Of a DNA stretch of 64,000 nucleotides, positions 1 through 64,000 are shown in pieces. Under the pieces are notes generated by a model. That model had not been told where the DNA came from and did no database searches. It saw only the letters and a program-made list of their open reading frames with translations. Numbering within the stretch: the first letter of the stretch is position 1; every line of letters starts with the position of its first letter. This DNA comes from an uncultured Dehalococcoidia bacterium (GTDB lineage Bacteria; Chloroflexota; Dehalococcoidia; Lucifugimonadales; UBA1127), in assembly GCA_951812285.1 (NCBI GenBank), contig OX638292.1, positions 971,008 through 1,035,007 on the forward strand. Reading direction: 5' to 3'. Both the position numbers and the translations under genes were made by a program.

Positions 1-2
1 GC

Positions 3-224
3 GGGGGCCTTGCGTGGCTCACTGACAGGGAGCGTCTGCTGACGGTGGAGCTGGCGCTGCTGGAGGAGCACGGGATGACGCTTCCCCCGGAGAAGCAGCC
101 GTTGCGGGGCCTCGACCGGAGCGGTCAGATCACCTGGCGCAGGTCCGCTCTCTCCGACACGCGGAGGGAGCGGGAGAGGGCCGAGCTTCTGAACAGGGTT
201 ACGTTCGGTCTCTGGCGAAAGTAA
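3..224 (+). CDS. 3' end (73 codons) of an ORF entering from the left edge; function unknown
   Basis: Frame 3 is open from the window edge to TAA at 222-224 (...LLTVELALLEEHGMTLPPEK...RVTFGLWRK*). It is truncated, so it is absent from the ORF track. No motif recognised. Confidence 0.3.
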   Translation, partial: GGLAWLTDRERLLTVELALLEEHGMTLPPEKQPLRGLDRSGQITWRRSALSDTRRERERAELLNRVTFGLWRK

Positions 225-260
225 GCGGCGCAAACGAGCGCAGGGGTTCGAGTGAACTTT

Positions 261-642
261 AGTTGAAGTTTTTCGTAACCAGACTGAACGATTTGGGCGG
301 TTGGGGCGCAAAAGTCTTCACACCGGGTTTCCTGCGCGGTAATAATGGATGCGTTGTCTGGCTTTCTCCAAGGTTTCCTGCCCTAGAAACCTGGGTGCGT
401 GATCCCTGTTGCACGGGTTTTGCCCAAGAGGGAATGCTGGCACTGCGGAGTTTGACGTTGGTCCTTCGCAACCAGCTCGGGCCGAATCGACGGAGTTGAC
501 CCCGGTCCTTCGTCCTCGGTCCTGTCCGGCGGTTGAAGTTTGACGTTGGTCCTTCACCCGCAGGGCATCTGTCCGGCGCGTTGGAGTTGATCGCTTCATC
601 CGTCGGGCGCTCGTTCGGTGGTTGAGGTTGATCGCTTCATCC
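261..642. repeat. Iteron-like array of ~20-25 bp direct repeats in an ORF-poor region
   Basis: Related repeats: GGAGTTTGACGTTGGTCCTTCGC (447-469), GGAGTTGACCCCGGTCCTTCG (492-512), TTGAAGTTTGACGTTGGTCCTTCAC (533-557), TGGAGTTGATCGCTTCATCC (582-601), TGAGGTTGATCGCTTCATCC (623-642). A degenerate copy, AGTTGAAGTTTTTCGTAACC, lies at 261-280 in a locally AT-richer patch. Spacing is about 41-49 bp. Confidence 0.6.
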
Positions 643-900
643 TCTGGACGCCTGGACGGAACGCCTGTTGCGTTCTGTCCTCGCCATGCTGGTCGGAGTG
701 CGTCCTGCGCCCCGACTGGCTCGACATGTCTGCGGCATGGCTGACATACAGCTTGGCCGCAGCTTCGACACGCGCCGGTCTGCGGTTGAGATGCAGGCTG
801 GCCGCTTCACGTCTCGCAGCTTTCCCCAGTTGACCTTGTTCACCCTGGGCGAGCTGCGTCTTCGGCACGGCACGAGATTCAAGCAAGGAGGTATGACGGC

Positions 901-1386
901 ATGGACGAAACACGGACACGGACGGAACGGTACACGGGACCCAGCGCAAGGCGGATCGCCGACCTGCTGCCGCACCGGGTGAGCTTCGAGCGGGGTTGGT
1001 TCTGGACGGCGACCTTCTGTCACGGAGGGCAGTCGGACGGGCTGGCGTTCAGGCAGAGGCCCGATGGCAACGGCATCGACGTGCGGTGCCACACGGGGGG
1101 CTGCTCGGCCGGCGTGGTGATAACCGAGCTGGAGGCGCTCATCGGTCTGGACATCTGGACGGCCTACGAGCCCGTCTCCGACGCGGCGGTCAAGGCCCCT
1201 GAGAAGCGGCCCTGGTGGAAGCGACCGAAGGTCATAGGGGCCGGGGTCATAGCCCTGGTCGTGGCGGCGCCGCTGCTGACGTTCGACCTGGAGGTCTTCT
1301 TCCTGAACCTGTTCGGGCTGGGCGTCCTGGCGCTGCTGCTCAGGCGGTTCATGCCCCGGCGTCCGGTGAGGAGGTTCCGCCGCTGA
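901..1386 (+). CDS. Hypothetical zinc-ribbon-like protein with C-terminal transmembrane segments
   Basis: Cys/His cluster FCHGGQSDGLAFRQ...DVRCHTGGC resembles primase-type zinc ribbons. Hydrophobic C-terminus VIGAGVIALVVAAPLL...LFGLGVLALLL. AAGGAGG lies upstream of the ATG. Confidence 0.45.
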   Translation: MDETRTRTERYTGPSARRIADLLPHRVSFERGWFWTATFCHGGQSDGLAFRQRPDGNGIDVRCHTGGCSAGVVITELEALIGLDIWTAYEPVSDAAVKAPEKRPWWKRPKVIGAGVIALVVAAPLLTFDLEVFFLNLFGLGVLALLLRRFMPRRPVRRFRR

Positions 1387-1512
1387 CGGCATCGGGCCGC
1401 TCACAACTCAATCCAATCACAGGGGTCGTCTCCATCCGGGGACGGCCCTTCTTCTTTGCCCGCAAGCGGGCGCAATCGGCAAGGCAACAAAGCAAAGGCA
1501 CTTAGGAGGTGC

Positions 1513-1989
1513 ATGATGACGACGGCGACACTGGCAGCTGGCAATCGGACGATGGACACGGTGGACAGGCCCAGGCGCAGCCTGGAGGAGCTGGTCGACC
1601 AGCTCCTCGCCGCGATGGGGCTCAGGGACGAGACGGAGACGACGACGGCGGAGCCGACCGCGACGCGAAGCATTCACGAGGCGCGCAGGCTCAGGCAGAC
1701 GGGGGACGTGGACTCGGCGCTGGCGGTGCTGGGCGGCGTGGACGTGGCGCAGGCCACGCAGAGAGAGGTCCGGTGGGCCTTCTCCGAGTGGAAGGGACTG
1801 GTGAAGCGTCGGTTCGGAGACCGGGCCTCGGCGCTCTACACCCAGGGCGCGGGGCGGGCCGCCGCGCTGGCGCCCCTCGGCAACGGGACACTGGAGGTGG
1901 TCGCGACGCTGGGGATGCGCTGGCGGCCCGGCAAGCTGGTCTCGGAGCGCAGCCTCCGGGGGCTGCGGCCCCTGGCCGGAGGCTCGTGA
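1513..1989 (+). CDS. Hypothetical protein
   Basis: AGGAGGTG precedes ATG 1513. Its stop overlaps the primase start (ATGA at 1987-1991). No motif recognised. Confidence 0.4.
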   Translation: MMTTATLAAGNRTMDTVDRPRRSLEELVDQLLAAMGLRDETETTTAEPTATRSIHEARRLRQTGDVDSALAVLGGVDVAQATQREVRWAFSEWKGLVKRRFGDRASALYTQGAGRAAALAPLGNGTLEVVATLGMRWRPGKLVSERSLRGLRPLAGGS

Positions 1990-3035
1990 TGGTCACGGCA
2001 AGCGTGGACATCCCCGCGCTGAAGGCCCGCCACGACCTGGGCGACACGGTGGCGGCGGCGGGCGTCCGTCTCAGGGGACGGGGCAGGGTCCGCCAGGGCG
2101 TCTGCCCATTCCACGATGAGTCGGAGGGCTCCTTCACGGTGTACTCCGACTCGGAGCGATGGTACTGCTTCGGCTGCGGCGAGGGCGGCGACGTGCTGGA
2201 CTTCATCCGGCGGTCGGAGAACCTGAGCCTGCCGGAGGCCATCGCGCGGCTGGACGGCAGCCCAGGGCTTGCGCCCAGGGCCGTTCATCGTCCAGCCCGA
2301 ACGCGGCGTCCTGCGTCCGCCGCGCTTGCTCCCCGCGACCCCGCCCTGCTGACGGCGGCGGCGCGCTTCTACGCCGGTTGCCTCCGGCGTTCGACAGAAG
2401 CGCGGGAGTACCTGGCCTCCCGGGGCGTCGGCCCCGTCGCCGCAGACCGCCTCACTCTCGGCTACTCGCCGGGGGGCGGTCTGCGGCAGGCCCTGGAGTC
2501 CTGCGGATTCTCCGAGAAGCGCATCCGGGACTCGGCGCTGTTCATGGAGCGTGGATCGGAGCGGTTCGCCGGCATGATCGTCGTCCCCGACGTCACCGGC
2601 GGCCTCGTCCGCTGGCTGAAGGGCCGGGCCCTGGACTCCGGCGCAAAGCCGCGGTTCCAGGCCCTTCCCGGCCCCAAGCCGGTGCTCGGACTCGGCAGGC
2701 TCGGCCCCGCTCCCCAGTGGGTCGTCGTGGCCGAGGGGGTCTTCGACTGGCTCCTCCTCACCGGATGGGGCCTCCCCTCCTGCGCTGCCCTGGGCACCCA
2801 GGGCGTGGAGCGGCTCGCCTCGGCCCTGCGGGGCTGCCCCCGCGTCTTCCTCGCCTTCGACAACGACGACGCGGGCCGCGAGGCGACGGACGGGCTTCTG
2901 ACCCTGCTCGGACGCAGGGCCGCCGCCGTCGCCCTTCCCGAAGACATCGGCGACGTTGCCGAGCTTGCGGCCCTTCCCCAGGGACGCACCCTCTTCCTCC
3001 GCCTGCTCTCGCAGGCCGCCCGCTCCGCCCGCTAG
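1989..3035 (+). CDS. DNA primase (CHC2 zinc finger plus Toprim)
   Basis: CPFHDESEGSFTVYSDSERWYCFGCGEGGDVLDFI is a CHC2 finger. VVVAEGVFDW...FLAFDNDDAGREA is Toprim-like. The internal ATG was chosen because it overlaps the upstream stop. Confidence 0.8.
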   Translation: MVTASVDIPALKARHDLGDTVAAAGVRLRGRGRVRQGVCPFHDESEGSFTVYSDSERWYCFGCGEGGDVLDFIRRSENLSLPEAIARLDGSPGLAPRAVHRPARTRRPASAALAPRDPALLTAAARFYAGCLRRSTEAREYLASRGVGPVAADRLTLGYSPGGGLRQALESCGFSEKRIRDSALFMERGSERFAGMIVVPDVTGGLVRWLKGRALDSGAKPRFQALPGPKPVLGLGRLGPAPQWVVVAEGVFDWLLLTGWGLPSCAALGTQGVERLASALRGCPRVFLAFDNDDAGREATDGLLTLLGRRAAAVALPEDIGDVAELAALPQGRTLFLRLLSQAARSAR

Positions 3036-3235
3036 CGGCTCTCCGCCGCTTCCCTGCGGGCTTCCCCTCTTCCCTCTAACGGAGCCTGTCCGCTCCGCTT
3101 TCCCCATCCCCAATCCCACTGCCCAGGAGGTCCTATGCCCAATTCACGACGGGCTTCGCCCGCCCACGGATTCCCGTAGGGGGAACCCGCCCATCGGTCA
3201 TTCGCTACAGGAACAACAAGGAAGGAGACACGAAC

Positions 3236-4159
3236 ATGGTCAACAGGAACGGAAGCAACAACGGCCTCCACAAGGAAACCGCCATAGCCACGGTGAACGG
3301 CAACGGCCACAGGCCCGAGGTCGCCATACCCGTCGAGCACGACCCCGCATCGAGTGCGGGGCAGACCCTGTACTGGGACGGGCTCTCGCCCGCCGTCACG
3401 GAGATCCTCGGACAGCCCCTCGACTCATCGCTGGTCTCACAGCGCAAGGGGCGGGGCGGCAAGTCCTTCGACTACCTCGAAGGCCACGCCGTCATCGACC
3501 AGGCCAACCGCATCTTCGGCTACGGCGGATGGGGCTACGAGCTGGCCGGCGACGTGACGCTGCGCCGGATCGAGACCGTCGACCCCCAGACCGGCGAGGT
3601 GAAGGTGGAACAGGGCTACAGCGCGCCGGTGCGGGTCACCGTGACGGGCGCGCTGCCCCGCACCGACGTTGGGGTGCACCCCGTGGTCGAGGACAACCTG
3701 GACGGCCACGACACGGCCATCAAGGGAGCGGTGACGGACGGCATGAAGCGGGCGTTCCGCAGCTTCGGCGTCCAGTTCGGCAACGGCTTCTACGGCGACC
3801 AGGCCCCGGCCAACGGCTCGGCTCAGCCGCAGCGCGTCCCCGCCAGGGCGAATGCCGGCGGCAGGTCCCGTGCTCAGGCCAACGGCGACTCCGGGAAGGC
3901 CCAGTCCAATGGCAGCGGCAAGCCTGCCCAGGCGCAGCCCAAGGGCGGCAACGACTCCCAGGCCGAGAAGCTGCGCAAGCGGCTCTTCGAGATCGCCTCG
4001 GAGCAGGGCATCGCGGACGACAAGGTGCGGGAGGCCGTGACGGAACGCACCGGCAAGAGCATCGACGACCTCACGGCCGCCGAGCTCGGGCCGCTGGTGG
4101 AGGCCGCCGCCAACAAGCTCCGGCAGATGAAGCAGGAGCAGGCGCAACAGGCCGCCTAG
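3236..4159 (+). CDS. Rad52/Rad22-family single-strand annealing protein
   Basis: DYLEGHAVIDQANRIFGYGGWGYEL and KGAVTDGMKRAFRSFGVQFGNGFYG match the conserved Rad52-type core. The tail is low-complexity. Confidence 0.7.
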   Translation: MVNRNGSNNGLHKETAIATVNGNGHRPEVAIPVEHDPASSAGQTLYWDGLSPAVTEILGQPLDSSLVSQRKGRGGKSFDYLEGHAVIDQANRIFGYGGWGYELAGDVTLRRIETVDPQTGEVKVEQGYSAPVRVTVTGALPRTDVGVHPVVEDNLDGHDTAIKGAVTDGMKRAFRSFGVQFGNGFYGDQAPANGSAQPQRVPARANAGGRSRAQANGDSGKAQSNGSGKPAQAQPKGGNDSQAEKLRKRLFEIASEQGIADDKVREAVTERTGKSIDDLTAAELGPLVEAAANKLRQMKQEQAQQAA

Positions 4160-4250
4160 TTCGACCGGACAACCGGCACAACGGAGCGGGGCCGTCTCCC
4201 TTGGGGGGGCCGCCCCGCTCCTTCACTACAGGAAAGGGAGGACAGGACCG

Positions 4251-4754
4251 ATGACGACCATGACCGCAACCTACACACCCTGGGGCTGGACGCGCGACGT
4301 TGAAGAGCTGGCGGAGGGCATTCTGAGGGTCACGACGCCCTCGCACGGCGGGCTGAAGCTCAGCCGGGAGCGGTGGGACGAGCTGCCCGCCGCCGTCCGC
4401 GACACGATGCTCACCCCCGCCTTCGCCGAGGAGGACTGCGAGGAACCCATCGTGCGGCTGCTCCTGGGCGTCGGCGACGACCGCGACCGGGAGATGGCCC
4501 TCATCATGGCGGACTACTTCGACCGCTACGCCCCCGCGCTGCCCTTCATTCGCCGCCACCCGCCTGGCCTCCACTACCACGTCCTCTTCTATTGGGAAGG
4601 GTACGGGTCGGACCCCTTCCAGCGGTTCGACACCCGCGTCGAGGCAGAGTCATTCGTGGGCGACCAAGAGATGGTGCGGAGGTACGGAAGGATGGAGGCC
4701 ATCGACTGCACAGGGACGCGCCCGCTCTGCCTGCCGGAAGGGGGAAGGTCGTGA
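4251..4754 (+). CDS. Hypothetical protein (conserved mobile-element protein style)
   Basis: Good RBS (AAGGGAGG) and protein-like composition. Stop overlaps the next start (GTGA). Confidence 0.5.
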   Translation: MTTMTATYTPWGWTRDVEELAEGILRVTTPSHGGLKLSRERWDELPAAVRDTMLTPAFAEEDCEEPIVRLLLGVGDDRDREMALIMADYFDRYAPALPFIRRHPPGLHYHVLFYWEGYGSDPFQRFDTRVEAESFVGDQEMVRRYGRMEAIDCTGTRPLCLPEGGRS

Positions 4755-5155
4755 CCGCCGGGACGCGGCCCAGGCCGCGCAGCCTTCCCAGCACCACGAC
4801 CAAGCTCCAGACGGAGTTCGGCAACCTGTACGTCACCGTCTCGACGGACGAGGACGGCCAGCCCTTCGAGGTGTTCGGCTGGCTCGGCAAGGGCGGCAGC
4901 TTCCAGCACGGCGTGACCGAGCTGGCCTGCCGTCTCATCTCCCTGCACCTGCGCAGGGGCACGCCGGTCGAGGAAATCATCGACCAGTGCCAGGGCATCC
5001 AGGAGATGCAGCCATTCTGGAACACGTTGGGCGACGGGCGCAGCGTTCCCGTCCTGGGGCTTGGCGACGGCATCGCCCACATCCTCAAGGCCCACCTGAA
5101 GGCGAAGGAGGAGCGGGAGGCGGAGCAGGAAACGGACATCAGGGCCGCCGCATGA
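4751..5155 (+). CDS. TSCPD-domain-like protein (domain found at the C-terminus of class II ribonucleotide reductases)
   Basis: FGNLYVTVSTDEDGQPFEVFGWLGKGGSFQHGVTELACRLISLHLRRGTPVEEIIDQCQGI resembles the TSCPD signature. GTG start overlaps the upstream stop. Confidence 0.55.
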   Translation: MTAGTRPRPRSLPSTTTKLQTEFGNLYVTVSTDEDGQPFEVFGWLGKGGSFQHGVTELACRLISLHLRRGTPVEEIIDQCQGIQEMQPFWNTLGDGRSVPVLGLGDGIAHILKAHLKAKEEREAEQETDIRAAA

Positions 5156-5240
5156 ACGGCCCACGCAACGGCATCGAAAGGGGCTGTCTCCTCCGGGGGG
5201 CGGTCCCTTCTCTCATCTACAGGACTCAGGAGGTGACGAC

Positions 5241-6347
5241 ATGACGACAGAGACGATTGACAGGGCGGAGGTCTTCTCCCGCCCTTCTGCACAGTTCGAC
5301 GGAGACGGCAACATCGAGGTGCGGGCATCGGCGGCCCTGGGCTGCCGCCGCGCCCTCTGGTACGCCGCGACCGGCTACGAACCCACGAATCCCCCCAGCG
5401 ACGACTCGCTGACGGCGATGGAGGCGGGCAACGCCCTGGAGCCGGTGGTGGCGCGGGCGATGGAGCGGGCGGGCTGGAAGGTGGACGCCCCCGATCCCCA
5501 GGACCCGAAACAGGTGGCCGTGAGGGTCGGCCCGAACATGCTGGTCACGGGACACCCCGACGGCACAGTGCGGATGCCCCTGCCGGAGGGCGAGGCGGCC
5601 GCGCCGCAGGTGTTCCTCTTCGAGGGTGAGCCGGAAGCTCCCGCCTACGGCGACTCGATGGTCGTTGAGATCAAGACGCGGGGGCCGGAGGCGTTCAAGC
5701 GCTGGCGGACGCTGGGGGCGGAGCGCAGCCACCCCGGAGCGGTGGCCCAGGCCGCTCTCTACACCCTCGGCGAGTTCGGCGAGATACGGCCTGTGGTCAT
5801 CGCCACGATGGACACGGGCAGCCGCACCTGGGACTACGAGGTCATCCCCGCCGACCGGCTGGAGCGGGCCTTGCAGGACGCCTGCGGATGGCTCGGCGAG
5901 CTGGGCGCTCACCACGTCCAGAACGGGCCGGACCCCGACGCTCTGCCGGAGCGGGACTTCACCGCCAACTCCTGGCAGTGCCGGTCGTGCCCGTTCCTCG
6001 CCGTCTGCCTTCCGGGGGCGGCGGAGGACGACGGAACGGACGAGGGGGCGGAGACCGAAGGAAAGGAGGTGACGGACGAGGAGGCGCGGGACGCTGTGGC
6101 GGCCTACGCCGAGGCCCAGGACTCCATCAAGGAGCCTGAGAAGGCCAAGCGCACGGCGCTGGACACGCTGAAGGCGTGGATGCGCCGCCAGGGGGACTCC
6201 AAGGCGACGGTCGGAGACCGGACGGTCACCCTGGTCAGCTCAACCAGGTACTCGGTCAACCACCGCAGGCTCAACGAGGCGCTCGACCCTGAGACCAGGG
6301 CCGGGATCGTCACGGAGAACGAGTCGGAGTACGTCAGGGTCAGCTAG
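5241..6347 (+). CDS. PD-(D/E)XK nuclease, Cas4/RecB-like with a Cys cluster
   Basis: GHPDG...MVVEIKTRG (D...ExK), QAALY (QxxxY), an N-terminal Cys (LGCRRALW) and C-terminal WQCRSCPFLAVC. This is the classic nuclease partner for the adjacent annealase. Confidence 0.7.
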   Translation: MTTETIDRAEVFSRPSAQFDGDGNIEVRASAALGCRRALWYAATGYEPTNPPSDDSLTAMEAGNALEPVVARAMERAGWKVDAPDPQDPKQVAVRVGPNMLVTGHPDGTVRMPLPEGEAAAPQVFLFEGEPEAPAYGDSMVVEIKTRGPEAFKRWRTLGAERSHPGAVAQAALYTLGEFGEIRPVVIATMDTGSRTWDYEVIPADRLERALQDACGWLGELGAHHVQNGPDPDALPERDFTANSWQCRSCPFLAVCLPGAAEDDGTDEGAETEGKEVTDEEARDAVAAYAEAQDSIKEPEKAKRTALDTLKAWMRRQGDSKATVGDRTVTLVSSTRYSVNHRRLNEALDPETRAGIVTENESEYVRVS

Positions 6348-6461
6348 ACGCTCCCTAGTGGAGCGCAGGACGGGGCCGTTTTCCCTCTACCGGGAGCGGC
6401 CCCGCTTTCATTCAAGACGGGCGCGCAAGCACGCGCCACACCCACTAAGGAGGAAATCGAA

Positions 6462-6830
6462 ATGGCACGGACGATCAACAAGGTAACGCTTCTGGGCAGA
6501 GTGGGAACCGATCCCGAGATGCAGTACACCCCGGGAGGCACCGCACTCACCAAGCTGCGGCTGGCAACGGACCGCCACCGCTCCAACGGGGACACCGAGG
6601 CCGACTGGCACAACATCGTCTGCTGGGACAAGCAGGCCGAAGCCGTCAACAACTACGTCGGCAAGGGCGAGCGCGTCTACGTCGAGGGCCGCCTCGTCCA
6701 GAACTCGTGGGAGGGCGACGACGGCCAGCGCCGCCACCGCACCGAGGTCCACGCCTCCGAGGTCTTGTTCCTCGACGGCGGGAACGGCAACGGCGGTAGC
6801 GGGCAGGCGGACGACGACTCCCTCTTCTAG
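6462..6830 (+). CDS. ssb: Single-stranded DNA-binding protein
   Basis: OB-fold signature NKVTLLGRVGTDPE...WHNIVCW...GERVYVEGRL and acidic tip DDDSLF. Strong RBS. Confidence 0.85.
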   Translation: MARTINKVTLLGRVGTDPEMQYTPGGTALTKLRLATDRHRSNGDTEADWHNIVCWDKQAEAVNNYVGKGERVYVEGRLVQNSWEGDDGQRRHRTEVHASEVLFLDGGNGNGGSGQADDDSLF

Positions 6831-6945
6831 CCCGCCGATCAACGACTTCATAGCGACGCCTTCCCGAAGGCGCACCACGGGGCCGCTTCCAATCTACAGG
6901 GAGCGGCCCCGTTTCTGTTCTAACCGATAGATGAGGAGGCTGAAG

Positions 6946-7500
6946 ATGACTACCGCCACAGCACAACACGCCGACACCCCCTCGACAAGCTCCCAGCTTT
7001 CCCTCTTCCAGAGCGAGGGGCAGGCTCTACTCGACGCGCTGCGCAGCAACCTGCACCTGCTGGGCGAGATCGCCATGCGCTACGCCGTGGAGACCCAGCC
7101 GGAGCGCTCCGGTGACGACCTGCCCTCCATCGGCTGCCCCGAGGACGTGCGGCGTCTGCTAGGGCCGGAGATGGCCCCGCTGGCCCAGGAGCAGCTGCGG
7201 GTGCTGCTCCTGAACACCAAGAACGAGGTAGTCGGCCAGCGGGTCGTCTACCAGGGGAATGTGAACTCCTCGATGGTCCGGCCCGCCGAGGTGCTGCGAC
7301 CCGCCGTCATGGAGGCCGTTCCCAGCATCATCGTCTGCCACAACCACCCCTCCCAGGACCCCACGCCCAGCCCGGAGGACGCAGCCATCACCAGGGAGCT
7401 GGGGCAGGCGGGCAAGCTCCTGGGCGTCGAGCTGCTCGACCACGTGGTCATCGGTGGCAAGCGGTTCGTCAGCCTCAAGGATCGGGGCCTCCTCGGCTGA
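6946..7500 (+). CDS. radC: RadC-like JAB-domain protein
   Basis: HNHPSQDPTPSPEDAAITREL motif. GAGGAGG lies 6 nt upstream of ATG 6946. Confidence 0.85.
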   Translation: MTTATAQHADTPSTSSQLSLFQSEGQALLDALRSNLHLLGEIAMRYAVETQPERSGDDLPSIGCPEDVRRLLGPEMAPLAQEQLRVLLLNTKNEVVGQRVVYQGNVNSSMVRPAEVLRPAVMEAVPSIIVCHNHPSQDPTPSPEDAAITRELGQAGKLLGVELLDHVVIGGKRFVSLKDRGLLG

Positions 7501-7597
7501 CCGGCCACGTCCCGACGGCCTTGGCCGTCCGGCGTCTCACGCGGGGGCATCGCACCCCGCGCACCGAATCAACCCACACAGCGAAAGGAGACTCGCT

Positions 7598-8242
7598 ATG
7601 CTCGCGACCCACACCATAGACACCGAGGACCTGTTCACCATCTCAGCGGGCGGGTTCTCGGCAACCGCCGACGCCTTCGCCCGCGACGACCGCACGGACG
7701 GCCTCTGGTTCGTCTCGATGGTCGGCTCCCAGACGGCGCTCAAGGCGATCTGGGCGTCGCTGCTCAAGCAGCCGCCGGACGTTGCCCACATCATCAAAGG
7801 GGCGGACGGCATGGCGCTCAGCGGCGGCTACCAGCGGTGCGTCATCCCCTACGAGACCATCGGAACGTGGACGACCAAGATCGCCCGCCTGCCATCAACC
7901 GGAGGCTGGCACGCCCTCGTCTACACCAAGACGGCGGAGTTCGGCTACGAGAAGGACTCCTTCCTCCTGCTCGCCCAGAGCCAAGAGGAGGCCCCGGCGC
8001 TCCACCACCGCTTCCTCGACAAGCGCAGCCCGCTGCCGCTCCACGGCTCCTGGGCGGGATGGCTCTGGGCGCGGGGCATCGAGGAGGAGGAGATAGTTCC
8101 CCTACAGTCGGTCGGCATTTCCGCCTACCGGTGCTCCCCCAAGGCCCAGAAGCTCCGCGAAGACCTGTCCGCCGCCGTTGCGTCGGGCAGGCTCACGCTT
8201 CCCAGGGAGGAGACCGCGGCGGCGGGAGGCGCGACGCCATGA
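7598..8242 (+). CDS. Hypothetical protein
   Basis: AAAGGAG RBS before ATG 7598. Stop overlaps the next start (ATGA). No motif recognised. Confidence 0.45.
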   Translation: MLATHTIDTEDLFTISAGGFSATADAFARDDRTDGLWFVSMVGSQTALKAIWASLLKQPPDVAHIIKGADGMALSGGYQRCVIPYETIGTWTTKIARLPSTGGWHALVYTKTAEFGYEKDSFLLLAQSQEEAPALHHRFLDKRSPLPLHGSWAGWLWARGIEEEEIVPLQSVGISAYRCSPKAQKLREDLSAAVASGRLTLPREETAAAGGATP

Positions 8243-8748
8243 TCGACTACCTCTACGACGACGGCGGCCGGGCGCATGCCGGATACCGCGGCAAGACCGG
8301 GGACTGCGTCGTCCGCGCCATCGCCATCTGCGCCCGTAAAGAATACCGCGCCGTCTACGTGACGATGGCAGAGCACATGAAGCGCAACGGCTACGCCGCC
8401 AGCGGCAACGCCTACGCCACACGGGAGCGCAACCGCAAAGCGCCCCACCGCAGGGGCCAGCTCACCGCCAAGCGCGTCCAGGACAGCGTTCTCGAAGCCT
8501 ACGGTTTCCGGAAGGTCAGCCTGCCGGCGGGAGAGCGGCCCACGTTCACGGAGGCACACCACCGGTTCGGCGACTGCGTCGTCGGCACCACCAAGCACGT
8601 TGCGGCCATCGTGGACGGCGCCCTCCGGGACACATTCGACGGGCGCACCTACGAGTGGGAATTCGAGACGCGCGAGCGCAAGGCCCAGTCCGTCTGGGTG
8701 CGGTGCCGGTCGGCGGAAAAAGTAAGAAGGAAAGGAGAGACGACATGA
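8239..8748 (+). CDS. Hypothetical protein with a possible Cys/His pair
   Basis: GDCVVRAIAI ... TKHVAAIVDG. ATGA overlaps on both sides. Function not recognised. Confidence 0.45.
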   Translation: MIDYLYDDGGRAHAGYRGKTGDCVVRAIAICARKEYRAVYVTMAEHMKRNGYAASGNAYATRERNRKAPHRRGQLTAKRVQDSVLEAYGFRKVSLPAGERPTFTEAHHRFGDCVVGTTKHVAAIVDGALRDTFDGRTYEWEFETRERKAQSVWVRCRSAEKVRRKGETT

Positions 8749-9794
8749 GACTCGCTGCACAGGCGAAAGGGGGCTACTACCCGACTCCCGAGCGGGTGGT
8801 GGACCTGATCGCCGAACTGATTCACACCCCCTCCGGCTACTACAACCGGGGGCGGGAGACCATCCGCATCCTCGACCCCTGCTGCGGGGGTGGGGACGCG
8901 CTCCAGAGGCTGGCGGAGAACCTCGACCGGCCCAACTCGATGACCATCGAGACCTACGGCGTGGAGCTGCACCGGGACCGGGCGGAGGAGGCCGAGCAGC
9001 GGCTCACCCGCACCCTGGCCGCCGACCTGTTCGCCACTTCCATAGCGAACGGGGCTTTCGGCCTGCTGCTCCTCAACCCGCCCTACGACTACGACTCGGA
9101 GGACAAGCGCACCGAGCACGCCTTCCTGACCCAGACGACGCGCTATCTGGCCGAGAGCGGCCTGCTGGTATTCATCGTCCCCAGGCAACGCCTGGCGGTC
9201 TCGGCCCGCTACCTGTCCACCCACTACGGGCGGTTGCGATGCTGGGCCTTCCCCGACCCGGAGCGCGAGGTCTTCGACCAGGTGGTGCTCATGGGCTACC
9301 GGAAGACGGACCCCGTCCCAGACGCGGCCGCCGAGAGCATGGTCATCGAGTGGTCCATCGGACAGCCGGAGCCGTTGCGCTCCCGGCGCGACCCGTACTC
9401 CTACGGGGAGTACACCCCGGCTACGACGCCCAGCGGCGACGTGCTGTTCACCACCCGCACCGTCGATCCCGTCGCCGCGGCGACGGAGGCCAGGCGGTCG
9501 GGGCTGTGGACGAACACGGACATCACGGACACCCTCTGGCCCGCCGGGGACGCCCGCACCCGCCCGCTGATGCCCCTTCGCAGGGGACACATAGCGATGC
9601 TGGTGGCGGCGGGGTTCCTCAACAACCTGGTCCTCGAAGGCGACGGCAGACGCATCCTGGTCAAGGGGCGCACGTCGAAGGAGATGGAGCTGGTGGAGGA
9701 CAGCCCCGAGAAGGAGGTCCACCGCGAGAAGCTCAAGACCACGGTGGTGGCCCTCGACCTGGACGCCGGAGGGATCGAGGACATCGCCGCATAG
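8745..9794 (+). CDS. DNA amino-methyltransferase (NPPY type)
   Basis: ILDPCCGGGDAL (SAM motif I) and LLLNPPYDY (motif IV). Confidence 0.7.
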   Translation: MRLAAQAKGGYYPTPERVVDLIAELIHTPSGYYNRGRETIRILDPCCGGGDALQRLAENLDRPNSMTIETYGVELHRDRAEEAEQRLTRTLAADLFATSIANGAFGLLLLNPPYDYDSEDKRTEHAFLTQTTRYLAESGLLVFIVPRQRLAVSARYLSTHYGRLRCWAFPDPEREVFDQVVLMGYRKTDPVPDAAAESMVIEWSIGQPEPLRSRRDPYSYGEYTPATTPSGDVLFTTRTVDPVAAATEARRSGLWTNTDITDTLWPAGDARTRPLMPLRRGHIAMLVAAGFLNNLVLEGDGRRILVKGRTSKEMELVEDSPEKEVHREKLKTTVVALDLDAGGIEDIAA

Positions 9795-9839
9795 CACGGA
9801 CGCAATTCAACACATCCATATAAGGGAAGGAGAAGGAAC

Positions 9840-10055
9840 ATGCAGACCCAGACCGTCATGGTGCTCGAAGCCTGCTCGCGGTGCGGGCAGCCCATCGCCC
9901 CCGGCGAACCCGCCATGCAGACCGCCTCGGTGGACCTGGACGAGTACGGCAGGGCGGTGTCCTCGCCGGTGAAGTCCTACCACCTCAGCGGCAGGTGCTA
10001 CGAGGAGTACAGGGCAGCCGAAGCCGCCCGCAGAAAGGCGCTGCTCGCAGCATAG
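9840..10055 (+). CDS. Small hypothetical protein, possible zinc ribbon
   Basis: CSRCGQPI...SGRCYEEY. RBS GGAAGGAG. Confidence 0.35.
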   Translation: MQTQTVMVLEACSRCGQPIAPGEPAMQTASVDLDEYGRAVSSPVKSYHLSGRCYEEYRAAEAARRKALLAA

Positions 10056-10285
10056 ACGGCTCAGAACGAGTCGCTCCAAGAGGTCCGCGCCGGCGGGCCT
10101 CTCCCATCAAATGAGGCGGTGCAACACTGCCGGAATACCACTCGACGAGAGAGGGCGCCGTAGGGCGCTCCTGGTTCGCCTGCAGGCGCTCTCTCTCGCT
10201 GCCTCCTCCGGGGGGTGGCGAGGTGCGTCTTGCAGCAGGCCGCACCCAGGGGCTCCGAGGTTCCCTCCCGAAAGGAGACGCCGAA

Positions 10286-12646
10286 ATGAACCTCGGAGAG
10301 TTCATCGACAAATTCAAGGAGGCCATCGCCAAGAGGGTGGTCGAGTCCTACCCGCCCCTCTACCGGCCCTCGGAGAACGGCGGCATTCTCCCCCGCCTGC
10401 TCCGCAGGCCCCTGGGGGCGCAGGCCGACGCCATCAAGGGCGCAGCCCTCTCCCTCGAAGCCCACCGGGGCACCACTGTCGTCGGGGAGATGGGCACCGG
10501 AAAGACCTTCATCGGGGCCGCCGCCGCGCACATGGCGGGCTTCAAGAGGGTGCTGGTGCTCTGCCCGCCCCACCTGGTTTCCAAGTGGAAGCGGGAGGTG
10601 GAGATGACGGTGCCCGGCGCACGGGGCGTCATCGTCACGTCCATCACCGACCTGGAAAGGCTCAGGTTCTCCATCGGGTCGGGGCCGCTGTTCGCGGTGA
10701 TGAGCCGGGAGCGGGCCAAGCTGTCCTACCGCTGGATGCCCGCCGTCATATACAGGTGGGCCACGTCGAAGGGCAGGCTCATCAGGGAAGAGGAGACGGG
10801 GGAGCCCTTCCGGGTCCCCTGCTGCCCCACCTGCACGGCCCAGGTCGTGGACAAGGACGGGGTGCCGCTCACCGAGAAGGACCTGAACCGCAGGAAGCAC
10901 ACCTGCGACGCCTGCGGCGAACCCCTGTGGCAGGCGGACAAATCGGGCCCGGCCCGCTACCCGCTGGCCGACTACATCAAGCACCGGATGAAGGGCTTCT
11001 TCGACCTGCTGGTCGGAGACGAGGTCCACGAATACAAGGCTCGCGGCTCGGCCCAGGGCATCGCCGCCGGCACCCTCGCGGAGGCCTGCGGCAAGTCCCT
11101 CAGCCTCACGGGAACCATGATGGGCGGCTACAGCTCGACGCTGTTCCATCTCCTCTACAGGTTCTCGCCGGAGATCAGGACGGAGTTCGGGCGCTCCGAT
11201 GAGCACCGCTGGATTCAGCGGTACGGCTTCGAGGAGGTCTCCATCGGCAAGCCCGACGACGACGCCCTGGAGGACGGGCGCAACAGCCGACGCCGCAGCT
11301 ACCGCAAGGTGGTCAGGGAGAAGCCGGGGCTGGTTCCCTCGGCGTTGTTCCACATCATCGGGAACACCATCTTCCTCAAGCTGGCCGATGTCGCCTCGGG
11401 CCTGCCCGACTACGACGAGCAGATCCTCCTGTCCTCGATGGACTCGGAGGAGGACTCGACCGGCTACTCCCAGCGCAGCGCCTACAACCACGTCTTCGAG
11501 GAGCTGAAGAAGGAGCTGTCCAAGGCTCTCAAGGCCGGCTCCAAGCGGCTGCTGGCGACCTACCTGCAGACCCTGCTGGCCTACCCGGACGGCTGCACCA
11601 GGGGAGAGACGGTCTTCGACCCCAGGAGCGGCGACGTCATCGTCGCGGTGCCGCCCCTCTCCGAGGAGAAGCTGTACCCGAAGGAGAAGGCGCTGGTGGA
11701 CCTGGTGGCCGCCGAGCGCATGGCGGGACGGCGGGTGCTGGTCTACGTCACCCACACGGGGACGCGGGACATCACCGGGCGCATGGACGAGTTCCTGACC
11801 CGGCACGGCTTCCGGGTGGCGGTGATGAAGGCCGACGCCGTGGCCCCCGACAAGCGGGAGGCGTGGGTGGCCGAGAAGGTCAAGCAGGGCATCGACGTGC
11901 TGGTCTGCCACCCCCGGCTGGTGCAGACGGGTCTGGACCTCATCGACTTCCCGACCATCGTCTGGGATGAGATCGACTACAGCACCTACGTCATGCGGCA
12001 GGCGTCCCGCCGCTCGTGGCGCATCGGGCAGACCCGCCCGGTCAAGGTGGTGTTCATGTCCTACCGGAACACCCTCCAGGCCGACGCCCTGAAGCTGGTG
12101 GCGAAGAAGCTGCAAAGCTCCCTCGCCGTCGAGGGCGAGCTGCCGGAGGACGGGCTGGCCGCCTACGGCGACGACGGGGACGACCTGATGATGGCCCTGG
12201 CCCGCAAGATCGTCAGCGGCGACGAGGAGGACGCCGAAGCGGAAACGGTGGAGGAGGTCTTCGCCCAGGCAAGGGACGCCGAGGCGACCGCAGAGGAGTT
12301 CCTGGTGGACGACGACTGGAAGGCCGTCGAGATCGAGCCGGAGACCATAGCGGTCAACGGCAATGGGAATGGCAACGGTCACGGGTCCGACATCTTCGGG
12401 CCGACGATCGAGCTTGTCCCCGGCAACGGTCACGCGCCCGTCCCGGTCAATGGCAACGGGGCCAACGGCCACCACGACGAAGAGGCCGACGAGCCCCAGC
12501 AGTCGCTCTTCTCCTGGGCTGAGTTCATGGCCGAGCCGGTCAAGCCGAAGCGGAAGAACGGGAAGCCCCAGGCCTCGACCATCTCGATGTTCGAGTGGGC
12601 GATGGAGCAGGAACGGGAGAAGGAGACGGTCGGCGCGGGACGCTAG
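10286..12646 (+). CDS. SNF2-family helicase with an inserted zinc ribbon
   Basis: GEMGTGKT (motif I), GDEVHEYK (II), QASRRSWRIGQTRPVKVVF (VI). Insert CCPTCTAQ...HTCDACGEPL. AAAGGAG lies before ATG 10286. Confidence 0.8.
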   Translation: MNLGEFIDKFKEAIAKRVVESYPPLYRPSENGGILPRLLRRPLGAQADAIKGAALSLEAHRGTTVVGEMGTGKTFIGAAAAHMAGFKRVLVLCPPHLVSKWKREVEMTVPGARGVIVTSITDLERLRFSIGSGPLFAVMSRERAKLSYRWMPAVIYRWATSKGRLIREEETGEPFRVPCCPTCTAQVVDKDGVPLTEKDLNRRKHTCDACGEPLWQADKSGPARYPLADYIKHRMKGFFDLLVGDEVHEYKARGSAQGIAAGTLAEACGKSLSLTGTMMGGYSSTLFHLLYRFSPEIRTEFGRSDEHRWIQRYGFEEVSIGKPDDDALEDGRNSRRRSYRKVVREKPGLVPSALFHIIGNTIFLKLADVASGLPDYDEQILLSSMDSEEDSTGYSQRSAYNHVFEELKKELSKALKAGSKRLLATYLQTLLAYPDGCTRGETVFDPRSGDVIVAVPPLSEEKLYPKEKALVDLVAAERMAGRRVLVYVTHTGTRDITGRMDEFLTRHGFRVAVMKADAVAPDKREAWVAEKVKQGIDVLVCHPRLVQTGLDLIDFPTIVWDEIDYSTYVMRQASRRSWRIGQTRPVKVVFMSYRNTLQADALKLVAKKLQSSLAVEGELPEDGLAAYGDDGDDLMMALARKIVSGDEEDAEAETVEEVFAQARDAEATAEEFLVDDDWKAVEIEPETIAVNGNGNGNGHGSDIFGPTIELVPGNGHAPVPVNGNGANGHHDEEADEPQQSLFSWAEFMAEPVKPKRKNGKPQASTISMFEWAMEQEREKETVGAGR

Positions 12647-12740
12647 ACCGCAGCAGCAACGGGAGGGGCCGCCGCCAAAGGAGCGGCGGCCTTCCCGCAC
12701 GTGGAAGCAGAGAAGCAACGATCAGAAAGGAGACCAACCA

Positions 12741-12938
12741 ATGGCACGCGTGTTTGTCTACGACGACAGAGAGTTCCCGGACCCCGACCCCGAGATGACC
12801 GTCGACCAGGTGAAGGCGACTCTCAGCGATTTCTACGGGGAGATCGCCAACGCCTCGGTGAAGGAGACGACCAGGGGCGAGGACACCATCTACGAGTTCC
12901 AGCGGCGGGTGGGCACCAAGGGGGCTTTCACCCGGTAA
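12741..12938 (+). CDS. Small ubiquitin-like (beta-grasp) protein, PRTRC protein C-like
   Basis: 65 aa, MARVFVYDDREFPDPDPEMTVDQVKATLSDFYGEIANASVKETTRGEDTIYEFQRRVGTKGAFTR. Its size, operon position ahead of E2/JAB/E1 and the G-x-K-G near the C-terminus fit the PRTRC_C family as I remember it. The fold is not verified. Confidence 0.6.
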   Translation: MARVFVYDDREFPDPDPEMTVDQVKATLSDFYGEIANASVKETTRGEDTIYEFQRRVGTKGAFTR

Positions 12939-12950
12939 GGAGGGCATCCG

Positions 12951-13181
12951 ATGGACAACCCCACCTTCGCGGGTCTGCTGGCGGCCACACCGCCTACGGA
13001 CCTCAAGATAACCGAGCTCACGGCGGAGCTCACACGGCCCGACGGCGCCCTCGACCTGGACGCCGCGGCCGCACGCCAGAAGGATGTCGAAATGGCCTGC
13101 GCCCAGGCGCAGGACTACGCCTCGGCCACGGGGCGGCTGAAGGAGGCGCTGCGGTGGCAGCTGCGGCCCCGGCGCTCCTGA
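12951..13181 (+). CDS. Hypothetical small protein inside the Ubl cassette
   Basis: AAGGAGGG RBS before the ATG. No motif. Confidence 0.4.
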   Translation: MDNPTFAGLLAATPPTDLKITELTAELTRPDGALDLDAAAARQKDVEMACAQAQDYASATGRLKEALRWQLRPRRS

Positions 13182-13237
13182 GCGGTCTTTCTCAACTGCT
13201 CCTGCGGCGTCCGCCGTTGCTGCGGGAGCTGGTGACC

Positions 13238-14002
13238 GTGATCGGCTACGCCGACGACTACGCATGGTTCATGGGACTGGTGCGCCGCCTCTTCCCCAAC
13301 GAGGCGGAGGCGGCGCTCTCGGCCCCCGACGTGCGCACCAGGGTAGAGCGCTTCGCCAGTCTCTTCGGCGAGCGTCACTTCCCCCTCTACGGACCGTTCA
13401 TCGAATACTGGATGGAATGGGAGGGGGAGGAACCCCCCTGGAGCTGGATGCGCAGGGGCATCCCCTTCGACCTGATGGGCTTCGGCTACGACGGCCTCCA
13501 CGAGCTGTGGAACGGCTACCGGGACGGCATATCGGCCCTGCTCCTGCTGGCCAGACCCCCGGACTCCTTCTACGGGGAGTCCGACGAGATACGCGTGGCC
13601 TGGCTGGAGTCGGCCGCCGAGCGCATTCCGCAGGAGACCCTCCAACGGCTTCCCCAAGGCGGCGTACCGGTCGAGACCCTCACCGAGGCGGTGAAGGATA
13701 CCCGGTTCGAGGGGGCGGCGAAGGCCGCCGCCTGGGTCTTCGCCGAGACGGGCAACTTCTTCCTCGACCACTGCTACGAGGACGGCAACTATGACGGGTT
13801 CTGCGACCCGTGGGACGACGAGATCATCGCCGATGGTACGGAGGAGTGGCGGAGGGCCAGCGCCCTGATGGACTCGGTATTCACGCTGGCCGACTGGCTG
13901 GAGGAGGACCTTGCGGCCCGCTTCGCCGAGATGCTGGACGACGTCCTGCCCCGGCTCCCCGAACAAGAACAAGGAAAGGAGGACGACGACCATGACGACT
14001 GA
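13238..14002 (+). CDS. Hypothetical acidic protein inside the Ubl cassette (possibly PRTRC protein F-like)
   Basis: Trp/acidic-rich (YWMEWEGEEPPWSWM..., C-terminal EQEQGKEDDDHDD). The GTG start is provisional. The end overlaps the next gene. Confidence 0.45.
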   Translation: MIGYADDYAWFMGLVRRLFPNEAEAALSAPDVRTRVERFASLFGERHFPLYGPFIEYWMEWEGEEPPWSWMRRGIPFDLMGFGYDGLHELWNGYRDGISALLLLARPPDSFYGESDEIRVAWLESAAERIPQETLQRLPQGGVPVETLTEAVKDTRFEGAAKAAAWVFAETGNFFLDHCYEDGNYDGFCDPWDDEIIADGTEEWRRASALMDSVFTLADWLEEDLAARFAEMLDDVLPRLPEQEQGKEDDDHDD

Positions 14003-14702
14003 CGCAGAGAAGACCGAGTGGTCCCTGCCCGGACTGGATGAGATGCCCAGGGACAAGCTGAACCTCCAACTGGAGGTCTACGACGAGACGCTCCTGCTGC
14101 GGGGCTTCGAGGGCGACTCAACCTGGGTGAGGACCGTCTCGGCGGACGAGATCGCCAACGTGTTCACCCAACACCTGGGCTTCTCCTCGGGGCTGCTGCC
14201 CCGAGACGCCCTCTGGTGGAACCAGGGCGAGACCGGGCAGATGGTGGCCCTGTGGAGGCCGCCCCAGGTCTGGCCGGTGGCCCTGCAACGGGAGGCGTTC
14301 AAGCCCCCCGCACGGCTCCGGCTCCCCATGCCGGGGCTGGTCTTCGTCTGCTCGCCGGCACGCGCTCCCTGGGTCTACGCCGCACTGGACAGGCCGGCCG
14401 ACCCCGAGCAGATGCTCCACCGGATGCCCGCCTTCAACGTCTTCAGGGACGGGCGGGTCTGCCCCGGAAGCCACAAGTTTCCCGAGGAGGTGGGGCTGAT
14501 ACCGGAGTCCTTCTTCCGGTCCTACTTCTCGGGCACCGGGGATACGCGGGAGCGCTCGAAGAAGCACCCCGACAACCTGCACGCGCTATGGGAGGAGCTC
14601 GATGGAGAGACTGAGTACCCGGTTGAGGACCTTGTTCCCCAGTGCACGGTGGCCCAGGCTATCGCGGCCTCCCAGGGGAGACGGGGCTATGGCTACCGAT
14701 AA
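13992..14702 (+). CDS. E2/UBC-like protein (PRTRC protein B-like)
   Basis: LHRMPAFNVFRDGRVCPG mimics the UBC HPN flap with a Cys 8 residues after the Asn. It sits between the Ubl gene and the JAB/E1 genes. Confidence 0.55.
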   Translation: MTTDAEKTEWSLPGLDEMPRDKLNLQLEVYDETLLLRGFEGDSTWVRTVSADEIANVFTQHLGFSSGLLPRDALWWNQGETGQMVALWRPPQVWPVALQREAFKPPARLRLPMPGLVFVCSPARAPWVYAALDRPADPEQMLHRMPAFNVFRDGRVCPGSHKFPEEVGLIPESFFRSYFSGTGDTRERSKKHPDNLHALWEELDGETEYPVEDLVPQCTVAQAIAASQGRRGYGYR

Positions 14703-15315
14703 CGACACACGGGGTCCGGTGGGCTACCTCATCAATAACAACGAGGGACTGACGGGAGCGCACGGAATCGGCTACGACTACGTGCTCGGAGCGGGGGGCC
14801 TCTACGTCCAGTCCGAGAGTGCCCATCTGACGGCACGGGTGCCGGTCGCCCCCTGCGAGGTGCGGGGACTCGCTCCCGTGGCCGAGAAGGTGGAGTTGGC
14901 GAACGGCCCAATACCGGCCCGGCTCTTCGAGATCGGGCTGCTCTGGTTCGAGGACGCCCCGCACACCGAGCGGTTCTTCGCCGTGGGGTGGGACGGGCGC
15001 TTCTACCGGCTGGTGGTGCCCGAACAGGAGGGGACGGCTTCATCCCTCGAATACACGCCGCCCGCAGGGGTGGTCGCAGAGTTCCACTCCCACGGAAGCT
15101 CCCGCGCCTTCTTCTCGAAGACCGACGACAGTGACGAGCTGGGCTTCCGCATCTACGGCGTCGCAGGACGCCTCGACAGCGACCGGCCCGAGTTGAGTCT
15201 CCGGGTCGGCGTCTACGGCCACTTCGCCCCGGTGGAGTGGTCGCAAATCTTCGACGGCCCGCACCCCGGCCTCCGGCTGGTGGGCGAGGAGCCGGAACCG
15301 GAAGACATCAACTGA
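14689..15315 (+). CDS. JAB/JAMM metallopeptidase (PRTRC protein A-like)
   Basis: Intact JAMM motif EFHSHGSSRAFFSKTDDSDE (HxH-x7-S-xx-D). Confidence 0.8.
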   Translation: MATDNDTRGPVGYLINNNEGLTGAHGIGYDYVLGAGGLYVQSESAHLTARVPVAPCEVRGLAPVAEKVELANGPIPARLFEIGLLWFEDAPHTERFFAVGWDGRFYRLVVPEQEGTASSLEYTPPAGVVAEFHSHGSSRAFFSKTDDSDELGFRIYGVAGRLDSDRPELSLRVGVYGHFAPVEWSQIFDGPHPGLRLVGEEPEPEDIN

Positions 15316-15334
15316 GTAAGGAGGTGAACGAAAG

Positions 15335-16135
15335 ATGCCCTACTACCTGGACAACGCGTTCCTGCTGGACGACCCCTGGATCACGGTGGTCGGCTGCGGC
15401 GGGACGGGCGGCTTCGTTGCCGAGGGTCTCTGCCGACTCTTCCAGGGGCGGCAGGCCAACATCGTCCTGGTCGACCACGACCGGGTGGAACCCCACAACC
15501 TGCTCCGCCAGAACTTCTACCCTGGCGACGTGGGCGGGTTCAAGAGCCAGGTCCTCGCAGACCGGCTGGCAAAAGCCTACGGGCGACCGGTGGGCTACTC
15601 GGTGTACCCATTTCGGGAGTACGAGGACCAGCCCCACGAGCACGGCTACCCCGGCCTGCCAGCCTACAGAGAAAGCCTCATCATCGGCTGCGCCGACAAC
15701 GCCCTCGCACGGAAGGCGATGGCGGAGACCCTGCCGGGCGACCCGCGCCGGTGGCTCATCGACGCGGGCAACGACACCAACTGGGGACAGGTGCTGGTCG
15801 GAAACGTCTCCGGCAACGTGAGTTGGGAGGATCCCCCCTTCTCAGGCGAGACCTGCTACCTGGCCCCCGCGCCCACGCTCCAGCGCCCCGACCTGCTGAC
15901 GGCCGTCTCGACCAGGCCGCCCGACGTGGACTGCGCGGCGGCCCTCGACCTCACCGACCAGGATCCCACCATCAACCAGATGATGGCGTCCCTGGTGCTC
16001 CAGGTGGTGCGCCGCATGGTGGCGGGAACCTGCCCCTTCATGGCCCTCTACCTGGACATGGACCTGGGCACGGTCATACCCACCTACGTCACGCCGGAGG
16101 CGGTGGAGCGGACGGTGGGGACCTACGTCGAGTGA
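15335..16135 (+). CDS. ThiF/MoeB/E1-like adenylyltransferase
   Basis: VVGCGGTGGFVAEGLCRL (Rossmann GxGxxG) and VDHDRVEPHNLLRQNF. Confidence 0.85.
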   Translation: MPYYLDNAFLLDDPWITVVGCGGTGGFVAEGLCRLFQGRQANIVLVDHDRVEPHNLLRQNFYPGDVGGFKSQVLADRLAKAYGRPVGYSVYPFREYEDQPHEHGYPGLPAYRESLIIGCADNALARKAMAETLPGDPRRWLIDAGNDTNWGQVLVGNVSGNVSWEDPPFSGETCYLAPAPTLQRPDLLTAVSTRPPDVDCAAALDLTDQDPTINQMMASLVLQVVRRMVAGTCPFMALYLDMDLGTVIPTYVTPEAVERTVGTYVE

Positions 16136-16183
16136 TCGGCGCAAGCGAACACATCGAGAGAACGAACAAGGAAGGAGAAACCA

Positions 16184-16579
16184 ATGACTGACTCAAACGG
16201 GACCACAACGACCACGACCATGTGGCAGGACAACCACAGCGGGCTGCGCAGGCACAAGCTCATGACGAAGGAGCTCGCAGACACCATCCCGCCCCTGTAT
16301 GCCAACGACGGCGCAGACGACCCAGACGCCGTGGTCGCCAGGGTGAAGCTGTTCAGCCCCTATGCCAACTGGACCTGGTACATCACGGAATGGGATGCGG
16401 AGACCGGAACCTGCTTTGGCCTCGTCGAGGGGTTCGAGACGGAACTGGGGTACTTCGATCTCTCGGAGATGGCCGAGGCCACCGTGTTCGGCGGCGTCCC
16501 CGCCGTGGAGCGCGACCTCTACTGGAAGCCGACGACCATCGGCGAGATTAGGAGGCAGGCGTCAGGGATAGCGGCCTAG
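16184..16579 (+). CDS. DUF2958-family protein
   Basis: IPPLYANDG...VKLFSPYANWTWYITEWD...CFGLVEGFETELGYFDLSE is the characteristic DUF2958 pattern common on ICEs and plasmids. Confidence 0.7.
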   Translation: MTDSNGTTTTTTMWQDNHSGLRRHKLMTKELADTIPPLYANDGADDPDAVVARVKLFSPYANWTWYITEWDAETGTCFGLVEGFETELGYFDLSEMAEATVFGGVPAVERDLYWKPTTIGEIRRQASGIAA

Positions 16580-16630
16580 CGATAGGCGGTCACGGATGCA
16601 ATGAGAGACAAGCACAGAAAGGAGAAGGAC

Positions 16631-17137
16631 ATGCCAGACAAGGTTGGAACGGAAGCAACCTGCTCGGACGCGCCGAGCGTGGACGACGATCTCTTCGGCG
16701 ATGCGGCGGCGGACGATAAGGCCGCCGTGTCCGTCGATGAGCAGAACGCCGACGGGGAGGCCCCGCAGGAGACGCAGCACGACTCCGATGACGCCGGGGA
16801 ACCTGCCGACGCCGAGGCGGAGGCCGCCTCGACGGACGACCTGAAGGTCGTCGTGTCCATCAAGGGAGGCAGGGCCACCATCGGGGTGCAGCGGCCCTCG
16901 GCGGACCCGCACATCGAGACGTTCGACGACCTGGACGAGACCGGGCTGACGACTGAGGTCCCGGCGGTGATCGAGAGGGCAAGGGCCAGGTGGGAGGAGA
17001 CGCCCAAGCATCCCGCCTATGAGCGGCCCGTTCCCCCGGCCCGGCGTCGCAACCGGCGTCAGCAGGGGACGGCACAGGACGCAACGGCGGAGACGCAGGA
17101 AGCCGAGACGCAACAGCAAACACTGAGGCTGTTCTAG
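16631..17137 (+). CDS. Hypothetical acidic protein (possibly PRTRC protein E-like); its 3' end is duplicated at 25820-25958
   Basis: AAAGGAGAAGG RBS, acidic N-terminal half, C-terminus ...ETPKHPAYERP...QQQTLRLF. Confidence 0.5.
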   Translation: MPDKVGTEATCSDAPSVDDDLFGDAAADDKAAVSVDEQNADGEAPQETQHDSDDAGEPADAEAEAASTDDLKVVVSIKGGRATIGVQRPSADPHIETFDDLDETGLTTEVPAVIERARARWEETPKHPAYERPVPPARRRNRRQQGTAQDATAETQEAETQQQTLRLF

Positions 17138-17154
17138 GCTGGAGCGCGACACAC

Positions 17155-17189
17155 GGGGGGAGGATGCCGCATCGCGGTGTCCTTCCCCC
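17155..17189 (+). terminator. GC-rich stem-loop after gene 16631-17137 (no U-tail)
   Basis: GGGGGGAGGATGCCGC-atc-GCGGTGTCCTTCCCCC. The paralogous copy just upstream of 26020 carries compensatory changes (AGGGA...TCCCT). Confidence 0.4.
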
Positions 17190-17329
17190 GCCGTCCATGT
17201 ATGCGGCCTTTTTTGCGTTTCCGGGGATGGCCTTCCCTGAGCGACCCCTTTTGCGTTTAAGGAGGAACAAGAAGGATGATTGCGAGAGTCGAAACGAAGC
17301 CGAAGAGGCAGACCTACAGGAGGTATGAA

Positions 17330-17743
17330 ATGGAGACAATGCACCTGTTCGACACCCACGCCGACGAAGAGAAGGCCCTCTGCGGGGACGATGTCCCCGT
17401 CCACGCCCGTCAGGGCGTGGACGAATACCTGGAGCGGCGCAAGGACGGTCTTCCGGTCGGGAACGTCTGCGAGCCGTGCAAGGTTCATGCGGTCCGGTTG
17501 GCCGAGAACCGGATTCTGAAGTTGGAGGCCGATGCGGAAGAGCTCCGGGTCGGCGCCGACGAGCTTGAGAGGATGGCGGCGGGTTCTCCAGCGGATGGGG
17601 CAGAGCGAGTCTTGGCGCGCTACCGCAACAGCGCGAGTGGGAGGCGGTCGGAGGCCGACGGGTTCGAGGATGAGGCTCGTGAGTTGCGAAGGCTTGTTGA
17701 GAGGTTGAAGAGAGAGACCGGCCTGAACGTCCCTGGCCGCTAG
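17330..17743 (+). CDS. Hypothetical protein (Cys-containing N-terminus, coiled-coil C-terminus)
   Basis: AGGAGG-N6-ATG at 17330. The gene is bracketed by copies of the CCTTTTGCGTTT motif. Confidence 0.45.
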   Translation: METMHLFDTHADEEKALCGDDVPVHARQGVDEYLERRKDGLPVGNVCEPCKVHAVRLAENRILKLEADAEELRVGADELERMAAGSPADGAERVLARYRNSASGRRSEADGFEDEARELRRLVERLKRETGLNVPGR

Positions 17744-17823
17744 ACGATTTCGGTCCTTCTCTCCATGTACGGCCCCTTTTGCGTTTCAGGACCCGCGGAC
17801 GCGGCCCCTACCGGCGGGTTGGC

Positions 17824-18069
17824 TCAGCCGGTGAAGATGTGGCCGAGGCCCATACTCTCGGCCAGTTCAAGCAGCGCCCTGCGGTGCTGGTAGTTGGGCC
17901 GCGTCCTGCCCTCGGACCATCGCCATACGGTGTGCCGATAGGTCCCGAGGCGGCGAGCGATCTCCGACCACGAATAGCCCGACTCCCTCTGGAATCTCTT
18001 GAGACGCTCCGGGAAGTCCACCGGGATTGCGTAGGTCTCTCTGGGATGGTGTATGCGCTGTCTTGGCAT
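17824..18069 (-). CDS. 81-aa helix-turn-helix protein, copy A
   Basis: MPRQRIHHPRETYAIPVDFPERLKRFQRESGYSWSEIARRLGTYRHTVWRWSEGRTRPNYQHRRALLELAESMGLGHIFTG. The SWSEIARRLG..HTVWRW segment looks HTH-like. The protein is identical to copy C apart from two N-terminal substitutions. Confidence 0.7.
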   Translation of the reverse strand: MPRQRIHHPRETYAIPVDFPERLKRFQRESGYSWSEIARRLGTYRHTVWRWSEGRTRPNYQHRRALLELAESMGLGHIFTG

Positions 18070-18309
18070 CGAGCCGGTCCTTCAAGGTCCGCGCTCCTTC
18101 CTGGAGGAATCCAAGCTGGGCAGCATCCCTGAGCAGAGCGGAGCCTGCAGCCCTCGCGCTGACCCGGCGGACATCACCCGTTGACAGTGTCCGTGGATCC
18201 GTTGGACGCAAACGGCCAACCCTCCCGCGCGGGCGCTAGTCCGGAGCGGCTCCCCAGGCCATTGCGGTGAAAGCGCCGCGGCCGTTGGCGTTGATGGCCG
18301 CGACACTGA
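17837..18309. repeat. ~473-bp near-identical direct repeat, copy A (HTH gene, spacer, FN3 3' end)
   Basis: Aligns by eye almost base-for-base with 19695-20166. Confidence 0.8.
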
Positions 18310-18560
18310 TCGTGTAGCGGGTCCCGCTGGTCAGGCCGGAGAGCGTCGTGCTCCTCGGATTGGTGCAGCCTGTACCACCGTGACAGATGCGCAGCACGTC
18401 CATCTCGGTTGGCCTCGGGGTCACCATGACCTCTGTATGGGGGCCGCCAGAAGCCTTGCTATAGCGAAGAACATACGCATAGATGTCAGCGCCGCCGTCG
18501 TTAGCGGGCGGGTCCCAGCATCGCGGCCCGCGCGGCGCGCCGATGTGGACCATCAGGGCG
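18236..18560 (-). pseudogene. Terminal FN3 domain fragment, probably the decayed 3' part of an LRR-FN3 gene
   Basis: WDPPANDGGADIYAYVLRY...LSGLTSGTRYTISVAAINANGRGAFTAMAWGAAPD* is one FN3 domain. Upstream sequence is only FN3-like in another frame. The ORF-track start at 18829 is a GTG with no RBS. Confidence 0.5.
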
Positions 18561-18821
18561 TGAGGGAATGGATTAACGCGCACGGCTTCAGCCAGAACGA
18601 GGTGGTGCGGCGGGCTGGGACTAACTCCTCCCACCCCTCCCAGATTGCGACCGGGACGCTCAGCCCCTTGGCTGGCGTTCTCGGCAGGCTGCACTGGGTC
18701 TTGTTCCAGCGGACCAGGGCGAAGGAGCGGGTCATGCCCGCCGAGTTGAAGGTGCTGGGCTGGCGCAAGGGCGAGCGGAGCGGGATAGTGGTGCACGGAG
18801 CGGGCGGACCCGGGCGCGGCG

Positions 18822-19589
18822 TCATTCACAGGCGGGCAGTCCGAGTTCGTCTAAGTCGTTGTCGGCCACGCCTTGTAATACAACGGGTATGCATCCGCTC
18901 AACTGGTTGCGGGAGAGGCTCAGGACTTGGAGGTTGGAGAGGTTTCCCAGCTCCGGCGGTATCTCCCCGCTCAAGTCGTTGCTGTGGAGGAACAGCTGTT
19001 CAAGGTTGGAGAAGTTTCCCAGCTCCGGCGGTATCTCCCCGCTCAAGTCGTTGCTGTTGAGGAACAGCTGTTCAAGGTTGGAGAGGTCTCCCAGCCACGG
19101 CGGTATCTCCCCGGTCAACTGGTTGAGGCCGAGCCCCAGCGATTCAAGGTTGGAGAGGCTGCCCAGCTCCGGCGGTATCTCACCCGTCAGCCGGTTCCAG
19201 CGGAGGTCCAGCGTTATGACCCGACCGTTGGCGTCCGTCTCGACGCCATACCACTCATCCAGCGGCGCGCCGCTCAGCCAGTATGTGTTGTCGTCCCAGT
19301 TTGGGCCGTCCGTGGCGTTGTAGAGGGCGACCAGGGCTTCTCTGTCCCCTGACGGAGACCCGCTGACGGCTACGGAAACAGGCGTAGGTGTGTCCGCAGA
19401 CGCGGGCGTATTGCCGGGCGTCATGCCGGGGGCTTGGGTGGACTGCGTTGGCCCCTCGGACGGCGAGTCACCGCCGCAGGCCGCCAGGGACGCTGCGGCA
19501 AGCGCCGTCAGCAGGAGGGCCAGGGCTGCTTGCCGGGCTTGCCTCCCCAGGCCGTGTGGATTCACGTGGACGGACCAGCCTTTGATCAT
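18822..19589 (-). CDS. Secreted lipoprotein with plant-type (LxxLxLxxNxLSGxIPxxLG) leucine-rich repeats
   Basis: Signal peptide with lipobox ALLLTALAAASLAAC. At least five 24-residue repeats of the form LTGEIPPELGSLSNLESLGLGLNQ. Confidence 0.8.
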   Translation of the reverse strand: MIKGWSVHVNPHGLGRQARQAALALLLTALAAASLAACGGDSPSEGPTQSTQAPGMTPGNTPASADTPTPVSVAVSGSPSGDREALVALYNATDGPNWDDNTYWLSGAPLDEWYGVETDANGRVITLDLRWNRLTGEIPPELGSLSNLESLGLGLNQLTGEIPPWLGDLSNLEQLFLNSNDLSGEIPPELGNFSNLEQLFLHSNDLSGEIPPELGNLSNLQVLSLSRNQLSGCIPVVLQGVADNDLDELGLPACE

Positions 19590-19590
19590 T

Positions 19591-19926
19591 CTATCTCTCC
19601 TTTCGCAGGCGGCTCAGACACCCCCTGAACTCCTGCGTCCGTTTAGCAATGGAGGTGTGGGCGCTCCAACGACGCCTCAACCTGAATCGCGAAAATGTGG
19701 CCGAGCCCATACTCTCGGCCAGTTCAAGCAGCGCCCTGCGGTGCTGGTAGTTGGGCCGCGTCCTGCCCTCGGACCATCGCCATACGGTGTGCCGATAGGT
19801 CCCGAGCCGGCGAGCGATCTCCGACCACGAATAGCCCGACTCCCTCTGGAATCGCTTGAGACGCTCCGGGAAGTCCACCGGGATTGCGTAGGTCTCTCTG
19901 GGATGGTGTATGCGCTGTCTTGGCAT
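19591..19926 (-). CDS. HTH protein copy B, with the native C-terminus replaced by read-through sequence
   Basis: The first 73 aa are identical to copy A. Identity ends at the duplication junction (19695), giving a 111-aa ORF. Possibly non-functional. Confidence 0.5.
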   Translation of the reverse strand: MPRQRIHHPRETYAIPVDFPERLKRFQRESGYSWSEIARRLGTYRHTVWRWSEGRTRPNYQHRRALLELAESMGSATFSRFRLRRRWSAHTSIAKRTQEFRGCLSRLRKER

Positions 19927-20166
19927 CGAGCCGGTCCTTCAAGGTCCGCGCTCCTTCCTGGAGGAATCCAAGCTGGGCAGCATCCCTGAGCAGAGCGGAG
20001 CCTGCAGCCCTCGCGCTGACCCGGCGGACATCACCCGTTGACAGTGTCCGTGGACCCGTTGGACGCAAACGGCCAACCCTCCCGCGCGGGCGCTAGTCCG
20101 GAGCGGCTCCCCAGGCCATTGCGGTGAAAGCACCGCGTCCGTTGGCGTTGATGGCCGCGACACTGA
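19695..20166. repeat. ~472-bp near-identical direct repeat, copy B
   Basis: Matches 17837-18309. Confidence 0.8.
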
Positions 20167-20240
20167 AGGCTGAGGAGATTTCCGAGTTCCGGCGGTATCT
20201 CTCCGCTCAACTGATTGTTGGTGAGCGACAGTTTGATTAC
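20095..20240 (-). pseudogene. FN3 3'-end remnant fused directly to an LRR-repeat remnant
   Basis: 20095-20166 matches 18236-18309. 20167-20240 resembles LRR coding sequence (...ccggcggtatctctccgctcaactgattg...). About 0.6 kb present in copy A is missing here. Confidence 0.5.
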
Positions 20241-20350
20241 AAGGTCGCAAACTCACTATCCCTCGTTGCACGTCGTTCAGCAAGTCTTCCAGTGCTTCTC
20301 CCAGCGTTATGGGGGGGCGCAGTTAGTGTCGTCAGCGTGCGCGTCGTTGA

Positions 20351-21907
20351 CTAGGTCAGCACTTGCACCGTGAGCGTGTAATCACCCGATTGTGCTCCGT
20401 CTCCCAGCACGACGTAATAGTTACCCGCATCTCCAGCTGTCCATTCGACTCCCTCCCACGCGGCGGCATCCTCTTCGAGTATCGCAACTTCCCGGCCCGC
20501 AGAATCGTGAATTGCTATCAGTGGCCCAGTCTTGTCGCCGCTTTGCGAGAAGAAGTAGTTTGACAAGTCAGCGTGGTAACTCTGGCCAGCCTCGGCCTGA
20601 AAAACGAACACGTCCTTATCGTCCCCACCACCCAGATAACCCTGAACGCCCTCGCCCACGGTGATAGCAGTTGCGGACCCCAGGTCGTCACCGTGTAGAT
20701 CAGCGGGCTCTGGCTCGATGCACCCGGCCTCCGCCAGTCTCGCGCGGACATCCGCCGGTAGATTGTTCTCAGCCTCTTGAACGCGGGATACATAGAAGAA
20801 TAGGAAGAAGAAGATTGAGTCATCTTCAGATTCCAAAGCCAGCATCCCCTTGAGAGCGCGAAGCATAAAGGTGAGATTGGAATGATATTCCAGAACCTCG
20901 GCGGGCGGGCTTACTGCCAGCGCCGCAGTGATATAGTCCGCCAACTCAGCAGAGGTGATAGAGGTGATGTTCGCGTCCTCCGAAAATCTGCTCACCTGAG
21001 AAAGTTCGGAACACCACGCCGCGTACTCGTCGAGAGACATAGCCGTTTCCGCTACAGCAGAAAAGCCCGTTACGCAGGAAGTCAGGCTTGAAAGGAAACG
21101 ATCAGCCTCAGGCGAGTCATCAGAGGCAGCCACAAAGGCGGCCACATCCAACTCCCGTATGCAGGAAGCCTCCTCTACGCTCAACTCTCCCGGACTGAAC
21201 CCGATAGTGGCAACCAACAATGCAGGAGCGCACGCAATCAGTTTTGTGTAAAGCTCGGCACCCTCAGGCGAGTCATCAGAGGCGGCCACAAAGGCGGCCA
21301 CGTCCAAATCGGATACTAATTCCCGTAGGCAGGAGGCGTCATCTTCGCTCAACTCTACCGGGTCAAACCCAAACCCGCTGAATATACTTGCAACTATCGC
21401 TGGGATGAAGATCGCGCGAGCAGTCTCCGCCTCAAAACATGAGAAGACCTGCTCCTCCCAATCCGGCGAGTCCCAGGAAGCAACGGGCTGAGCCAGGATG
21501 CCCTCCGACTCGTCGCCCAAGGCCCCGCGAATGCAGTCCTGTTCCGGGGCTGTTAGAGCGTCGAACACTTCCTGCCACGTGGTGTCGGCATCAATGTCTA
21601 TGCCGCCAGGCCATAACGCCGCGCTCCCGGCAGCAGGCTCCTGAGTCGTAGCCGTTGGCTCGGCCGTGGCCGTTGGTGTGTTGGTCGGTTCAGAGGGTGC
21701 CACGCCCGTCGCTGTCGGTGTGGCCGTGGGCGTCGCTGTCGGCGTAGCCACTGACGTCGCTGTCGGTGCGGCCGTGGGAGTGTCCGTTGGGGCCGTCGCA
21801 GCCGTCGCAGTTGGCGCGGTTGTGGGCGCCGGGTCATCAGAGCATCCGGTCAGCATTATGGCCAGGAGCATCGCGCCCAGAACGGCTATCGCTATTGGCT
21901 TTGACAT
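20351..21907 (-). CDS. Secreted lipoprotein with an internal duplicated Cys-containing module and a C-terminal pre-peptidase (PPC)-like domain
   Basis: Lipobox MLLAIMLTGC, Thr/Pro/Ala linker, repeated ...EEASC(L/I)REL...DVAAFVAASDDSPE.... The C-terminus, GDDKDVFVFQAEAGQSYHADL...AGNYYVVLGDG...GDYTLTV, is typical of PPC domains. Confidence 0.7.
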   Translation of the reverse strand: MSKPIAIAVLGAMLLAIMLTGCSDDPAPTTAPTATAATAPTDTPTAAPTATSVATPTATPTATPTATGVAPSEPTNTPTATAEPTATTQEPAAGSAALWPGGIDIDADTTWQEVFDALTAPEQDCIRGALGDESEGILAQPVASWDSPDWEEQVFSCFEAETARAIFIPAIVASIFSGFGFDPVELSEDDASCLRELVSDLDVAAFVAASDDSPEGAELYTKLIACAPALLVATIGFSPGELSVEEASCIRELDVAAFVAASDDSPEADRFLSSLTSCVTGFSAVAETAMSLDEYAAWCSELSQVSRFSEDANITSITSAELADYITAALAVSPPAEVLEYHSNLTFMLRALKGMLALESEDDSIFFFLFFYVSRVQEAENNLPADVRARLAEAGCIEPEPADLHGDDLGSATAITVGEGVQGYLGGGDDKDVFVFQAEAGQSYHADLSNYFFSQSGDKTGPLIAIHDSAGREVAILEEDAAAWEGVEWTAGDAGNYYVVLGDGAQSGDYTLTVQVLT

Positions 21908-21951
21908 TTTCGGCTCCTATACAAGATGATCACCTCGAAATTAGCCCCCTC

Positions 21952-22143
21952 TCACAGATGCCGCTGGTTGGGCCGGACGCCCTCGCTCCTCCACCGCCGT
22001 ATCGTTAGGGGGTAGGTCTCGATGCGGCGAGCGATCGCCGCCCACGTCAGCCCCGACTCCTCCCTGAACCGCTTCAATCACCCCGGAAAGTCGTCGGGGA
22101 AAACGTAGACCCTTCTGCTGTGCTGTATGCGCTGTCTCGGCAT
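21952..22143 (-). pseudogene. Divergent, interrupted fourth copy of the HTH gene
   Basis: Reads MPRQRIQHSRRVYVFPDDFPG*LKRFREESGLTWAAIARRIETYPLTIRRW..., with an in-frame stop and a truncated C-terminus. Confidence 0.5.
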
Positions 22144-22260
22144 CGGGCCGGTCCTTCACGAATCGGCTCTTCCTCCTGCCGACCCAGCGGACATCACCCG
22201 TTGACGGTGTCCGTGAACCCCGATGGACACCCACCGGCCACCCCCCCCCGCTCCGGCGCC

Positions 22261-22385
22261 AGTCCGGGGCTGCGCCGAATGACATGGCGGTGAAGGGGCC
22301 GCGGCCGTAGACGTTGATGGCCGAGACGCTGATCACGTAGCGGGTCCCGCTGGTCAGGCCGGAGAGCGTCAGGCTCCTCGGATTC
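22261..22385 (-). pseudogene. FN3 3'-end remnant joined directly to leader copy 1 (internal deletion of a whole FN3 gene)
   Basis: ...LSGLTSGTRYVISVSAINVYGRGPFTAMSFGAAPD with the stop lost. The junction lies at the shared heptamer tcggatt (22378-22384). Confidence 0.5.
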
Positions 22386-22535
22386 AGGCGGTGAAAATCG
22401 GGGGGGGGGGGGTAGAACTAACGCGCTATTATCGGCGCGCCGGGCGCGGGATATCGCGCCGGCCGATACCTGTTCAGGTCTTCTCTGTTCGACAGTCACG
22501 AGACACCTCCTATTTTGTGGGTATACTCCCCCACG
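22386..22535 (-). promoter_or_regulatory. Leader copy 1 (truncated promoter, SD plus GTG uORF start at 22499, poly-C13)
   Basis: Homologous to the leaders at 25452-25700 and 29401-29615. Confidence 0.5.
22400..22412. repeat. Homopolymer G13 (C13 on the gene strand)
   Basis: Counted directly. Confidence 0.9.
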
Positions 22536-22538
22536 ACT

Positions 22539-25451
22539 TTAGGGGTCGTTGGGGACATGGGCCGACCACGTGGTGGCCCAGGGGCCGCCGCCGTTGGCGT
22601 TGTGGGCCTGCACCTCCACGTCGTACTCCGTTCCCGCGGTGAGGCCCGTGATCGTGTACGACCGCGGGTTCTCGCAGAAGGGCACCCCGCACATGCGAAG
22701 GGTCGGGCGCGGGTAGAGCACGTCGCTCGTGGTCCAGCTTCCGTCTCCGTCTCGTTCCCGGTGGCGCACCTGGTAGGCGTGCGCGAAGGAGCGGTCGCTC
22801 TGTTCCGGCGGCTCCCACTCGACGACCAGCGACTCGCTGCCCGGCGTGACCTCGATCCCGGTCGGATAGTCCGGAGGCTTGTTCCAGAGGATGTGTGTTT
22901 GGACGGTCAGGATCTCGGAGGTGAACCCCAGGGTGCGCGTCACCACAGGGTCCATCCCGTCGGTGACTCGCCCCCTGACCCGGACCTGCCAGGTGTTTGG
23001 AGTTGCCGTACCTGGGTCCAGCCCGGTGATCGTGTGGGTGCGTTTGGTTGTGTCCGTGACGACGTTGTTGGTCCAGGCCCCGCTCGTGCCCTGGCGGTGC
23101 TGCACGACGTAGGCGTCGAGGTTGTCGGGGTCCGACTCGTAGCCTTCCCAGACGACGACCAGTTTGCCGAGCCCGCCCGACGCGTACACGAGGAAGGCCG
23201 ACGGGCCGCCCACCTCGCCCTCATATAAGGAGGAGGTTGTCGACACGCCACCAACTGTTTGGGTGACGCGGGCCGTCAGCGAGCCGGTTGCATCCAGGCT
23301 GACAATAGTTCGACCCGGACAGTTGATGGTGTCACCGCCGTTCACAGCGCATATGGCGCTTCCAAAGCCCTTGTTGCTATCGGAATAAAAGAATGTCCTG
23401 CCAATGCCAGCGTTGTGGGTGGGGGTGTTGCTATCGAGCCAGACCTGCGTCGGCTCCGACCACACGGTGACGGGCGCCGCGGGGGTCGACCAGGCATCCT
23501 GGGTAGTATTCAGGACGCTGTTGGTGAACCGGGCGGCGATGCGGACGGTATAGACATTCCCGTCGGTCAACCCGGTGATGCGGTGCCTGCGCGCAACGAA
23601 GGGATCCGATGGCTCGGTGTCGCCGGGGTCGGCAAGCACGACCGTTTCTGCGTCGGCTGTGCCGGTCTGCCACTCCACGACGTAGGCGGTCAGCGTGGAT
23701 CCGTCGGGGGAGGAGGCGGGCGAGCCCCAGGTGAGGGAGATGCCGCTGTTGTTGTCGGCCTCCACGCGAAGGTTACGGGGGCTGTCCGTATCCGCGGGCC
23801 TTGTGGGGTCGGCCAGGACGGTGGCGGTGAGCGCATCGCTGTCGTGGGTATGCGTGCAATCGGCGGCGGCGCCGATGCAGCGGGCGTCGGCGGCAACCAC
23901 TCTGAAGTCGTATGCGGTTCCTGCATCGAGCCCGCCGAAGGCGAAGGGCTGCGTCCACCATATCGCGTTGGGAAGCTTGTACGACGAAGCCCAGTAGTCG
24001 TGGCCCGCTTCCTTCCACTGCAGCCACGCCCCGCCGGACACGCAGCCCGTTCCCGGTCCGCCCCTGTTGGTCCAGGACCCGTTGACCCCGCCGGCTATGT
24101 CCGCTGTCACCGTCAGGCTGATGTCGCAGACCGCCGGCACATTCCCCTGGCCGGTCGGGCCTTCCTGGGGAGCGCGTGGGGTGGACTTCCTGGACGGGTA
24201 GATGGTCTGCACGCGGTACTCGTACATGCCGGGCGTCAGATCGTTGAGGACGTGACGGGTGGCGAGCGGCCCCACGGTCTCGGACTTCCAGTCGCCGCCG
24301 GAGGCGCTCCTGGCCTCGACCGAGTAACCGGACGGCTCGCATGCGTTTTCGTCGCTGGGCGCATCCCAGAACGCCACCAACGCGCGTGGAACGCCGAGGG
24401 CCGACACGTCCTCGGGCGGCGCCTGCTCACAGGCCGGTTCCCAGCCGATGAGGAAGTTCCCGTTAAGGGAGACGGAGAGGCCGTCGGGGTCGGTCGCCGT
24501 CAGCGTGACCGTGATCGGCAGCGGGTTGGGCAGCGGGGGCTGGATGGTGTCCCAGTCATCGTCGGCATCGGCCTGGAAGAACACTCGCAGTACGTTCTCA
24601 AGGGGGTAGCCGCTTTGCGCCGCCTGAGCATCGCTCCCTCCATCATTATGGAATTGCAAGACGTCCACCAGCCCGCTGTCGCCGCCGGAGATGGCCACGG
24701 CGTAGGTCAGATTATCGCCGTCGGGGTCGGAGAAGATGCCGTAGAAAGGCTTGCTGACCAGGGTGCCACGGGGTGCGTTGTTGTTCCCGGTGAACCAGGA
24801 GTAATAGTCGGCCTGTGTATTCAACACCGGCGCCCGGTTGGGTACCGGCGTGGGCGTGGGCGCAGGCGTAGGCTCCGGCTCAGAGGCCGATGCCTCCATC
24901 GCAGTCAACTCGGCGGCCACCGGAACCCACCGCTGCCAGCCGTTGTCGGCATAGCCCTGGGCCTCGGCGGCGGTCATGTCGTCGAGGGCGCCAAAGGACT
25001 TCAGCACGCGCATCCAGCGCAGCACGTGGTCATGGCCGTTATCCGTCTCCCGCGAGTAGCCCCGAACGTCGGCGACCACCTGCGAGTCCGGCTCGTTGCT
25101 CCCCGGCGCGTTCTCCAGCTTCGTCAGCTCCTCCACTACCGGGTTCCAGCGTTTTGCCCAATACTTGTCGGCGAGGTCCTGGGCCTCGGCAGCGGTCATA
25201 CCGTCCAGGGCGTCGAGGGTATGCAGAACTCGGAACCAGCGATGCACGTGGTCGTAGCCGTTGTCCGTCTCCGCAGCGTAAGTCCAGACGTCGGCCACCA
25301 CCTGCGCGTCGGGCTCGTAGTCGCCCTGGGCGCCTGCGGGACTGGTCCCCGACCAGGACACCGCCAGGACGGCAAGGAGGGCGAGGGACAGCGCCGCGAG
25401 ACGGCCCATCGGCCACGGGTGGAAGAATGGGGCGAGCGTGGGGTGCCTCAT
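22539..25451 (-). CDS. Large secreted multi-FN3 protein (970 aa) with a tandem N-terminal ~70-aa domain and a cadherin-like segment
   Basis: Signal peptide MRHPTLAP...LAVSWSGTSPAGAQ. Two copies of EPD.QVVADV..Y..ETDNG.DHV.RW.RVL......D.MTAAEAQ. Multiple FN3 signatures (SGISLTWGSP..., YVVEWQ..., GTEYDVEVQAHNANG). ATG 25451 was chosen for GGAGGTG-N5-ATG. Confidence 0.8.
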   Translation of the reverse strand: MRHPTLAPFFHPWPMGRLAALSLALLAVLAVSWSGTSPAGAQGDYEPDAQVVADVWTYAAETDNGYDHVHRWFRVLHTLDALDGMTAAEAQDLADKYWAKRWNPVVEELTKLENAPGSNEPDSQVVADVRGYSRETDNGHDHVLRWMRVLKSFGALDDMTAAEAQGYADNGWQRWVPVAAELTAMEASASEPEPTPAPTPTPVPNRAPVLNTQADYYSWFTGNNNAPRGTLVSKPFYGIFSDPDGDNLTYAVAISGGDSGLVDVLQFHNDGGSDAQAAQSGYPLENVLRVFFQADADDDWDTIQPPLPNPLPITVTLTATDPDGLSVSLNGNFLIGWEPACEQAPPEDVSALGVPRALVAFWDAPSDENACEPSGYSVEARSASGGDWKSETVGPLATRHVLNDLTPGMYEYRVQTIYPSRKSTPRAPQEGPTGQGNVPAVCDISLTVTADIAGGVNGSWTNRGGPGTGCVSGGAWLQWKEAGHDYWASSYKLPNAIWWTQPFAFGGLDAGTAYDFRVVAADARCIGAAADCTHTHDSDALTATVLADPTRPADTDSPRNLRVEADNNSGISLTWGSPASSPDGSTLTAYVVEWQTGTADAETVVLADPGDTEPSDPFVARRHRITGLTDGNVYTVRIAARFTNSVLNTTQDAWSTPAAPVTVWSEPTQVWLDSNTPTHNAGIGRTFFYSDSNKGFGSAICAVNGGDTINCPGRTIVSLDATGSLTARVTQTVGGVSTTSSLYEGEVGGPSAFLVYASGGLGKLVVVWEGYESDPDNLDAYVVQHRQGTSGAWTNNVVTDTTKRTHTITGLDPGTATPNTWQVRVRGRVTDGMDPVVTRTLGFTSEILTVQTHILWNKPPDYPTGIEVTPGSESLVVEWEPPEQSDRSFAHAYQVRHRERDGDGSWTTSDVLYPRPTLRMCGVPFCENPRSYTITGLTAGTEYDVEVQAHNANGGGPWATTWSAHVPNDP

Positions 25452-25648
25452 GCCGTCACCTCCCAAAGGAGGTGGGCGTAAGGCTCAGGAATATCGGATT
25501 CAGGCGGTGAAAATCGGGGGGGGGGGGGGGGTAGAACTAACGCGCTACCAAGGGCGCCACGAGCGGGGGTGGGATCGAACGCGGGCGTCACGCCGACCGT
25601 CGCCGGTATCGCTGTTGCCAATTCAGGTTGTCTCTGTACGAGAGCCAA
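25448..25648 (-). CDS. Candidate leader peptide (uORF), 66 codons, poly-proline; stop overlaps the main ATG
   Basis: GGGGAGGG-N6-TTG (25648). Sequence ...ALVLPPPPPRFSPPESDIPEPYAHLLWEVTA*. TGA at 25450-25448 overlaps ATG at 25451-25449. The SD and start are conserved in all three leader copies. Confidence 0.4.
   Translation of the reverse strand: MALVQRQPELATAIPATVGVTPAFDPTPARGALGSALVLPPPPPRFSPPESDIPEPYAHLLWEVTA
25457..25474 (-). promoter_or_regulatory. SD-sequestering hairpin CACCTCC-TTTG-GGAGGTG
   Basis: Perfect 7-bp stem whose 3' arm is the main gene's SD. The same stem with a different loop occurs at 29406-29423. Confidence 0.55.
25516..25531. repeat. Homopolymer G16 (C16 on the gene strand)
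   Basis: Counted directly. Confidence 0.9.
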
Positions 25649-25685
25649 ATTGAACCCTCCCCTTTTCCGGGCATATTCCCCCACG

Positions 25686-25772
25686 ATTTTACCACCGTAT
25701 GTGTGACGGAGCCGTGACGATTTGAGGCAATGTACGTGACACCTTGTGACGTTTCGCAGAATGCGGCATAAT
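25686..25772. promoter_or_regulatory. Divergent promoter region, copy 2
   Basis: Minus strand: extended -10 TGgTAAAAT (25694-25686). Plus strand: TTGTGA (25744-25749)-N17-CATAAT (25767-25772). GTGAC(G) boxes at 25703, 25714, 25736 and 25746. Confidence 0.45.
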
Positions 25773-25819
25773 TGCCCTTATAGACGCCCATTGACTCCCT
25801 ATCGGCAGGCCATCGAGGT

Positions 25820-25958
25820 GACGCCCAAGCATCCCGCCTATGAGCGACCCGCTCCACCGGCCCGGCGTCGCAACCGGCGTCAGCAAGGGACGACACAGGA
25901 CGCAACGGCGGAGACGCAGGAAGCCGAGACGCAACAGCAGACGCTGAGGCTGTTCTAG
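25820..25958 (+). pseudogene. Duplicated 3' end of gene 16631-17137, fused to the SD of the histidine-kinase-type promoter
   Basis: 25820-26055 aligns with 16999-17225 (coding tail, stem-loop and TTTTGCGTTT motif). The track ORF 25746-25958 is a junction artefact. Confidence 0.6.
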
Positions 25959-26071
25959 GGCGGGCCGACGGAGCGCAACGCACGGGGGAGGGATGCCGCA
26001 TGGCGGTGTCCCTCCCCCGCCGACTGCAGGTGCGGCCTTTTGCGTTTCAGACCCTTGCTGTGCGTCCCGTC

Positions 26072-26317
26072 TCAGCCGGTGAAGATGTGGCCGAGGCCCA
26101 TACTCTCGGCCAGTTCAAGCAGCGCCCTGCGGTGCTGGTAGTTGGGCCGCGTCCTGCCCTCGGACCATCGCCATACGGTGTGCCGATAGGTCCCGAGCCG
26201 GCGAGCGATCTCCGACCACGAATAGCCCGACTCCCTCTGGAATCGCTTGAGACGCTCCGGGAAGTCCACCGGGATTGCGTAAACCTCTCTGCTGTAATGG
26301 ATGCGCTGTCTCGGCAT
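26072..26317 (-). CDS. 81-aa HTH protein, copy C
   Basis: Differs from copy A at two N-terminal positions only (HHPRETY versus HYSREVY). Confidence 0.7.
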   Translation of the reverse strand: MPRQRIHYSREVYAIPVDFPERLKRFQRESGYSWSEIARRLGTYRHTVWRWSEGRTRPNYQHRRALLELAESMGLGHIFTG

Positions 26318-26607
26318 CGAGCCGGTCCTTCACGAATCGGCGCTCCCTCCTGGAGGCATCCAAGCCGGGCAGCATTCCTGCGAAAGGCGGAGCGGGGAGC
26401 CCCCGCGTTTCTGCATGTATGCCGCTCTTTTTGCGTTTCAGGCCCCTTCCTGTCCATCTATGGCCCATCTGGGTACCCCGGAAGGCCGACGACGACGGCT
26501 AGCCTACGCAACGGGAGTCACCTGTTGACGGTGTGCGTGATCCCGATGGACGCCCACCGGCCAACCACCCGCGCCGGGGTTGTTGGCCGGCGCGGGAACT
26601 CACCGTG

Positions 26608-29400
26608 CTATTTGGGGGTGACGGTGCCCGCCGAGACCCACCCGCTGCCGCCGTTCACGTTGCGCGCCTGGATGGCCACCGTGTATGCCGTCCCGGATGT
26701 AAGGCCGAAGAGCGTTTGGGTGCTCCCAACCGAGCGTATTATCAACGGTGTGTGGAAAACCACGTTCCGGTAGATTGGATCGCTGCCCGAAGCGGTTAGG
26801 CGAACGCGGTAGTAGTGGATCCCGGAAGGTCCCGGCTCCGGATGCGTCCAGCTGACATCGATATTCCCTTCGTCACTCGTCGCCGCGGCGGATACGCCGG
26901 TCGGCGTTCCGGGCAGTCCCGTCTGCGTATCGCCGACGGTGACTGTGTACTCTTGCCAACGGGCGCCCAGGAACCGCCCCTCGTCCGGCTCATTGCCGTT
27001 GGCGCACTGCTGCGCCTCCGCACCGGCGGTGTTGGAGCAGGGGAAGACCGTGATCTTGTACTCGCCGCTGTCCAGGCCGGTAATCTCGTGATGGTAGCGG
27101 TCGTGGACTGCTTCCTTGTCGTCGTCCTTGTCGACCGGGACCCAGACTACCGTGCCGCCCACCTTCTGGTACCTGATCACGTAGGAATTGACTTGCTTGC
27201 CCGTACGCGCGGGGTATGAATGACGCCAGCTTATACCCAGAACACCGTCGCCGCCCGACGCCCACGACATCTGGATGAATCCCGCATCAACGGAGAATTC
27301 GCCAATTTTGGGCGTATTTACAGTACTGAGTGAGCCATTATTCGAAGCGATGTTGTCATCCGTTCGCCCAATCTCAGCGTACGCATGAACGTTGTATACG
27401 CCGCCTTCAGCGATGTCCAAACTCACGAGAGTGCCTGGCGGGCAGGCGATTTGGGAACCGGAACCGGGGTTGATGAAGCATTGCGCCGAGACAGGAGAGA
27501 CACTCGTTCGTACGTTCATGAACATACGACCGATTTGGAAGTGACGATTCGGCGTGTTGTCCCAGAACCACACCATGAACGGCTCTCCGTCGGAGGGCGC
27601 CTTCACGGGCGTGGAATAGCGGGTCACCGTCGCTCCACCGCTCGTCCCCTTTGTGCCAACCTCGATCCAATAGGACTTTTCGGAATCAAGCAAATCAGTC
27701 AGCTTGTATGCCCCGATATCTTTCGTATCGTCGCACACCATCGTCACTGCGTTGAAGTTCCGGCAAAAATCCTTGGCCACATCGACCGTGGAGAACTCGT
27801 TAGAGCCGGCCTCACGATAGCGCACAACGTAGCCCGTGACGTTGGTCACACCGGGCGCAGGACCGCTCCACTGGACCAAAGACTCCCTGGCGAGATTGGA
27901 TATGACCTCCACGTCGGCAGTGCCCGCTACGGGAGTGATGGTGACCTTAGCGCTGGTCTGCGTCGTGCCGTTGCTTGCGATGGTTTCGATCCGAAAGTCA
28001 TACGCAACCAGGTCCATATCGCCCCAGATGAACTTCCTGTCCTCGACTTTGTACTCGTCCGAAGAGACCCACTCCGTGTCGGCACTCTTCTTCCACTCGA
28101 CGCGGATGCCGCCGGAATCGCAGGTGTCGCTGGTGGTCCATGACCCGCTGACCTCGTGGGCTTCTTCAGTAGTGAGGGTCAGGGTGATGGTGCAATGGGA
28201 AGAGGGCATGGTTATGGGCTCAGGCTCATAGGTGGCCGAGACGGTCACCTGGAAGTCGGGCAGGCCGAGGTCGAATACCGTGACGGACGTATCATCCGGG
28301 CCCGCCGTCGTATGCAACGTGAGCCCTTCTTCCCAATCGATCCGGATGATGAACCCGGTGAGGTCGCAGGACTCGGGGGCTTCGGGCGTCGCCCAGGAGA
28401 CGACGATCTCCTGCTCCGCGCGTATGGCCGTCACGCTACCCGGCTCGCCGCCGGCGCAGTCGGGCGCCGGTTCGGACCAGGTAACCGTGATGGGGGCCGA
28501 CGTTGCCGACTCCCCGGAATCGTAGCTGACCGTCAAGCGGATGCGCCAAGTCTCCGCCTTGCTGTTGCTGGATCGGAAGGTGGAAAAGCTCCCCAAGGAA
28601 TACCACTCCCCACCACCAAAGTCGACCTCCCAGCTGTACGAAGGCGTCTCTCCCTCGGGTGCGTTGGTGATGGTCGCCGTCACCGTCGTAGCTTCATCCA
28701 CCTCGGGATTGGCCGGGCTGGCAGTGATGGACAGTCCGACGGACTCGGCCGGGACCGGCTCCGGCGTAGGCGTGGGTGTAGGTTCGGGAGTTGGTTCAGG
28801 AGTGGGCTCTGGGGTGGGCGCAGGCGTAGGCTCCGGCTCAGAGGCCGATGCCTCCATCGCAGTCAACTCAGCGACCACAGGGTCCCAGCGAGCTGCGGTG
28901 TACAGGTCGGCATAACCCTGGGCCTCGGCGGCGGTCATGCCGTCGAGGGCGTCGAAGGTGTGCAGCACCCGGAACCAGCGATGCACGTGGTCGTATCCGT
29001 TTTGGGTCTCCGCCGCGTAGCCCCGGATGTCGGCGATGACCTGTGAATCCGGTTCGCCGCTATTGAGAGCCGCTACCACAGGCTCCCATCGCGTCCAGCC
29101 CCTGTCGGCATAGCCCTGGGCCTCGGCGGCGGTCATGTCGTCAAGGGCGTCGAAGGTGTGCAGCACCCGGAACCAGCGATGCACGTGGTCGGGGCCGTTT
29201 GCCGTCTCCTTCGCGTAAGTCCAGACGTCGGCAACCACCTGCGGGTCGGGTTCGTAGTCATCCTGCGCGCCAGCGGGAGAGGTCCCGGACCAAGACACGG
29301 CCAGCATGGCGAGGAGGACGAGGGACAGCGCCGCAAGGCGGCCCAGGGGCCACCGGCGCAGGGACGGGGCGGGAGCGAGAGTGGAAGTTGGGGGCCTCAT
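26608..29400 (-). CDS. Large secreted multi-FN3 protein (930 aa), paralog of 22539-25451
   Basis: Same signal peptide and tandem N-terminal domain, TPEP linker, several FN3 modules (TGYVVRYRE..., YYRVRLTASG..., GTAYTVAIQARNVNG). ATG 29400 has GGAGGTG-N5. Confidence 0.8.
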   Translation of the reverse strand: MRPPTSTLAPAPSLRRWPLGRLAALSLVLLAMLAVSWSGTSPAGAQDDYEPDPQVVADVWTYAKETANGPDHVHRWFRVLHTFDALDDMTAAEAQGYADRGWTRWEPVVAALNSGEPDSQVIADIRGYAAETQNGYDHVHRWFRVLHTFDALDGMTAAEAQGYADLYTAARWDPVVAELTAMEASASEPEPTPAPTPEPTPEPTPEPTPTPTPEPVPAESVGLSITASPANPEVDEATTVTATITNAPEGETPSYSWEVDFGGGEWYSLGSFSTFRSSNSKAETWRIRLTVSYDSGESATSAPITVTWSEPAPDCAGGEPGSVTAIRAEQEIVVSWATPEAPESCDLTGFIIRIDWEEGLTLHTTAGPDDTSVTVFDLGLPDFQVTVSATYEPEPITMPSSHCTITLTLTTEEAHEVSGSWTTSDTCDSGGIRVEWKKSADTEWVSSDEYKVEDRKFIWGDMDLVAYDFRIETIASNGTTQTSAKVTITPVAGTADVEVISNLARESLVQWSGPAPGVTNVTGYVVRYREAGSNEFSTVDVAKDFCRNFNAVTMVCDDTKDIGAYKLTDLLDSEKSYWIEVGTKGTSGGATVTRYSTPVKAPSDGEPFMVWFWDNTPNRHFQIGRMFMNVRTSVSPVSAQCFINPGSGSQIACPPGTLVSLDIAEGGVYNVHAYAEIGRTDDNIASNNGSLSTVNTPKIGEFSVDAGFIQMSWASGGDGVLGISWRHSYPARTGKQVNSYVIRYQKVGGTVVWVPVDKDDDKEAVHDRYHHEITGLDSGEYKITVFPCSNTAGAEAQQCANGNEPDEGRFLGARWQEYTVTVGDTQTGLPGTPTGVSAAATSDEGNIDVSWTHPEPGPSGIHYYRVRLTASGSDPIYRNVVFHTPLIIRSVGSTQTLFGLTSGTAYTVAIQARNVNGGSGWVSAGTVTPK

Positions 29401-29404
29401 GCCG

Positions 29405-29569
29405 TCACCTCCCGCAGGAGGTGGGCGCAAGGCTCAGGAATATCGGATTTAGGCGGAGAAAATCGGGGGGGGGGGGGGGGGGTAGAACTAACGCGCTATT
29501 ATCGGCGCAACGGGCGCGGGATATCGCGGCGGCCGATACCTGTTCAGGTTGTCTCTGTACGATAGCCAA
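29405..29569 (-). CDS. Candidate leader peptide (uORF), 54 codons, poly-proline; stops 4 nt before the main ATG
   Basis: GGGAGGTG-N5-TTG (29569). Sequence ...ALVLPPPPPPDFLRLNPIFLSLAPTSCGR*. TGA at 29407-29405 lies inside the main SD region. Confidence 0.4.
   Translation of the reverse strand: MAIVQRQPEQVSAAAISRARCADNSALVLPPPPPPDFLRLNPIFLSLAPTSCGR
29465..29482. repeat. Homopolymer G18 (C18 on the gene strand)
   Basis: Counted directly. Confidence 0.9.
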
Positions 29570-29606
29570 GTTAGCACCTCCCACGTTACGGGCATATTTC
29601 CCCACG

Positions 29607-29693
29607 ATTTTACCACCGCAGCCGTGACGCAGCCGTGACGATTTGAGCCAATTTGCGTGACACCTTGTGACGTTTCGCAGAATGCGGCATAAT
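29607..29693. promoter_or_regulatory. Divergent promoter region, copy 3, between the FN3 gene and the hybrid kinase gene
   Basis: Minus strand: TGgTAAAAT (29615-29607). Plus strand: TTGTGA (29665-29670)-N17-CATAAT (29688-29693). GTGAC(G) boxes at 29624, 29635, 29657 and 29667 (11- and 10-bp phasing). Confidence 0.5.
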
Positions 29694-29746
29694 TGACCCC
29701 GTAAAGGCCCATTCACTCCCCAACAGCAGGCCATCGAGGTGACAAG

Positions 29747-32122
29747 TTGGACCGGCACGACGAGCTGCACCGACGGATACAGGAGCTGGAAGAGCGCCTC
29801 TCGCGCCTGAGCGGGGCCAGCCTCCGCATCAACGAGAGCCTCGACTTCGACACGGTGTTGCAGGAGGTGGTGGACGGGGCCAGGGGGCTGACGGCCTCAC
29901 GCTACGGGGCAATAACCGTTCTCGGCGAAGCCGGGCAGACACCCGACTTCATCGTCTCCGGTCTCACCGGGGAGGAGCACCAGGGTCTGTGGGACATGCC
30001 GGAGGGACGGGGATTCTTCGAGTATCTCAGCGGGCTGGAGGAGCCCCTGCGGGTCTCGGACGTCGACGGCCACCTGCGGGCGTTGGACATGCCCGGGTTC
30101 CTGCCCTCGGTGCCGGTGAAGTCCCTGCTGGTGGCGCCCATCCGCCACCAGGGGGTCGGGGTCGGGACGATCTATCTGGCCCATGACACGGGCGACCGGG
30201 AGTTCACGCGGGAGGACGAGGAGACGCTGGTGCTCTTCGCGTCCCAGGCGGCGATGGCCATCGCCAACGCCCGCAGGCACCGAGAAGAACGCCGGGCCAG
30301 GGCCGACCTGGAGACCCTGATAGACACCTCCCCCGTGGGCGTCGCGGTCTTCGACGCCGGAACGGGAGCGCCCGTGTCCTTCAACCGGGAGGCCCGGAGG
30401 ATCGTGGACAGCCTGCGCGATCCCGGCCAGTCGCCGGAGGAGCTTCTGGAAACAATGATCTGCAGGCGCGCCGACGGGCGGGAGGTCTCCCTGCGGGAGT
30501 TCCCGATGGCCGAGCTCCTGAGCAAGGGGGAAACGGTGCGTGCCGAGGAGATCGTCATGCGCGTTCCCGATGGACGTTCCGTCACCGTCCTGCTCAACGC
30601 CACGCCCACCCAATCCGAAGAGGGCGCGGTCGAGTCGGTGGTCGTCACCCTACAGGACATGGCCGATGTGGAGGAGCTGGAGCGGCTGCGGGCCGAGTTC
30701 CTGGGGATGGTGAGCCACGAGCTGAGGACTCCCCTGACCTCCATTACGGGCTCCGCATCCACGGTGCTGGACTCAGCGAAGGATCTGGACCCCGCCGTGG
30801 TGCGCCAGTTCTTCCGCATCATCAAGGATCAAGCCGAGCACATGAACGATCTGGTCTCCGACCTGCTGGACGTGGCCCGCATCGAGACGGGCACCCTGCC
30901 GGTCGGCCCCGAACCCGCCGAGGTGGCCGTGCTGGTGGACCGGGCGAGGAATGGGTTCACCAACGCGGGGGGCAAGAACATCCTCGCCATCGACGTTGAG
31001 CCGGACCTTCCCCTGGTGATGGCGGACCGGCGGCGCATCGTGCAGGTGCTCGGCAACCTGCTGTCCAACGCGGCCCGGCACTCCCCGGAATCGTCCGTCA
31101 TCAGGTTGAGAGCGGTGCGGGACGGCGTACACGTGGCGGTCTCGGTGGCCGACGAGGGGCGGGGCATCCCCTCCGAGAGCCTGCCTCACCTGTTCCGCAA
31201 GTTCTCCGGGGCACAGTCCGAGGAGCAGGGAGGGGACACCGGGCTGGGCCTCGCCATCTGCAAGGGCATAGTGGAGGCGCACGGGGGACGCATCTGGGCC
31301 GAGAGCGAGGGGCCGGGAACGGGGGCGTGCTTCACCTTCACGCTGCCATCGGTCGAGGAAACAGCGGCGACCACCATTTCGTCCATATCGACGCGGCGCG
31401 AGCAGAAGGCGGAGGAGGAGCGGCTGCGCATCCTCGCGGTGGACGACGACCCCAACGATCTCCGCTACGTCCGCGACACCCTCGCCAAGTCGGGCTACGA
31501 CCCGGTGGTGACCGGGGACCCGCAGGAGGCGCTCCGCCTCGTGGCGGACGAGAGGCCGGAGCTTGTGCTGCTCGACCTGATGCTTCCGGGAACGGATGGC
31601 ATCGAGCTGATGAAGGACATCCTCGATGTGGCGGACGTGCCGGTCATCTTCCTGTCCGCCTATGGGCGGGAGGAGCTCGTCGCCAGGGCCTTCGACACGG
31701 GGGCCGCCGATTACGTGGTCAAGCCCTTCTCGCCGACGGAGCTTGCGGCAAGGATCAGGGCGTCCCTGCGAAAGCGGGCGGTTGCGGAGCCGTCGGAGCC
31801 GTACGTGCTGGGCGATCTGACCATCGACTACGCCGGGCGAAGGGTGACCCTGGCCGGCCAGCCTGTGCACCTCACCCCGACCGAGTACCGGGTGCTGGCC
31901 GAAATCTCGGCCAACGCAGGGCGGCTGGTGACCTACGAGCGCCTGCTGGACCGGGTATGGGAGAAAAGAGAGAGCGACGGCGACGTGCGGCCCATTCGCA
32001 CCATCGTCCGCAGACTCCGCCGCAAGCTCGGCGACGACGCCGACAACCCCACCTACATCTTCACCGAGCCCCGCGTCGGCTACCGGATGTCGGAGGGGGA
32101 GGGGCCATCCGCGACCCGCTGA
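29747..32122 (+). CDS. Hybrid sensor: GAF/PAS histidine kinase fused to a receiver and an OmpR-type winged-helix DNA-binding domain
   Basis: H-box VSHELRTPLTSI, N-box GNLLSNAARH, G-boxes DEGRGI and GLGLAICKGIVEAHGG. Receiver ILAVDDDPNDL...LLDLMLPGTDG...KPF. Winged helix LTPTEYRVL...RRLRRKLG...YIFTEPRVGYRM. TTG start with GAGGTGA RBS. Confidence 0.85.
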   Translation: MDRHDELHRRIQELEERLSRLSGASLRINESLDFDTVLQEVVDGARGLTASRYGAITVLGEAGQTPDFIVSGLTGEEHQGLWDMPEGRGFFEYLSGLEEPLRVSDVDGHLRALDMPGFLPSVPVKSLLVAPIRHQGVGVGTIYLAHDTGDREFTREDEETLVLFASQAAMAIANARRHREERRARADLETLIDTSPVGVAVFDAGTGAPVSFNREARRIVDSLRDPGQSPEELLETMICRRADGREVSLREFPMAELLSKGETVRAEEIVMRVPDGRSVTVLLNATPTQSEEGAVESVVVTLQDMADVEELERLRAEFLGMVSHELRTPLTSITGSASTVLDSAKDLDPAVVRQFFRIIKDQAEHMNDLVSDLLDVARIETGTLPVGPEPAEVAVLVDRARNGFTNAGGKNILAIDVEPDLPLVMADRRRIVQVLGNLLSNAARHSPESSVIRLRAVRDGVHVAVSVADEGRGIPSESLPHLFRKFSGAQSEEQGGDTGLGLAICKGIVEAHGGRIWAESEGPGTGACFTFTLPSVEETAATTISSISTRREQKAEEERLRILAVDDDPNDLRYVRDTLAKSGYDPVVTGDPQEALRLVADERPELVLLDLMLPGTDGIELMKDILDVADVPVIFLSAYGREELVARAFDTGAADYVVKPFSPTELAARIRASLRKRAVAEPSEPYVLGDLTIDYAGRRVTLAGQPVHLTPTEYRVLAEISANAGRLVTYERLLDRVWEKRESDGDVRPIRTIVRRLRRKLGDDADNPTYIFTEPRVGYRMSEGEGPSATR

Positions 32123-32321
32123 GCGCGGGGTGCTCTTACCTTATACATATGAGGATGCGTTGAAGTTCAAGATTGAAGACATCCCCATCACGGAGGACTT
32201 TAGGCGTACCAATGATAGTCCGTACTGCAGGACTGAGCAGGCAGTACGAGTCGATAGTCCCTCGGCCTTCCAAGTCTGTGCTCGTCGAGTGACCGTGTCG
32301 AGTCCAGCTTTCCCCGCCAGC

Positions 32322-33002
32322 ATGTCAAAGGTAATTAGGTTCTCCGAAAGCCAGTACGCTATACCCAATTCCGAGAATATCAGGCTTCGCACCGCTGCCT
32401 ATTACCGTCATTGGGAGGAGAGCGACGCCGGCGGGATAGGTGATTCAGAAGAAGCGACCCTTCGGCGAAACACTGACCTCGCCACCTTCCAACAGGAAAC
32501 CGGTCAAACTCCAATTACGGGCGCACACCACGTCCAAACTACTTTGACCTACAGAAGTGAGTGCTGGATTCTCTGCGCCTCAATTGCGCCGGCGTCGTTG
32601 ACAGGGATGAACAGCATGCGGGTGAGCGTTTGCCCAGGCTACGATGCCGCGACACTGATCGCAGACCCATCGCGGTTCGCCAAGCAACTGGGGATCGACT
32701 TCGGAAATGCCCTTCGTCCGAGTGACCTAGAGAGGCCGGGTGACGTATGGTGGGAGTTGCTACCACAACTCTTCGTGGACCATGGCCCGGTGGTATACAC
32801 AGAGTCTCCCTCGGATGTGATCGAGAGACTCCCTAGAGAATCCTGGGGACTTGTCACTCCGTTTGTGAAACGTACCCATTTCTCTGGCCAGAAGGAATAC
32901 AGGTTCGTCATTTCCATCGGCGGGTCGGGCGATCCGAAAGAGAGAAGCCTGGATTTGACTATCACCGAACAACTGAGAGCATTAACCCACCTAGTCGAGT
33001 AG
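32322..33002 (+). CDS. Hypothetical protein, weakly DUF2971-like
   Basis: MSKVIRFSES... and C-terminal FVKRTHFSGQKEYRFVISIGG resemble the DUF2971 pattern (K..F..E.E.R). An alternative GTG start exists at 32130. Confidence 0.4.
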   Translation: MSKVIRFSESQYAIPNSENIRLRTAAYYRHWEESDAGGIGDSEEATLRRNTDLATFQQETGQTPITGAHHVQTTLTYRSECWILCASIAPASLTGMNSMRVSVCPGYDAATLIADPSRFAKQLGIDFGNALRPSDLERPGDVWWELLPQLFVDHGPVVYTESPSDVIERLPRESWGLVTPFVKRTHFSGQKEYRFVISIGGSGDPKERSLDLTITEQLRALTHLVE

Positions 33003-33034
33003 GCACGTCCATATTAGTCTCATGAGGTCCGTCT

Positions 33035-34462
33035 ATGGAAAGCGTTGAGCAAATCATCGAATTTATCTTGGACCAATCCCGATTTGACCTAGGTCGCGTG
33101 GACATGGTGCGGGGGCATTCGTCAAGGTCTTGGGCTTCAAGGCCTGGGGAAGTGATATCGGCCCACGAACTGCGTCAGTTGATAGGGCACAATGATTCAG
33201 GCGCTTTAGACCCTGACGGAGTCAGAGAAGCCCGGCTGATCTGTACAGAAGAAACTATTTCGCTGTTGGTAGTGCGGCTTCGTGTTCTCTTGAAAGATTA
33301 CATTGATGTGGAGAACGATACTATTGGCCACGCACTCCCGCACTTGAGCCATGATAACGCTAGTGAAACAACGACGCTGCAGGCCGACGGTCTGTGCGCC
33401 ATGTCCTGCATCACCGGGTTGGAGTCTTTTGCAAAAGCCCTTGTCAAAGGCTCGGCGTTGGTTGGGTCGCGAACAGTAGAGTCTTTACTCGCCGATTGGG
33501 TGGAAGGCCAGCCTGTGCGATATCGCACCTGCGTTATATTGAACGGGATTCACATTAGGGCGCCTCTCGAACCCGTGGCGGGTATCAGGATCACACCACT
33601 GCCTTGGTCGTCTGACGAACTACCCAATGACTTGCCAGTTCTCTCATCCAGCGCTCCAGAGGACTATCTTGGCAAGACAATCATTTGCGTCGATACTATA
33701 GCGACTCCGCCACTGTTTCGACCAGGACCGGATGAAGTTCCCCATCCTGTACAGGCATCAAGCAATTGTATTGCGGATGTCGATGCCGTATGTCAGGCTC
33801 TGGCACTGGAGTCGGACGACTTTGTAGACGGTGCCCTTCTATGGAACGACTACAGCGAACTGCGAAAGGTATTCCCTGCTCGAAACAGTTCAACTTGGGC
33901 GCGGTCTGGATCCAGTTTGCGAAACCAGTTGAAGCCCGGCTGGCGCAAGAGCGTCAATTTCCAAACGGGCGTCGTGACGCTTTCGCCCGGAGACCTTCCG
34001 CTATCTGACATGGACGAGTCTGGGCTGGGCCATACCATCAGGGCATTGATGGAGCCGAAAAACAGGGGAACTAGGATTTCAGCCACGAGGTTGATTAGAT
34101 CGAGAGACTCGCGTCATGGTCTCGTGGATCAGTTCGTAGACTTGCGGATGGCTCTGGAGGCGCTTTTCCTGAGAGATTTCACTAACGAGCATAGTCAAGA
34201 AATGCGATTCCGCCTTTCGCTCGTCGGAGCTTGGTTTCTGGGCCAGGATTTTGAAGACCGGCGACGAATCCGGAGAGTCTTGCGGGACGCGTATGACACG
34301 GCTTCAGGAGCTGTACATACCGGCAACATCACTATCACCGATGTCAATTACGCTCTTCTAGCGGATGCACAAGGTTTATGCCGCGAAGGAATCTTGAAAT
34401 TTTTGAGGGACGGTCCGCCAACGGATTGGGGCGACCTTGTATTAGGACCTGCTGGCGAATGA
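33035..34462 (+). CDS. Hypothetical 475-aa protein with a C-terminal HEPN-like helical region
   Basis: LIRSRDSRHGLVDQFVDLRMALEALFLRD...RFRLSLVGAWFL...LRDAYDTASGAVHTG. There is one Rx5H match (RSRDSRH), but the usual Y..RS..vH position has Ala instead of Arg. Confidence 0.45.
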   Translation: MESVEQIIEFILDQSRFDLGRVDMVRGHSSRSWASRPGEVISAHELRQLIGHNDSGALDPDGVREARLICTEETISLLVVRLRVLLKDYIDVENDTIGHALPHLSHDNASETTTLQADGLCAMSCITGLESFAKALVKGSALVGSRTVESLLADWVEGQPVRYRTCVILNGIHIRAPLEPVAGIRITPLPWSSDELPNDLPVLSSSAPEDYLGKTIICVDTIATPPLFRPGPDEVPHPVQASSNCIADVDAVCQALALESDDFVDGALLWNDYSELRKVFPARNSSTWARSGSSLRNQLKPGWRKSVNFQTGVVTLSPGDLPLSDMDESGLGHTIRALMEPKNRGTRISATRLIRSRDSRHGLVDQFVDLRMALEALFLRDFTNEHSQEMRFRLSLVGAWFLGQDFEDRRRIRRVLRDAYDTASGAVHTGNITITDVNYALLADAQGLCREGILKFLRDGPPTDWGDLVLGPAGE

Positions 34463-34469
34463 CAACGAG

Positions 34470-34572
34470 GGCGCACGCCGTCAGACGCGCAGTAGCAAGC
34501 GACCTCCCGCGAAAGCTGGGAGACAAAGCAACAGCCCGCATACATCTTCACCGGGCCCCGTGTCGGCTACCG
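34470..34572 (+). pseudogene. Displaced, degenerate 3' end of an OmpR-type regulator gene
   Basis: cgaaagctgggagacaaagca...catacatcttcaccgggccccgtgtcggctaccggata aligns with 32031-32095 (RKLGDD...YIFTEPRVGYRM), with a 1-nt indel. Confidence 0.55.
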
Positions 34573-34621
34573 GATACCTTAGTGGGGCCCGGTACGATTA
34601 GCGAGGAGAGATAGGGGCGAC

Positions 34622-35809
34622 ATGACTATGCAACTGGTTGACGGCAGCTGGGGTAAGGAATTCACTAAGGCCCTTCAGGATGACTCCAGCGAACTTCGGA
34701 TAGTCTGCCCGTTTATAAAGGTGGGTGCTCTACAGAGACTACTGCGCCATCATCCAAGTAGAGTTCAGGTCATCACCCGATTCAATCTGGCTGACTTCGC
34801 TGAAGGGGTAAGCGATGTCGCCGCCTTGCGAAAGCTACTTGAAGGCGGTGCCAAGGTCCGCGGCATGCGAAACCTTCACGCCAAACTGTACCTTTTTGGC
34901 AAGAGTCGGGCGATCATCTCTTCGTGCAATCTCACCGAAGCTGCCCTTAGCCGGAACCATGAACTCGGAATGGTTATCCACGAGCGGGCAATCATCGAGA
35001 AGTGTCTCACCTATTTCGATAATATGTGGCACTCTGCCGGCAACGACCTGCTCTTTGAACAAGCTGATGCTTGGGACAAGACCGTCACAGATCATTGGTT
35101 ACGTGGTGGCCGCCCGAATGAGACAGGCGGCCTAGGGGACTTTGGTGTCGATTCCGGTATTGAGTATGCACCACTTGCGGGAGCGCCAATTGCTGTAGCC
35201 GATGCATCACAGGCATTCGTGAAACTCCTTGGTATGGGCGACAACCGTGTCCCGCTTTCGGTCTCCACGCTTGAGGAAGTAAAAGGAGGAGGCTCCCACT
35301 GGGCGGCCTGCTATCCTGCCAACAGGAGACCGAGAAGTGTGAAGGATGGCGCCGTTATCTTCATGGGGCGCCTTACCAGCGAACCCAATGACATCCGCGT
35401 ATTTGGTAGAGCGATCGGAATGGCGTACAGGCCGATAAGAGATGATGCGACACCGGCCGACATCGAACTGAGGCCCTGGAAGGAAAAGTGGTCAAGATAC
35501 ATCCGTGTCCACAACGCGGAATTCGTTGATGGCACGATTGCGAACGGCGTCTCGCTCAACGAATTAATGGATACACTTAAGGCCGATTCCTTTGCGTCTA
35601 CGCAGCGGAATGTCGTGCGTGGCGAAGGCAATACCAATCCCCGACATGCCTATCGCCAGCAGGCTGCGGTCGAGCTTTCTCCCGAAGGCCTCTCTTGGCT
35701 GGGCGACCGGCTTGAGGCAGCGTTCGAAGCTCGTGGTAAGGTGCCTAGGAACAGGCTCGAGGAACTGGACTGGCCAGATTCCTCGGTCGTCCCACTCTCA
35801 TCCCATTGA
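34622..35809 (+). CDS. PLD-family (single HKD) nuclease-like protein with a C-terminal PUA/EVE-like domain
   Basis: RNLHAKLYLFGKSRAIISSCNLT is an HxK...SxN motif. The C-terminal half (SVKDGAVIFMGRL...IRVFGRAIGMAY...WSRYIRVHNAEF...GVSLNELMDTL) resembles EVE/PUA-like readers. That second call is tentative. Confidence 0.65.
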   Translation: MTMQLVDGSWGKEFTKALQDDSSELRIVCPFIKVGALQRLLRHHPSRVQVITRFNLADFAEGVSDVAALRKLLEGGAKVRGMRNLHAKLYLFGKSRAIISSCNLTEAALSRNHELGMVIHERAIIEKCLTYFDNMWHSAGNDLLFEQADAWDKTVTDHWLRGGRPNETGGLGDFGVDSGIEYAPLAGAPIAVADASQAFVKLLGMGDNRVPLSVSTLEEVKGGGSHWAACYPANRRPRSVKDGAVIFMGRLTSEPNDIRVFGRAIGMAYRPIRDDATPADIELRPWKEKWSRYIRVHNAEFVDGTIANGVSLNELMDTLKADSFASTQRNVVRGEGNTNPRHAYRQQAAVELSPEGLSWLGDRLEAAFEARGKVPRNRLEELDWPDSSVVPLSSH

Positions 35810-36305
35810 TCCTACTCTCGCAGTCCAAGCGTAACCTTCGAAGTCAATCTAGGTCACCGGGAAGGAATCCCCCGTGTGATTGCTAACCAGAAGGGGGGGC
35901 GCTGCGCTACAGAAACGCCCAGGAGCCCATCAAAAGTCTCGCAGGACTGTGAATGTTGGCTCACAGGCTGCCAAGCCACAATTCGAAGATGGTTCTGTCT
36001 ATCGTCAAAATAGGCCCACCAACGTAGGCTCAACCCATTATTCGGGCCGCCCTAGGCCTCCCAAGCTCGAAAACAGTGCTAGCTTCCGTACACGTCGGCC
36101 CACTACTTTCCGCCCTTGGCGTGTCGTTAATTCCGCCAATCTGCACATTGGGCACAACTGTCTTTGAGGTGTGGCTGGGCAGACCATGAGCCGAAGCCGG
36201 CAATTCGATACCTCCGGCCGGCGACTACTCACTGTACCGGTGGGCAATTATCAATGTGTGGGTCTAGAAGAAACCGCTGTTGCTGCTCCACGGGTGGTCG
36301 GACGG

Positions 36306-37406
36306 TCAGTTGCCACCTGTGCTGAGTCCCTGCTCTTGGCGCGGACGTCTGATTCGGCCACTTTCTTGTCCTATTTTCCAGACCGTCACGCCGCCCCGGG
36401 CGTCGAGGGCGGCAAGTGCGCGCCCGTCAGGCCGCCAGTATAATTGGGCGACCGGGGCCCCAAGGTCCTCCGCCCCTACCGGTCTGCCCCTTCCAGTTAC
36501 CTTCAGCATCCACACAACCACTGCGCCATCGCGCCCCCCTGATGCCAGTCGCATCGCGCCGGGCGCGAAGGCGAGCGTCGAGATGGGTTGCTCATGAAAC
36601 GCCAGGACGCCGGGCCGCGTGCCTTCGGGGCCCTTTTTCCGAAAGCTCCAGACCGTCACGGACGCACCGCCCCCGGTGGCCAAAACGGTGCCGGAATCAT
36701 CAAAGGCCAGGGCCGACGGCTTGGCAGGATATCCCCACATCTCGGAGTCCTGCCCCGTGGAGCGGCGCCAGAAGTGCACCGAGTTGTCCTGGCTGCCGCA
36801 GGCCACGATGTCCCCGTCCGGGCTCAGGACCATCGACACCAAGGATCCCTGCCACTCCAGCGTCTGGCGAGCCTTGCCGGTGGCCGCGCCCAAGAAGGAC
36901 ACTCGACCGTAACAGGCCGTTGCCAGTTCCCCTCGACGTGACCAGGCTAAGGCGCTGACGGTGCTGGGATGATCATCAGACCGCCAGACCTCCGCGCCGT
37001 CCACGTCATACACACAAACCTGCCGGGAGCAGGAGGCCGCCAGTCTTTGGCCGTCCTGCGACCATGCTACTTTTTCCACCCAGCTGCTTCCGACGTCGAT
37101 AGCCCGGGTTACCTGGCCTTCGTCGGCATTCCAGAGCAAGACTCGTCCGTCCTGCCCGGCCGTAGCAATAACGCTTCCCTTTGGGTGGACTGCCACAGAG
37201 AGCACACCGCCGTCATGGACACCGCGCCGCTCCCAGGCGGTCTCGCCGGACTCGCCGTCAAAGGCGTAAACGCCACCCTCGGCATCGCCGACCACCAGCG
37301 CTTCACCGCCCCGGCTCCACCCCCCGGCCATGGCGTAGTCGCCAACCATCGCAGACCAGCCCTCGCCAAGAACTTCCATCGGGCTGCCGCCATTTAAGTC
37401 AGACAT
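36306..37406 (-). CDS. WD40 repeat protein
   Basis: Repeated ...DG.V.vW blades (DGRVLLWNADEG, DNSVHFWRRSTG, GASVTVWSFRK, DGAVVVWMLK, RGGVTVWKI). Start at 37406 has GGGAGGGG-N8-ATG and overlaps the upstream gene's end. Confidence 0.75.
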   Translation of the reverse strand: MSDLNGGSPMEVLGEGWSAMVGDYAMAGGWSRGGEALVVGDAEGGVYAFDGESGETAWERRGVHDGGVLSVAVHPKGSVIATAGQDGRVLLWNADEGQVTRAIDVGSSWVEKVAWSQDGQRLAASCSRQVCVYDVDGAEVWRSDDHPSTVSALAWSRRGELATACYGRVSFLGAATGKARQTLEWQGSLVSMVLSPDGDIVACGSQDNSVHFWRRSTGQDSEMWGYPAKPSALAFDDSGTVLATGGGASVTVWSFRKKGPEGTRPGVLAFHEQPISTLAFAPGAMRLASGGRDGAVVVWMLKVTGRGRPVGAEDLGAPVAQLYWRPDGRALAALDARGGVTVWKIGQESGRIRRPRQEQGLSTGGN

Positions 37407-38740
37407 GCTTCGAACCCCTCCCGCATACTCTGTCCATCGAGGTTTCGGCCAATGAAGACGAGCTGATTGCGGCGGGGAGCATCCCCCCATTCGCGTTCCG
37501 GCTGGCTGTCAACGAGCATGTGAACTCCCTGGAAGACGAAGCGACGCGACTGACCGGCAATACTTATGAAGCCCTTCATTCGGAAAATGTCCACTCCGCG
37601 CTCCCTGAGCAGTTGGCCGATCCAGGCGTTGAGCTTTTCGGGGTCGGCGTCGCCGTCCCTCTCGATCGCGACCGAGCCCACCGTGTCGTCGTGCTCGTGC
37701 TGTGCGACCCAGGTTCGCTCGACTTCGGCGGGGACCACTACTCCATCCGCGTTCCTCAGTTGGAAATCGAACTCCTCAGAGAGATGCTGGGTGTAGAGGC
37801 CGACCTGCACATGGGCTTCGAAATCCAGGAAGAACGACTTGCGTCCTGGGGAAGCGAGCTGGAGGTTCACATGCCTTCCGACAGGAATTTCTCCCCCCGG
37901 GTGGATGATTTCCGCCGGTTCAGCGTACTGCCGGACACACCACTCCGCGCTAACACGCAGGGCGGCGTCATCAGCGCCCTGGTCGGGCACGACGATCAGC
38001 GACATCGTCGGATCAGGTCCGTCGATGAGGCTGAATTCGTACCGGCCGGCATCGAGCGAATAGACCCCCGTCCATTCGAAGGGATACTCCGGCTCGAGGA
38101 AGGTGGGACGACGCTCGAGCACCTCGTCCAGGTTGAAGGCGCCGAGGTCGAGTACAGTCTCTACCGGTACGTTCGCTCGCTCGCTGCGCACGACTCGCGC
38201 CATCCGGTTCATGCCCCGGAGCCGAGCCTCCAGGCCGTCAAGGGCCTCGCCGTTGACGAGGTCGGTCTTGTTGAGGACCAAGACGTCTGCGAACGCGATC
38301 TGCTCCGTGCTCTCGTCGCTTCTGCCCAGCTGCTGCTCAATGTGGGCCGCGTCAACCAGCGAGACGATCCCGTCAAGGGCGTATTCAGCACGAAGCTCTT
38401 CGTCCATGAAGAACGTTTGGGCGACCGGACCGGGATCGGCGAGCCCCGTGGTTTCCACCAACACATAGTCGAACTTGTCGCGGCGCTTGCTGAGATTGTT
38501 GAGCACCCGAATCAGGTCTCCCCGCACCGTGCAGCAGATGCAGCCGTTCGACATCTCGAAGACCTCCTCGTCAGCGTTGATGACGAGGGCCTGATCGATG
38601 CCGACCTCCCCATACTCGTTTTCGATCACGGCAATGCGCTTGCCGTGCTCCTCAGTCAGGATCCGGTTGAGCAGCGTCGTCTTGCCAGAGCCGAGAAAGC
38701 CGGTGAGGATAGTAACAGGTACCCTTTGCTGCGTGTTCAT
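37394..38740 (-). CDS. COG0523/CobW-family G3E GTPase (putative metal chaperone)
   Basis: Walker A GFLGSGKTTLLN, metal motif CICCTVRGDL, and a CobW C-terminal-like end. Confidence 0.85.
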   Translation of the reverse strand: MNTQQRVPVTILTGFLGSGKTTLLNRILTEEHGKRIAVIENEYGEVGIDQALVINADEEVFEMSNGCICCTVRGDLIRVLNNLSKRRDKFDYVLVETTGLADPGPVAQTFFMDEELRAEYALDGIVSLVDAAHIEQQLGRSDESTEQIAFADVLVLNKTDLVNGEALDGLEARLRGMNRMARVVRSERANVPVETVLDLGAFNLDEVLERRPTFLEPEYPFEWTGVYSLDAGRYEFSLIDGPDPTMSLIVVPDQGADDAALRVSAEWCVRQYAEPAEIIHPGGEIPVGRHVNLQLASPGRKSFFLDFEAHVQVGLYTQHLSEEFDFQLRNADGVVVPAEVERTWVAQHEHDDTVGSVAIERDGDADPEKLNAWIGQLLRERGVDIFRMKGFISIAGQSRRFVFQGVHMLVDSQPEREWGDAPRRNQLVFIGRNLDGQSMREGFEACLT

Positions 38741-38761
38741 ATGAAATCTCCTTTTAGACTG

Positions 38762-38782
38762 TAATAAGACTAAGTATCATTA
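38762..38782. promoter_or_regulatory. AT-rich 21-bp imperfect palindrome, candidate Zur/Fur-type operator
   Basis: TAATAAGACTAAGTATCATTA has 8 of 10 symmetric pairs and lies 22 nt upstream of the COG0523 start codon. Confidence 0.3.
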
Positions 38783-39249
38783 AGAAATGCCCATCCTCCT
38801 GCGACTAGGAAGAGGAGTTTGTTGGCTTAATTGAGACAAAGTACCAACTAAAAACATACACTGGCGACGCTGTCATTGTCAACCAGGAGAACTGGAGGTG
38901 TGTTTAGTGTTAGTTCAATTCGAGGCTGAGGTAGACCAGGGCAATGAAGCAAGTGAGCATGGCAATGCTCTTACTGTGCTGGGCATCATGGAGGTGGCCG
39001 TCGGAGAGGCCCCGTCGGTAGACGATGGATAGCGCTCGGTCATGGTCGGACGCCATCGTTCCCTACAGTAGGACCTCCCCCCGAAAAGTTCGCAAATCGG
39101 TACGCCTTGGCCCACCAAATTGCGTCACTCCTCAAATCCATGATCATTGATGCCGAGGGCACTTTCGCGGCGGTAAAGGTCGAGAGACGCTCACTCGGCG
39201 CTCGATGGCTCTCTTGTCTGCACTCTGGCGGAAAGGCGGAGTTGTGCTG

Positions 39250-39636
39250 CTACTCGCTCACTGACTCGGGCCGGGCGCCCTCCAGGTATTGGGTGTGTTC
39301 TGCCGAGTAGGGATCCAGGCTGGGGAAGAATACCAACAGATGAGCCGTGTCTTCGCCTGTCACCTGGAACGCGTGCTCGGCGCCTGGCGGAATGACGACC
39401 GTGTGGTCGGGGCCGACGGTGTGGGAGTGGCCGTCGAGGCTCACCTCAAGCGTTCCTTCCAGCACAACAATGAGTTCGTCCATAGAGTGGGTGTGGAGGG
39501 GAGCTCCGGCGCCGGGCTCGGCGGTGTTGATGCTGAGGGTGCTGCTCACCCCCTGCTCGTGGCCTGCAATGTCCCATTTTCGGTAGCCGGGTCGCCAGGG
39601 GACCTCGGGCGTTTCGGAATGGTCGACTATGGGCAT
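39250..39636 (-). CDS. Cupin-domain protein
   Basis: PLHTHSMDELIVVLEGTLEV...PPGAEHAF. Confidence 0.75.
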   Translation of the reverse strand: MPIVDHSETPEVPWRPGYRKWDIAGHEQGVSSTLSINTAEPGAGAPLHTHSMDELIVVLEGTLEVSLDGHSHTVGPDHTVVIPPGAEHAFQVTGEDTAHLLVFFPSLDPYSAEHTQYLEGARPESVSE

Positions 39637-39795
39637 GGTGTCCTCCCTTGGCCGAAGCTCTCGTGCCTTCGGCTTTGGTCCAATAGGTATCGAGAGCTAT
39701 TGTAGCGAGTATCCCGGCGGACGCCAGCGTGTAGTGCGAGGTAGGCTCGTTTCCATGCTAGACTCTCCCGAAACCTGTCACGCCGGGAGGCATGA

Positions 39796-40302
39796 ATGAC
39801 TACACAAGATACGGACCGCTTTTTCCGCTCTTTCACGATTGAGGGCGATGCAATGACACTGGGCGGCATGAAGAAGCAGGCCGAGACCCGCGGCTTCACC
39901 ATCATGTGCGACGAAGGGCCGCCTCTTGGTGACAACACAGCGCCCTCACCGATGACGTACTTTGCGGTTGCGGTCCTGTTCTGAGAGATGACCCAGATTG
40001 AGCGGTACGCTCAGATGATGAAGGTCGACATGGGGCATGTCAGGGCGAAAATCGGCTACTCGGTAACCGCTGAGGGCTCCGTACTTGCCCAGACCATCCG
40101 GGCCAGGGCTGACAAGATCGTCATCCACTACGAACTGGAGTCCGACGAGAGCCCGGAGCGCGTGGCCGGTCTGATGTGCAACGCCCGCAATGGGTGCTTC
40201 GCTCGACAGTCCATCGGCCGGCCGGAGCTCTTCGAAGATTCGATCAACTTGAACGGCGAACCCTTCGATATGGACGATTACCCTCCGCCTGCAAGCGCGT
40301 GA
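39796..40302 (+). CDS. OsmC/Ohr-family protein interrupted by one in-frame TGA (39982-39984): selenocysteine candidate or pseudogene
   Basis: The two track ORFs (62 and 104 aa) are in the same frame, separated by TGA-GAG. FTIMCDEGPPLGDNTAPSPMTYFAVAVLF[TGA]EMT... places the TGA where the family has its first conserved Cys. The second Cys is present (ARNGCFARQS). Confidence 0.55.
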
Positions 40303-40390
40303 CCAAATTGGGCAGCATAACGTCGATGTCCAGTTCGCGACGTTTCCCGGTCCCGCCTGCAGTTGCCGTTGACGCACCCTTGGCATAAGG

Positions 40391-41740
40391 TTGCCGTGCC
40401 CGGTAACCAAAGGGGGTGATTTGGAAACTGCAGCGCCCGAGCAGGGGTCCCGCCGGCCGCGTTTCTACTACGGATGGGTGATCGTTGCCATTGCCATCGT
40501 GGGCGGTGCGTTCACCAGCGGAACGGGCGTGTGGGGCGCGAGTGTCTTCGTGACACACATGGGCGAAGACCTTGGATGGTCGCGGTCCGCGTTCTACGGG
40601 GCCTTTACTGTGCGCGCGCTCGCTGCCGGCATGCTGGCCCCAATCCTCGGGCCACTGCAGGACAGGCGGATGGGCCCGCAATTCCTGATGCTCATGAGCG
40701 CCGTTGCGCTCGGCACGGCCCTCGTCAGTATGAAGTACGTCAACGACCTTTGGGTGTTCTACCTCATCTTCGGCGGGCTGGGCGCGTTGTCCATGTCGTC
40801 GCTCAGCGAGATGCTGACGGTGGCAGTGGTGCCAAAGTGGTTCGTGCGGCGGCGCGGGCGAGCCCTCGGCATCGCGTCGACGGGCACGGCCATGGGCCCG
40901 CTGTTTTTCCCAATCACCGTAACTGCCATAGTCGAGGCCGTGGGCTGGCGCGACGGATGGCTGATCATGGGACTCGCTGTGTTCTGCGTGCTGGTCCCGC
41001 TGTCGTTCCTCATTCGGACGCGGCCCGAGGACGTGGGGCTTCTTCCGGACGGCGACGATCCGTCGACACGGCCCGTGACCAGAACTGCAGCGAACGCTAC
41101 GACGGCGTCGCAGCCATCGGCCGCAGCCGCGGAGGTGAGCTACAGCCGGGGCGAGGCGACTCGCACGATGACCTTCTGGCTGCTGGCGCTGGCCTTCGCC
41201 ATGGCAACGCTCTGCATGGGCGGGTTCTTCGCGAACTGGCTGCCCTACTTCCAGGACATCGGCTTTACGGCTGCGGTGGGGTCGCTGGCGGCAGTGGCCT
41301 ATGGTGTCTGCTCCATCAGCGTGAGGCTCTTCTGGGGCATCCTCAGCGAGCGGTTCTCGGTCCGCTACCTGTTGATGGCACAGGCGCTGGTGACCGCGGC
41401 CAGCGTAGTCTTCTTCATGCAGATTTCCGGGCCAATCTCACTGGTGCTGGCCGGCGGGTTCCACGGTTTGGCAGTGGGCGGGTTCTTCATCATGCGGCCA
41501 ATGATCGTCGCGAACTACTTCGGGCGGCAGCACATCGGCGCGGTCAACAGCATCATCAGGCCGATTACGACGGTTAGCGGCTCGATGAGCCCGGTGCTCA
41601 TCGCGGGGCTGTACGACATTCGGGGCTCATACATGCTGGCGTTTTCTGCGATCGTGGCTGCGTGGTTGTGCGTGGCGAGCATCGTCAGCTTCGCCCGGCC
41701 GCCGTCCCGGCAGCGTGCGGCTGTTGCGCCGCCGACGTAG
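40391..41740 (+). CDS. MFS transporter
   Basis: About 12 hydrophobic segments with a central hydrophilic loop. Start is uncertain (in-frame TTG at 40421 is an alternative). Confidence 0.8.
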   Translation: MPCPVTKGGDLETAAPEQGSRRPRFYYGWVIVAIAIVGGAFTSGTGVWGASVFVTHMGEDLGWSRSAFYGAFTVRALAAGMLAPILGPLQDRRMGPQFLMLMSAVALGTALVSMKYVNDLWVFYLIFGGLGALSMSSLSEMLTVAVVPKWFVRRRGRALGIASTGTAMGPLFFPITVTAIVEAVGWRDGWLIMGLAVFCVLVPLSFLIRTRPEDVGLLPDGDDPSTRPVTRTAANATTASQPSAAAAEVSYSRGEATRTMTFWLLALAFAMATLCMGGFFANWLPYFQDIGFTAAVGSLAAVAYGVCSISVRLFWGILSERFSVRYLLMAQALVTAASVVFFMQISGPISLVLAGGFHGLAVGGFFIMRPMIVANYFGRQHIGAVNSIIRPITTVSGSMSPVLIAGLYDIRGSYMLAFSAIVAAWLCVASIVSFARPPSRQRAAVAPPT

Positions 41741-41750
41741 ACCGCACGGT

Positions 41751-42668
41751 CTACCGCATGGGCCCGCCGAACCGCGGCGCCCGTTGGCCAAGCTCCCCTG
41801 ACTCCAGCTTCTGTGTCATCTCCGGGTTGCCGATGGGGTCTGGCGCGAGCCATGCGTTGGGCCCGCCGAAGCCGTGCTCCAGGTTCCACGTCACTGCGGT
41901 AAACATCTTGCCCGTCAGCCCCTCACTGGCGTCCTGCGTCGCGAGGAACCGGGTCACGGGCACCACCGTGTCGGCGCGGCTGGAGAGCGAGGTGGGCCGC
42001 ATTCCCTTCGCCACGCGCTCGGCTGAGCGGTCGTCGAACCCGGTGGTGCGTGCGCCGGGCGGGAAGACGACGTTGACGGCGATGTTGTGTTGGCGGACCT
42101 CGTCGGCCAGGTAGTGCGACATGTTGGTCATGGCGGCTTTCGAAGCCATGTAAGGCTGCTCGCGGCTCCAAGGCCGCCACAGCTCGTGCGATGGGATGCT
42201 GCCGGTGGTGGAGACGTTCACAATGCTGCCCCACTGTTTCTCGATCATCGGGCGGATGAAGCGGCGGATGACCTTTACTGCGCCTATGACGTTGGTCGCG
42301 AAGGCGCGCTCCCAGTCGGCGTCCTGAGTCTCCAGGATGGTGATACCGAGGGCGCCCTCATGTTGCTGGTCGCGGGTGCGGAACGCGGCGTTGTTGATGA
42401 GGACGTCCACTGTGCCAAAGCGGTCAATGACGGCGGCGTAGGCGTCGTCCACGCTTTGGTCATTCGCGACGTCGCAGGTCAGCGTGAGGGCGAGCTCGTT
42501 GGCGTCAAGCTCTTCGCGGAAGGCCTCTTCGCCCTCCCACGAGCGCTCCAGCGCCGCCACGCGCGCGCCCTCCTCGAGGAAGGCTTGCGTGTACTCCGCT
42601 CCCATGCCCCGTCCCGCGCCGGTGATTACCACAACCAGGTCCCGCAGATCTCGCGCCGCCATACGCAT
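41751..42668 (-). CDS. Short-chain dehydrogenase/reductase
   Basis: VVITGAGRGMG (TGxxxGxG) and YMASKAA (YxxxK). Confidence 0.85.
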   Translation of the reverse strand: MRMAARDLRDLVVVITGAGRGMGAEYTQAFLEEGARVAALERSWEGEEAFREELDANELALTLTCDVANDQSVDDAYAAVIDRFGTVDVLINNAAFRTRDQQHEGALGITILETQDADWERAFATNVIGAVKVIRRFIRPMIEKQWGSIVNVSTTGSIPSHELWRPWSREQPYMASKAAMTNMSHYLADEVRQHNIAVNVVFPPGARTTGFDDRSAERVAKGMRPTSLSSRADTVVPVTRFLATQDASEGLTGKMFTAVTWNLEHGFGGPNAWLAPDPIGNPEMTQKLESGELGQRAPRFGGPMR

Positions 42669-42745
42669 CCTCCTCGCCTCTGGCAGATGGCGTGATGGTA
42701 CTCGAAACGGGACACGGTCACCAGTTTCGATGCAACGGGTGTGCG

Positions 42746-43417
42746 TTAGTTGGAGAAGGTGTTGTCCAGCAGGCCGTTACGCACCGCCCAGAGCACCATC
42801 TGTTGCTTGGATTTGATGCCGAGCTTCACCTGAATGCGGTAAACGGTGTTGCGGATGGTGAGCGGCCGGTTGCCCCTGACGCCGGCGATCTCCGCGTAGG
42901 ACATCCCCTGCGCGAATAGCGTGAGGATTTCCCGCTCGCCAAGGGTGAGCCTGGACGCGTCCCGGGACCTGCTCTGGTGGGCCTTGGCGCGAATTCCCGC
43001 AAAGACCTGGCTGGTCAGCTGACTTGGGATGTAATACTCGCCACGCGCAACACTGCGAAGCGTTGAGAGCAGGTGATCCCGGCCGGTGTACTTCTGCAGG
43101 TAGCCGGTGGCGCCGGCGGCCACGGCGTCGATGACCGCGTCGGTCTCCGTGGCGGCCGTCAGCACGAGCACGCGAGTCTCCGGCAGCGCCTCCATGATCT
43201 CCCGGCATGCGTCAATGCCATCCTTGCCGGGCATGAAGACGTCCATGATGACAATATCCGGCTCCACCTCACGGGCTATCCGCACCGCCTGCTCACCGTC
43301 GGCAGCGTGCGCGACAACCTCGAAGTCGTCTTCCTGACCTATAATGGCCACCAATCCGTCCCGCATGACCTCGTGGTCGTCAACGAGCATGACCCTTGTC
43401 CGTGAAACCGTCGTCAT
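42746..43417 (-). CDS. NarL/LuxR-family response regulator
   Basis: RVMLVDDHEVMRDGL...IVIMDVFMPGKDG, plus C-terminal LTLGEREILTLFAQGMSYAEIA. Start set at MTTVSRTRV (ATG 43417). Confidence 0.85.
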   Translation of the reverse strand: MTTVSRTRVMLVDDHEVMRDGLVAIIGQEDDFEVVAHAADGEQAVRIAREVEPDIVIMDVFMPGKDGIDACREIMEALPETRVLVLTAATETDAVIDAVAAGATGYLQKYTGRDHLLSTLRSVARGEYYIPSQLTSQVFAGIRAKAHQSRSRDASRLTLGEREILTLFAQGMSYAEIAGVRGNRPLTIRNTVYRIQVKLGIKSKQQMVLWAVRNGLLDNTFSN

Positions 43418-43431
43418 CTGTGAATCCTCCC

Positions 43432-44634
43432 TCAATTGCACTTGTAGGGCACAACGCACGTTACAGTCGTTCCCACTGACTCTTCGCCGCAGCTCACCTG
43501 CAGGTTGCCGCCCATGCGCTGGGCATAGACGCCCATGTTTCTCAGGCCGTGTCCGTTGCTTGCGACGTACTCGGGCAGGCCGCAGCCGTTGTCGGAGATG
43601 GCCAGGCGCATGTCGTCGGGACCGTAGTCGAGCTCGATGGTGACGGAGCTTGCGTGGGCGTGCCGGTATGCGTTGGTCATGGCGTTGTGGGCGATGGAGA
43701 AGAGCAGTCCACGCGTTGCAGCGGGCAGGGCGGGCTCCAAGCCGGACGCCATCAACTCCGTGTGAACCGAGGTAATCGTTGAGAACGTCGCGGCGTGGGA
43801 GCGCAAGACATCGCTGAGTTCCCGCCCCTCGAATATGAGGCCAATGTCGATGGGATGGCGGAGTTCCCACATGGCGGACTTCGAAAGAGCGTGTGTGGCC
43901 TCGAGCTGCGCGACCTGCTCGCGGTTGGTCGCGTCCGCTGCCGCAAGGGCGCTCTCGATGCCCAGGCCAATCATGTACGCCGATTGCGCGGCGGTGTCGT
44001 GGATTGTTTGCGACAGCTCGACTTGTTCTTGTTGCAGCTCCCACTCGTGGATGAGCGCCTCTGCCCGCCGTGCCCGCTCGAAGCCGACGACCAGCGCGAC
44101 TGCAAGCGCGACGCTATAGAACGTGGCTATCCTTGTTGCGAGCACCGAGAGGGACTCGCCAGTAGCTCCAGGACCAGAGAAGACACTCATCGTGGCGTAG
44201 CCAAGCGACACAAGGGTCACCCAACCGAGGTTAAATCGGACGGACGAAAAGACAGCTGCAAAGACGGCGAGGACGGGGTAGTACAGCGCGAAGAGCGGGC
44301 TATCGAGGTCACTGGTCATCGAAACGGCGATAGTGACGAGTGCAGCGTCCATCGCACCCAGGGAAAGGAACAGGAGCCGGGACGCATCTCGATGCGTGGC
44401 CACAAGTGAGTGCAGCCAGGCGTTGGCAAGCAGGGGAAGCATGCCGCAGGCAATGACGTACTGAAGATGTGTCTCGTCGAAGGCAGCGATGCGGAAGGCA
44501 GCATAGGAGAAAAGTATCGCCAGCACCGACCATCTGATCCAGACTGACACAATGGCACAGCGACCCAGTGCTGTTGTGTTATCACGGTGAAAGTCTGGTA
44601 GCCACTGAGTGGCAGTGGCCAAGAACGTACTCAT
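43432..44634 (-). CDS. Membrane histidine kinase (HisKA_3 type)
   Basis: N-terminal transmembrane segments, H-box SQTIHDTAAQSAYMI, and an ATPase region ...DNGCGLP...GHGLRNM.... Start at MSTFLATATQ (ATG 44634). Confidence 0.8.
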   Translation of the reverse strand: MSTFLATATQWLPDFHRDNTTALGRCAIVSVWIRWSVLAILFSYAAFRIAAFDETHLQYVIACGMLPLLANAWLHSLVATHRDASRLLFLSLGAMDAALVTIAVSMTSDLDSPLFALYYPVLAVFAAVFSSVRFNLGWVTLVSLGYATMSVFSGPGATGESLSVLATRIATFYSVALAVALVVGFERARRAEALIHEWELQQEQVELSQTIHDTAAQSAYMIGLGIESALAAADATNREQVAQLEATHALSKSAMWELRHPIDIGLIFEGRELSDVLRSHAATFSTITSVHTELMASGLEPALPAATRGLLFSIAHNAMTNAYRHAHASSVTIELDYGPDDMRLAISDNGCGLPEYVASNGHGLRNMGVYAQRMGGNLQVSCGEESVGTTVTCVVPYKCN

Positions 44635-45072
44635 TGTCCTATCGCGCCTCCACGACCCACCAAACTCGGCTTTACGGACCGAAAAACCATCAGAACACCA
44701 GAGCAGTCGTAACTCGCTGAAGGTAAATACGTGTCCTATCTTTGGTACTTTTTCAATCATCAATTCTGACCACACATCAAATGATACCACAGTGTCATAC
44801 CTGACGACTCAAGACTTACACACTGGCAGCCTGAAGGAAAGCGCTTTCGATGCTTACGGGAAATACCATGTCGCACTGGTAATCTCCGTCATTGGACTGG
44901 CCAAGGGTACTTGGTACTAAGTGGACAGCGGCACTGAACAGTCGGAATGCCAGTGATTAGCGTCTGTCAAATGCCAGTGAATCCTTGCTACTAGCAAACA
45001 TTAGTCGGATAATTGCGGTAGGTCTGTACATACTGGCATTTTTGACACATCCCTATGTGAAGTGTGCGAATT

Positions 45073-46464
45073 ATGGCGTCCTCATCCAACAATGTGCACA
45101 GGTCAAGGGCCGCGCAGGTTGGATTCATGATGCGCGCATACAGGGAAGCGTTCGTGTGGAACAACGGCCGTCGCGGGCTGACGCAGGAGGAACTGCTGGA
45201 GCGTATGGCGGCCGTCAGCAGCGAGTACAGTGAGCGGTTCAGTCACGCCACGGTTTCCCGTTGGGAGTCGGGCGCTACGCGGCCCACTGCAAGCCGGCTT
45301 GAGGTCTTTGGGAAGGCCATCGGTTTGTCGGCAGACGAGATTGACGGGCTGATGGCGCTCGCATCGCTCCGGCGTGCCAGCGAGAGTGCCCCTGTACAGA
45401 ACGGAGACTCTCGGCGTCTCGAAGCCGCAAAGAGCCCCGCGTCCAGCATCGATGAGAGCGCCGCCGGCGACAGGGTTGTTGGGATTGGCGAAAACACGCC
45501 AATGTTTCTTTCCGGCCTGGTCAACTATGTCGTAGTAAAGTATGTAGCTCTGGCAGCTCTCATCATTGGTTCCGGGTCCGGGCTGTCCCTCCTGGGTTGG
45601 GACCCTGACTGGATGCCCGCGGCATACGTGTTTCTTGTCACTGTGATAGTCATGGCGCAGGGTTTCCTGCCACCGTCGCGAGACAGCAACCTTAACGACT
45701 TCTACTTCGTTTCCATTTTCTTCTTGCTGACAACACCGCTCCTGCAGTTCGAGCGATTGGACATGGACCACTACGGCCTCTACAGGATTGGTGGCTTTGC
45801 CGGCACGCAGATGCCCTACATGCTGGCAATGCTCGTGAATCTCTCACTCGCCGCTACAGCCGGTGCGGCTGCCAAGTTGCTGTGGAAGTGGCAATACTCA
45901 GGTGATCCATCCGAGAGCAGCGCAATACGAAGGGCGGTTTGGGCGGTCGTGCCGCCTGTCGCTTTCGTGTACGTCGTCATCGTCGTCATCTCCAATGCAT
46001 CGATCTGGATTCAGCTGGGTGTGCTGCTCGCCTCGCTTGCGGCGATGTTCACCGTCATGCTTGCGTTGCTCGACCCCTCCATCAATCCCAGCGAGCGGGA
46101 CAGGCAGTTCCTGCTCTTTACCTCTTCGGCGATTGGCATTCCTTCCGCGCTACTCGGCATCACTACCGTCATGGCCATCTATATTTCGCCTGACTTGCCG
46201 ATGGTCCTGCCGGACCACAACCTGATTCGCTCGTGGGAGATAAACTTTGCTGAACTCGGCTTCACTCGCGCCGAGGCGCTGGACCGAATCAACCTCGGGT
46301 TCCTGTGGCACGCCGTTTGTGCGACCGCCTACATGTTCTTTGTCGTAGGCGGCAACATGATGGTAGCCATCTACCGCATGCCTGTCGCAACTTCATCGGA
46401 TAGCGGCGCCGCACCGGAAGCCGTCCCCAACCTACCGCGAGACGCGGTCGGCACTCGGCGCTAG
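45073..46464 (+). CDS. XRE-type HTH domain fused to a polytopic membrane domain
   Basis: GLTQEELLERMAAV...SHATVSRWESGATRP, followed by about 8 hydrophobic segments. Start provisional. Confidence 0.65.
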   Translation: MASSSNNVHRSRAAQVGFMMRAYREAFVWNNGRRGLTQEELLERMAAVSSEYSERFSHATVSRWESGATRPTASRLEVFGKAIGLSADEIDGLMALASLRRASESAPVQNGDSRRLEAAKSPASSIDESAAGDRVVGIGENTPMFLSGLVNYVVVKYVALAALIIGSGSGLSLLGWDPDWMPAAYVFLVTVIVMAQGFLPPSRDSNLNDFYFVSIFFLLTTPLLQFERLDMDHYGLYRIGGFAGTQMPYMLAMLVNLSLAATAGAAAKLLWKWQYSGDPSESSAIRRAVWAVVPPVAFVYVVIVVISNASIWIQLGVLLASLAAMFTVMLALLDPSINPSERDRQFLLFTSSAIGIPSALLGITTVMAIYISPDLPMVLPDHNLIRSWEINFAELGFTRAEALDRINLGFLWHAVCATAYMFFVVGGNMMVAIYRMPVATSSDSGAAPEAVPNLPRDAVGTRR

Positions 46465-46726
46465 CCTGTGCGACTGCGATCTGCCAATTAGCTGTGGTGA
46501 AAGCTCAATGATTTTCGATTTGCTCGGGCGTCGGGGCGTCGAAGTGACCGAGGGAACAGCGCTTGATGCCTCGGCTGCAGGTGAGAAGGCTGCGAGTTTC
46601 GGCGTGGACTGCATTGGCGGGGTTTGCCAGCCTCGGTGTCGATCAACATGGCGATGTGACTCTTCAATGGGTTTAGACGACCATCAGGAGACTGGTCAAC
46701 GCGGCTGCTACACAGCCACCCATGCA

Positions 46727-47530
46727 ATGAATAGAATGCAATGCATGGGTAGGAAAACTGCTTTGAGAAGGCACCTTCCCCTCCTGGCTGTTGCCTTCCT
46801 GATTTCCGGGCTGGCTGCTGCTCTCGCCGCGTGCGTTTCATCAGCGTCCACGCAGCCGCCCGCAGTCGCGCCCTCCAATGCCCAGACGATAGCCCAGGCG
46901 CCGGCAACCCCCGCGCCTCCATCGAGCGACAGCGCACCCGTCCCCATCCCCACTCCATCGGACGACGACGGGCTTGAGTTTGTGATGCCGGACTCGGTCA
47001 GTTCCGCCGGCAAGAGCGAAGGCTCGACTTCTGATGACCGTTCCCCCTCGCAGAAGAGCGGCACGTCGGAAGGCCCAGTGCAGGGTCAACCCTATACTTG
47101 GGAAGACGGTGACAGCACCCACACCGTCTATCTTCAGACCGACCTGGTTGTAGAGGCGGATTCCGACGGGTTGACACGCGACGTCGTCGAGGCCGCTGCC
47201 GGGGGCTCCAACGTCGTCAGGAGTGCGGAGGCACAATCGAAGGGCGGCACGCTGCCCGTGTTCCGCTCGGAGTCGGGCGAACTGATGACCCTGCCCGGCG
47301 GCGTTCTGTTGGTGCTCGACCCGGAGTGGAACGAGTCGCAGGTGAACTCCTTCTTCTCCGGCAACGGCATCAAGCTGGACCGGGTATCGGCGCTGAGCTA
47401 CGCCGCCAATGGGTTTTTCATCGAAACGGACCCAGGCTTCCCGTCGCTGGACCTTGCCAACGCGCTTGCGGGTCTGGAGGGCGTGGAGGTATCGAGCCCC
47501 AACTGGGGAAGGGAAGCTGTCCCGAAATGA
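46727..47530 (+). CDS. Secreted lipoprotein whose C-terminal part resembles a subtilase I9 propeptide
   Basis: Lipobox ISGLAAALAAC. The C-terminus, ...GIKLDRVSALSYAANGFFIETDPG...LANALAGLEGVEVSSPNW, resembles the end of S8 prodomains. Start provisional (ATGs at 46727, 46736 and 46745). Confidence 0.55.
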   Translation: MNRMQCMGRKTALRRHLPLLAVAFLISGLAAALAACVSSASTQPPAVAPSNAQTIAQAPATPAPPSSDSAPVPIPTPSDDDGLEFVMPDSVSSAGKSEGSTSDDRSPSQKSGTSEGPVQGQPYTWEDGDSTHTVYLQTDLVVEADSDGLTRDVVEAAAGGSNVVRSAEAQSKGGTLPVFRSESGELMTLPGGVLLVLDPEWNESQVNSFFSGNGIKLDRVSALSYAANGFFIETDPGFPSLDLANALAGLEGVEVSSPNWGREAVPK

Positions 47531-47608
47531 CCAATGACTTTCGGACGGACCAGGCCGTTTTGACACGCAGTTTGCGGAAGCGCTAACCCTTGATGGCACG
47601 CTGATCAC

Positions 47609-50600
47609 ATGAGCAGTTTGCTGCGACCGGCCAGAATCCTGCCAGTGACTGGGCTTGCCCTGGTATTTTTCATACTGGCCCTGGGCTATGCCATGGCGCA
47701 GACGACGCCTGCCGCTCCGACCATCGACTCAGTGAGGCCCGGCGATACGACGCTCAACGTTGCCTGGACGGCGCCCTCGGGCGAGACAGGCATCACTGCC
47801 TACGACGTCCGTCATATCGAGACCAGCGAGGACGAGACGGACGATACCAAGTGGGCAGTCGTGGACAACGCTTGGACCTCAGGCACGCTGGAGTACGCGA
47901 TCAGCGGCCTCGACAACGGCACGCAGTACGACGTGCAGGTGCGGGCCGTGAACTCGAACGGCGACGGGGCGTGGTCCAACACGACGACCGGGACGCCGGC
48001 GCTGCCAGCCCCTACGATCAGCGTGCGCGCCGACGACCGAGCCGTGTACGTCTCATGGAGCGCTCCGGCCGGTACCACCACCAACGTCAAGGCCTATGAT
48101 GTGCGCCACATCGAGACCAGCGCCGACGAGAGCGTCGACTCAAACTGGACAGTGGCGGAGGACGCGTGGGAGGACGGCGGCGGCGCCCTCGCCTACGCCA
48201 TCACCGGCTTGACCAACGGGACCGAGTATGACGTGCAGGTGCGCGGGGTCGACGAGGACGACATCGACGGCGCGTGGTCGGCCACGACGAGCGCGACGCC
48301 CGCCGACCACGGCGGCACCCGTGCCGACGCGACGAGCGTGACTGTGGGTTCGAGGGTGTGGGGAGTCATCGACCCTACGGACGATGCGGACTACTTCAGC
48401 TTTACAGTGACAGACACGGCGGACTATTGGGTCTACACCATGGGAGACCTGGACACTGTGGGTGAGTTGCAGGACAGCGACGGAACGTTGTTGGAGAGCG
48501 ACGACTATGGTGGATTGCTGCCCAACCCTGAAGGGTTCTTCCTGTGGGACAAACTGAACGCGGGCACCTATTACATCAAGGTCACCGGCTTCGGAGCAAC
48601 TGACGAACCGTATGTCCTCAGGGTGCGGGCGCTCACCGAAGGCGGTGGATGGCCTGCAGCGCCTACCGTACCCCTCAACGGCTCCGCCAGCGGCACAATT
48701 GACCCGGAAGAGGACGTCGACCACTTCAGAATACAGCTCTCCGAGACAACGGAGGTTGCCATTCGCGCCTCCGGGTTTCCGGACACTGTCGGTAAGCTCT
48801 ACACCAGCAATTCTCAACTGGTGGCATCCAACGACGACGGGTACCTGCCGGGCGGAAGCAAGAATTTCCTCATCAGGCGAAGTCTTGCGGCAGGGACCTA
48901 CTACTTGAATGTGAGCTCCTTCGCTGACAGGTCAGATGGGCCGTTCTCGGTGTACCTGAACGCAATCGTTGAGCCGGGCAGCACCGTTGCGGATGCCGAG
49001 GAGCTGACGCTTGGCGTTGTGGGTGGCGGGACCATATCCCCGGCCGGAGACGAGGACTACTTCAGCTTCACACTGGACGAGACAACTCACGTGATCGTCG
49101 GGGGCGTGAGCCGGGAGGCTGACATTAGCGCCTCGATGTACGATTCCAACAACCTGCAGGCGGCCCTCGATTCGGTTAGCTTCAATCGCAGATTCGTCTT
49201 CCAGGGCACGCTGGACGCAGGCACGTACTACCTGAAGGTGACGGGAAAGGACGCCACCAAGACGGGCCGTTACACGGTGAGGGCAATCCGAGAGGGGACC
49301 TACTCCTACTTTGAGGACCGTTGCTCCGACATCTCCAGGAGCTCAGGCATAGGCGATCCTTTCTACGGCTGCCAGTGGCACCTCAAGAACAACAACCAGT
49401 TTCGGAGCAGCGCCGGGCACGACATCAAGGTCGAGGAGGTGTGGCCTACCTACACCGGAAACGGCATCAACGTGGCGATCGTGGACGACGGCATGCACTT
49501 CAACCACGAGGACCTGAAGGACAACGTCGACACCTCACTGAACCACAACTATGACCCCAATCTGTCTGACATCTACCACTACTTCGAGTGGCACGGCACG
49601 GCGGTGGCTGGACTCGTCGCCGCGAAGGACAACACGGTCGGCGTGCGAGGCGTGGCACCCAACGCCACGATATACGGATACAACTATCTCGTGGAGTCGT
49701 CCGACGCCAATGAAGCCGACGCCATGTCCCGCAACGCGCCGGTCACGGCAGTTTCCAACAACAGTTGGGGGTCCCAAGACTACGGCAGGCCGCAATCCGC
49801 CACATCGGTTTGGGAGATGGCCGTGGAGGACGGCCTCGCCAACGGTTACGGCGGGAAGGGCGTCTTCTACGTCTTCAGCGGCGGAAATGGGGGTGAGGAC
49901 GACGATTACTCCAACCTGGACGAGCAGGACAGCCACTACGGTGTCACGGCCGTCTGCGCCGTCGGGCACGACGACAAGCGCAGCAGCTACTCGGAGATGG
50001 GTTCAAACCTGTGGATTTGTGGGCCCTCCAGCAGCGGGAGAACCGGCCAGCCGGGAATCACGACCACCGACAACGGCAATAGGTATTGGGGCAGGATGGG
50101 CGGCACCAGCGCTTCCTCGCCAATCGTTTCGGGAGTTGTAGCGCTTATTCGCGAGGCCAACACCGCGCTGACGTGGCGGGACGTCAGGCTCATCCTTGCG
50201 GCCTCCGCTCGCCAGAACGACGCGAGCAACACGGGCTGGGAGGAGGGCGCGCTCAAGTACGGCTCGAACACGGACCGCTACAACTTCAACCATGAATACG
50301 GCTTCGGCATGGTGGACGCCAAGGCGGCGACGGACCTGGCTGTAGGCTGGACCAACGCCCCGACGTTCCGGCAGGCGAAAGTGGAGTCGGGCACAATCAA
50401 CCTCTCACTTCCAGACGCCGCCGCAGTTGTGGGCCAGCCTGACGCTCCGCGGCAGGCGTCCACCACGCTGACCGTTGGATCCTTCGTGCAATTCGTCGAA
50501 TATGTCGAGGTCAACACGCATTTCAACCACACCAGCTTCCGTGACCTCAAGGTGGAGTTGGTCTCGCCGTCCGGGGCCGTCTCCGTCCTCTCGCCATGGG

Positions 50601-53125
50601 CTGACCTTGGCGAAAGGGTGAGACTTCGAACCGCCTTCCGCTTCGGCTCTGCCCGGCACCTGGGCGAGGATCCCACAGGCACGTGGACGCTGCGGATCAC
50701 GGACTACAATCGACAAACGGGCATCGCCCAATCGCTGAGGTCGTGGGGGCTCACCATCTACGGGCATGGCTACAAGCCTGCCGCGCCGGAGATCGATGAC
50801 ATTACTCCGGGTGGCGGCACCCTGACCGTCGAGTGGAAAGAGCCGACCGACACGGGGAGGTCGGCCATCTCCTCCTACGACCTGCGCTACATTCGCGATG
50901 ACGCGAGTGACAAGAGCGACTCGAACTGGAACGAAGAAACCAACGTCGGGTCCCTCAGCAACCGGAGCCACACCATCACCGGGCTCACGGGCGAGGAGGA
51001 GTACGAAATTCAGGTGCGCGCCCGCAACGCGGACGGTATCGGCTTCTGGTCGGAAAGCACGAAGGGCGAGCCCACCATTGTCGCACCGTCGGCGCCGTCG
51101 ATTACCAGCGTCACCCGTGGCGACAGGACGCTCGCGCTGGCCTGGACCGCTCCTGACAACGCGGGGGGCGGGAGAATCACCGCTTACGACGTGCGCTACA
51201 TCGAGACGAGCGCCGACGAGACGGTCGACACCAACTGGACCGTCCGGGACAACGCCTGGAGAAGCGGCGACTTTCGGTACGTCATCAGGAATCTCACCAA
51301 CGGCGACGAGTACGACGTGCAGGTCCGCGCCGTCAACTCCGCGGGCGACGGGGATTGGTCGGGTACGGAGACAGGTACACCCCTTCCTGACGACATTCCC
51401 ATAGCGATGCAGTTGGAGGACAGTACGATCGACGTCGATGAGGACGGGGGAAGCGCCGTCCTGACGGTCGTCTTCACCACGACGCTGAATGCACCGCCTG
51501 AAGCGGACTTCACCTTCGATGTGGAGTTGACCTTCTCAGATGTGTCCGCAACGATTGACGACGACTACACCGCCCCATCCTCCCTGTCCAACTTCGTCGC
51601 CAGCGACTTCGCCCTGACCGACGTCAACGGCCAGCAGCGCTACCAGGCCACCAGGGACTTCACCGTGCTCATCCTCGATGACACTGTGGACGAGTCGAAT
51701 GAGACTGTGCGCGTGACCGTCGACTACCTGACTGCGGGACTCTCGCACCTTCAGGGAGGCCCCAAGACGGCAACCATCACCATTCGGGACGACGAGCACG
51801 TGCCGGTGACCATCAGCTGGCAACAGGCTGACGTAACCGTCGACGAAGACGACGGCTCTGTGACCCTGCGTGCCCAGGCAGTGACCACAGTCGACAAGCG
51901 CCCCGAGGACGGATTTTCCTTCGATGCGCGCGTCCACTCCTCGAATGGCGATGCCTTCCAGCCCGCAGACTACTCTCCGGTCGATGAAACGCTGACCTTC
52001 AGCCGGAACGACTTCAGCCGGACAACCATCAGCGGCAACCGGGTGTACCGCGCCGTAAAGCAGGTCACAGTCAGCATTGTGGACGACACCGACGACGAGG
52101 TTGAGGAGGAATTCACGCTGACCTTCGAGTACTCCAATTCCAACCTGCTTCACCTGCAAGGCGGCCCGGCCGTCGCTACCGTGAGGATCACGGACGACGA
52201 ATTCGTGCCCATCAACATTAGCTGGGACCAGGCGGACGCATCGGTTGATGAGGACGCGGGTAGCGTCACCCTGTACGCGCAGGCCACCACGACGGAGGCC
52301 GTTGCGCCGCAGTCGGATGTCACCTTCACCGTGAGGGTATTCACCCGCTCAGGCACCGCGCAGCAGACGTCCGATTTCACCTCGCTGGACGCAACCGAGA
52401 CCATTCTCCACACCGATTTCAGCTCGACACTCGTTAACGGTGACCTCAGATACCGCGCGGAGAAACAGATCATCATTGACATCGAGGACGACATCTATGA
52501 CGAGGGGGACGAGGACTTCACGGTCGTACTTTCATTCGGCACTCCCAGACCCCCGTACCTGCAAGGCAACTCGGCGATTGCCACCGTCACCATCACCAAC
52601 GACGACGAGGGCGGCCCCCAGCCGCCTCGGCCGCCGCCTCCACCGAATACCGGAGGCGGTGGCGGCGGGTTCGGCCCCGCTCCCGTCGCACCCAAGTTCA
52701 GCGACGGCTTCCGCACCAAGCGAGCGGTCGCGGTGAACGCGAACTCGAGCGACCCGGTCGGAGACCCTGTGCAGGCGGTCCACGAGGACGACCTGGAGAT
52801 TGCGTACTCGCTGAGCGGGGCGGACGCTGCCCTCTTCACCGTCGACGGGGAGTCCGGGCAGATCCGGGTCAAAGAGGGCGTGGAGCTGGAGTTGGGGCGA
52901 ACGTATACGATGAACCTCACGGCCACGGACTCGGCCGGCTTCGGCGCCATCATCATCGTCGAGATTGAGGTCGCGGAGGCCGCGCACCACCGCTACGACG
53001 GCAACCGCAACGGCGTGATTGAGCGCAGCGAGGTCATTGCCGCAGTGCAAGACTATTTCGACGGAGATATCTCCAAGGATGACGTCATCGAGCTCATCAA
53101 GCTCTACTTTGCGGGGCCGAGCTGA
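47609..53125 (+). CDS. 1838-aa secreted mosaic: FN3 x2, PPC-like x4, kexin-like S8 peptidase plus P-domain, FN3 x2, Calx-beta-like x4, cadherin-like, dockerin/EF-hand-like tail
   Basis: Signal peptide. Catalytic triad contexts VAIVDDGMHFNHEDL, HGTAVAGLVAA and GGTSASSPIVSGVVALI. P-domain FRDLKVELVSPSG...PTGTWTLRITD. Calx-beta-like DDxxDE..E repeats. Gly/Pro linker PPPPPNTGGGGGGFG. C-terminal DGNRNGVIERSEV...DGDISKDDV. Confidence 0.85.
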   Translation: MSSLLRPARILPVTGLALVFFILALGYAMAQTTPAAPTIDSVRPGDTTLNVAWTAPSGETGITAYDVRHIETSEDETDDTKWAVVDNAWTSGTLEYAISGLDNGTQYDVQVRAVNSNGDGAWSNTTTGTPALPAPTISVRADDRAVYVSWSAPAGTTTNVKAYDVRHIETSADESVDSNWTVAEDAWEDGGGALAYAITGLTNGTEYDVQVRGVDEDDIDGAWSATTSATPADHGGTRADATSVTVGSRVWGVIDPTDDADYFSFTVTDTADYWVYTMGDLDTVGELQDSDGTLLESDDYGGLLPNPEGFFLWDKLNAGTYYIKVTGFGATDEPYVLRVRALTEGGGWPAAPTVPLNGSASGTIDPEEDVDHFRIQLSETTEVAIRASGFPDTVGKLYTSNSQLVASNDDGYLPGGSKNFLIRRSLAAGTYYLNVSSFADRSDGPFSVYLNAIVEPGSTVADAEELTLGVVGGGTISPAGDEDYFSFTLDETTHVIVGGVSREADISASMYDSNNLQAALDSVSFNRRFVFQGTLDAGTYYLKVTGKDATKTGRYTVRAIREGTYSYFEDRCSDISRSSGIGDPFYGCQWHLKNNNQFRSSAGHDIKVEEVWPTYTGNGINVAIVDDGMHFNHEDLKDNVDTSLNHNYDPNLSDIYHYFEWHGTAVAGLVAAKDNTVGVRGVAPNATIYGYNYLVESSDANEADAMSRNAPVTAVSNNSWGSQDYGRPQSATSVWEMAVEDGLANGYGGKGVFYVFSGGNGGEDDDYSNLDEQDSHYGVTAVCAVGHDDKRSSYSEMGSNLWICGPSSSGRTGQPGITTTDNGNRYWGRMGGTSASSPIVSGVVALIREANTALTWRDVRLILAASARQNDASNTGWEEGALKYGSNTDRYNFNHEYGFGMVDAKAATDLAVGWTNAPTFRQAKVESGTINLSLPDAAAVVGQPDAPRQASTTLTVGSFVQFVEYVEVNTHFNHTSFRDLKVELVSPSGAVSVLSPWADLGERVRLRTAFRFGSARHLGEDPTGTWTLRITDYNRQTGIAQSLRSWGLTIYGHGYKPAAPEIDDITPGGGTLTVEWKEPTDTGRSAISSYDLRYIRDDASDKSDSNWNEETNVGSLSNRSHTITGLTGEEEYEIQVRARNADGIGFWSESTKGEPTIVAPSAPSITSVTRGDRTLALAWTAPDNAGGGRITAYDVRYIETSADETVDTNWTVRDNAWRSGDFRYVIRNLTNGDEYDVQVRAVNSAGDGDWSGTETGTPLPDDIPIAMQLEDSTIDVDEDGGSAVLTVVFTTTLNAPPEADFTFDVELTFSDVSATIDDDYTAPSSLSNFVASDFALTDVNGQQRYQATRDFTVLILDDTVDESNETVRVTVDYLTAGLSHLQGGPKTATITIRDDEHVPVTISWQQADVTVDEDDGSVTLRAQAVTTVDKRPEDGFSFDARVHSSNGDAFQPADYSPVDETLTFSRNDFSRTTISGNRVYRAVKQVTVSIVDDTDDEVEEEFTLTFEYSNSNLLHLQGGPAVATVRITDDEFVPINISWDQADASVDEDAGSVTLYAQATTTEAVAPQSDVTFTVRVFTRSGTAQQTSDFTSLDATETILHTDFSSTLVNGDLRYRAEKQIIIDIEDDIYDEGDEDFTVVLSFGTPRPPYLQGNSAIATVTITNDDEGGPQPPRPPPPPNTGGGGGGFGPAPVAPKFSDGFRTKRAVAVNANSSDPVGDPVQAVHEDDLEIAYSLSGADAALFTVDGESGQIRVKEGVELELGRTYTMNLTATDSAGFGAIIIVEIEVAEAAHHRYDGNRNGVIERSEVIAAVQDYFDGDISKDDVIELIKLYFAGPS

Positions 53126-53226
53126 CGTAGACGGGCATGCGGGAAGTCGCAGGCCGAAGGCTCCAGAACCCCAACGACTGCGTCATCTGGTCGGGCGGAT
53201 ACAGCCTGACCGACGCTGGAGGAGCC

Positions 53227-53901
53227 TCAATTGCCTACGTCCAGGTCGTCCAAGAGGCCGTTTCGCACAGCCCAAATCACGAGTTCCTGTTTGGTCTTGA
53301 CTCCCAGCTTGTCCTGAATCCGGTAGAGAGTGTTCCGGACGGTCACAGGGCTCACACTCCGCGCGCTGGCGACCTGATTGTAGGGAACGCCGCTTGCGAA
53401 CAGCCTTAAGGTCTCCCGCTCAAGCACAGTCAGGTTGTCCGATGCCCGACGGGCGTCGAGCCTACTCTCGCCCCGAATCATCGCAAAGACTTCCCTTGTA
53501 GCCTCTTCGGGTATTAGCAATCGGCCTTCAGCCACATCCGAGACGGCCTCCACCAGTTTCTCGGGCGGCGAGTACTTCTGAAGATATCCCGTCGCACCGG
53601 CAGCGACGGCCTCTATTACCGCATCCATCTCCGTCGAGGCCGTCAACATCAACACGCGTACGTCGGGATGGATCTCCATGATCTCCCGGCAGGCATCGAT
53701 GCCGTTCTTGTGAGGCATGATTACGTCCATGACAATGACGTTAGGCTGCACTTCCCTTGCAAGCTTGACTGCTTCCTCTCCGTCTCCCGCCAGCCCCACT
53801 ATCTCGAAACGGCCTGACGCTCCAAGTGCATCGCGTAAGCCGTCCCTCATGATCGGGTGGTCGTCCACAACCATCACCCTTACTTTACCTTCCGGTGACA
53901 T
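53227..53901 (-). CDS. NarL/LuxR-family response regulator (paralog of 42746-43417)
   Basis: VRVMVVDDHPIMRDGL...VIVMDVIMPHKNG, plus LTVLERETLRLFASGVPYNQVA. Confidence 0.85.
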   Translation of the reverse strand: MSPEGKVRVMVVDDHPIMRDGLRDALGASGRFEIVGLAGDGEEAVKLAREVQPNVIVMDVIMPHKNGIDACREIMEIHPDVRVLMLTASTEMDAVIEAVAAGATGYLQKYSPPEKLVEAVSDVAEGRLLIPEEATREVFAMIRGESRLDARRASDNLTVLERETLRLFASGVPYNQVASARSVSPVTVRNTLYRIQDKLGVKTKQELVIWAVRNGLLDDLDVGN

Positions 53902-53908
53902 CTTTCCC

Positions 53909-55117
53909 TCAGCTTTCTCTCCCTGCGTGGGGAACCACGCAGGTAATTGTGGTTCCGCCTCCCCCCCGCTCGCTCGTCACTGTGAGTGTTCCGCCCATCC
54001 TCTCGGCATCGGCGCTCATGCCGTTGAAACCGCGTCCGCGCTCGACATAATCGTCGGGGAGACCCTCACCGTCGTCCCAGACGGACAGTCTGATCCACTC
54101 ACCCTCGAAGTCCAGCCTGACCTCGACACTCCCAGGGCGAGCATGCACGTACGCATTGGTAAGCGCGTTGTGTGCAATTGAAAAGAGACGGGATCGCGTC
54201 TCAACTGTGAGCAGGGGCTCGGTCCCGGACTGCGACATCCTCGTAGGGATAGCCGTAATCTTCTCGAAGGTTGAACTGTGCGACCACAACACCTGCCCCA
54301 ACTTCCTGCCTTCGAAGATGTGGCCCGCGTCGATGGGTTGCCTCAACTCCCACATGGCCGACCTTGACAGATTGGAGGTCGCATCCAGTGCAGCCATCAA
54401 CTCCTCGTTTGCCTTGTCAGCAAGCTCTCTGGCCCTATGAATCCCCAGGGTGATCATGTAGGCGGTCTGGGCGGCAGTGTCGTGTATGGTCTGGGATAGC
54501 TCGGTGCGTTCTTGCTGCAGGTGACGCTCCCTTTCCATCGCGGCTTGTCTCCTGGTGCGTTCAATTCGGACGATGAGACTCACGCAGATCACAATGACGT
54601 ACATCGCCGCCAACCTCGCCATCAGCGCCTTCTCATCGCCCGCCACAAGGTCGATGCCAAGTCCAACCCTAAGGCATACGAGGACATAGACGACGGCAGT
54701 CAGAGTCGTCCAGGCTAACCCAAGCCACAATGACGGGAATACCAGAACAAACAACGTAAGGGACGGGTAGTAGGCCAGGAAGAGAAAGCCCTCGAACCCG
54801 CGTTGGAGAACAATGCCCGCCGTAATCAGGCCTAAATCCATAAAGCTGAGGAGGAGCAACCAACGCCATGTTACCGACCTGTTTGTCCAGAGTCGGTAGT
54901 GGACCAGGCCATTGATCGTCACCAGCGGCACGTGCAGCAGCAAGTACTCGTAATGGCCGTGATACCAGAAACCCGGTCGGTAGGCAAACAGAAATGCAGT
55001 GACCAGCCATACTAGCCAATGGCCCCACACCGAGACCCATGCAACGTAGCGGACCACTTCTGGGTCGGCCCAGTTGGTTGGTTGAAGCCGCTTTCTTGTG
55101 GCTCCAATTTCCGCCAT
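53909..55117 (-). CDS. Membrane histidine kinase, HisKA_3 type (paralog of 43432-44634)
   Basis: H-box SQTIHDTAAQTAYMI and ATPase region ...DDGEGLP.... Start set at MAEIGATRK by alignment with the paralog. Confidence 0.8.
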   Translation of the reverse strand: MAEIGATRKRLQPTNWADPEVVRYVAWVSVWGHWLVWLVTAFLFAYRPGFWYHGHYEYLLLHVPLVTINGLVHYRLWTNRSVTWRWLLLLSFMDLGLITAGIVLQRGFEGFLFLAYYPSLTLFVLVFPSLWLGLAWTTLTAVVYVLVCLRVGLGIDLVAGDEKALMARLAAMYVIVICVSLIVRIERTRRQAAMERERHLQQERTELSQTIHDTAAQTAYMITLGIHRARELADKANEELMAALDATSNLSRSAMWELRQPIDAGHIFEGRKLGQVLWSHSSTFEKITAIPTRMSQSGTEPLLTVETRSRLFSIAHNALTNAYVHARPGSVEVRLDFEGEWIRLSVWDDGEGLPDDYVERGRGFNGMSADAERMGGTLTVTSERGGGGTTITCVVPHAGRES

Positions 55118-56120
55118 TAACAAGTCCAAGCGTCCCATCCAACGGCGTACAAGTGGAGGCGCTGCGACGCCCAAGGCTGCATGCAGCCTCCGTCGGCCGC
55201 ACGCAGATTTGGCGGTGTCGGCCTTTAGCACTCTAGCTCAATTGCCCAGTAAAAACGAGAGCGAATTGTACCAATTCCCAATAGGCAAAGTGCTATCTAT
55301 AGGAGCAAGCAAATAGGAAAGGAATTTTCTTGTCTTCGTTTGCTGCACACCCAAAGCGGATTCCACGCTCTCGTAATGACTCATGCGGTTGGCGAAGCCA
55401 CTTGAGCCGATCATGCTCGCTGGGCCATCGATGCTTGACTGAGCGCAGGCGATTGGCTGACGGCCCGCCCGGACAGCGGGTGAGGATGATTCGGTCTACC
55501 GTCAGATTTGTCGGAGCTGAGGCTAACCGAATTGGGACCTTTTGGTGGGACGGTCCAGATCCAGGTGGTCAGCCAACCGACCAATTGGACCCCAGGGGCC
55601 TCCGATCTACCGGTTCGGAGGCCGCCCTGATTTGACAACCGGCGAACGCACGGACATTCAACGACTAATGTCGCCTCTGCCTTTCGCGTGGACGGGGCCG
55701 GGTATTGTGTCGGGATCGACAGGTGAATCCGTAGGCCACATGTAGGTTGGCCTGTCTGGCCCGTGTAGGGACAGGTACGCCTCAATTGGACACTCCAACA
55801 GGAGGCAGAAGGACGGGTGTATGAGCACGCCGTAAAGGAGGACCCAAAAGAGACGCAGAGGCTAAGGTGCCCGCCCTGAGAGGGGAAACAGCCACGCCCC
55901 TCGTTGGAATGACTACGTTTGACGGACAGAACCCGAAAATTGAGTAGGGGGCGCCGAGCGCGTCGTCGTCCAAGCCACGAAACGGCCGGTCTCTCGTTCC
56001 CTCGCTTCCGCCCATTCACCTTCTCCTCACCCCTTCCAAGATCCCATGACCGTCGCTACCCGGCCCATTGACAGCAAGGCCGAATTACAGGTAGTTTCGT
56101 GCCAATAACGTGGAGGTTGT

Positions 56121-56762
56121 ATGCTCCATGCGCAATTGGAAACTGTTCGCATTGCCTTGCGTATGAGGTGGCACGACAGTAACGCACGGGGCTGGCACCG
56201 TCCGGTGTTTCGCTGGCTGGCCTACATCGTCCTGCTGGCCGGCCTGTGGGTAGCGCTGTCGGGCAGGCTGGACGGCCTGTTCCTGGCTATGGGCATCATC
56301 TCGGCGACAGCAGTGTTGTCCGTAACGGAAGCGATATTCCGCCCGGGTGACCCTGTGGGGTTTGAGCGCCCTCCCGCGCGGTTCAGTTGGCTGGCTGGAA
56401 CGGTATTCCGCTTGGTGATCTACTTTCCGTTGCTCCTCCGGGACATCGCCGTGGCGAATGTCCACGTGGTGCATCTGGTGCTGAATCCACGAATGCCCAT
56501 CAGCCCCTCACTCGTTGAGTTCGAATCGCCGTTGCGGACGGAGGCGTCGAATGCTGTGCTGGCCAACTCCATCACGCTTACGCCGGGCACCGTGACAGTC
56601 GACATGTCGGCGAACCGATTTATCGTTCACTGCATATCGGAGACCATGCGGCAAGAAATCCAGGAAGGCGTGTTGCTCAAGCGGGTTGCCCACGTGTTTG
56701 GCGAGAAAGTCGAAGTACCGAAATTACGCAATCTCACCTCAGCGGAAGAGGTGAAATGGTGA
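56121..56762 (+). CDS. mrpE: Mrp/Mnh antiporter subunit E
   Basis: NSITLTPGTVTVDMSANRFIVHCI is the MnhE signature. Confidence 0.75.
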   Translation: MLHAQLETVRIALRMRWHDSNARGWHRPVFRWLAYIVLLAGLWVALSGRLDGLFLAMGIISATAVLSVTEAIFRPGDPVGFERPPARFSWLAGTVFRLVIYFPLLLRDIAVANVHVVHLVLNPRMPISPSLVEFESPLRTEASNAVLANSITLTPGTVTVDMSANRFIVHCISETMRQEIQEGVLLKRVAHVFGEKVEVPKLRNLTSAEEVKW

Positions 56763-57031
56763 GTGCGGTCTTCGTAGCGACGGCGTCGGCCATCATCGTC
56801 CTCAGCGCGCTCAGCATGTGGCGCCTGGCAGTGGGCCGGACCATCTATGACAGACTGTTGGCGGCAGGCGTTGTTGGGACCAAGAACGTGGGGCTGTTGG
56901 TGGTCCTTGGGTTCATGTTCAAGCGTCCAGACATGTTCGTCGACCTGGCGCTGACCTATGCACTTCTGAACTTCATCGGGACGGTGGCCGCCGCGAAATA
57001 CCTTGCGCGCCATCCCGAGGGAGGTCTGTAG
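56756..57031 (+). CDS. mrpF: Mrp/Mnh antiporter subunit F
   Basis: IYDRLLAAGVVGTK...DLALTYALLNFIGTVAAAKYL. Confidence 0.75.
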   Translation: MVSAVFVATASAIIVLSALSMWRLAVGRTIYDRLLAAGVVGTKNVGLLVVLGFMFKRPDMFVDLALTYALLNFIGTVAAAKYLARHPEGGL

Positions 57032-57342
57032 TGGCCATTGCGGGGACAGTGCTAATAGGGGTAGGCCTCTTCCTCATGGCAGTGACGGTCATCGGCCTGA
57101 TTCGCCTGCCCGACTTCTATACGCGAACACACGCAGTCTCTAAAACGGACACGCTCGGCATCGGGCTGGTGCTCGTCGGACTGGCGCTGCACGAGGGGGT
57201 GACGCTGGTCAGCCTGAAGATCGTTCTCGGCCTGCTGTTCATCTTTATCGCCAACCCGGTGGCTGCGCACTTGCTCACGCGCTCGGCGTTGCAAGTGGGC
57301 ATCATGCCATGGACGCGCCGAGACTCGGCGCGGGAGCAATAG
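57031..57342 (+). CDS. mrpG: Mrp/Mnh antiporter subunit G
   Basis: GLIRLPDFYTRTHAVSKTDTLG. Confidence 0.8.
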   Translation: MAIAGTVLIGVGLFLMAVTVIGLIRLPDFYTRTHAVSKTDTLGIGLVLVGLALHEGVTLVSLKIVLGLLFIFIANPVAAHLLTRSALQVGIMPWTRRDSAREQ

Positions 57343-57344
57343 CG

Positions 57345-57590
57345 ATGGTCTGGGAACTGGAATTGGCGCTGTACGGGTTGCTTGTGCTGACGTCGGTCAT
57401 CGCGCTGTGGGTACGCGACCTGCTGGCCGCCGTGGCCTCGCTGACAGTGTACAGCTTCATTGCGGGGACGCTTATGGCGCTCATGGGGGCCGTCGACGTG
57501 GCGCTGACGGAGATCGCATTGGGTGCAGGCGTGACGGGCGTGATGCTCATTGGAGGCATCAGCTTGATGCGCCGGAGGTCGTCGGATTGA
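57345..57590 (+). CDS. Small membrane subunit (DUF4040/MbhD-like, MrpA C-terminal-like)
   Basis: Three hydrophobic helices; position between mrpG and the MnhB-like genes. ATG 57345 was chosen to avoid overlap. Confidence 0.55.
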   Translation: MVWELELALYGLLVLTSVIALWVRDLLAAVASLTVYSFIAGTLMALMGAVDVALTEIALGAGVTGVMLIGGISLMRRRSSD

Positions 57591-57874
57591 GGGCGTTAGG
57601 CATCATGCTCGCCGTTGCGACTACCGCGCTTTTCGTCGCGGCATCGTGGGACTTGCCCGACCGCGGCGACCCCCACGCGCCGGCGAACGTCGGTGTAGGG
57701 CCTGAGTACATTGAGCGGACGGAGGAGGACATCGGCATCGAGAATGTCGTCTCCGCCGTCCTGGCCGACTATCGAAGCTATGACACGCTGGGGGAAACAT
57801 TTGTCATCTTCACGGCGGGCGTTGCCGTTCTATTCGTACTGATACGGAGGGGGCGCGATGACCGACAGGCATGA
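57587..57874 (+). CDS. MnhB-related small subunit (MbhE-like)
   Basis: NVVSAVLADYRSYDTLGETFVIFTAG. TTG start with GGAGG-N7 overlaps the previous stop. Confidence 0.6.
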   Translation: MRALGIMLAVATTALFVAASWDLPDRGDPHAPANVGVGPEYIERTEEDIGIENVVSAVLADYRSYDTLGETFVIFTAGVAVLFVLIRRGRDDRQA

Positions 57875-58328
57875 CAGCGTCCTGCTCCACTTCGTCGTCA
57901 GAGCGGTCATGGTCCCGGCAATCCTATTGTTTGGCCTCTACGTCCTGGTCCATGGGGACGCGTCGCCCGGGGGCGGGTTCCAGGCCGGGGCGATCCTCGC
58001 CGGCGGTCTCATTCTCTCGCGCCTTTCGCTCAGCGGCGACGAGGGTCGCAGGCTGTTCTCCCGGCCCAGGCTGGTCATGATTGCCGTGCTTGGCATGTTC
58101 CTGTACGCGGGGACGGGAGTTGCGGCAATGCTCGCCGGCGGTGATTATCTCGACTACGGAGTCATCGCATTTGAATCGATCGACCGCATTTTGCCGATTG
58201 GTCTGGGGCGAAGGGAAATCGGCATATTCATCATCGAAGTGGGCGTGACGTTGGCCGTGTTCGGGACGCTTGCGCTGGTTGTCGACTACCTGACTGAGCC
58301 GCACGATCCGGAAGAGACGGAGGGGTAG
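57858..58328 (+). CDS. mrpB: Mrp/Mnh antiporter subunit B-like
   Basis: GDASPGGGFQAGAILA... is the typical MnhB core. Confidence 0.7.
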   Translation: MTDRHDSVLLHFVVRAVMVPAILLFGLYVLVHGDASPGGGFQAGAILAGGLILSRLSLSGDEGRRLFSRPRLVMIAVLGMFLYAGTGVAAMLAGGDYLDYGVIAFESIDRILPIGLGRREIGIFIIEVGVTLAVFGTLALVVDYLTEPHDPEETEG

Positions 58329-58330
58329 CA

Positions 58331-58702
58331 ATGGAAGAGGTGGCGGCCCGCTTCCCCTACTTTATGATTGCCATCCTGCTCGGCGTAGGCGTGTGGGGCA
58401 TGGTAGGCAAGCGCAGCCTGGTCAAGAAGCTTATCGGGCTTAACGTGCTGCAGTCGGCCATAATCCTGTTTTTCATCAACGGCTCGATTCGCGAAGGGGG
58501 CACCGTGCCCATCCTGTTCCATGGTGAGCACGGCAACGCCGAGGACTTCGTGAACCCGTTGCCGCACGTGCTGATGCTGACGGCCATCGTCGTCGCCGTT
58601 GCCGTCACTGCTGTCGCTCTCGCCTTCCTGACACGCATCTACCGCGAATTCGGGACGGTCGACGAGGCAGAAATCTTGAGCGAGATGGAGCGGCAGACCT
58701 AA
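58331..58702 (+). CDS. mrpC: Mrp/Mnh subunit C (NuoK-like)
   Basis: KKLIGLNVLQSAIILFFI...LTAIVVAVAVTAVALA. Confidence 0.8.
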   Translation: MEEVAARFPYFMIAILLGVGVWGMVGKRSLVKKLIGLNVLQSAIILFFINGSIREGGTVPILFHGEHGNAEDFVNPLPHVLMLTAIVVAVAVTAVALAFLTRIYREFGTVDEAEILSEMERQT

Positions 58703-58705
58703 CAC

Positions 58706-60220
58706 GTGGCAGACCAACTACCCGCCCTGATCCCTGTCCCGCTGCTGGTGCTGTCCATACTCGCGCCTATGGTCGGCTTGTGGCGGCAAAAGCTCGCCTT
58801 CTGGCTGGCCATAGCGACCATTGCGTTCAGTACTGCGATGTCGGGATGGGCGCTTGCCCACGTCATTGCCCACGGCCCGATGACCTACAAGTTCGGCGGG
58901 TGGGAGCCGCCCATCGGCATCGAGTACGTCGTGGACCATGTGGCGGCATTCGTTTCGCTTATCGTCATGGCCGTGGCGCTTGCGGTGGTCGTTGCGACGC
59001 GGCGTATGGCCGAGCAGGAGATGCAAGGGAGACAGGGGTTGTACTACTCGCTGGTGCTCCTGCTGCTCGGCGGCCTGACAGGAATGGTTGTCACCGCCGA
59101 CCTGTTCAACCTGTTCGTGTTTCTTGAAATATCGTCGCTGGCTGGCTATGCACTCGTGTTCCTCGGCGGCCGCAAGGGGATGCTTGCCGCGTACCGTTAT
59201 CTTATCTTGGGAACGCTCGGCGGCGCGTTCTACCTGCTGGGCGTGGCGTTCCTCTACTTTGGGACGGGCACGCTGAACATGGCGGACACGCTGGCGATAC
59301 TCTCGGCCTCTGAGGCGACGACGGCAATCAGCGCGGGCGCCGTGTTCATCTTCATCGGACTGGGCCTGAAGATGGCGCTGGTGCCGCTGCATCTGTGGCT
59401 TCCGGACGCGTACACGTTCTCGCCATCGTCGGTGAACACGCTGATTGCGCCAATAATGACCAAGGTCGGGGCGTACGCGATGCTGCGTATGTTCCTGAGC
59501 GTCTTCCCCGACGGCTATCTGGTTGACGAGGTCCCCATCGGACAAGCGCTCGTCGTGCTTGGGGCGATTGGCGTTGTATTCGGGGCAGCGGCAGCATTCA
59601 GGCAGCAGGACATTCGGCGGCTGCTCGCCTACTCGTCCGTTAGCCAGCTGGCCTTCATCGCCATTGGCATCGGATTGGCGACACCGGCGGGGTTTGTAGC
59701 CGCGCTGCTGCACATCATGAACCACGCATTGATGAAGGGAACGCTGTTCCTCGCCGTCATGGCCGTGCGAATGCAGACAGGCGCGACGGAGGTGCCCGCG
59801 CTGACGGGCCTTGGCCGCCGCCTGCCTATCACTACCGCTGCCTTCACGGTCGGCGCCATCGCGATGGTGGGCATACCGCCGACGGCGGGGTTCTTTAGCA
59901 AGTGGTATCTATCCATCGCTGCGTTGGAACAGGACCTCTGGGTGATTCTGGCCGTCGTGCTTATCAGTAGCCTGCTGTCTGCTGCGTATCTTTTCCGGGT
60001 GTTGGAGCGTGCATACCTCGTGCATTCGCCGGCCGACATGGATGGGACCAACGACGAGCTGGAAGGTGAAGCGCGTCGAAGTAGGATCCCGCTGTTAAGC
60101 ACGACCTGGGAGCCCAAGATTGACGTGTTGCTGCCTCTTGTCTTGCTGGCAGCATCGACTATCTTGCTCGGGGTCTTCAACGTGGCGGTGGTGAGACACG
60201 TACTGGAGCCGGGGACGTAA
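58706..60220 (+). CDS. mrpD: MrpD/NuoN-like proton-pumping subunit (1 of 3)
   Basis: Polytopic membrane protein with WLPDAY...AP, KVGAYAMLR and LAYSSVSQL motifs. Confidence 0.8.
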   Translation: MADQLPALIPVPLLVLSILAPMVGLWRQKLAFWLAIATIAFSTAMSGWALAHVIAHGPMTYKFGGWEPPIGIEYVVDHVAAFVSLIVMAVALAVVVATRRMAEQEMQGRQGLYYSLVLLLLGGLTGMVVTADLFNLFVFLEISSLAGYALVFLGGRKGMLAAYRYLILGTLGGAFYLLGVAFLYFGTGTLNMADTLAILSASEATTAISAGAVFIFIGLGLKMALVPLHLWLPDAYTFSPSSVNTLIAPIMTKVGAYAMLRMFLSVFPDGYLVDEVPIGQALVVLGAIGVVFGAAAAFRQQDIRRLLAYSSVSQLAFIAIGIGLATPAGFVAALLHIMNHALMKGTLFLAVMAVRMQTGATEVPALTGLGRRLPITTAAFTVGAIAMVGIPPTAGFFSKWYLSIAALEQDLWVILAVVLISSLLSAAYLFRVLERAYLVHSPADMDGTNDELEGEARRSRIPLLSTTWEPKIDVLLPLVLLAASTILLGVFNVAVVRHVLEPGT

Positions 60221-61713
60221 TGATCGAATCGTCACCTCTGCCCGCACTTGCAGTCGCTGTCCCACTGATCGGCGCCGCGCTGGTCGCTGCCCTTGGGAGT
60301 ATGCCTAACGTACGCGAATGCGTGTCCATCGCGCTGGCGTTGGCCACGTTGGGGCTCGTCGTCTCGATGCTGCCCGGGACGACGGATGGCCGCGTTGCAG
60401 AGGCGACTCTTCTCGAGCTGTCGCCCGGCATCAACCTTGCGCTGCGAGCCGACGCGGCGGGCATGCTGTTCGCAACACTAGCCTCGTTTCTGTGGGTGCT
60501 CACAACCGTGTACTCCATCGGGTACATGCGCGGGCTGGAAGAGCAGAAGCAGAGTCGCTTCTACGCCGCGTTCGCACTGAGCGTCGGCGCAGCGTTGGGC
60601 GTTGCGCTGGCGGCCAACCTGTTGACGTTTGTGCTCTTCTACGAATTGCTGACGCTGTTTACCTACCCCCTCGTGATACACCGTGAGTCCGACGAGGCGA
60701 TTCGCGCAGGCCGGAAGTACCTGCTGTACACGCTGAGCGGAGGGCTGGCGCTCCTCGGTGGAACGGTTTGGCTCGCGCAGATGGGGATAGACACAACATT
60801 CTCCGAAGGAGGCGTGCTGGGGTCGCTTACGGGCCGCGACGGGACAGTTTGGGCGTTGTTCGTCTTGCTCGCCGGCGGCGTCATCGTGAAGGCGGCGGTG
60901 ATGCCGCTCCATTCCTGGCTGCCGGCTGCGATGGTCGCGCCAACCCCGGTGAGCGCCCTGTTGCACGCTGTCGCAGTCGTGAAAGCAGGGGTGTTTGGTG
61001 TCGTGCGCGTGCTCATCTTCGTCTTTGGCGTCGACCTGCTGCGTGACACAGGTGCGTGGCAGGTCCTGGCTATCGGCGCGGCGGCGACCGTCGTCCTGGC
61101 CTCGTTGCTGGCGCTACGGCACGACAATCTCAAGCGGCGACTCGCCTACTCGACTGTGAGCCATTTGTCCTACATCGTGCTTGGAGTGGCGTTGCTGGGA
61201 CCGCTTGCATTGACGGGGGCGCTGTTGCACCTCGTCGGGCATGGCGTCACCAAGATAACGCTGTTCTTCTGCGCCGGAGCAATTCACGTCCGGACACACC
61301 GCGAGAACGTGAGCGAACTGGACGGCATCGGCAAACAGATGCCCGTGACGATGGGAGCATTCGCGCTGGCCTCGCTGAGCATGGCGGGCATTCCACCGTT
61401 CGTGCTGTTTGCGAGCAAGTGGTACCTGGGCGCTGGAGCAGTCGATGCATCGGCCATTGCGTTCCTGTTCGTCTACATCGCGGGCGGGGTCCTGAGCGCG
61501 GGATACTTGTTCCCCATAGTGGCACGAGCATTCTGGCGGAGCTCGCCGTCCTTCACCTGGTCGGGGTGGCACGGGGAAGCGTCACTCAAGATGGTCGCGC
61601 CGCTCTTGGTAACCGGACTGCTTGCGCTGGTTTGGGGTATCGCGCCGAATCTGCCTTTCAGCTTCTTTTCCCTGGCCACACAGGTGGCTAACGGGACAGG
61701 AGGAGGCGCCTGA
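60220..61713 (+). CDS. mrpD: MrpD/NuoM-like proton-pumping subunit (2 of 3)
   Basis: PLHSWLPAAMVAPTPVSALLHAVAVVKAGVF and LAYSTVSHL. Confidence 0.8.
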   Translation: MIESSPLPALAVAVPLIGAALVAALGSMPNVRECVSIALALATLGLVVSMLPGTTDGRVAEATLLELSPGINLALRADAAGMLFATLASFLWVLTTVYSIGYMRGLEEQKQSRFYAAFALSVGAALGVALAANLLTFVLFYELLTLFTYPLVIHRESDEAIRAGRKYLLYTLSGGLALLGGTVWLAQMGIDTTFSEGGVLGSLTGRDGTVWALFVLLAGGVIVKAAVMPLHSWLPAAMVAPTPVSALLHAVAVVKAGVFGVVRVLIFVFGVDLLRDTGAWQVLAIGAAATVVLASLLALRHDNLKRRLAYSTVSHLSYIVLGVALLGPLALTGALLHLVGHGVTKITLFFCAGAIHVRTHRENVSELDGIGKQMPVTMGAFALASLSMAGIPPFVLFASKWYLGAGAVDASAIAFLFVYIAGGVLSAGYLFPIVARAFWRSSPSFTWSGWHGEASLKMVAPLLVTGLLALVWGIAPNLPFSFFSLATQVANGTGGGA

Positions 61714-61958
61714 TGCGGCTCACGCGCAACCTTGTGGCTGCGTTCGCGCTGGCCACTATCGCGACACTCGCGGCCGATACGGGGCTCACCTTGACCGACA
61801 AGATCAAGGCACACTTCCCCTACGCGGATATTATCGGCTTCTACATAGCCTTCGGGCTGCTCTCGACATACGCAATCGTATACGGCGCCAAGTGGCTGGG
61901 GGCCCTGCTGGTGCGTCCCGACAACGACGATGGCAGCCAGGAGCACGAGGATGAGTAG
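61713..61958 (+). CDS. Small membrane protein of the Mrp cluster
   Basis: Two hydrophobic segments. ATGA overlap upstream. Acidic tail. Confidence 0.45.
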   Translation: MRLTRNLVAAFALATIATLAADTGLTLTDKIKAHFPYADIIGFYIAFGLLSTYAIVYGAKWLGALLVRPDNDDGSQEHEDE

Positions 61959-63684
61959 CTTCATGCCCGCGTTCATCCTCATTCTCGGCGGCGCGGCTGC
62001 CCTCGTTTTGCCTGCCCGCATTCGGCCGGCGCTGATGGTGACTGCCTTCGGGCTCACCGTGTTTCAGTTGGTCGTCTTCCTGGACCTGAACACGACGTGG
62101 GAGGCCCACTGGCTCGGATTCGCTCTCATGCCGCTGCGCGTCGATGCGCTGAGCTTGGCGTTTGGGAGTGTGTTCGCCATCATCGGCGTGCTCGGCAGCA
62201 TCTACGCGCTGCACATGCGCGACCGAGGTCAGCAGGCTGCAGCGCTGTTCTTCGGAAGCGGCGCGCTGGGCGTTGTGTTCGCGGGTGACCTGCTTACGCT
62301 GGTAGTCTTCTGGGAAGTCATGGCCGTCGCGGCGGCTTACCTCATCTTCCAAGGGGGACGGCCAGCATCGCGGGCGGCAGCCATGCGCTACCTGTTCGTC
62401 CACATCGTGGGCGGGGCCATTCTTTTGGCGGGCGTGCTGTGGCACTTTGCCGACACGCGCTCGCTGCTGTTCGAGGGATTCGAGGGCGGAGGCGCGGCGT
62501 GGCTGATTCTCATCGGCTTTGCGGTGAACGCGGCGATTCCGCCCGTCCACGCGTGGCTGGCTGACGCCTATCCCGAGGCGAGCGCGGCGGGCGCGGTGTT
62601 CCTGAGCGCCTTCACGACCAAGGCGGCAGTTTACGTGTTGCTGCGCGGCTTCGCGGGGTGGGAGATCCTCATCATCCTCGGCACGGTGATGGCGCTCTAC
62701 GGTGTCGTCTACGCGGTCCTCGAAAACGATATCCGGCGCCTGCTTGCGTACCACATCATCAGCCAGGTCGGCTTTATGGTCACTGCGGTTGGCATTGGCA
62801 CGCATGAGGCAATCGAAGGCGCGACGGCACACGCCTTTGCCCATGTGCTCTACAAGGGCCTGATGATCATGGCGACGGGCGCAGTATTGACGGCAACAGG
62901 CACGACGAAGATGACGGAGTTGGGCGGCCTCGCGCCGAGAATGAAAGTGGTGTTCACGCTGTACATGGTGGGGGCACTTTCCATCTCGGCGGTGCCGCTC
63001 TTTGCGGGCTTCGTGAGCAAGCCCTTGGTGACGGCGGCCGCGCACTACAGCGGCTACGACATCGCGACCTTCCTGTTGTACGTCGCGACCGTCGGCACCT
63101 TCTTGCACACCGGGCTGAAACTGCCCTACTTCACGTGGCTTGGTTCCAAACGCGCAACGCCCGTTGCGCTCATCGCCAAGGTGCCTGCGGGGATGTACGC
63201 CGGCATGGCGGGAGCGGCGGCGCTGTGCATCGCCGTCGGGCTCTTCCCGCAGACCTTCTACGACTTCCTGAACTTCACAGGACACTACGCGCCCTACAAC
63301 CCAAACGAAGTCATTCAAACGCTGGAGTTGCTCGTATTCACAGGCTTGGGCTTCTGGCTCATGCTCAACGCGCTCGAGCCAAAGTCGACCGTGTCGCTTG
63401 ATACCGACTGGCCCTACCGCCATGCGGCAAAGCCCGTGCGAGTCCTGGTGCAGGAACCACTGGAACGCGCCTTCTTTACGGCCGAGCGGGCAAAGGACGC
63501 GGTCGTGGCATGGACGACGCTGGCAGCGTCGTCGCCGGAGACTGCCTTGCATCGGCTGCCGTTGGGTGACGGAGTGCGAAGAGCGGCGCTAGCCGCGCTG
63601 GGCAGGCCGCCGCTGGCCGCCGCCATAGGCGCGATGTTGCTCACCTTCGGCGTCCTCATCGTGTTCGTCGTCCTGCGCACGTAG
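61951..63684 (+). CDS. MrpA/MrpD/NuoL-like proton-pumping subunit (3 of 3)
   Basis: VHAWLADAYPEASAAGAVFLSAFTTKAAVY and LAYHIISQVGFM. Start at MSSFMPAF. Confidence 0.75.
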   Translation: MSSFMPAFILILGGAAALVLPARIRPALMVTAFGLTVFQLVVFLDLNTTWEAHWLGFALMPLRVDALSLAFGSVFAIIGVLGSIYALHMRDRGQQAAALFFGSGALGVVFAGDLLTLVVFWEVMAVAAAYLIFQGGRPASRAAAMRYLFVHIVGGAILLAGVLWHFADTRSLLFEGFEGGGAAWLILIGFAVNAAIPPVHAWLADAYPEASAAGAVFLSAFTTKAAVYVLLRGFAGWEILIILGTVMALYGVVYAVLENDIRRLLAYHIISQVGFMVTAVGIGTHEAIEGATAHAFAHVLYKGLMIMATGAVLTATGTTKMTELGGLAPRMKVVFTLYMVGALSISAVPLFAGFVSKPLVTAAAHYSGYDIATFLLYVATVGTFLHTGLKLPYFTWLGSKRATPVALIAKVPAGMYAGMAGAAALCIAVGLFPQTFYDFLNFTGHYAPYNPNEVIQTLELLVFTGLGFWLMLNALEPKSTVSLDTDWPYRHAAKPVRVLVQEPLERAFFTAERAKDAVVAWTTLAASSPETALHRLPLGDGVRRAALAALGRPPLAAAIGAMLLTFGVLIVFVVLRT

Positions 63685-63883
63685 CCGCTCTGTGCGAATG
63701 GAGCGCCTCAAAGCCAAGCGGGGTGAGTGGTGGCCATGGAGTACCCCCCTTCAGGTCGTTTCAGTCCCACTGCACGTGCGGGAAATCGGGGTATGCATGG
63801 GGAGGGGTGGAAACGCTGACGGTCAAGCTGGACATAAATCTGAGGCTACGAGAGTCAACTCTGGACAACCGTGGATAGTATGA

Positions 63884-63960
<77 letters not shown>

Positions 63961-64000
63961 TGCCCTTCGACACAGAAGCGCCCAGGCGGGCGCTTCCTCT

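What the first reader, a model, noticed from the sequence alone, without database searches (positions are those of the whole stretch)
12741..16135. Complete ubiquitin-like conjugation cassette (Ubl, E2-like, JAB, E1-like) carried by the mobile element
One operon encodes four parts of a conjugation pathway. The first is a 65-aa beta-grasp-sized protein ending ...RRVGTKG-AFTR. The second has a UBC-like flap and catalytic Cys (HRMPAFNVFRDGRVC, Cys 8 residues after the Asn). The third carries an intact JAMM motif (HSHGSSRAFFSKTD). The fourth is a ThiF/E1 Rossmann protein (GCGGTGG...HNLLRQ). Gene order and content match the TIGRFAM-defined but functionally uncharacterised PRTRC cassette of plasmids and ICEs. 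They also mirror the four-gene Bil (bacterial ISG15-like) antiphage operons shown in 2024 work to conjugate a Ubl to phage proteins. The extra residues after the last Gly suggest JAB-dependent maturation. What such a cassette does for a mobile element (defence, anti-defence, or control of transfer or replication) is unknown.
Basis: partly seen in the sequence, partly recalled or inferred. Interest (0 to 1): 0.65.

Follow-up and report, generated by a model that had tools for sequence, protein, structure and literature searches.

The report
Divergent PRTRC ubiquitin-like tagging operon
An integrated mobile element of a sponge-associated SAR202 (Chloroflexota) bacterium carries an intact, selected six-gene operon for a small ubiquitin-like protein, its activating enzyme, a cysteine carrier protein and a trimming protease; it is a divergent member of the long-known but never tested PRTRC family, so what it tags and why is still unknown.

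Summary
All quoted motifs sit at the stated places, except that the last Gly is G61, not G60.

HMMs assign the four proteins to Prok_Ub/PRTRC_C, Prok-E2_D/PRTRC_B, PRTRC_A (JAMM) and PRTRC_ThiF.

The cassette has six translationally coupled genes, not four. A 76-aa protein and a 282-aa all-alpha protein lie between the Ubl and E2-like genes.

It is syntenic in 68 loci of Dehalococcoidia/SAR202 MAGs, with up to three copies per genome, and is under purifying selection (dN/dS 0.15-0.36).

Key residues are invariant out to Burkholderiales and cyanobacterial relatives:
- Ubl GxKG
- E2-like N149-x7-C157
- JAMM H133/H135/S143/D146
- E1 ATP-binding motifs and C200

The Ubl tail after G61 varies freely (4-11 aa). 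Cyanobacterial relatives have the Ubl either fused to an 80-aa domain or ending exactly at the Gly. This supports maturation by cleavage.

Two cautions apply:
- The UBC fold of the E2-like protein was not confirmed. The AF2 model (pLDDT 74) had no Foldseek match, and hhalign to E2s gave 3.7% probability.
- ParB, PRTRC_E and PRTRC_F are not detectable, and it matches no PADLOC defence model.

This is operon type 6d of Iyer et al. 2006. I found no experimental study of it. It is a new, divergent member of a known, unsolved kind.

The parts
12741..12938 (+). Pro-form of a 65-aa ubiquitin-like protein (Prok_Ub / PRTRC_C). Its conserved end is ...EFQRRVGTKG61, followed by a 4-aa disposable tail, AFTR.
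   Evidence: Pfam Prok_Ub 5e-15 and TIGR03738 at 50.4 bits, above its cutoff. VGTKG is invariant in 64 of 65 relatives, while the tail varies from 4 to 11 aa. G58, K60 and G61 are invariant out to Burkholderiales and cyanobacteria. dN/dS is 0.15.
12951..13181 (+). p76, a conserved 76-aa protein of unknown function. It occupies the slot that holds a small gene, or a C-terminal Ubl extension, in other PRTRC-like cassettes.
   Evidence: It is conserved at 71-97% identity in 65 loci, with dN/dS 0.27. A perfect SD sequence lies in the Ubl tail. It has no family hit. Ralstonia and Pseudanabaena have a small gene in the same position. Homology to those genes is not shown (E 8.6).
13154..14002 (+). 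F-like protein, 282 aa and all-alpha, in the position of PRTRC protein F. It is a candidate substrate adaptor (E3-like) or a substrate.
   Evidence: The start was fixed by the conserved N-terminus. The family has 468 representative clusters. The AF2 model has pLDDT 91.4 and pTM 0.85, with no Foldseek match in the PDB or BFVD. There is no TIGR03742 hit in 101 members, and hhalign to PRTRC_F gives 0.1% probability. The SAR202 profile hits the syntenic cyanobacterial proteins (1e-5). dN/dS is 0.36.
13992..14702 (+). E2-family (Prok-E2_D / PRTRC_B) protein. Its invariant P146-x2-N149-x7-C157-x-G159 motif marks the presumed thioester carrier.
   Evidence: Pfam Prok-E2_D 3e-16 and TIGR03737 2e-17. 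P114, P146, N149, C157, G159, F179 and L214 are invariant in 137 sequences. The AF2 model has pLDDT 73.9. The fold is not confirmed as UBC.
14689..15315 (+). JAB/JAMM metallopeptidase (PRTRC_A), the presumed Ubl-maturing and deconjugating enzyme.
   Evidence: TIGR03735 7e-15 and Prok-JAB 4e-5. H133, S134, H135, S143 and D146 are invariant in 68 SAR202 and 5 distant sequences. E94 aligns with a Glu in the relatives.
15335..16135 (+). Single-domain ThiF-type E1 (PRTRC_ThiF), 266 aa.
   Evidence: TIGR03736 2e-27 and Pfam ThiF 5e-12. G20, G22, G23, G25, D47, D49, N55, R58, Q59, K70, D121 and C200 are invariant. It has no CxxC zinc motifs. The nearest solved structures match only weakly: MccB, UBA5 and a ThiF-type protein, 2e-4 over the Rossmann part.
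16184..16579 (+). DUF2958 protein, co-transcribed with the cassette. In some relatives it is fused to the next gene.
   Evidence: Pfam DUF2958 2.5e-10. It is syntenic in 62 of 68 loci. Fusions occur in L042, L043, L045, L054, L059 and L062.
16601..17137 (+). 178-aa acidic protein with a small conserved core and a near-invariant C-terminal [QE]TLRLF motif.
   Evidence: The motif is present in 44 of 47 relatives. T174, L177 and F178 are invariant. Its resemblance to PRTRC_E tails and to the beta-clamp-binding motif is a lead only. hhalign to E-like proteins gives 0.09% probability.
17190..17207 (+). Terminator-like hairpin with a T-run, marking the end of the conserved unit.
   Evidence: Found. 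Synteny among loci and metatranscriptome contig cover both stop at about 17.2-17.35 kb.
8655..12646 (+). Upstream context in the same direction: a DUF6094 DNA methyltransferase, a 71-aa ORF and an SNF2/ResIII helicase.
   Evidence: Family hits. These genes are syntenic in most loci. An N6 methylase or an SNF2 gene also precedes proteobacterial PRTRC cassettes.

Best explanation
This is an intact, divergent PRTRC-type (Iyer 2006 'operon 6d') ubiquitin-like protein-tagging module. It is built into the DNA-processing backbone operon of an integrated conjugative element of SAR202/Dehalococcoidia bacteria.

Proposed chemistry (inferred, not shown):
1. The 65-aa Ubl is made as a pro-form.
2. The JAMM peptidase removes the variable tail to expose G61.
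3. The single-domain E1 adenylates G61 and takes it onto C200.
4. The Ubl passes to C157 of the E2-family protein.
5. It is joined to lysines of target proteins. The JAMM enzyme can remove it again.

The two extra conserved proteins (p76 and the all-alpha F-like protein) most likely choose or hold the substrate.

Because of where it sits, I think it serves the element's own establishment and DNA replication-recombination programme. It would tag DNA-associated element or host proteins. I do not think it acts as a stand-alone antiphage system.
For: Identity:
- HMM hits for all four enzymes or carriers.
- The same order C-(small)-F-B-A-ThiF as annotated PRTRC cassettes in Caballeronia, Ralstonia and Piscinibacter.
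- It matches the 6d description: Ubl, a helical protein, a Cys-bearing E2-like protein, JAB and E1.

Functionality:
- Catalytic and ATP-binding residues are invariant across 68 SAR202 loci and distant relatives.
- dN/dS is 0.15-0.36 for all six genes.
- The genes are translationally coupled.
- Contigs from two metatranscriptome runs, at least 85% alike, cover 8.0-17.35 kb.

Maturation:
- GTKG is invariant while the tail is free in length and sequence.
- Cyanobacterial Ubls are fused to an ~80-aa domain after GxKG. In Pseudanabaena the Ubl ends exactly at ...GPKG, with that domain as the next gene.
- Type II BilA shows the same pattern and is cut by its JAB.

Context:
- One co-directional run holds primase, a Rad52-like protein, a Cas4/RecE-like exonuclease, SSB, RadC, a methyltransferase and SNF2, then the cassette and DUF2958.
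- No strong + strand terminator lies between 6912 and 17190.
- TrbL/VirB6 lies beside the module in a related contig.
- Proteobacterial cassettes sit next to antirestriction, N6-methylase, ParB and UvrD genes. Cyanobacterial ones sit next to primase, SSB, dnaN, pol III gamma/tau and holA.
- No PADLOC defence model matches. No relative was found in IMG/VR.
Against: - No biochemical step is shown for any member of this family.
- The E2-family protein could not be shown to have a UBC fold. Foldseek's best E-value was 0.46, hhalign gave 3.7% probability, and there is no PDB sequence relative.
- The E1 thioester Cys (C200) is assigned only by conservation and position.
- The role is inferred from neighbours alone. 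Defence systems also ride on mobile elements.
- Metatranscriptome contigs can contain DNA carry-over.
- The element type rests on one TrbL neighbour in a relative. No relaxase or integrase was seen, because the element runs off the window's left end.
Confidence: 0.5

Rival explanations
1. It is an antiphage defence system that works like Bil. The Ubl would be conjugated to phage structural proteins during infection, and the element carries it as cargo that benefits the host.
For: It has the same parts list and the same Ubl-E2-JAB-E1 order as BilABCD. The pattern of a conserved Gly followed by a variable tail is also shared. The characterised bacterial Ubl/E1/E2 operon families, CBASS type II and Bil, are immune systems, and Bub is suspected to be one. 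The E1 Rossmann part weakly matches CBASS E1-E2 models (5e-10).
Against: The Ubl, p76, F-like, E2-like and JAB proteins match no PADLOC model. The E1 is a 266-aa single domain, not IAD-AAD-CYS. No CapH/CapP or CapW/BrxR regulator was seen among the neighbouring genes that were annotated. The cassette is a fixed part of a conserved backbone operon in 68 loci, not a variable island gene. Up to three diverged copies occur per genome. The neighbours are replication and recombination genes in three phyla.
Confidence: 0.2
2. It is an anti-defence device of the conjugative element. Expressed early in a new recipient, it would tag and disable (or mark for degradation) host immune proteins. It would act alongside the orphan methyltransferase and other antirestriction genes.
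For: It is directly linked to an orphan-type DNA methyltransferase (DUF6094, whose best PADLOC hit is the MADS methylase mad2), plus SSB and RadC. The Piscinibacter and Ralstonia cassettes follow an antirestriction gene and/or an N6 methylase. From my own knowledge, not tested here: such gene sets typify plasmid leading regions.
Against: No oriT or relaxase was located, so 'leading region' is not shown. No target is known. A search for papers linking Ubl or ThiF with leading-region anti-defence found nothing relevant.
Confidence: 0.2
3. It is not a protein-conjugation system. Instead it would be a ThiS/ThiF-like sulfur-carrier or small-molecule (peptide or nucleotide) activation pathway, with the Cys protein and JAB serving biosynthesis.
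For: The E1 is of the minimal ThiF/MoeB/MccB type, and its nearest solved relatives include MccB. The UBC fold of the Cys protein is unconfirmed.
Against: No rhodanese, cysteine desulfurase, ThiG/MoaE or other biosynthetic gene lies in or near the cassette in any of the roughly 80 loci inspected. The E1 lacks the CxxC zinc site. The invariant Asn-x7-Cys motif and a JAMM peptidase are typical of conjugation systems.
Confidence: 0.07

Closest known systems
PRTRC cassette (TIGR03734-03742), equal to 'operon type 6d' of Iyer, Burroughs and Aravind 2006 (PMC1779556); Pfam Prok_Ub, Prok-E2_D and Prok-JAB
   Same: It has a Ubl with a conserved C-terminal Gly, a helical protein, a Cys-bearing E2-family protein, a JAB and a ThiF-type E1, in the same order. 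It is carried on mobile elements, with a methylase or an SNF2 gene upstream. I found no experimental study of its function.
   Different: Only protein C reaches the curated score. B, A and ThiF score at 48-66% of their cutoffs. No ParB was found. PRTRC_E is not detectable. The F-position protein shows no detectable homology to PRTRC_F. The nearest relatives are the unannotated cyanobacterial and Chloroflexota plasmid versions (E1 about 30-33% identical).
Bil (bacterial ISG15-like) type I/II BilABCD
   Same: Both have Ubl, E2, JAB and E1 in that order. In both, the Ubl has a conserved Gly followed by a non-conserved tail. The Bil tail is removed by its JAB.
   Different: [quoted passage not shown] This E1 is a 266-aa single domain. 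The Bil operons described there have four genes, with no p76 or F-like gene. No PADLOC model was hit. The context is a replication and recombination operon, not a defence locus with CapH/CapP.
Bub (6E/DUF6527) type I/II
   Same: Both are bacterial Ubl-E1-E2 operons on mobile elements, with a JAB in type I, and their biological role is unproven.
   Different: Bub enzymes lack catalytic Cys residues and use Ser/Tyr oxyesters. They also carry the BubE serine protease. Here, Cys residues are invariant in both the E1 and the E2-family protein, and there is no DUF6527.
Type II CBASS Cap2/Cap3 (6A/6B)
   Same: Both have an E1 Rossmann module (weak HMM match) and a JAB peptidase.
   Different: Cap2 is an E2-E1 fusion that conjugates a cGAS-like enzyme. 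CBASS has no free Ubl. There is no CD-NTase or effector here.
ThiS-ThiF / MoaD-MoeB sulfur carriers
   Same: Both have a small beta-grasp-family protein ending in Gly and a minimal homodimer-type adenylating enzyme.
   Different: This cassette has an E2-family Cys protein and a JAB, has no sulfur-transfer partners, and its E1 has no CxxC zinc site.

Membership tests
PRTRC (TIGRFAM/NCBIfam) | PRTRC protein C (Ubl), TIGR03738, at or above the curated cutoff | tested here: met
   50.4 bits against a cutoff of 45.95.
PRTRC (TIGRFAM/NCBIfam) | PRTRC proteins B, A and ThiF at or above their curated cutoffs | tested here: not met
   B scores 63.1 against 131.45, A scores 55.2 against 101.8, and ThiF scores 96.2 against 144.75. 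These models are nevertheless the best hits, with E-values from 1e-15 to 1e-27.
PRTRC (TIGRFAM/NCBIfam) | PRTRC ParB-family protein next to the cassette | tested here: not met
   No ParB domain was found in any ORF scanned between 901 and 17743, nor in those ORFs that were scanned in about 8-10 kb upstream in L081 and L082. The element runs off the window's left end, so absence from the whole element is not proven.
PRTRC (TIGRFAM/NCBIfam) | PRTRC proteins E and F | tested here: not met
   No hit even at E <= 10. None of 101 F-like family members match TIGR03742. hhalign gives 0.1% probability for F-like against PRTRC_F and 0.09% for the 178-aa protein against E-like proteins. Only the gene position is equivalent.
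Operon type 6d (Iyer et al. 2006) | The gene set: Ubl with a conserved C-terminal Gly, an alpha-helical protein, an E2-like protein with a conserved Cys, a JAB and an E1-like protein | tested here: met
   All five are present in that order. The Gly and Cys are invariant. The description was read.
UBC/E2 superfamily | UBC fold, with the catalytic Cys following an HPN-like Asn | tested here: inconclusive
   The Pfam Prok-E2_D hit (3e-16) and the invariant N149-x7-C157 motif are positive. Against this, the AF2 model (pLDDT 73.9) has no Foldseek match in the PDB (best E 0.46). hhalign against UBE2D2/N/I gives 3.7% probability over 28 columns, although those columns align the Asn and Cys.
Ubiquitin-like beta-grasp | Beta-grasp fold ending in an exposed Gly | tested here: inconclusive
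   The sequence-family assignment is strong (Prok_Ub 55.5 bits against a gathering threshold of 25). A profile search of PDB sequences gave only noise.
JAMM/MPN+ metallopeptidase | The motif E ... HxH-x7-S-x2-D | tested here: met
   H133, H135, S143 and D146 are invariant. E94 aligns with a Glu in relatives.
ThiF/E1 adenylating enzymes | GxGxxG loop, Asp, Arg and Lys ATP ligands, and a Cys after the crossover region | tested here: met
   G20, G22, G23, G25, D47, D49, R58, K70, D121 and C200 are invariant. The role of C200 is inferred.
Bil (BilABCD) | Tandem-domain E1 (IAD-AAD-CYS) and Bil-type E2, Ubl and JAB | tested here: not met
   The E1 is 266 aa with one adenylation domain. No PADLOC model matches the Ubl, E2-like or JAB proteins. 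Whether PADLOC 2.0 holds Bil models was not checked.
Bub (6E) | DUF6527 protease, and E1/E2 proteins without catalytic Cys | tested here: not met
   There is no DUF6527 hit. C157 and C200 are invariant.

The most novel reading that the evidence does not exclude
The cassette could be a mobile-element counterpart of eukaryotic PCNA/replisome ubiquitination.

The evidence that prompts this reading:
- The co-transcribed 178-aa protein ends in a near-invariant ...TLRLF.
- The E-like proteins of other PRTRC-like cassettes end in ...Q[IL][TS]LF.
- These tails resemble the bacterial beta-clamp-binding motif QL[SD]LF.
- The cyanobacterial cassettes sit beside dnaN, pol III gamma/tau and holA.

On this reading the Ubl would be conjugated at the sliding clamp or replisome of the incoming or replicating element. 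The agents would be an E2-family protein and an F-like adaptor whose folds have no solved relative.
Probability: 0.07. Interest if true: 0.9.

Novelty: new member of a known kind. Interest (0 to 1): 0.5.

Why it matters
Iyer and colleagues defined five bacterial Ubl/E1/E2/JAB operon types (6a-6e) in 2006. According to the papers read here:
- 6c is now type II Bil.
- 6e is Bub.
- 6a (MBL) and 6b (its pol-beta nucleotidyltransferase operon corresponds, in my reading, to type II CBASS) are studied alongside CBASS.

Type 6d, which is PRTRC, appears to be the one with no experimental work. It is also the one most tightly tied to plasmids and ICEs rather than to defence islands.

This window shows that the lineage extends into uncultured sponge and coral-associated SAR202 Chloroflexota. 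There it is very abundant: more than 1,250 clusters at 90% identity for the E2-family protein alone, and up to three element copies per genome. It is under purifying selection.

The comparison also sharpens testable points for the whole family:
- the exact maturation site, which is the Gly of GxKG
- the invariant Asn-x7-Cys in the E2-family protein and C200 in the E1
- a large, confidently modelled all-alpha partner family (468 representative clusters) with no Foldseek match in the PDB or BFVD
- a possible link to the replisome

The SAR202 host cannot be cultured. The practical value is therefore as comparative evidence that points experiments at Cupriavidus, Burkholderia or Ralstonia PRTRC plasmids.

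Tried and rejected
- DNA similarity search of the cassette against plasmids found no match. tblastn of the F-like protein against plasmids also found none.
- PHROGs gave no hit for any cassette protein except weak E1 matches. A scan of IMG/VR with the E1 found no relative. A prophage origin is therefore not supported. The suspected 'phage packaging' genes at 58-63 kb are Mrp/NADH antiporter subunits, and everything beyond about 22 kb is ordinary chromosome.
- The second homologue search, with a mixed E2 alignment, returned only the same SAR202 clade and was wasted. A third search with only distant members gave the diverse set used for AF2.
- PDB sequence searches with the E2 and Ubl profiles and with the JAB gave nothing usable.
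- I tested whether p76 is homologous to the cyanobacterial Ubl C-terminal domain. This is not supported (E 8.6). The Ubl and p76 being in the same frame is probably chance, because in Pseudanabaena they are not.
- I tested whether the 178-aa protein is a displaced PRTRC_E. This is not supported by hhalign (0.09% probability). Only the C-terminal motif and the general layout are alike.
- An exact-sequence lookup of the window's leftmost protein found nothing on record. The element's left part, including any integrase, relaxase or T4SS genes, could not be recovered for this copy.
- One literature query on Bil/Bub/'6D' was swamped by unrelated 'Bubalus' and 'bilateral' papers.

Full report
**1. 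What is in the sequence**

The region lies in a 66-71% GC block in which all real genes between 901 and 17743 are on the + strand.
- Ubl, 12741-12938 (65 aa, ...RRVGTKG61-AFTR)
- E2-like, 13992-14702 (N149-x7-C157 within HRMPAFNVFRDGRVC)
- JAB, 14689-15315 (H133-S-H135-x7-S143-x2-D146)
- E1, 15335-16135 (G20-C-G-G-T-G25, N55-L-L-R58-Q59)

The only numerical slip is G60, which should be G61.

Family assignment is statistically solid.
- Pfam: Prok_Ub 5e-15, Prok-E2_D 3e-16, ThiF 5e-12, Prok-JAB 4e-5.
- NCBIfam: PRTRC_C 50.4 bits (cutoff 45.95), PRTRC_B 2e-17, PRTRC_A 7e-15, PRTRC_ThiF 2e-27.

**2. The unit is larger than four genes**

Two further ORFs sit between the Ubl and E2-like genes.
- p76 (12951-13181). 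Its Shine-Dalgarno sequence, TAAGGAGG, is formed by the Ubl stop codon and the last tail codons.
- An all-alpha 'F-like' protein. Gene calls of its homologues, the conserved peptide ...APALLSGLxxLLLRRPPSLRELV..., and ATG starts at that position in many relatives place its start at GTG 13154. That gives 282 aa and a 28-nt overlap with p76.

The F-like/E2 and E2/JAB junctions overlap by 11 and 14 nt. DUF2958 (16184-16579) and a 178-aa gene (16601-17137) follow. A hairpin with a T-run then sits at 17190-17207. No comparably strong + strand terminator-like site lies between 6912 and 17190.

**3. Relatives and selection**

A scan of one genome per species found 68 loci. All are in Dehalococcoidia, SAR202 or Chloroflexota MAGs, many with sponge-type sample names, and up to three diverged copies occur per genome. 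The protein database holds more than 1,250 clusters at 90% identity for the E2-family protein.

Across the loci the following order is conserved: Rad52-like, DUF7007, Cas4/RecE-like exonuclease, SSB, RadC, unknown, DUF6094 methyltransferase, 71-aa ORF, SNF2 helicase, Ubl, p76, F-like, E2, JAB, E1, DUF2958, 178-aa protein. Synteny breaks right after the 178-aa gene.

dN/dS of the window against the loci is 0.15 (Ubl), 0.27 (p76), 0.36 (F-like), 0.26 (E2), 0.31 (JAB) and 0.23 (E1). All six genes are therefore maintained.

Some copies are interrupted:
- A group II intron lies between the F-like and E2 genes in L002, L019 and L024.
- Transposases lie between E2 and JAB in L062 and L066.

Contigs from a coral and a sponge metatranscriptome, at least 85% alike, tile 8.0-17.35 kb and stop there. 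This is weak evidence of transcription, because DNA carry-over is possible.

**4. The mobile element**

Beyond about 22 kb the window is ordinary chromosome: a histidine kinase, CobW, MFS, SDR, a subtilase and Mrp antiporter genes. The element therefore enters from the left edge and ends near 17.2-17.8 kb.

Upstream in the window lie a DnaG-type primase (about 1990-3035), the Rad52-like gene, the exonuclease, SSB and RadC.

In a related metagenome contig (L082) a TrbL/VirB6 gene lies a few kb upstream of the primase. No relative is present in IMG/VR, and PHROGs give nothing for the cassette. A conjugative element is the best reading. However, no relaxase or integrase was seen for this copy.

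**5. Relation to PRTRC**

Annotated PRTRC cassettes have the order ParB-E-C-(small ORF)-F-B-A-ThiF. This was checked in Caballeronia, Ralstonia and Piscinibacter plasmids. They have an N6 methylase, an antirestriction gene or SNF2 upstream, and UvrD downstream.

The window has C-(p76)-(F-like)-B-A-ThiF, with a methylase and SNF2 upstream. This is also the 'fourth operon type (6d)' of Iyer et al. 2006: Ubl with a C-terminal Gly, a helical protein, an E2-like protein with a conserved Cys, a JAB and an E1.

Strict membership fails in several respects.
- B, A and ThiF score below the curated cutoffs.
- No ParB was found.
- E and F are undetectable.

The nearest relatives are unannotated cassettes on cyanobacterial and Chlorohelix plasmids. 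Their E1 is 30-33% identical. The SAR202 profiles hit their E1, JAB and E2 proteins at 1e-11 to 1e-40, and their F-position proteins at 1e-5 to 1e-2.

**6. Catalytic residues**

- E2 family, 137 sequences spanning SAR202, Chloroflexi and Burkholderiales: P114, P146, N149, C157, G159, F179 and L214 are invariant.
- JAB: G37, H133, S134, H135, F142, S143, D146 and a few others are invariant.
- E1: the GxGGxG loop, D47, D49, N55, R58, Q59, K70, C119, D121 and C200 are invariant. There is no CxxC zinc motif.
- Ubl: G58, K60 and G61 are invariant.

**7. Maturation**

Among 65 SAR202 Ubls, EFQRRVGTKG is invariant in 64. What follows is 4-11 residues of unrelated sequence, with 49 different tails.

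Burkholderiales PRTRC_C proteins also have 3-9 residue tails after GAKG.

In cyanobacteria the Ubl takes one of two forms:
- In Leptolyngbya, Anabaena, Nostoc and L. boryana it is fused, directly after GxKG/GQNG, to an ~80-aa helical domain ending ...GF.
- In Pseudanabaena it ends exactly at ...AGPKG-stop, with that domain encoded by the next gene.

The functional C-terminus is therefore the Gly, and most members need a peptidase to expose it. Type II BilA has the same layout and is cut by its JAB. The cleavage itself is inferred, not shown.

**8. Fold tests**

E2-like protein:
- With a 137-sequence alignment, AF2 gave pLDDT 73.9 and pTM 0.68, with the core at 78-94.
- Its order of elements is a helix, a beta-meander, the loop with N149 and C157, then three helices. 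This is reminiscent of a UBC domain with extra strands.
- Foldseek found nothing in the PDB (best E 0.46).
- The family profile finds no PDB sequence.
- hhalign against a UBE2D2/UBE2N/UBE2I alignment gave only 3.7% probability over 28 columns.
- Those 28 columns do put N149 on the HPN Asn and C157 on the catalytic Cys.
- The 'E2' label therefore rests on Pfam and Iyer's profile work plus this motif. My tests neither confirm nor refute the fold.

F-like protein:
- With 101 diverse sequences, the model is confident (pLDDT 91.4, pTM 0.85, about 17 helices).
- It has no match in the PDB (best E 1.9) or in BFVD (best E 1.5).
- Its best-conserved positions are mostly Pro, Phe, Trp and Gly, plus H116, R147, E152 and D205.
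- This looks more like a scaffold with one polar patch than an obvious enzyme.

**9. Comparison with characterised systems**

- Bil shares the parts and their order. However, its E1 has tandem domains, and it associates with defence-type regulators.
- Bub works without catalytic Cys residues and has the BubE protease.
- CBASS Cap2 is an E2-E1 fusion with no free Ubl.
- PADLOC gives no hit for the Ubl, p76, F-like, E2-like or JAB proteins. It gives only a Rossmann-segment match of the E1 to CBASS E1-E2 models.
[quoted passage not shown] One recent preprint even misreads the acronym.

**10. Mechanism and role**

The chemistry I propose is: JAB trimming, E1 adenylation, C200 thioester, C157 thioester, then a lysine isopeptide that the JAB can reverse. 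This is inferred from conserved residues and from how Bil and eukaryotic systems work.

For the biological role, the only evidence is association. In three phyla the cassette is embedded among replication, recombination and antirestriction genes of plasmids and ICEs. In SAR202 it is a fixed backbone gene set rather than variable cargo.

I therefore favour a function in the element's own establishment and DNA-processing programme. Bil-like antiphage defence and anti-defence are live rivals.

One lead is worth recording. The 178-aa protein ends in [QE]TLRLF in 44 of 47 relatives. It is fused to DUF2958 in six loci. The E-like proteins of other cassettes end in ...QITLF, QLTLF, QISLF, QRSLFD or ASLFD. 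From my own knowledge these tails resemble the beta-clamp-binding motif QL[SD]LF. Cyanobacterial cassettes also neighbour dnaN, pol III gamma/tau and holA. This is untested.

**11. Verdict**

The cassette is real, complete and selected. It is a divergent new member of a known but experimentally untouched family. Interest is moderate. The family-level question is open and attractive, but this instance sits in an uncultured host. Its main value is comparative.

Noticed in passing
window 17800-29600: A unit repeats four times. Each unit holds an 81-aa HTH gene on the minus strand (17824-18069, 19591-19926, about 22.0 kb, 26072-26317) followed by a large secreted eukaryote-like protein gene (LRR 18822-19589; fn3-rich 22539-25466). 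G13-G16 homopolymer tracts lie at 22397-22412, 25516-25531 and 29467-29482. The same HTH-plus-giant-protein pairs follow the element in other loci.
   Followed up: partly
window 25815-25959 and 26414-26442: A 145-nt copy, 94% identical, of the 3' end of the 178-aa gene (16994-17138), plus the downstream 29-mer. It looks like the relic of the right end of a second element copy.
   Followed up: no
L002:7691-9685, L019:7686-9680, L024:7322-9316: A group II intron ORF (RT, maturase and HNH; 664 aa; same strand) is inserted between the F-like and E2 genes of three related cassettes.
   Followed up: partly
L062:11470-12972 and L066:10543-12066: Transposases (rve/Mu-type and DDE_Tnp_1_4) are inserted between E2 and JAB. 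The E2 gene of L066 is truncated before the catalytic Cys.
   Followed up: partly
protein P0163 (440 aa); loci L042, L043, L045, L054, L059, L062: Natural fusions occur. One protein joins E2 and JAB (PF14460 + PF14464). DUF2958 is fused to the 178-aa protein in six loci. Both argue that these partners work together.
   Followed up: partly
window 6363-6407 and 6870-6914: Two 82%-identical GC-rich hairpins (13-14 bp stems) bracket the SSB gene (6462-6830).
   Followed up: no
window 120-900: A 780-bp stretch with no coding signal (flat GC3) lies upstream of the first gene of the co-directional module. It holds the only sigma-70-like site found in 18.5 kb (317-346). It could be a regulatory or origin region.
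   Followed up: no
window 5241-6347 with 3236-4159: A Cas4/RecE-like exonuclease and a Rad52-family annealing protein form a phage-style recombination pair inside what appears to be a conjugative element.
   Followed up: no
literature: bioRxiv 10.64898/2025.12.11.693706: A 2025 ICE preprint expands PRTRC as 'Pilus Retraction/Contraction system'. In the TIGRFAM name it stands for ParB-Related, ThiF-Related Cassette, which I state from my own knowledge.
   Followed up: yes

Follow-up and report, generated by a model that had tools for sequence, protein, structure and literature searches.

The window, the 64 kb stretch of DNA that was analysed, contains three long C tracts in a shared sequence context, two of them in the leaders of intact genes. 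Judged from sequence, these tracts probably (roughly two chances in three) constitute a slipped-strand phase-variation switch that acts via translational coupling from an upstream ORF (uORF) and serves large secreted adhesin-like proteins. Action on translation, and not on a promoter, is the best explanation of the sequence features. The core of the preliminary description, namely that a tract within a uORF sets its frame and thereby whether ribosomes reach the start of a surface gene, is supported by the SD-led uORFs, the predicted hairpins and the stop codons. Comparative support comes from length variation between near-identical flanks and from the fixed coupled frame in tract-less or interrupted homologs.

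Three C tracts lie in a conserved context

The preliminary description had reported tracts of G13, G16 and G18 in a conserved context in three paralogous leaders. Reading of the sequence and a homopolymer scan bore out the positions, lengths and context of the tracts:

22400..22412, minus strand: C13 tract (G13 on the plus strand), remnant leader A, gene deleted
25516..25531, minus strand: C16 tract (G16 on the plus strand), leader of gene B
29465..29482, minus strand: C18 tract (G18 on the plus strand), leader of gene C

The gene-strand context GCGCGTTAGTTCTA-Cn-GATTTTC surrounds all three tracts (three exact matches). As for the leaders being paralogous, there are three tracts with identical context, but only leaders B and C precede intact genes:

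22539..25451, minus strand: gene B, 970 aa, with a signal-peptide-like N-terminus and C-terminal FN3 domains
26608..29400, minus strand: gene C, 930 aa, with a signal-peptide-like N-terminus and FN3 domains

The proteins of genes C and B are only 27% identical. Overlapping matches to G/C runs of at least 9 nt number 24 in the window, compared with 2.7 ± 2.1 in 100 dinucleotide-preserving shuffles, none of which (0/100) equalled the observed count. Besides the three tracts, the sole G/C run of at least 8 nt in the 64 kb is a C9 at 22241-22249, in the same locus. Scanning the window against Rfam 15 at the gathering score returned a tRNA at 63887-63959 as the sole match and none at the leaders.

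Tract length sets the frame of an upstream ORF

Each tract is located inside an SD-led uORF, 64 nt upstream of the main start codon, and leaders B and C carry an early stop shortly after the tract:

25448..25648, minus strand: uORF B, SD GGGGAGGG, 6 nt spacer, TTG start at 25648, 66 codons
29405..29569, minus strand: uORF C, SD GGGAGGTG, 5 nt spacer, TTG start at 29569, 54 codons
22194..22499, minus strand: uORF A, SD AGGAGGTG, 4 nt spacer, GTG start at 22499
25500..25502, minus strand: early stop TGA after tract B in the CCG-ATT-TTC frame, 13 nt past the tract, used if n mod 3 = 2
29449..29451, minus strand: early stop TAA after tract C in the CCG-ATT-TTC frame

The stop of uORF B (TGA, 25450-25448) overlaps the main ATG (25451-25449), that of uORF C (TGA, 29407-29405) lies within the main SD, and uORF A continues out of frame over the 3' FN3 fragment of a deleted paralog. 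Simulation of other tract lengths in leaders B and C reproduced the frame table of the preliminary description. With n mod 3 = 1 the uORF terminates at the TGA overlapping the main ATG (ATGA), and with n mod 3 = 0 at the TGA in AGGTGA, 7 nt upstream of the ATG. With n mod 3 = 2 it meets a TGA or TAA that begins 13 nt after the tract and ends at nt 16, about 50 nt upstream of the main ATG. As assembled, B (n = 16) is in the coupled state and C (n = 18) in the SD-stop state; these lengths come from one assembly of unknown platform, in which long homopolymers may be off by at least one base, and this would give another inferred frame. The window does not show the intragenic form of such a switch, because the stop 13 nt past the tract blocks the frame shared with the main ATG.

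Every frame through the tract encodes poly-proline. CCC makes up only 40% of the proline codons in the genes of the window, and tract lengths are not kept to multiples of 3; it is therefore the homopolymer and not proline that appears to be selected. We infer that the uORF is translated from its SD, open frame, in-frame indels and stop placement, and not from purifying selection. The uORF peptides are poorly conserved, with about 8 non-synonymous and 2 synonymous changes, counted by eye, between B and its ortholog in L001.

The module is widespread and keeps frame-specific stops

A first motif search yielded 32 sites of the Dehalococcoidia type and another 10 from a single Nitrospirales contig; a second, using C12+GATTTTC as the sole criterion, yielded at least 118 stretches. 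Some database matches (L102, L150) were obvious junk. Altogether, the module is present at about 100 sites or more in Dehalococcoidia and other uncultured phyla and mostly precedes signal-peptide proteins. Its elements follow in the order start codon, few codons, TTCTA or GTTCA, Cn, GATTTTC and a stop in one frame. MAGs carrying it (TTC(T)A-Cn-GA(A)TTTTC) belong to Dehalococcoidia, Caldilineaceae, Nitrospirales, Latescibacterota, Gammaproteobacteria and Spirochaetia; one Nitrospirales MAG has at least 10 copies and one Latescibacterota MAG at least 6. Signal-peptide-like N-termini were found on the downstream proteins at 59 of 79 sites among the matches listed, and the domains of these proteins include FN3, SWM repeat, cadherin-like, Calx-beta, LRR and ricin-lectin.

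An SD-led uORF runs across the tract at 29 of 42 sites (null 16%). In the CCG-ATT-TTC frame 25 of 32 sites have an early stop no more than 16 nt past the tract, compared with 1 and 0 in the other frames and a background of 17% per 6-codon window, although the sites are not independent, many being orthologs or paralogs. The larger set gave the same picture, with 53 of 79 sites among the matches listed versus 2 and 1. Since these early stops can be TGA, TAA or TAG, selection seems to act on the stop and not on a DNA motif. Read in the two remaining frames, the uORF terminates close to the main start (-9 to +5 nt) at 19 and 13 of the 32 sites, and in-phase fusion to the main ORF is seen at 9 of 32. 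These frame-specific stops are kept across unrelated leader families. At present the three frames are evenly represented (11/8/10), which would be expected were no single state fixed; many of the comparison genomes are long-read MAGs, in which homopolymer lengths, and hence these frames, may be off by one base. The Nitrospirales loci have the classical intragenic form with the tract in the 5' end of the main ORF: exactly one frame exceeds 600 nt at 10 of 10 loci, and no in-frame Met before the signal peptide was found in the loci inspected (e.g., L053 and L062).

The flanks of the tract (TTCTA or GTTCA; GATTTTC) are conserved at the nucleotide level irrespective of reading frame, which is partly ascertainment by the search patterns and for the rest unexplained by the coupling model. 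They could belong to a portable TTC(T)A-Cn-GA(A)TTTTC cassette exchanged among unrelated phyla of one habitat, in which the flanks would serve as a recognition or pausing signal and, in DNA or in RNA, actively promote slippage or set its limits. We consider this unlikely. If it were true, the module would be a dedicated, sequence-specified device for surface-protein diversification and not passive homopolymer instability.

Tract length varies between close relatives

Among near relatives the tract length differs faster than the flanks diverge. One locus in three assemblies has n = 16, 12 and 11, with upstream flanks 99% identical (L001 versus L063), and L008 (n = 23) and L048 (n = 12) have identical 40-nt flanks. 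Orthologs of leader B have n = 16, 14, 8 and 7. The search for the same tract in orthologous loci of related genomes, suggested as a check in the preliminary description, thus found tracts of differing lengths. Over the whole family n spans 7-26 and is centred on 14-17.

Natural controls exist as well. In L187, a homolog without a tract, the uORF is fixed in the frame with a TGA overlapping the main ATG, and an interrupted tract, C6-T-C8, invariant in three assemblies, is likewise fixed in the ATGA-coupled frame. This frame is fixed in both L183 and L187. Because L187 is coupled without any tract, coupling predates the tract. L187 and the short or interrupted tracts (C7, C8, C6-T-C8) would also suit a constitutive leader, in which uORF and hairpin provide ordinary coupling or attenuation and the C run is a neutral or mildly deleterious slippage-prone insertion. 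A neutral tract, however, would decay via interruptions, whereas pure tracts of 10-26 C with a dedicated one-frame early stop occur at about 100 sites or more in several phyla. In addition, the multi-copy families within single Nitrospirales and Latescibacterota MAGs speak against a constitutive leader, and the exclusive link to secreted repeat proteins fits contingency loci. We therefore regard a constitutive leader as improbable.

A device at the level of RNA or translation deserves somewhat more weight, while still being unlikely. Here polymerase slippage, or a ribosome stalling or frameshifting on poly-proline CCC-C, would let one DNA template sample all frames. Nucleotide pools, EF-P (elongation factor P) or the state of tRNA-Pro would then adjust the output, and the DNA would differ in length as a by-product. 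The tracts are longer than the RNA:DNA hybrid, poly-proline is encoded in every frame, and the frame-specific stops would serve such a device equally well; transcriptional slippage would also use them and is thus not set apart by them. Precedents are known: +1 frameshifting occurs at CCC-C codons, and an IS element of Roseiflexus (Chloroflexota) reportedly shows hairpin-stimulated transcriptional slippage on a T5C5 motif. On the other hand, DNA lengths differ between near-identical genomes, and short-read assemblies break at the tracts. That homologs with an interrupted tract or none are fixed in a single frame suggests that the frame matters at the DNA level, and a stalling peptide could be built from mixed proline codons, of which CCC is only a modest share. 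Small GC hairpins end 4-7 nt 5' of TTCTA at many sites, but their stability is about that of shuffled sequence: hairpins 5' of the tract have a mean z of -0.26, with z < -1.5 at 5 of 42 sites, and no significant stimulatory hairpin was found there. Transcriptional slippage and G-quadruplex formation, which the preliminary description had offered as alternatives, may still act as add-ons to the switch.

Three independent short-read assemblies begin within a tract, and two of them also end within the next one. These breaks may hint at mixed tract lengths within a population, but low coverage of homopolymers is an equally possible cause.

The main start region is enclosed in a predicted hairpin

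Folding predicted a hairpin at the start of each intact gene:

25445..25484, minus strand: SD/AUG hairpin of gene B, predicted, -28 kcal/mol, z = -3.5 versus shuffles
29394..29433, minus strand: equivalent SD/AUG-sequestering hairpin of gene C, predicted, -27.4 kcal/mol, z = -3.1

In the predicted hairpin of gene B the main SD (GGAGGTG) pairs with CACCTCC, and the AUG is paired too. Start-region hairpins were also predicted in two unrelated leader families (L021 and L008), and a consensus fold over 11 family members showed little covariation. Structure in the upstream leader was not above that of shuffled sequence, and in full-leader folds part of the C run pairs with the uORF SD. Such pairing with the G-rich SD, a template-strand G-quadruplex, for which G15 or longer suffices in principle, or an i-motif could make the tract a structural element; the junk among the database matches would suit an assembly artefact. 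Both are highly improbable, as a structural role would not call for stop codons in one particular frame, shuffled sequences are at least as structured as the upstream leader, and independent Illumina and long-read assemblies carry tracts at orthologous positions.

A candidate promoter lies upstream of the tract

An extended -10-like box was detected upstream of both intact genes:

25686..25694, minus strand: TGGTAAAAT, candidate promoter B, 163 nt upstream of tract B
29607..29615, minus strand: TGGTAAAAT, candidate promoter C, 133 nt upstream of tract C

The same box is present 162-164 nt upstream of the tract at 6 other MAG loci (null 0.7% per 330 nt). As a candidate promoter, the box would place the tract within the transcribed leader. 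Alternatively, TTCTA and GATTTT(C) could themselves be promoter elements spaced by the tract, with absolute n deciding expression as in switches of the Bordetella fim and Neisseria opc/porA type. The frame-independent conservation of the tract-adjacent flanks, the A2 and T6 positions of a -10 hexamer in GATTTT, main starts only 23-35 nt past the tract in some families and lengths centred on 14-17 would agree with such a spacer. However, the tract showed no sigma-70-like hexamer pair, and, judged on motifs, the tract does not lie between a -35 or activator site and a -10 element; the conserved box sits 133-164 nt upstream, and the range of n (7-26) far exceeds a workable spacer. A spacer also leaves unexplained the SD-led uORFs, the three kinds of stop in one frame, the stops overlapping the main ATG and the fixed coupled frame in tract-less homologs. 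We think it very improbable.

Proposed mechanism of the switch

For the uORF-coupled switch we propose the following course. Transcription probably starts about 10 nt past the TGGTAAAAT box, as judged from the motif, and the tract would thus lie about 120-150 nt into a 5' leader of about 200-235 nt. A uORF with a strong SD and a TTG or GTG start, as seen in the sequence, would read the C tract as poly-proline, while the main SD and AUG are shut in the predicted hairpin. Tract length would pick the uORF frame. With n≡1 the ribosome would cross the hairpin and terminate at the TGA overlapping the main ATG, and with n≡0 it would terminate within the main SD, 7 nt before the ATG; in both cases the hairpin would be melted by the ribosome and re-initiation would be possible, so that the gene is expressed. 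With n≡2 the stop 13 nt past the tract, about 50 nt upstream of the ATG, would leave the hairpin shut and the main gene silent or weakly expressed. Replication slippage by one C in either direction would shift a cell between these states, as the length polymorphism between genomes suggests.

Comparison with known systems

As in the SSR contingency loci of Neisseria, Haemophilus, Campylobacter and Helicobacter (poly-G/C), the length of a long pure homopolymer alters the frame outcome, giving three states, and varies faster than the flanks, with polymorphism between close strains. Targets are of the surface or adhesin type, in multi-copy families with most copies off-frame, and among the relatives those of the Nitrospirales MAG show the classical arrangement, in which the tract falls within the 5' end of the main ORF. 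Unlike those loci, the window has its tracts in a uORF distinct from the main gene, whose own SD and ATG are retained, and the switch would work via termination-reinitiation and opening of the start-region hairpin. The tracts are also longer here (13-26), and the hosts are uncultured high-GC Chloroflexota and not pathogens.

Leader-ORF unmasking (ermC, cat, secM-secA) resembles the window leaders in having an SD-led short upstream ORF, a main SD/AUG in a hairpin (predicted here) and ATGA. The uORFs of the window have their own SD and start, a stop that overlaps or abuts the main start and a main SD/AUG that is predicted to be occluded. In the known cases a fixed sequence responds to a drug, a metabolite or secretion status, whereas the input proposed here is a heritable change of one nucleotide, gained or lost, in the uORF.

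Bordetella pertussis is a high-GC organism, and its fim3 promoter tract has about 13-15 C with conserved flanks. As is proposed for the leaders described here, a surface structure is expressed differently after a single-C change in a C run of a high-GC organism. The species has documented homopolymer phase variation (PMC1891110), and in the fim3 promoter a single C deletion acts on transcription (PMC10172299). The tract there is in the promoter. In the leaders described here it is found 133-163 nt past the candidate -10 box, within a uORF, and conservation concerns stop codons placed in defined frames. The remark in the preliminary description that such a switch is undescribed for high-GC genomes was thus too broad in view of B. 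pertussis; as to its other half, no description of uORF-coupled homopolymer wiring was found in the literature. In Haemophilus influenzae hmw1A a heptamer repeat in the 5'-UTR forms a hairpin processed by RNase III, and expression scales with repeat number (PMC12721329). This system shares with the switch proposed here a hypermutable repeat in the transcribed 5' leader of an adhesin gene and post-transcriptional action, but here a homopolymer is proposed to act via the uORF reading frame with a period of 3.

Implications for uncultured bacteria

Most of what is known about homopolymer phase variation comes from a few culturable pathogens. The same switch logic would now extend to uncultured high-GC Chloroflexota, via a coupling uORF, with large secreted proteins carrying eukaryote-like adhesion domains (FN3, LRR, cadherin-like, Calx-beta, lectin) as the proposed targets. 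The bacteria are probably host-associated, since the names of several homologs and samples seem to point to sponge metagenomes; if so, symbionts would vary their surface stochastically, much like pathogens. Whether such a gene is on or off will be misread by gene callers and MAG pipelines, and short-read assemblies break at such sites. The short motif offers a simple handle on candidate switchable surface proteins across metagenomes, and the tract-less and interrupted homologs are ready-made experimental controls.

Locus A has lost its gene

Behind leader A only the final ~35 codons of an FN3 (fibronectin type III) paralog remain, fused to it. The paralog deleted behind this leader is intact in the relative L001 as an 887-aa gene, and alignment with L001 located a microhomology at the deletion junction:

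22378..22384, minus strand: AATCCGA, 7-nt microhomology at the deletion junction of locus A

Tracts and leaders of the locus

A homopolymer scan and direct reading of the sequence located three long G tracts in the window, which are C tracts on the strand of the neighboring genes.

Features of the locus
22400-22412, + strand (C on the gene strand, -): G13, leader of copy A
25516-25531, + strand (C on the gene strand, -): G16, leader of gene B
29465-29482, + strand (C on the gene strand, -): G18, leader of gene C
22539-25451, - strand: gene B, 970 aa, signal-peptide-like N-terminus, fibronectin type III (FN3) domains at the end
26608-29400, - strand: gene C, 930 aa, signal-peptide-like N-terminus, FN3 domains at the end
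163 nt upstream of tract B and 133 nt upstream of tract C, - strand: TGGTAAAAT, a -10-like box
25648 (B) and 29569 (C), - strand: TTG start of an upstream ORF (uORF), preceded by a strong Shine-Dalgarno (SD) sequence, frame open through the tract
Leaders B and C, - strand: main SD GGAGGTG, then the main ATG 64 nt after the tract

The gene-strand context is GCGCGTTAGTTCTA-Cn-GATTTTC (n being the number of C residues), with a 14-mer that is exact in all three copies, confirming the tract positions and common context claimed in a preliminary description. Runs of at least nine G or C gave 24 overlapping matches in the window compared to 2.7 ± 2.1 in shuffled sequences; the G+C content of the region is 60-70%. 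The only other G/C run of at least eight in the 64 kb is a C9 at 22241-22249, in the same locus. The leaders of genes B and C are much more similar than the mature proteins: they share 92% identity from tract to ATG and 86% over 115 nt from the -10-like box upstream, whereas the mature protein parts are only 27% identical. A nucleotide identity of the two coding regions obtained with a global aligner was dropped, since cheap gaps inflate the figure.

Three paralogous leaders had been proposed; two of them, B and C, are working leaders, and the third is an orphan. In the closest relative, locus L001 on the Dehalococcoidia metagenome-assembled genome (MAG) contig DAOUHP010000160 (93% protein identity), an 887-aa FN3 paralog is intact (7138-9798). 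Alignment downstream of the 22400 tract showed that this paralog is deleted in the window, from the leader to its last ~35 codons, across a 7-nt microhomology (AATCCGA, 22378-22384), leaving an orphan leader that bears C13. The C9 run (+ strand; G9 on the gene strand) lies 7 nt past the former stop codon of the deleted paralog (TAG in L001, TGG in the window) and has flanks unlike those of the three tracts. Its ortholog in L001 (9809-9823) is 15 long, so this second homopolymer also varies in length. Downstream of the remnant (21941-22200, -), one frame resembles a helix-turn-helix segment (LKRFREESGLTWAAIARRIETYPLTIRRWR), perhaps a fragment of the transposase type; a Pfam scan of one ORF in this part, 21941-22336, gave no match.

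Just upstream of the TGGTAAAAT boxes, GTCAC direct repeats with 10-11 bp spacing are present (25695-25760 and 29616-29680). The protein encoded by a divergent gene (29747-32122, +) is a GAF-PAS-HisKA-HATPase-receiver hybrid that also has an OmpR-type DNA-binding domain. Neighbors of this type likewise occur beside homologous genes in loci L183 and L187, making this protein a candidate dedicated regulator of the surface-protein genes. A leucine-rich-repeat protein of 255 aa is encoded close to the locus (18822-19589, -), and a tRNA gene is located at the far end of the window (63887-63959, -).

Reading frames and predicted structure

To follow the uORF frame, n was varied from -3 to +3 around the observed tract lengths. 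The simulation reproduced the frame assignments of the preliminary description.

End of the uORF by tract length
n mod 3 = 1: TGA overlapping the main ATG (ATGA)
n mod 3 = 0: TGA inside AGGTGA, 7 nt before the ATG
n mod 3 = 2: TGA (B) or TAA (C) that begins 13 nt past the tract

As assembled, leader B (n = 16) is in the ATGA state (n mod 3 = 1) and leader C (n = 18) ends at the SD stop (n mod 3 = 0). Between tract and ATG a hairpin is predicted in both leaders (-28 kcal/mol, z = -3.5 for B; -27.4 kcal/mol, z = -3.1 for C), in which CACCTCC pairs with the main SD and the AUG is paired too. Start-region hairpins are also predicted in L021 and L008, which represent two unrelated leader families of very dissimilar sequence. 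A consensus fold of 11 family-1 leaders was poorly registered, with almost no covariation, and folds of individual sequences from three unrelated families were used instead. The part upstream of the tract folds no better than shuffled sequence, so a structured RNA there was rejected, and a conserved hairpin immediately 5' of TTCTA, convincing by eye, did not reach statistical significance. At the gathering score, no Rfam family matched the leaders.

Related loci in other genomes

Loci found by protein homology alone carry the tract at the same place: C14 and C16 in L001, and TTCTA-C21-AATTTTC in L002 (43% protein identity). L063 and L064 have C7 and C8 between degraded flanks, and C12 precedes the second gene of L063. 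The orthologous tracts sought in the preliminary description are thus present in these relatives. An exact search for the window's own context found no match in species-representative genomes, and exact matching of the window proteins found no second assembly of the strain.

A first DNA pattern search of species-representative genomes returned 57 stretches, from which 32 distinct sites of the Dehalococcoidia type and 10 on a single Nitrospirales contig were obtained (n = 10-23); the rest were apparently low-GC chance matches. Because the pattern itself required the TTCTA and GATTTTC flanks, flank conservation in this set is partly circular, and a second search was run on one flank only, requiring C12+GATTTTC (at least 118 stretches). 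Among the matches listed, the 5' flank at GC-rich sites was TTCTA in 21 and GTTCA in 21 cases, one or the other being present at about two thirds of these sites. A single scan of metagenome contigs in the JGI collection, which served as a background estimate and is no evidence of absence elsewhere, found only low-GC, chance-like matches.

Features of the upstream ORF and its cargo

Using a simple heuristic, a long ORF with a signal-peptide-like N-terminus was found 23-400 nt downstream at 59 of 79 sites among the matches listed; the cargo domains identified were FN3, SWM repeat, cadherin-like, Calx-beta, LRR and ricin lectin. Of 42 sites, 29 have an SD-led start whose frame continues without a stop to the tract, compared to 16% of random positions taken from these loci. 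Alignment showed that indels within the uORF are multiples of three (30 nt in B versus A and C; 3 nt in L063 versus A). In the CCG-ATT-TTC frame, a stop lies at most 16 nt from the tract at 25 of 32 sites, versus 1 and 0 in the other frames and a background of 17%; in the larger set this was the case at 53 of 79 sites among the matches listed, versus 2 and 1. The early stop varies between TGA, TAA and TAG, so selection acts on termination itself. For the GAT-TTT and CGA-TTT frames, 19 and 13 of the 32 sites have a uORF that ends between -9 and +5 nt relative to the main start, and at 9 of the 32 the uORF continues in phase into the main ORF. The currently occupied frames are evenly distributed (11/8/10), unlike the expectation for a fixed regulatory leader peptide.

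Only 40% of the proline codons in the large genes of the window are CCC, while the three leaders contain runs of 4-6 pure CCC codons and lengths that do not keep to multiples of three, which together point to selection on the homopolymer and not on the peptide. Transcriptional slippage, or stalling or frameshifting at poly-proline, could act on top of DNA slippage.

Length variation and fixed-frame homologs

In the second gene's leader, n is 16 in L001, 12 in L063 and 11 in L188, and L001 and L063 are 99% identical over 150 nt upstream of the tract. L008 and L048 differ in n (23 versus 12) with identical 40-nt flanks, and about 20 orthologous loci of the GTTCA type span n = 12 to 25 among the matches listed. 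One gene is covered by three independent short-read assemblies (L188, L189, L190): each begins within the upstream tract, and two also terminate within the following tract. Tract sites thus fragment metagenome assemblies. These breaks fit heterogeneity in tract length, and poor homopolymer coverage would look identical.

Two kinds of homolog serve as natural controls. One has an interrupted tract (C6-T-C8; L182-L184), identical in three assemblies, and the other (L187) retains the uORF without any tract. Both have a uORF fixed in the ATGA frame, so coupling through the uORF looks like the basic design and the ATGA frame like its working state. A pure C tract would make this working state switchable. 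While we have high confidence in the leader anatomy as described, we give phase variation through uORF coupling a probability of about two-thirds.

The flanks are conserved as nucleotides, TTCTA being translated as V-L, S-T or F-Y depending on the locus, and in several phyla the tract is followed by GATTTTC or a similar sequence. Ascertainment accounts for part of this conservation; loci found by protein homology only have the flanks too. Conserved flanks would be explained by a promoter-spacer switch at the tract, but the uORFs, one-frame stops, ATGA overlaps and fixed-frame controls would be left unaccounted for. Together with the lack of a detectable hexamer pair at the tract and the conserved -10-like box well upstream of it, this makes such a switch very unlikely. 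A structural effect of DNA or RNA, including G-quadruplex and i-motif, or an assembly artefact is a highly improbable explanation: quadruplex and i-motif models do not predict stop codons, and an artefact is ruled out because independent Illumina and long-read assemblies have tracts at orthologous sites, individual lengths being uncertain.

Comparison with known switches

The proposed uORF switch would work in the same way as the simple-sequence contingency loci of host-adapted pathogens, and the closest wiring is translational coupling with a sequestered start site. Bordetella is a high-GC organism. Its homopolymer switches are already known (PMC1891110, PMC10172299), contrary to the suggestion in the preliminary description that such switches might be undescribed for high-GC genomes. 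For hmw1A, a repeat switch within the transcribed 5'-UTR has been described (PMC12721329). The literature searched for uORF-coupled repeats contained no description of a coupling uORF with a homopolymer inside it, in line with the suggestion that a uORF-based mechanism had not been described, and searches on phase variation in Chloroflexota or sponge symbionts returned nothing pertinent. What is new compared to homopolymer and 5'-UTR repeat switches would be the placement of the homopolymer in a coupling uORF, in Chloroflexota.

Variants in other lineages

The Nitrospirales MAG contig CBDDOW010000006 carries at least 10 copies of TTCTA-Cn-GAATTTTC with n = 10-23 (L006, L019, L030, L032, L033, L038, L053, L055, L061, L062). 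Here the tracts sit in the 5' end of large Calx-beta, ricin-lectin or autotransporter-like ORFs. All ten loci have exactly one frame longer than 600 nt, and those inspected (e.g. L053, L062) have no in-frame Met ahead of the signal peptide, so the "uORF" forms the actual N-terminus and the predicted switch is a classical intragenic one. Of the eight copies that could be scored, seven are in an off frame.

A multi-copy family is present in two Latescibacterota genomes, with at least six copies in one (L079, L093, L103, L112, L118, L129 on OZ220478.1; L116, L123 on OZ241889.1). Its sequence is ...AAAAAACAATAAGTTA-Cn-GATTTTCTTGGG... with n = 12-21, and the upstream part is similar to the Nitrospirales family. 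Single sites were found in Caldilineaceae, Gammaproteobacteria (Pseudohongiella) and Spirochaetia MAGs among the matches listed. One contig labelled Candidatus Aldehydirespirator (Acidimicrobiia; L091) has a leader that hardly differs from the leaders of several Dehalococcoidia MAGs, reflecting either a binning error or horizontal transfer.

Follow-up and report, generated by a model that had tools for sequence, protein, structure and literature searches.

The FN3 genes analysed here are preceded by leaders in which a short upstream ORF (uORF) runs through a poly-C tract and then through a stem-loop predicted to hold the ribosome-binding site (RBS) of the gene. We propose, with about even confidence, that such a leader couples translation of the FN3 gene to that of the uORF and that a hypermutable homopolymer sets its output, i.e. 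a phase variation exerted through the uORF; the length of the tract would probably switch the FN3 gene on and off. If true, large secreted surface proteins of the FN3/SwmB type would be made in an on/off or graded manner, heritable but reversible, on top of a two-component control.

The proposed course of events is as follows. Transcription would start about 7 nt past a TGn-extended -10 element (near 25679 for copy 2), with the OmpR-type kinase/regulator acting on the CGTCAC repeats as the probable activator. Ribosomes would initiate at a strong Shine-Dalgarno sequence (SD) followed by TTG, GTG or ATG and translate a uORF of 37–66 codons, terminating either in an ATGA overlap with the main start (frame A) or at a TGA 4 nt upstream of it (frame B); only those that pass through the stem-loop would melt it and transfer to the main start, the FN3 protein being translated only after completion of the uORF. 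A change of one or two bases in the tract would shift the ribosome among the three frames, two of which arrive at the main start while the third (the frame of the main gene, called C) would stop 33–51 nt upstream. Slipped-strand mispairing during replication could produce such changes, as probably could slippage of the RNA polymerase in the longest tracts; very long tracts may yield mixed frames in the RNA.

Three leaders in the window and their relatives

The window, i.e. the whole stretch of 64,000 nt that was analysed (assembly GCA_951812285.1, contig OX638292.1, positions 971,008–1,035,007; 63% G+C), comes from an uncultured sponge-associated Dehalococcoidia bacterium (Chloroflexota) and carries three leaders, all on the minus strand (Table 1).

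Table 1. Coordinates of the leaders and neighbouring genes in the window
Feature	Position	Strand	Remarks
Copy 2, four direct repeats	25703..25751	-	CGTCAC-N4-TGTCAC + CGTCAC-N5-CGTCAC, spacing 10–11 bp; direct reading
Copy 2, extended -10 element	25686..25694	-	TGGTAAAAT; direct reading
Copy 2, uORF SD	25662-25655	-	GGGGAGGG, spacer ttcaat, 6 nt before TTG 25648
Copy 2, uORF	25448..25648	-	TTG start, 66 codons, through poly-C and hairpin
Copy 2, poly-C tract	25516..25531	-	16 C (poly-G on the plus strand), 5 prolines
Copy 2, early stop, frame C (main gene's frame)	25500..25502	-	TGA, 51 nt before ATG
Copy 2, frame-B stop	25456..25458	-	TGA within GGAGGTGACGGCATG, 4 nt before ATG
Copy 2, predicted RBS-sequestering stem-loop	25446..25483	-	-22.3 kcal/mol, z = -4.4
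FN3 gene 2	22539..25451	-	970 aa, signal peptide and fn3 domains
Copy 3, -10 hexamer	29607..29612	-	TAAAAT, preceded by TGG
Copy 3, uORF SD	29582-29575	-	GGGAGGTG
Copy 3, uORF	29405..29569	-	TTG 29569, 54 codons
Copy 3, poly-C tract	29465..29482	-	18 C, 6 prolines
Copy 3, early stop, frame C	29449..29451	-	TAA (copy 2 equivalent: TGA)
Copy 3, predicted RBS-sequestering stem-loop	29395..29434	-	-22.6 kcal/mol
FN3 gene 3	26608..29400	-	930 aa
Copy 1, leader	22360..22541	-	no promoter; starts at the stop codon of gene 2
Copy 1, SD	22511-22506	-	AGGAGG, spacer tgtctc, GTG 22499
Copy 1, poly-C tract	22400-22412	-	13 C, 4 prolines
Hybrid sensor kinase/response regulator, divergent	29747..32122	+	with Trans_reg_C DNA-binding domain
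Promoter-like site	29665-29693	+	TTGTGA-17-CATAAT; promoter scan

Re-reading of the minus strand confirmed the first-pass annotation, made from the window alone, in its coordinates for the three leaders, in their SDs and near-cognate starts, in the uORF lengths (copy 1, given there as over 60 codons, has 101) and in the reading of poly-C as four to six prolines. The ends of the uORFs also lie as annotated: in copy 2 the stop TGA (25450-25448) overlaps the main ATG at 25451 as ATGA (frame A), in copy 3 a TGA (29407-29405) precedes the ATG (29400) by 4 nt (frame B), the two copies leaving the tract in different frames. The ORF of copy 1 continues into a gene remnant; a deletion has joined this copy to a fragment from the C-terminal end of an FN3 gene, so that it is itself a remnant. 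In the relatives L005 and L137 the intercistronic leader stands before a second, intact FN3 gene of 866 aa; a second FN3 gene also follows it in L136, where the gene call is shortened by assembly indels.

Eleven further leaders were collected from other Dehalococcoidia assemblies (L005a/b, L006a, L007a/b, L008, L014, L015, L136a/b and L003), ten of them through homologs of the FN3 protein, independently of the leader sequence, and L003 by a motif scan; nhmmer E-values range from 1e-26 to 1e-63. All follow one plan—extended -10, GGGAGG SD, TTG/GTG/ATG start, stop-free uORF, poly-C (interrupted in one and missing from another), three stops, hairpin—and this architecture is retained at 68–80% nucleotide identity over several MAG lineages, in L007b in front of a different gene. 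On this comparison the three leaders of the window are more than recent duplicates. The middle of copy 2, initially taken for a replacement by an unrelated segment, turns out to be a longer form common to L008, L007 and L136a, copies 1 and 3 being shorter by 30 nt (10 codons).

The tract, the three frames and the probable translation of the uORF

The tracts of copies 1, 2 and 3 are the sole homopolymers of at least 10 bases in the 64 kb. At the equivalent position the tracts measure 7, 8, 8, 10, 11, 12, 13, 16, 18, 18, 21 and 23 C across the leaders, one being interrupted (C6TC8) and one lost; lengths taken from long-read assemblies are unreliable, and L136 has homopolymer indel errors elsewhere. 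C15 and C14 are found in L001 and L004 within 92%-identical flanks, and three independent short-read contigs start within the tract, two of which also end within the next one. A spread of 7–23 C, with differences between close relatives, is more in keeping with a hypermutable repeat than with a tuned pause site. The likeness is to the contingency genes of Neisseria, Campylobacter and Helicobacter (see the poly-G phase variation of C. jejuni, bioRxiv 10.1101/2022.11.09.515450), where the length modulo 3 of a homopolymer of more than 7 nt sets the place at which the ribosome stops, where surface-exposed proteins are controlled and where length varies between close relatives. Here, however, the tract lies in a separate upstream ORF, so that the protein is never truncated, and of the three frames two run to the main start while one closes early; besides, those bacteria are pathogens, and ours are uncultured sponge-associated Chloroflexi.

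Beyond the tract, 11 of the 12 scored leaders carry a single stop per frame, each in a set position: the ATGA/GTGA overlap, the TGA 4 nt upstream, and the early stop, which comes 33 or 51 nt ahead of the main start. This early-stop site is occupied by TGA, TAA or TAG, never by a sense codon, in all scored leaders except L136b, from an assembly with indel errors; the frame-B TGA is in place in 11 of 12 and is present also in L014 and L136b. The chance of frames A and B staying open is 0.3–0.7 per leader, the leaders sharing ancestry. Without exception the main genes have AGG, AGC or AGT as their second codon (AGG making up only 16% of the Arg codons here), by which the overlapping TGA is preserved. 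This is evidence, at the level of sequence comparison, for a use of all three post-tract frames, and the sensitivity to tract length that the first-pass annotation had expected is borne out in so far as a stop is maintained in every one of them.

Is the uORF translated? A GGGAGG-type SD stands 4–8 nt before its start in 10 of 12 leaders, and at that one site the start codon swaps among TTG, GTG and ATG. Between this start and the tract none of the 12 leaders has an in-frame stop, while the two other frames count 14 and 15; the chance of such an open frame is 0.23–0.75 per leader, the leaders again sharing ancestry. Among the 11 intact leaders, nine uORFs end at or adjoining the main start and seven are in frame A, the latter a weak enrichment only. 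L005a (C7) and L006a (C8) are 92% identical, and the sole indels over the 350 nt upstream and the leader adjoin the tract and total +3, by which frame A is kept; L014 has lost the tract and kept a 37-codon uORF ending in ATGA. A third-position bias was sought in the uORF substitutions across leaders and was not found, and the peptide is not conserved; the case for translation thus rests on the start site, the open frame and the stops, not on the peptide. The comparison supports translation of the uORF, the sequence of its peptide being immaterial. In L007, one annotation pipeline called a gene over the uORF.

The predicted ribosome-binding-site hairpin and promoter

The hairpin CACCTCC-N4-GGAGGTG first described is present at 25474-25457 (loop TTTG) and 29423-29406 (loop TGCG), but the predicted structure exceeds these 7 bp: two outer helices, in copy 2 a middle one GCC/GGC and an outer one CCTTA/TGAGG, add to it and also pair the AUG, the 40-nt RBS segment reaching about -22 kcal/mol in copies 2 and 3. 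The covariance model matches copy 2 at 25446-25485 (68.3 bits) and copy 3 with 70.8 bits. All 14 RBS segments have a minimum-energy fold with a paired SD (4–8 of the 9 SD-region bases, 6–8 except in L003), with energies from -10 to -23 kcal/mol. Conservation in orthologous leaders, on which the earlier proposal had been made to depend, is indeed found: the two clade types, CACCTCC/GGAGGTG and CAGCCC/GGGCTG, are two double-sided changes apart, L008 and L136b carry G·U variants, and the loops vary freely (TTTG, TGCG, TGTC, TTTC, CAC). The predicted structure, with this covariation, suggests a stable stem-loop that locks both SD and AUG of the FN3 gene. The hairpin is weak in the second type, L003 and L014, with energies of -10 to -16 kcal/mol and a z of about 0 to -1; in weak-hairpin leaders the early stop lies just 33 nt upstream, so that a ribosome terminating there may unsettle the hairpin and make on and off less distinct.

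In the ermC leader, secM-secA and rpmI-rplT, upstream translation unmasks a structured RBS. The likeness is close: a hairpin hides the downstream SD and AUG, upstream ribosomes open it, and stop and start overlap or adjoin. Those systems, however, are driven by drug- or secretion-dependent stalling or serve stoichiometry, and we know of none among them in which a hypermutable repeat shifts the upstream reading frame.

Upstream, the -10 elements of the orthologs lie at the equivalent place (TGGTAAAAT, TGGCATAAT, TGGTAGTGT, TGGTAACGT and TGGTAAATT). The final repeat pair of the copy 2 leader overlaps the -35 position, and the repeat layout is kept in the orthologous leaders, the repeat sequence having diverged; the repeats are putative sites for an activator of the OmpR type. 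The divergent gene next to copy 3 has the domains GAF-PAS-HisKA-HATPase-REC-Trans_reg_C and its synteny with the leader recurs in L008/L009, L014 and L136, which makes it a candidate activator of the leader promoter.

Other readings of the tract

A Rho-dependent attenuator, alone or together with coupling, is unlikely; in it the poly-C and the C-rich, G-poor RNA that follows would load Rho unless masked by uORF ribosomes, and where these are lacking or terminate early, transcription would stop ahead of the FN3 gene or soon after entering it. Among 78-nt segments of the minus strand of the 64 kb, 29491-29414 and 25542-25465 rank first and second by C/G ratio (4.0 and 3.8, for a 99.9th percentile of 2.9); poly(C) is to our knowledge the strongest known activator of Rho, and in the tna operon a leader peptide masks the Rho loading site. 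However, the skew comes mostly from the tract itself, C7–C8 or tractless leaders being far less skewed, and Rho alone leaves the RBS hairpin and the ATGA overlap unexplained. Under the coupling model, untranslated C-rich RNA might recruit Rho in the off state and reinforce the switch.

Stalling on prolines had been emphasised by the first-pass annotation. As a rival to coupling it would make the tract a PPP stall reporting EF-P activity or proline supply, with an incidental variation in length, and this we find quite unlikely. Poly-C certainly reads as proline in all frames, 8 of the 12 leaders that were conceptually translated have 3–6 consecutive prolines, and the main genes of the window seldom go beyond PP. 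In Salmonella, too, the short leader ORF mgtP upstream of mgtCBR uses consecutive Pro codons in this way, for transcription attenuation; these are three fixed codons, whereas here there are 0 to 6 in a pure homopolymer. Yet L014 (no tract), L005a and L006a (PP) and L008 (PLPP) keep uORF, hairpin and ATGA overlap; 13–23 C is well above the need of a stall; a stop conserved in three frames finds no account; and a ribosome halted within the tract would still be about 40 nt away from the hairpin and could not open it. With orthologs that encode just two prolines or lack the tract altogether, EF-P-dependent stalling cannot lie at the core of the mechanism and is at most an accessory: the prolines may slow the uORF ribosome and reinforce the coupling.

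It is improbable that the tract acts as a long-range anti-SD, pairing with one of the two G-rich SDs (uORF or main gene), its length tuning the pairing and the open frame being incidental. In whole-leader folds the probability of pairing between tract and uORF SD is about 1.0 in copy 2 and L008, 0.7–1.0 in L003 and about 0.8 in L005a; the tract of L007a is predicted to pair in part with the main SD, and in L008 the single T interrupting the tract lies opposite the A of GGGAGG. On the other hand such pairing is weak evidence, any C-run being predicted to pair with any G-run, and its probability drops to near 0 in L005b and L007b and to 0.13 in copy 3; start codon, stop-free frame, frame-restoring indels and three conserved stops stay unexplained. 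A precedent is the heptamer repeat in the 5' UTR of H. influenzae hmw1A, which acts after transcription by pairing with a G-rich region (PMC12721329); another variable leader repeat, the G-repeat of H. pylori tlpB, is the target of the sRNA RepG (PMC8295292). In both, as proposed for the FN3 leaders, a variable leader repeat downstream of the promoter alters the output of an adhesin or receptor post-transcriptionally, but the means are RNase III, which cuts a hairpin formed by the repeat, or a pairing sRNA, with no coupled translated uORF described.

Less probable again is a duplicated spacer with no function, the tract being a mutational accident or an assembly artefact and the open frame a product of the G+C content. 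The uORF peptide is without purifying selection, open frames of 40–60 codons are common at 63% G+C (see the chances above), and homopolymer lengths are error-prone in long reads. Against this, the architecture persists across lineages and before different genes, start and stop codons swap only among valid alternatives, the hairpin covaries, and homopolymers of such length occur in the window in the leaders only.

In Bordetella fim a poly-C tract is a promoter spacer, and the likeness is real, with about 13–15 C upstream of surface-protein genes also under two-component control. That the tract lies here between -35 and -10, its length setting promoter strength, is nevertheless very improbable, even with an AT-rich hexamer (GATTTT, AATTTT, GAAAAT) conserved right after it and GTTCTA often before it, and we reject this role: the sigma-70 scan of the minus strand found no promoter-like site, hence none spanning the tract; lengths of 7–23 are incompatible with a 16–18-bp spacer in all leaders; the pre-tract sequence is unconserved (GTTCTA, ATCAGT, CTGTAG, GAATTCT); and a conserved extended -10, accompanied by repeats of activator type, is found about 160 nt further upstream. 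The tract sits some 130–160 nt into the predicted transcript, inside an ORF. The intercistronic leaders (copy 1, L005b, L136b and L137b) are retained from the predicted +1 on, without promoter and repeats, so that the tract belongs to the transcript and not to the promoter.

The leaders of the window and their relatives

The uORFs, Shine-Dalgarno (SD) sequences, C-runs and hairpins which the first-pass annotation had described in front of the FN3 genes were all recovered on the minus strand, at the positions listed in the table. The C-runs (C13, C16 and C18) are the only homopolymers of 10 bases or more in the 64 kb, the G+C content of which is 63.5%. The three copies of the leader are housed in an island of repeated modules for secreted FN3 and LRR proteins. 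One element of the earlier description did not survive comparison: the middle of copy 2 had been taken for an unrelated replacement, whereas the longer form is also seen in orthologs, copies 1 and 3 being short by 30 nt (10 codons).

Coordinates of the leaders and of the neighboring features in the window
Feature	Position	Strand	Remark
Copy 2, uORF SD (GGGGAGGG)	25662-25655	-	6 nt before TTG
Copy 2, uORF	TTG at 25648; TGA 25450-25448	-	66 codons; TGA overlaps ATG of the 970-aa FN3 gene
Copy 2, hairpin CACCTCC-TTTG-GGAGGTG	25474-25457	-	crossed by the uORF
Copy 2, upstream direct repeats	25703-25772		two pairs, CGTCAC type
Copy 3, uORF	TTG at 29569; TGA 29407-29405	-	54 codons; layout as copy 2; main ATG at 29400
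Copy 3, hairpin	29423-29406	-	
Copy 3, upstream direct repeats	29624-29693		two pairs, CGTCAC type
Copy 1	22194-22541; GTG at 22499	-	5' two-thirds of the leader only
G9 on the gene strand (C9 on the plus strand)	22241-22249		inside copy 1
Divergent sensor kinase/response regulator gene	29747-32122	+	adjoins copy 3
3' module	17848-18361; 19705-20218; 21991-22384; 26096-26544		four copies
Duplicated 145-nt segment	16994-17138; 25815-25959		94% identity
308-aa ORF	16562-17488		no Pfam match

Copy 1 starts exactly at the stop codon of gene 2 (the FN3 gene behind copy 2), has no promoter, and continues behind AATCCGA into a C-terminal FN3 fragment, made up of the final ~45 codons of a domain. In L005 and L137, two loci of other Dehalococcoidia assemblies, an intercistronic leader like copy 1 precedes an intact 866-aa FN3 gene, and its counterpart in L136 precedes an FN3 gene whose call is shortened by assembly indels; because of these arrangements copy 1 is taken to be the deletion remnant of a two-gene operon. 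The G9, the next-longest homopolymer of the window, lies in this remnant just after the FN3 fragment. The 3' module, found after different surface-protein genes, combines a C-terminal piece of FN3 with an imperfect inverted repeat (GGACATCACCCGTTGACAGTGTCC) and a ~300-nt repeat; the matching region of L136 is called as a small HTH_23-like ORF, and an in-frame stop interrupts the copy at 21991-22178. This repetition could result from gene conversion or cassette exchange between paralogs. Of the duplicated 145-nt segment, one copy lies upstream of the promoter region of copy 2 and the other inside the 308-aa ORF.

Relatives were collected with FN3 protein 2 as the query, the contigs that encode its homologs then being retrieved, and the leader sequence played no part in the selection; one locus (L003) was added from a motif scan, giving a set of 14 leaders or RBS segments, partial ones apart. 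A single nhmmer profile recovers all leaders (E = 1e-26 to 1e-63) and exactly three copies in the window. The nearest sequences belong to Dehalococcoidia MAGs, and L005, a close relative with 86% protein identity, was recovered in an Aplysina aerophoba sponge metagenome (WGS MKWU). One leader, L007b (a and b denote leaders of one contig), fronts a different protein, of 2439 aa and SwmB-repeat/hemolysin type, which carries the same signal peptide. In L011 and L012 the homologs follow unrelated upstream regions; L013 was discarded as a leader ortholog together with them, its protein being homologous and its leader not. A metagenome scan with CCCCCCCCRATTTTCAC gave more than 120 matches, none of them leader-related on inspection; the same-genome paralogs P0015 and P0125 returned no record when looked up; and Rfam at gathering thresholds reported tRNA only, with a single chance-level match at E <=1.

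Reading frames around the poly-C tract

In 11 of the 12 leaders scored, exactly one stop per frame follows the tract, at fixed distances from the main start. Frame A stops at the TGA of an ATGA/GTGA that overlaps this start; frame B at a TGA 4 nt before it, within G(G/C)TGACGG; and frame C, the main gene's own frame, 33 or 51 nt upstream. For frame C the codon swaps among stop codons only: TAA is seen in copy 3, L007, L015 and L003, TAG in L005a and L008, and TGA in copy 2. The overlapping TGA is also preserved from the side of the main gene, whose codon 2 is always AGG, AGC or AGT, AGG representing only 16% of the Arg codons in the window. This maintenance of a stop in every frame suggests that ribosomes arrive in every frame, and thus both translation of the uORF and a true shift of frame by the tract. 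Among the 11 intact leaders, seven use frame A and end the uORF in the ATGA overlap (copy 2, L005a, L006a, L007a, L008, L014 and L015), two use frame B and end it 4 nt upstream (copy 3 and L003), and two use frame C, with its early stop (L005b and L007b). Since the stop in the frame of the main gene is conserved, the uORF cannot become fused to the FN3 protein through a change in the tract.

The beginning of the uORF also has the features of a translated frame. An SD of GGGAGG type lies 4–8 nt before the start codon in 10 of the 12 leaders (the spacing is 12 nt in L005a and L006a), and the start codon is TTG in six, ATG in five and GTG in one, thus interchanging among valid starts only. Between start and tract no in-frame stop occurs in any of the 12, against 14 and 15 stops in the other two frames; by chance the frame would be open with a probability of 0.23–0.75 per leader, or ~1e-4 for about nine partly independent leaders together. 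L005a and L006a are 92% identical, and over the leader and 350 nt upstream their only indels (one extra C and 2 nt) adjoin the tract and sum to +3, preserving the frame that ends in ATGA. L014, where the tract is entirely gone, has kept a 37-codon uORF ending in ATGA. The length modulo 3 of indels upstream of the tract was also considered as a frame test and is uninformative, since the phase of entry into a homopolymer is irrelevant. Substitutions within the uORF are even across codon positions and mostly non-synonymous, conservation of the peptide was not detected, and the uORF peptides have no Pfam match. We conclude that, as far as such a comparison tells, translation of the uORF would matter and its peptide would not. 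That the uORF is translated is, in our judgment, likely.

Tract lengths across leaders are 7, 8, 8, 10, 11, 12, 13, 16, 18, 18, 21 and 23, where the window values are those of one consensus and the C23 and C10 of L136 (for C16 and C13 in the window) are discounted as untrustworthy. L136 is a long-read assembly of the closest strain, and its tract lengths are unreliable because its coding regions contain homopolymer indels: between 8125 and 8640 single bases are gained or lost, e.g. GACCCACGTG where GACCACGTG is expected, and these errors split its second FN3 gene. The odd frame layout of L136b was discounted likewise. Close pairs differ by their number of C's, L001 (C15) from L004 (C14) and L005a (C7) from L006a (C8), with flanks ~92% identical; L005b and L137b, 99.9% identical, have the same total length. 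In L008 the tract is interrupted (C6TC8, 2937-2951), identically in three assemblies (L008, L009 and L010), and the single T should stabilize it. Three independent short-read contigs begin inside a tract (L137 1-77, L138 1-77, L139 1-76) and for two of these the far end falls inside the next tract as well (L138 3113-3124, L139 3111-3117); either long C/G runs defeat the sequencing or the population is heterogeneous in tract length. The C13, C16 and C18 of the window, and the orthologous tracts of C7 to C23 (this upper value being that of L136), are to be compared with the ~8 or more bases expected of a hypermutable homopolymer; and the tract sits within a conserved ORF having a separate conserved stop for each frame, a placement in which a change of repeat number would alter expression. 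We lean towards a tract that is both hypermutable and biologically used.

The predicted stem-loop over the main ribosome-binding site

The 7-bp hairpin proposed by the first-pass annotation is present, but the predicted structure is larger: two further helices (GCC/GGC and CCTTA/UGAGG) extend it, and because of them both the SD and the AUG are buried in the predicted fold, with about -22 kcal/mol for the 40-nt RBS segment. The loss of this hairpin in orthologous leaders was to speak against the original reading; it is instead predicted in all 14 RBS segments, with double-sided changes between clades. The SD is paired in each of the minimum-energy folds, by 4–8 of the 9 bases of its region (6–8 except in L003), and the AUG is usually paired too. 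Two types can be distinguished. Type I, CACCTCC-N3-5-GGAGGTG, is that of the window copies, L005b, L015, L137a and L136b (-21 to -23 kcal/mol); type II, CAGCCC-N7-GGGCTG, is that of L007a, L007b and L008, and with a bulge of L003 (-11 to -16 kcal/mol). From one type to the other two pairs are changed on both sides, G:C to C:G at -8 and A:U to G:C at -10; this covariation represents few independent events, the pairs being counted by hand from single-sequence folds. In addition L008 and L136b have a G·U at the second pair and L014 has one mismatch, and the loops vary freely (TTTG, TGCG, TGTC, TTTC, CAC).

Automated alignment was of less use for this structure. With the RBS segments aligned by MAFFT the arms of the two types did not line up, and RNAalifold called only 3 pairs. 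A type-I covariance model recovers all type-I leaders at 37–71 bits and L007 weakly (20–22 bits), and misses L008, L003 and L014; its alignment was left out of the pair statistics, as it includes reverse-strand matches of the palindrome. We hold with good confidence that the hairpin is real.

Proposed frame-dependent coupling, its alternatives and its possible reach

Ribosomes leaving the tract in frame A or B would cross the stem-loop, release at or beside the start codon, and so permit initiation on the FN3 gene, whereas those in frame C would stop before the stem-loop and the RBS would remain closed. The leader has the parts expected of such a coupled uORF, i.e. its own SD and start, and a downstream SD and AUG lying in a predicted structure which the uORF crosses. 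The uORF, the stops, the hairpin and the variable tract are supported by comparison of the leaders; coupling and the on/off outcome are what we infer from them. We regard the complete model, a translational-coupling leader combined with a hypermutable repeat, as evenly balanced between right and wrong. Its weak points are the predicted stability of the type-II hairpins, which is modest, and the early stop of type-II leaders, just 33 nt upstream; moreover polymerase slippage on very long tracts may give mixed RNA frames.

Other explanations give the C-run a different role. The loading of Rho on the C-rich leader RNA is plausible as a reinforcement of the switch: two leader windows are the 78-mers of highest C/G on the minus strand, that is the most C-rich and G-poor. 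Their place and composition would suit the Rho loading region of a tna-type attenuator under the control of a leader peptide. The first-pass annotation put the emphasis on ribosomes stalling at poly-proline, with a need for EF-P. The anatomy it described and the sensitivity to tract length both hold, and most leaders do have at least 3 consecutive Pro codons. Nevertheless L014 has no Pro run, L005a and L006a have PP and L008 has PLPP, and all retain the rest of the architecture; besides, a ribosome stalled at the tract would be too far from the hairpin to open it. Stalling thus cannot be the core of the mechanism, and may modulate the flow of ribosomes. A third possibility is that the tract pairs with the uORF SD. 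Such a pairing is predicted in some leaders—in L008 the interrupted tract creates CCTCCC, which complements the GGGAGG of the uORF SD exactly and is paired with it in the fold—but not in others, and it is to be expected anyway for any C-run. A leader devoid of function would hardly account for start and stop codons swapping among valid alternatives only, or for a hairpin that covaries. Lastly, a promoter-spacer repeat of the fim type is rejected, as a sigma scan found no minus-strand promoter-like site and hence none spanning the tract, a range of 7–23 is impossible for a -35/-10 spacer of 16–18 bp, and intercistronic copies of the leader exist without any promoter.

The region upstream of copies 2 and 3 contains the CGTCAC-type direct repeats, 10–11 bp apart, and an extended -10 of TGn type (TGGTAAAAT); the divergent control region also has, on the plus (opposite) strand, a promoter-like site (TTGTGA-17-CATAAT). 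The divergent gene adjoining copy 3 encodes a single GAF-PAS-HisKA-HATPase-REC-Trans_reg_C polypeptide with a DNA-binding domain of OmpR type, and its synteny with an FN3 leader is also found in L008/L009, L014 and L136; this protein probably controls transcription of the FN3 genes. From the repeats, the extended -10 and the synteny of this regulator, the mRNA would start ~30 nt before the uORF and the tract would lie 130–160 nt inside the transcript.

Repeat-driven phase variation in promoters is well known, and the unmasking of an RBS through upstream translation is classical. To our knowledge, simple-repeat phase variation is almost confined to host-adapted pathogens, where it works by way of promoters or of the reading frame of the controlled gene itself. 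Variation within genes is well documented (bioRxiv 10.1101/2022.11.09.515450), and repeats of the 5'-UTR acting post-transcriptionally are described for hmw1A of H. influenzae (PMC12721329) and tlpB of H. pylori (PMC8295292). The leader analyzed here would differ from the known repeat switches, placed in a promoter or in the frame of the regulated gene, by its coupled uORF and masked RBS. A direct precedent for a repeat embedded in a coupled uORF was not found in our literature search. The lex2A/lex2B pair of H. influenzae may be related to such a design. The new element would be the repeat inside a coupled uORF, here in uncultured sponge-associated Chloroflexi.

If the model is true, the full-length protein is always intact and can be expressed at two or three levels, which would make a distinct regulatory design. 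As the leader fronts FN3, LRR and SwmB-type proteins, usually proposed to mediate the contact between symbiont and host, in uncultured Chloroflexi with their nearest relatives in a marine sponge, stochastic variation of the cell surface would then be indicated for beneficial symbionts too. In practice the tracts break short-read assemblies, and at such tracts the homopolymer length of long-read MAGs would become a biologically meaningful quantity. A wider proposal is more tentative, and we offer it as possible rather than probable: the leader would be a hitherto undescribed three-state translational phase-variation switch, in which termination of the uORF on the start codon, 4 nt before it or 33–51 nt before it, set by a hypermutable homopolymer, decides the opening of a locked RBS. 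It would also be a portable module serving large surface proteins of eukaryote-like character from more than one family (FN3, SwmB-repeat and others) in sponge-associated Dehalococcoidia, and these symbionts would own contingency loci comparable to those of host-adapted pathogens.

GTTAGTTCTA followed by poly-C is also found at the 5' end of an unrelated gene in L001 (6689-6713, C15) and L004 (4649-4672, C14), which encodes a membrane-anchored protein of ~410 aa with a weak GDSL-like match only (E = 0.05). The upstream frame and the main ORF are in phase at C15 but not at C14; the motif may there be a classical in-gene switch using the same module. Because of this occurrence before or within a different gene, the leader module seems to be in wider use within the lineage. 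In L006 another large gene, the third, codes for 1941 aa with a signal peptide of the same type and retains the GTGACGGCATGAGG start region and a small hairpin (5105-5144), without a poly-C tract or a long uORF; the module of RBS and signal peptide seems to have a wider distribution than the complete leader.
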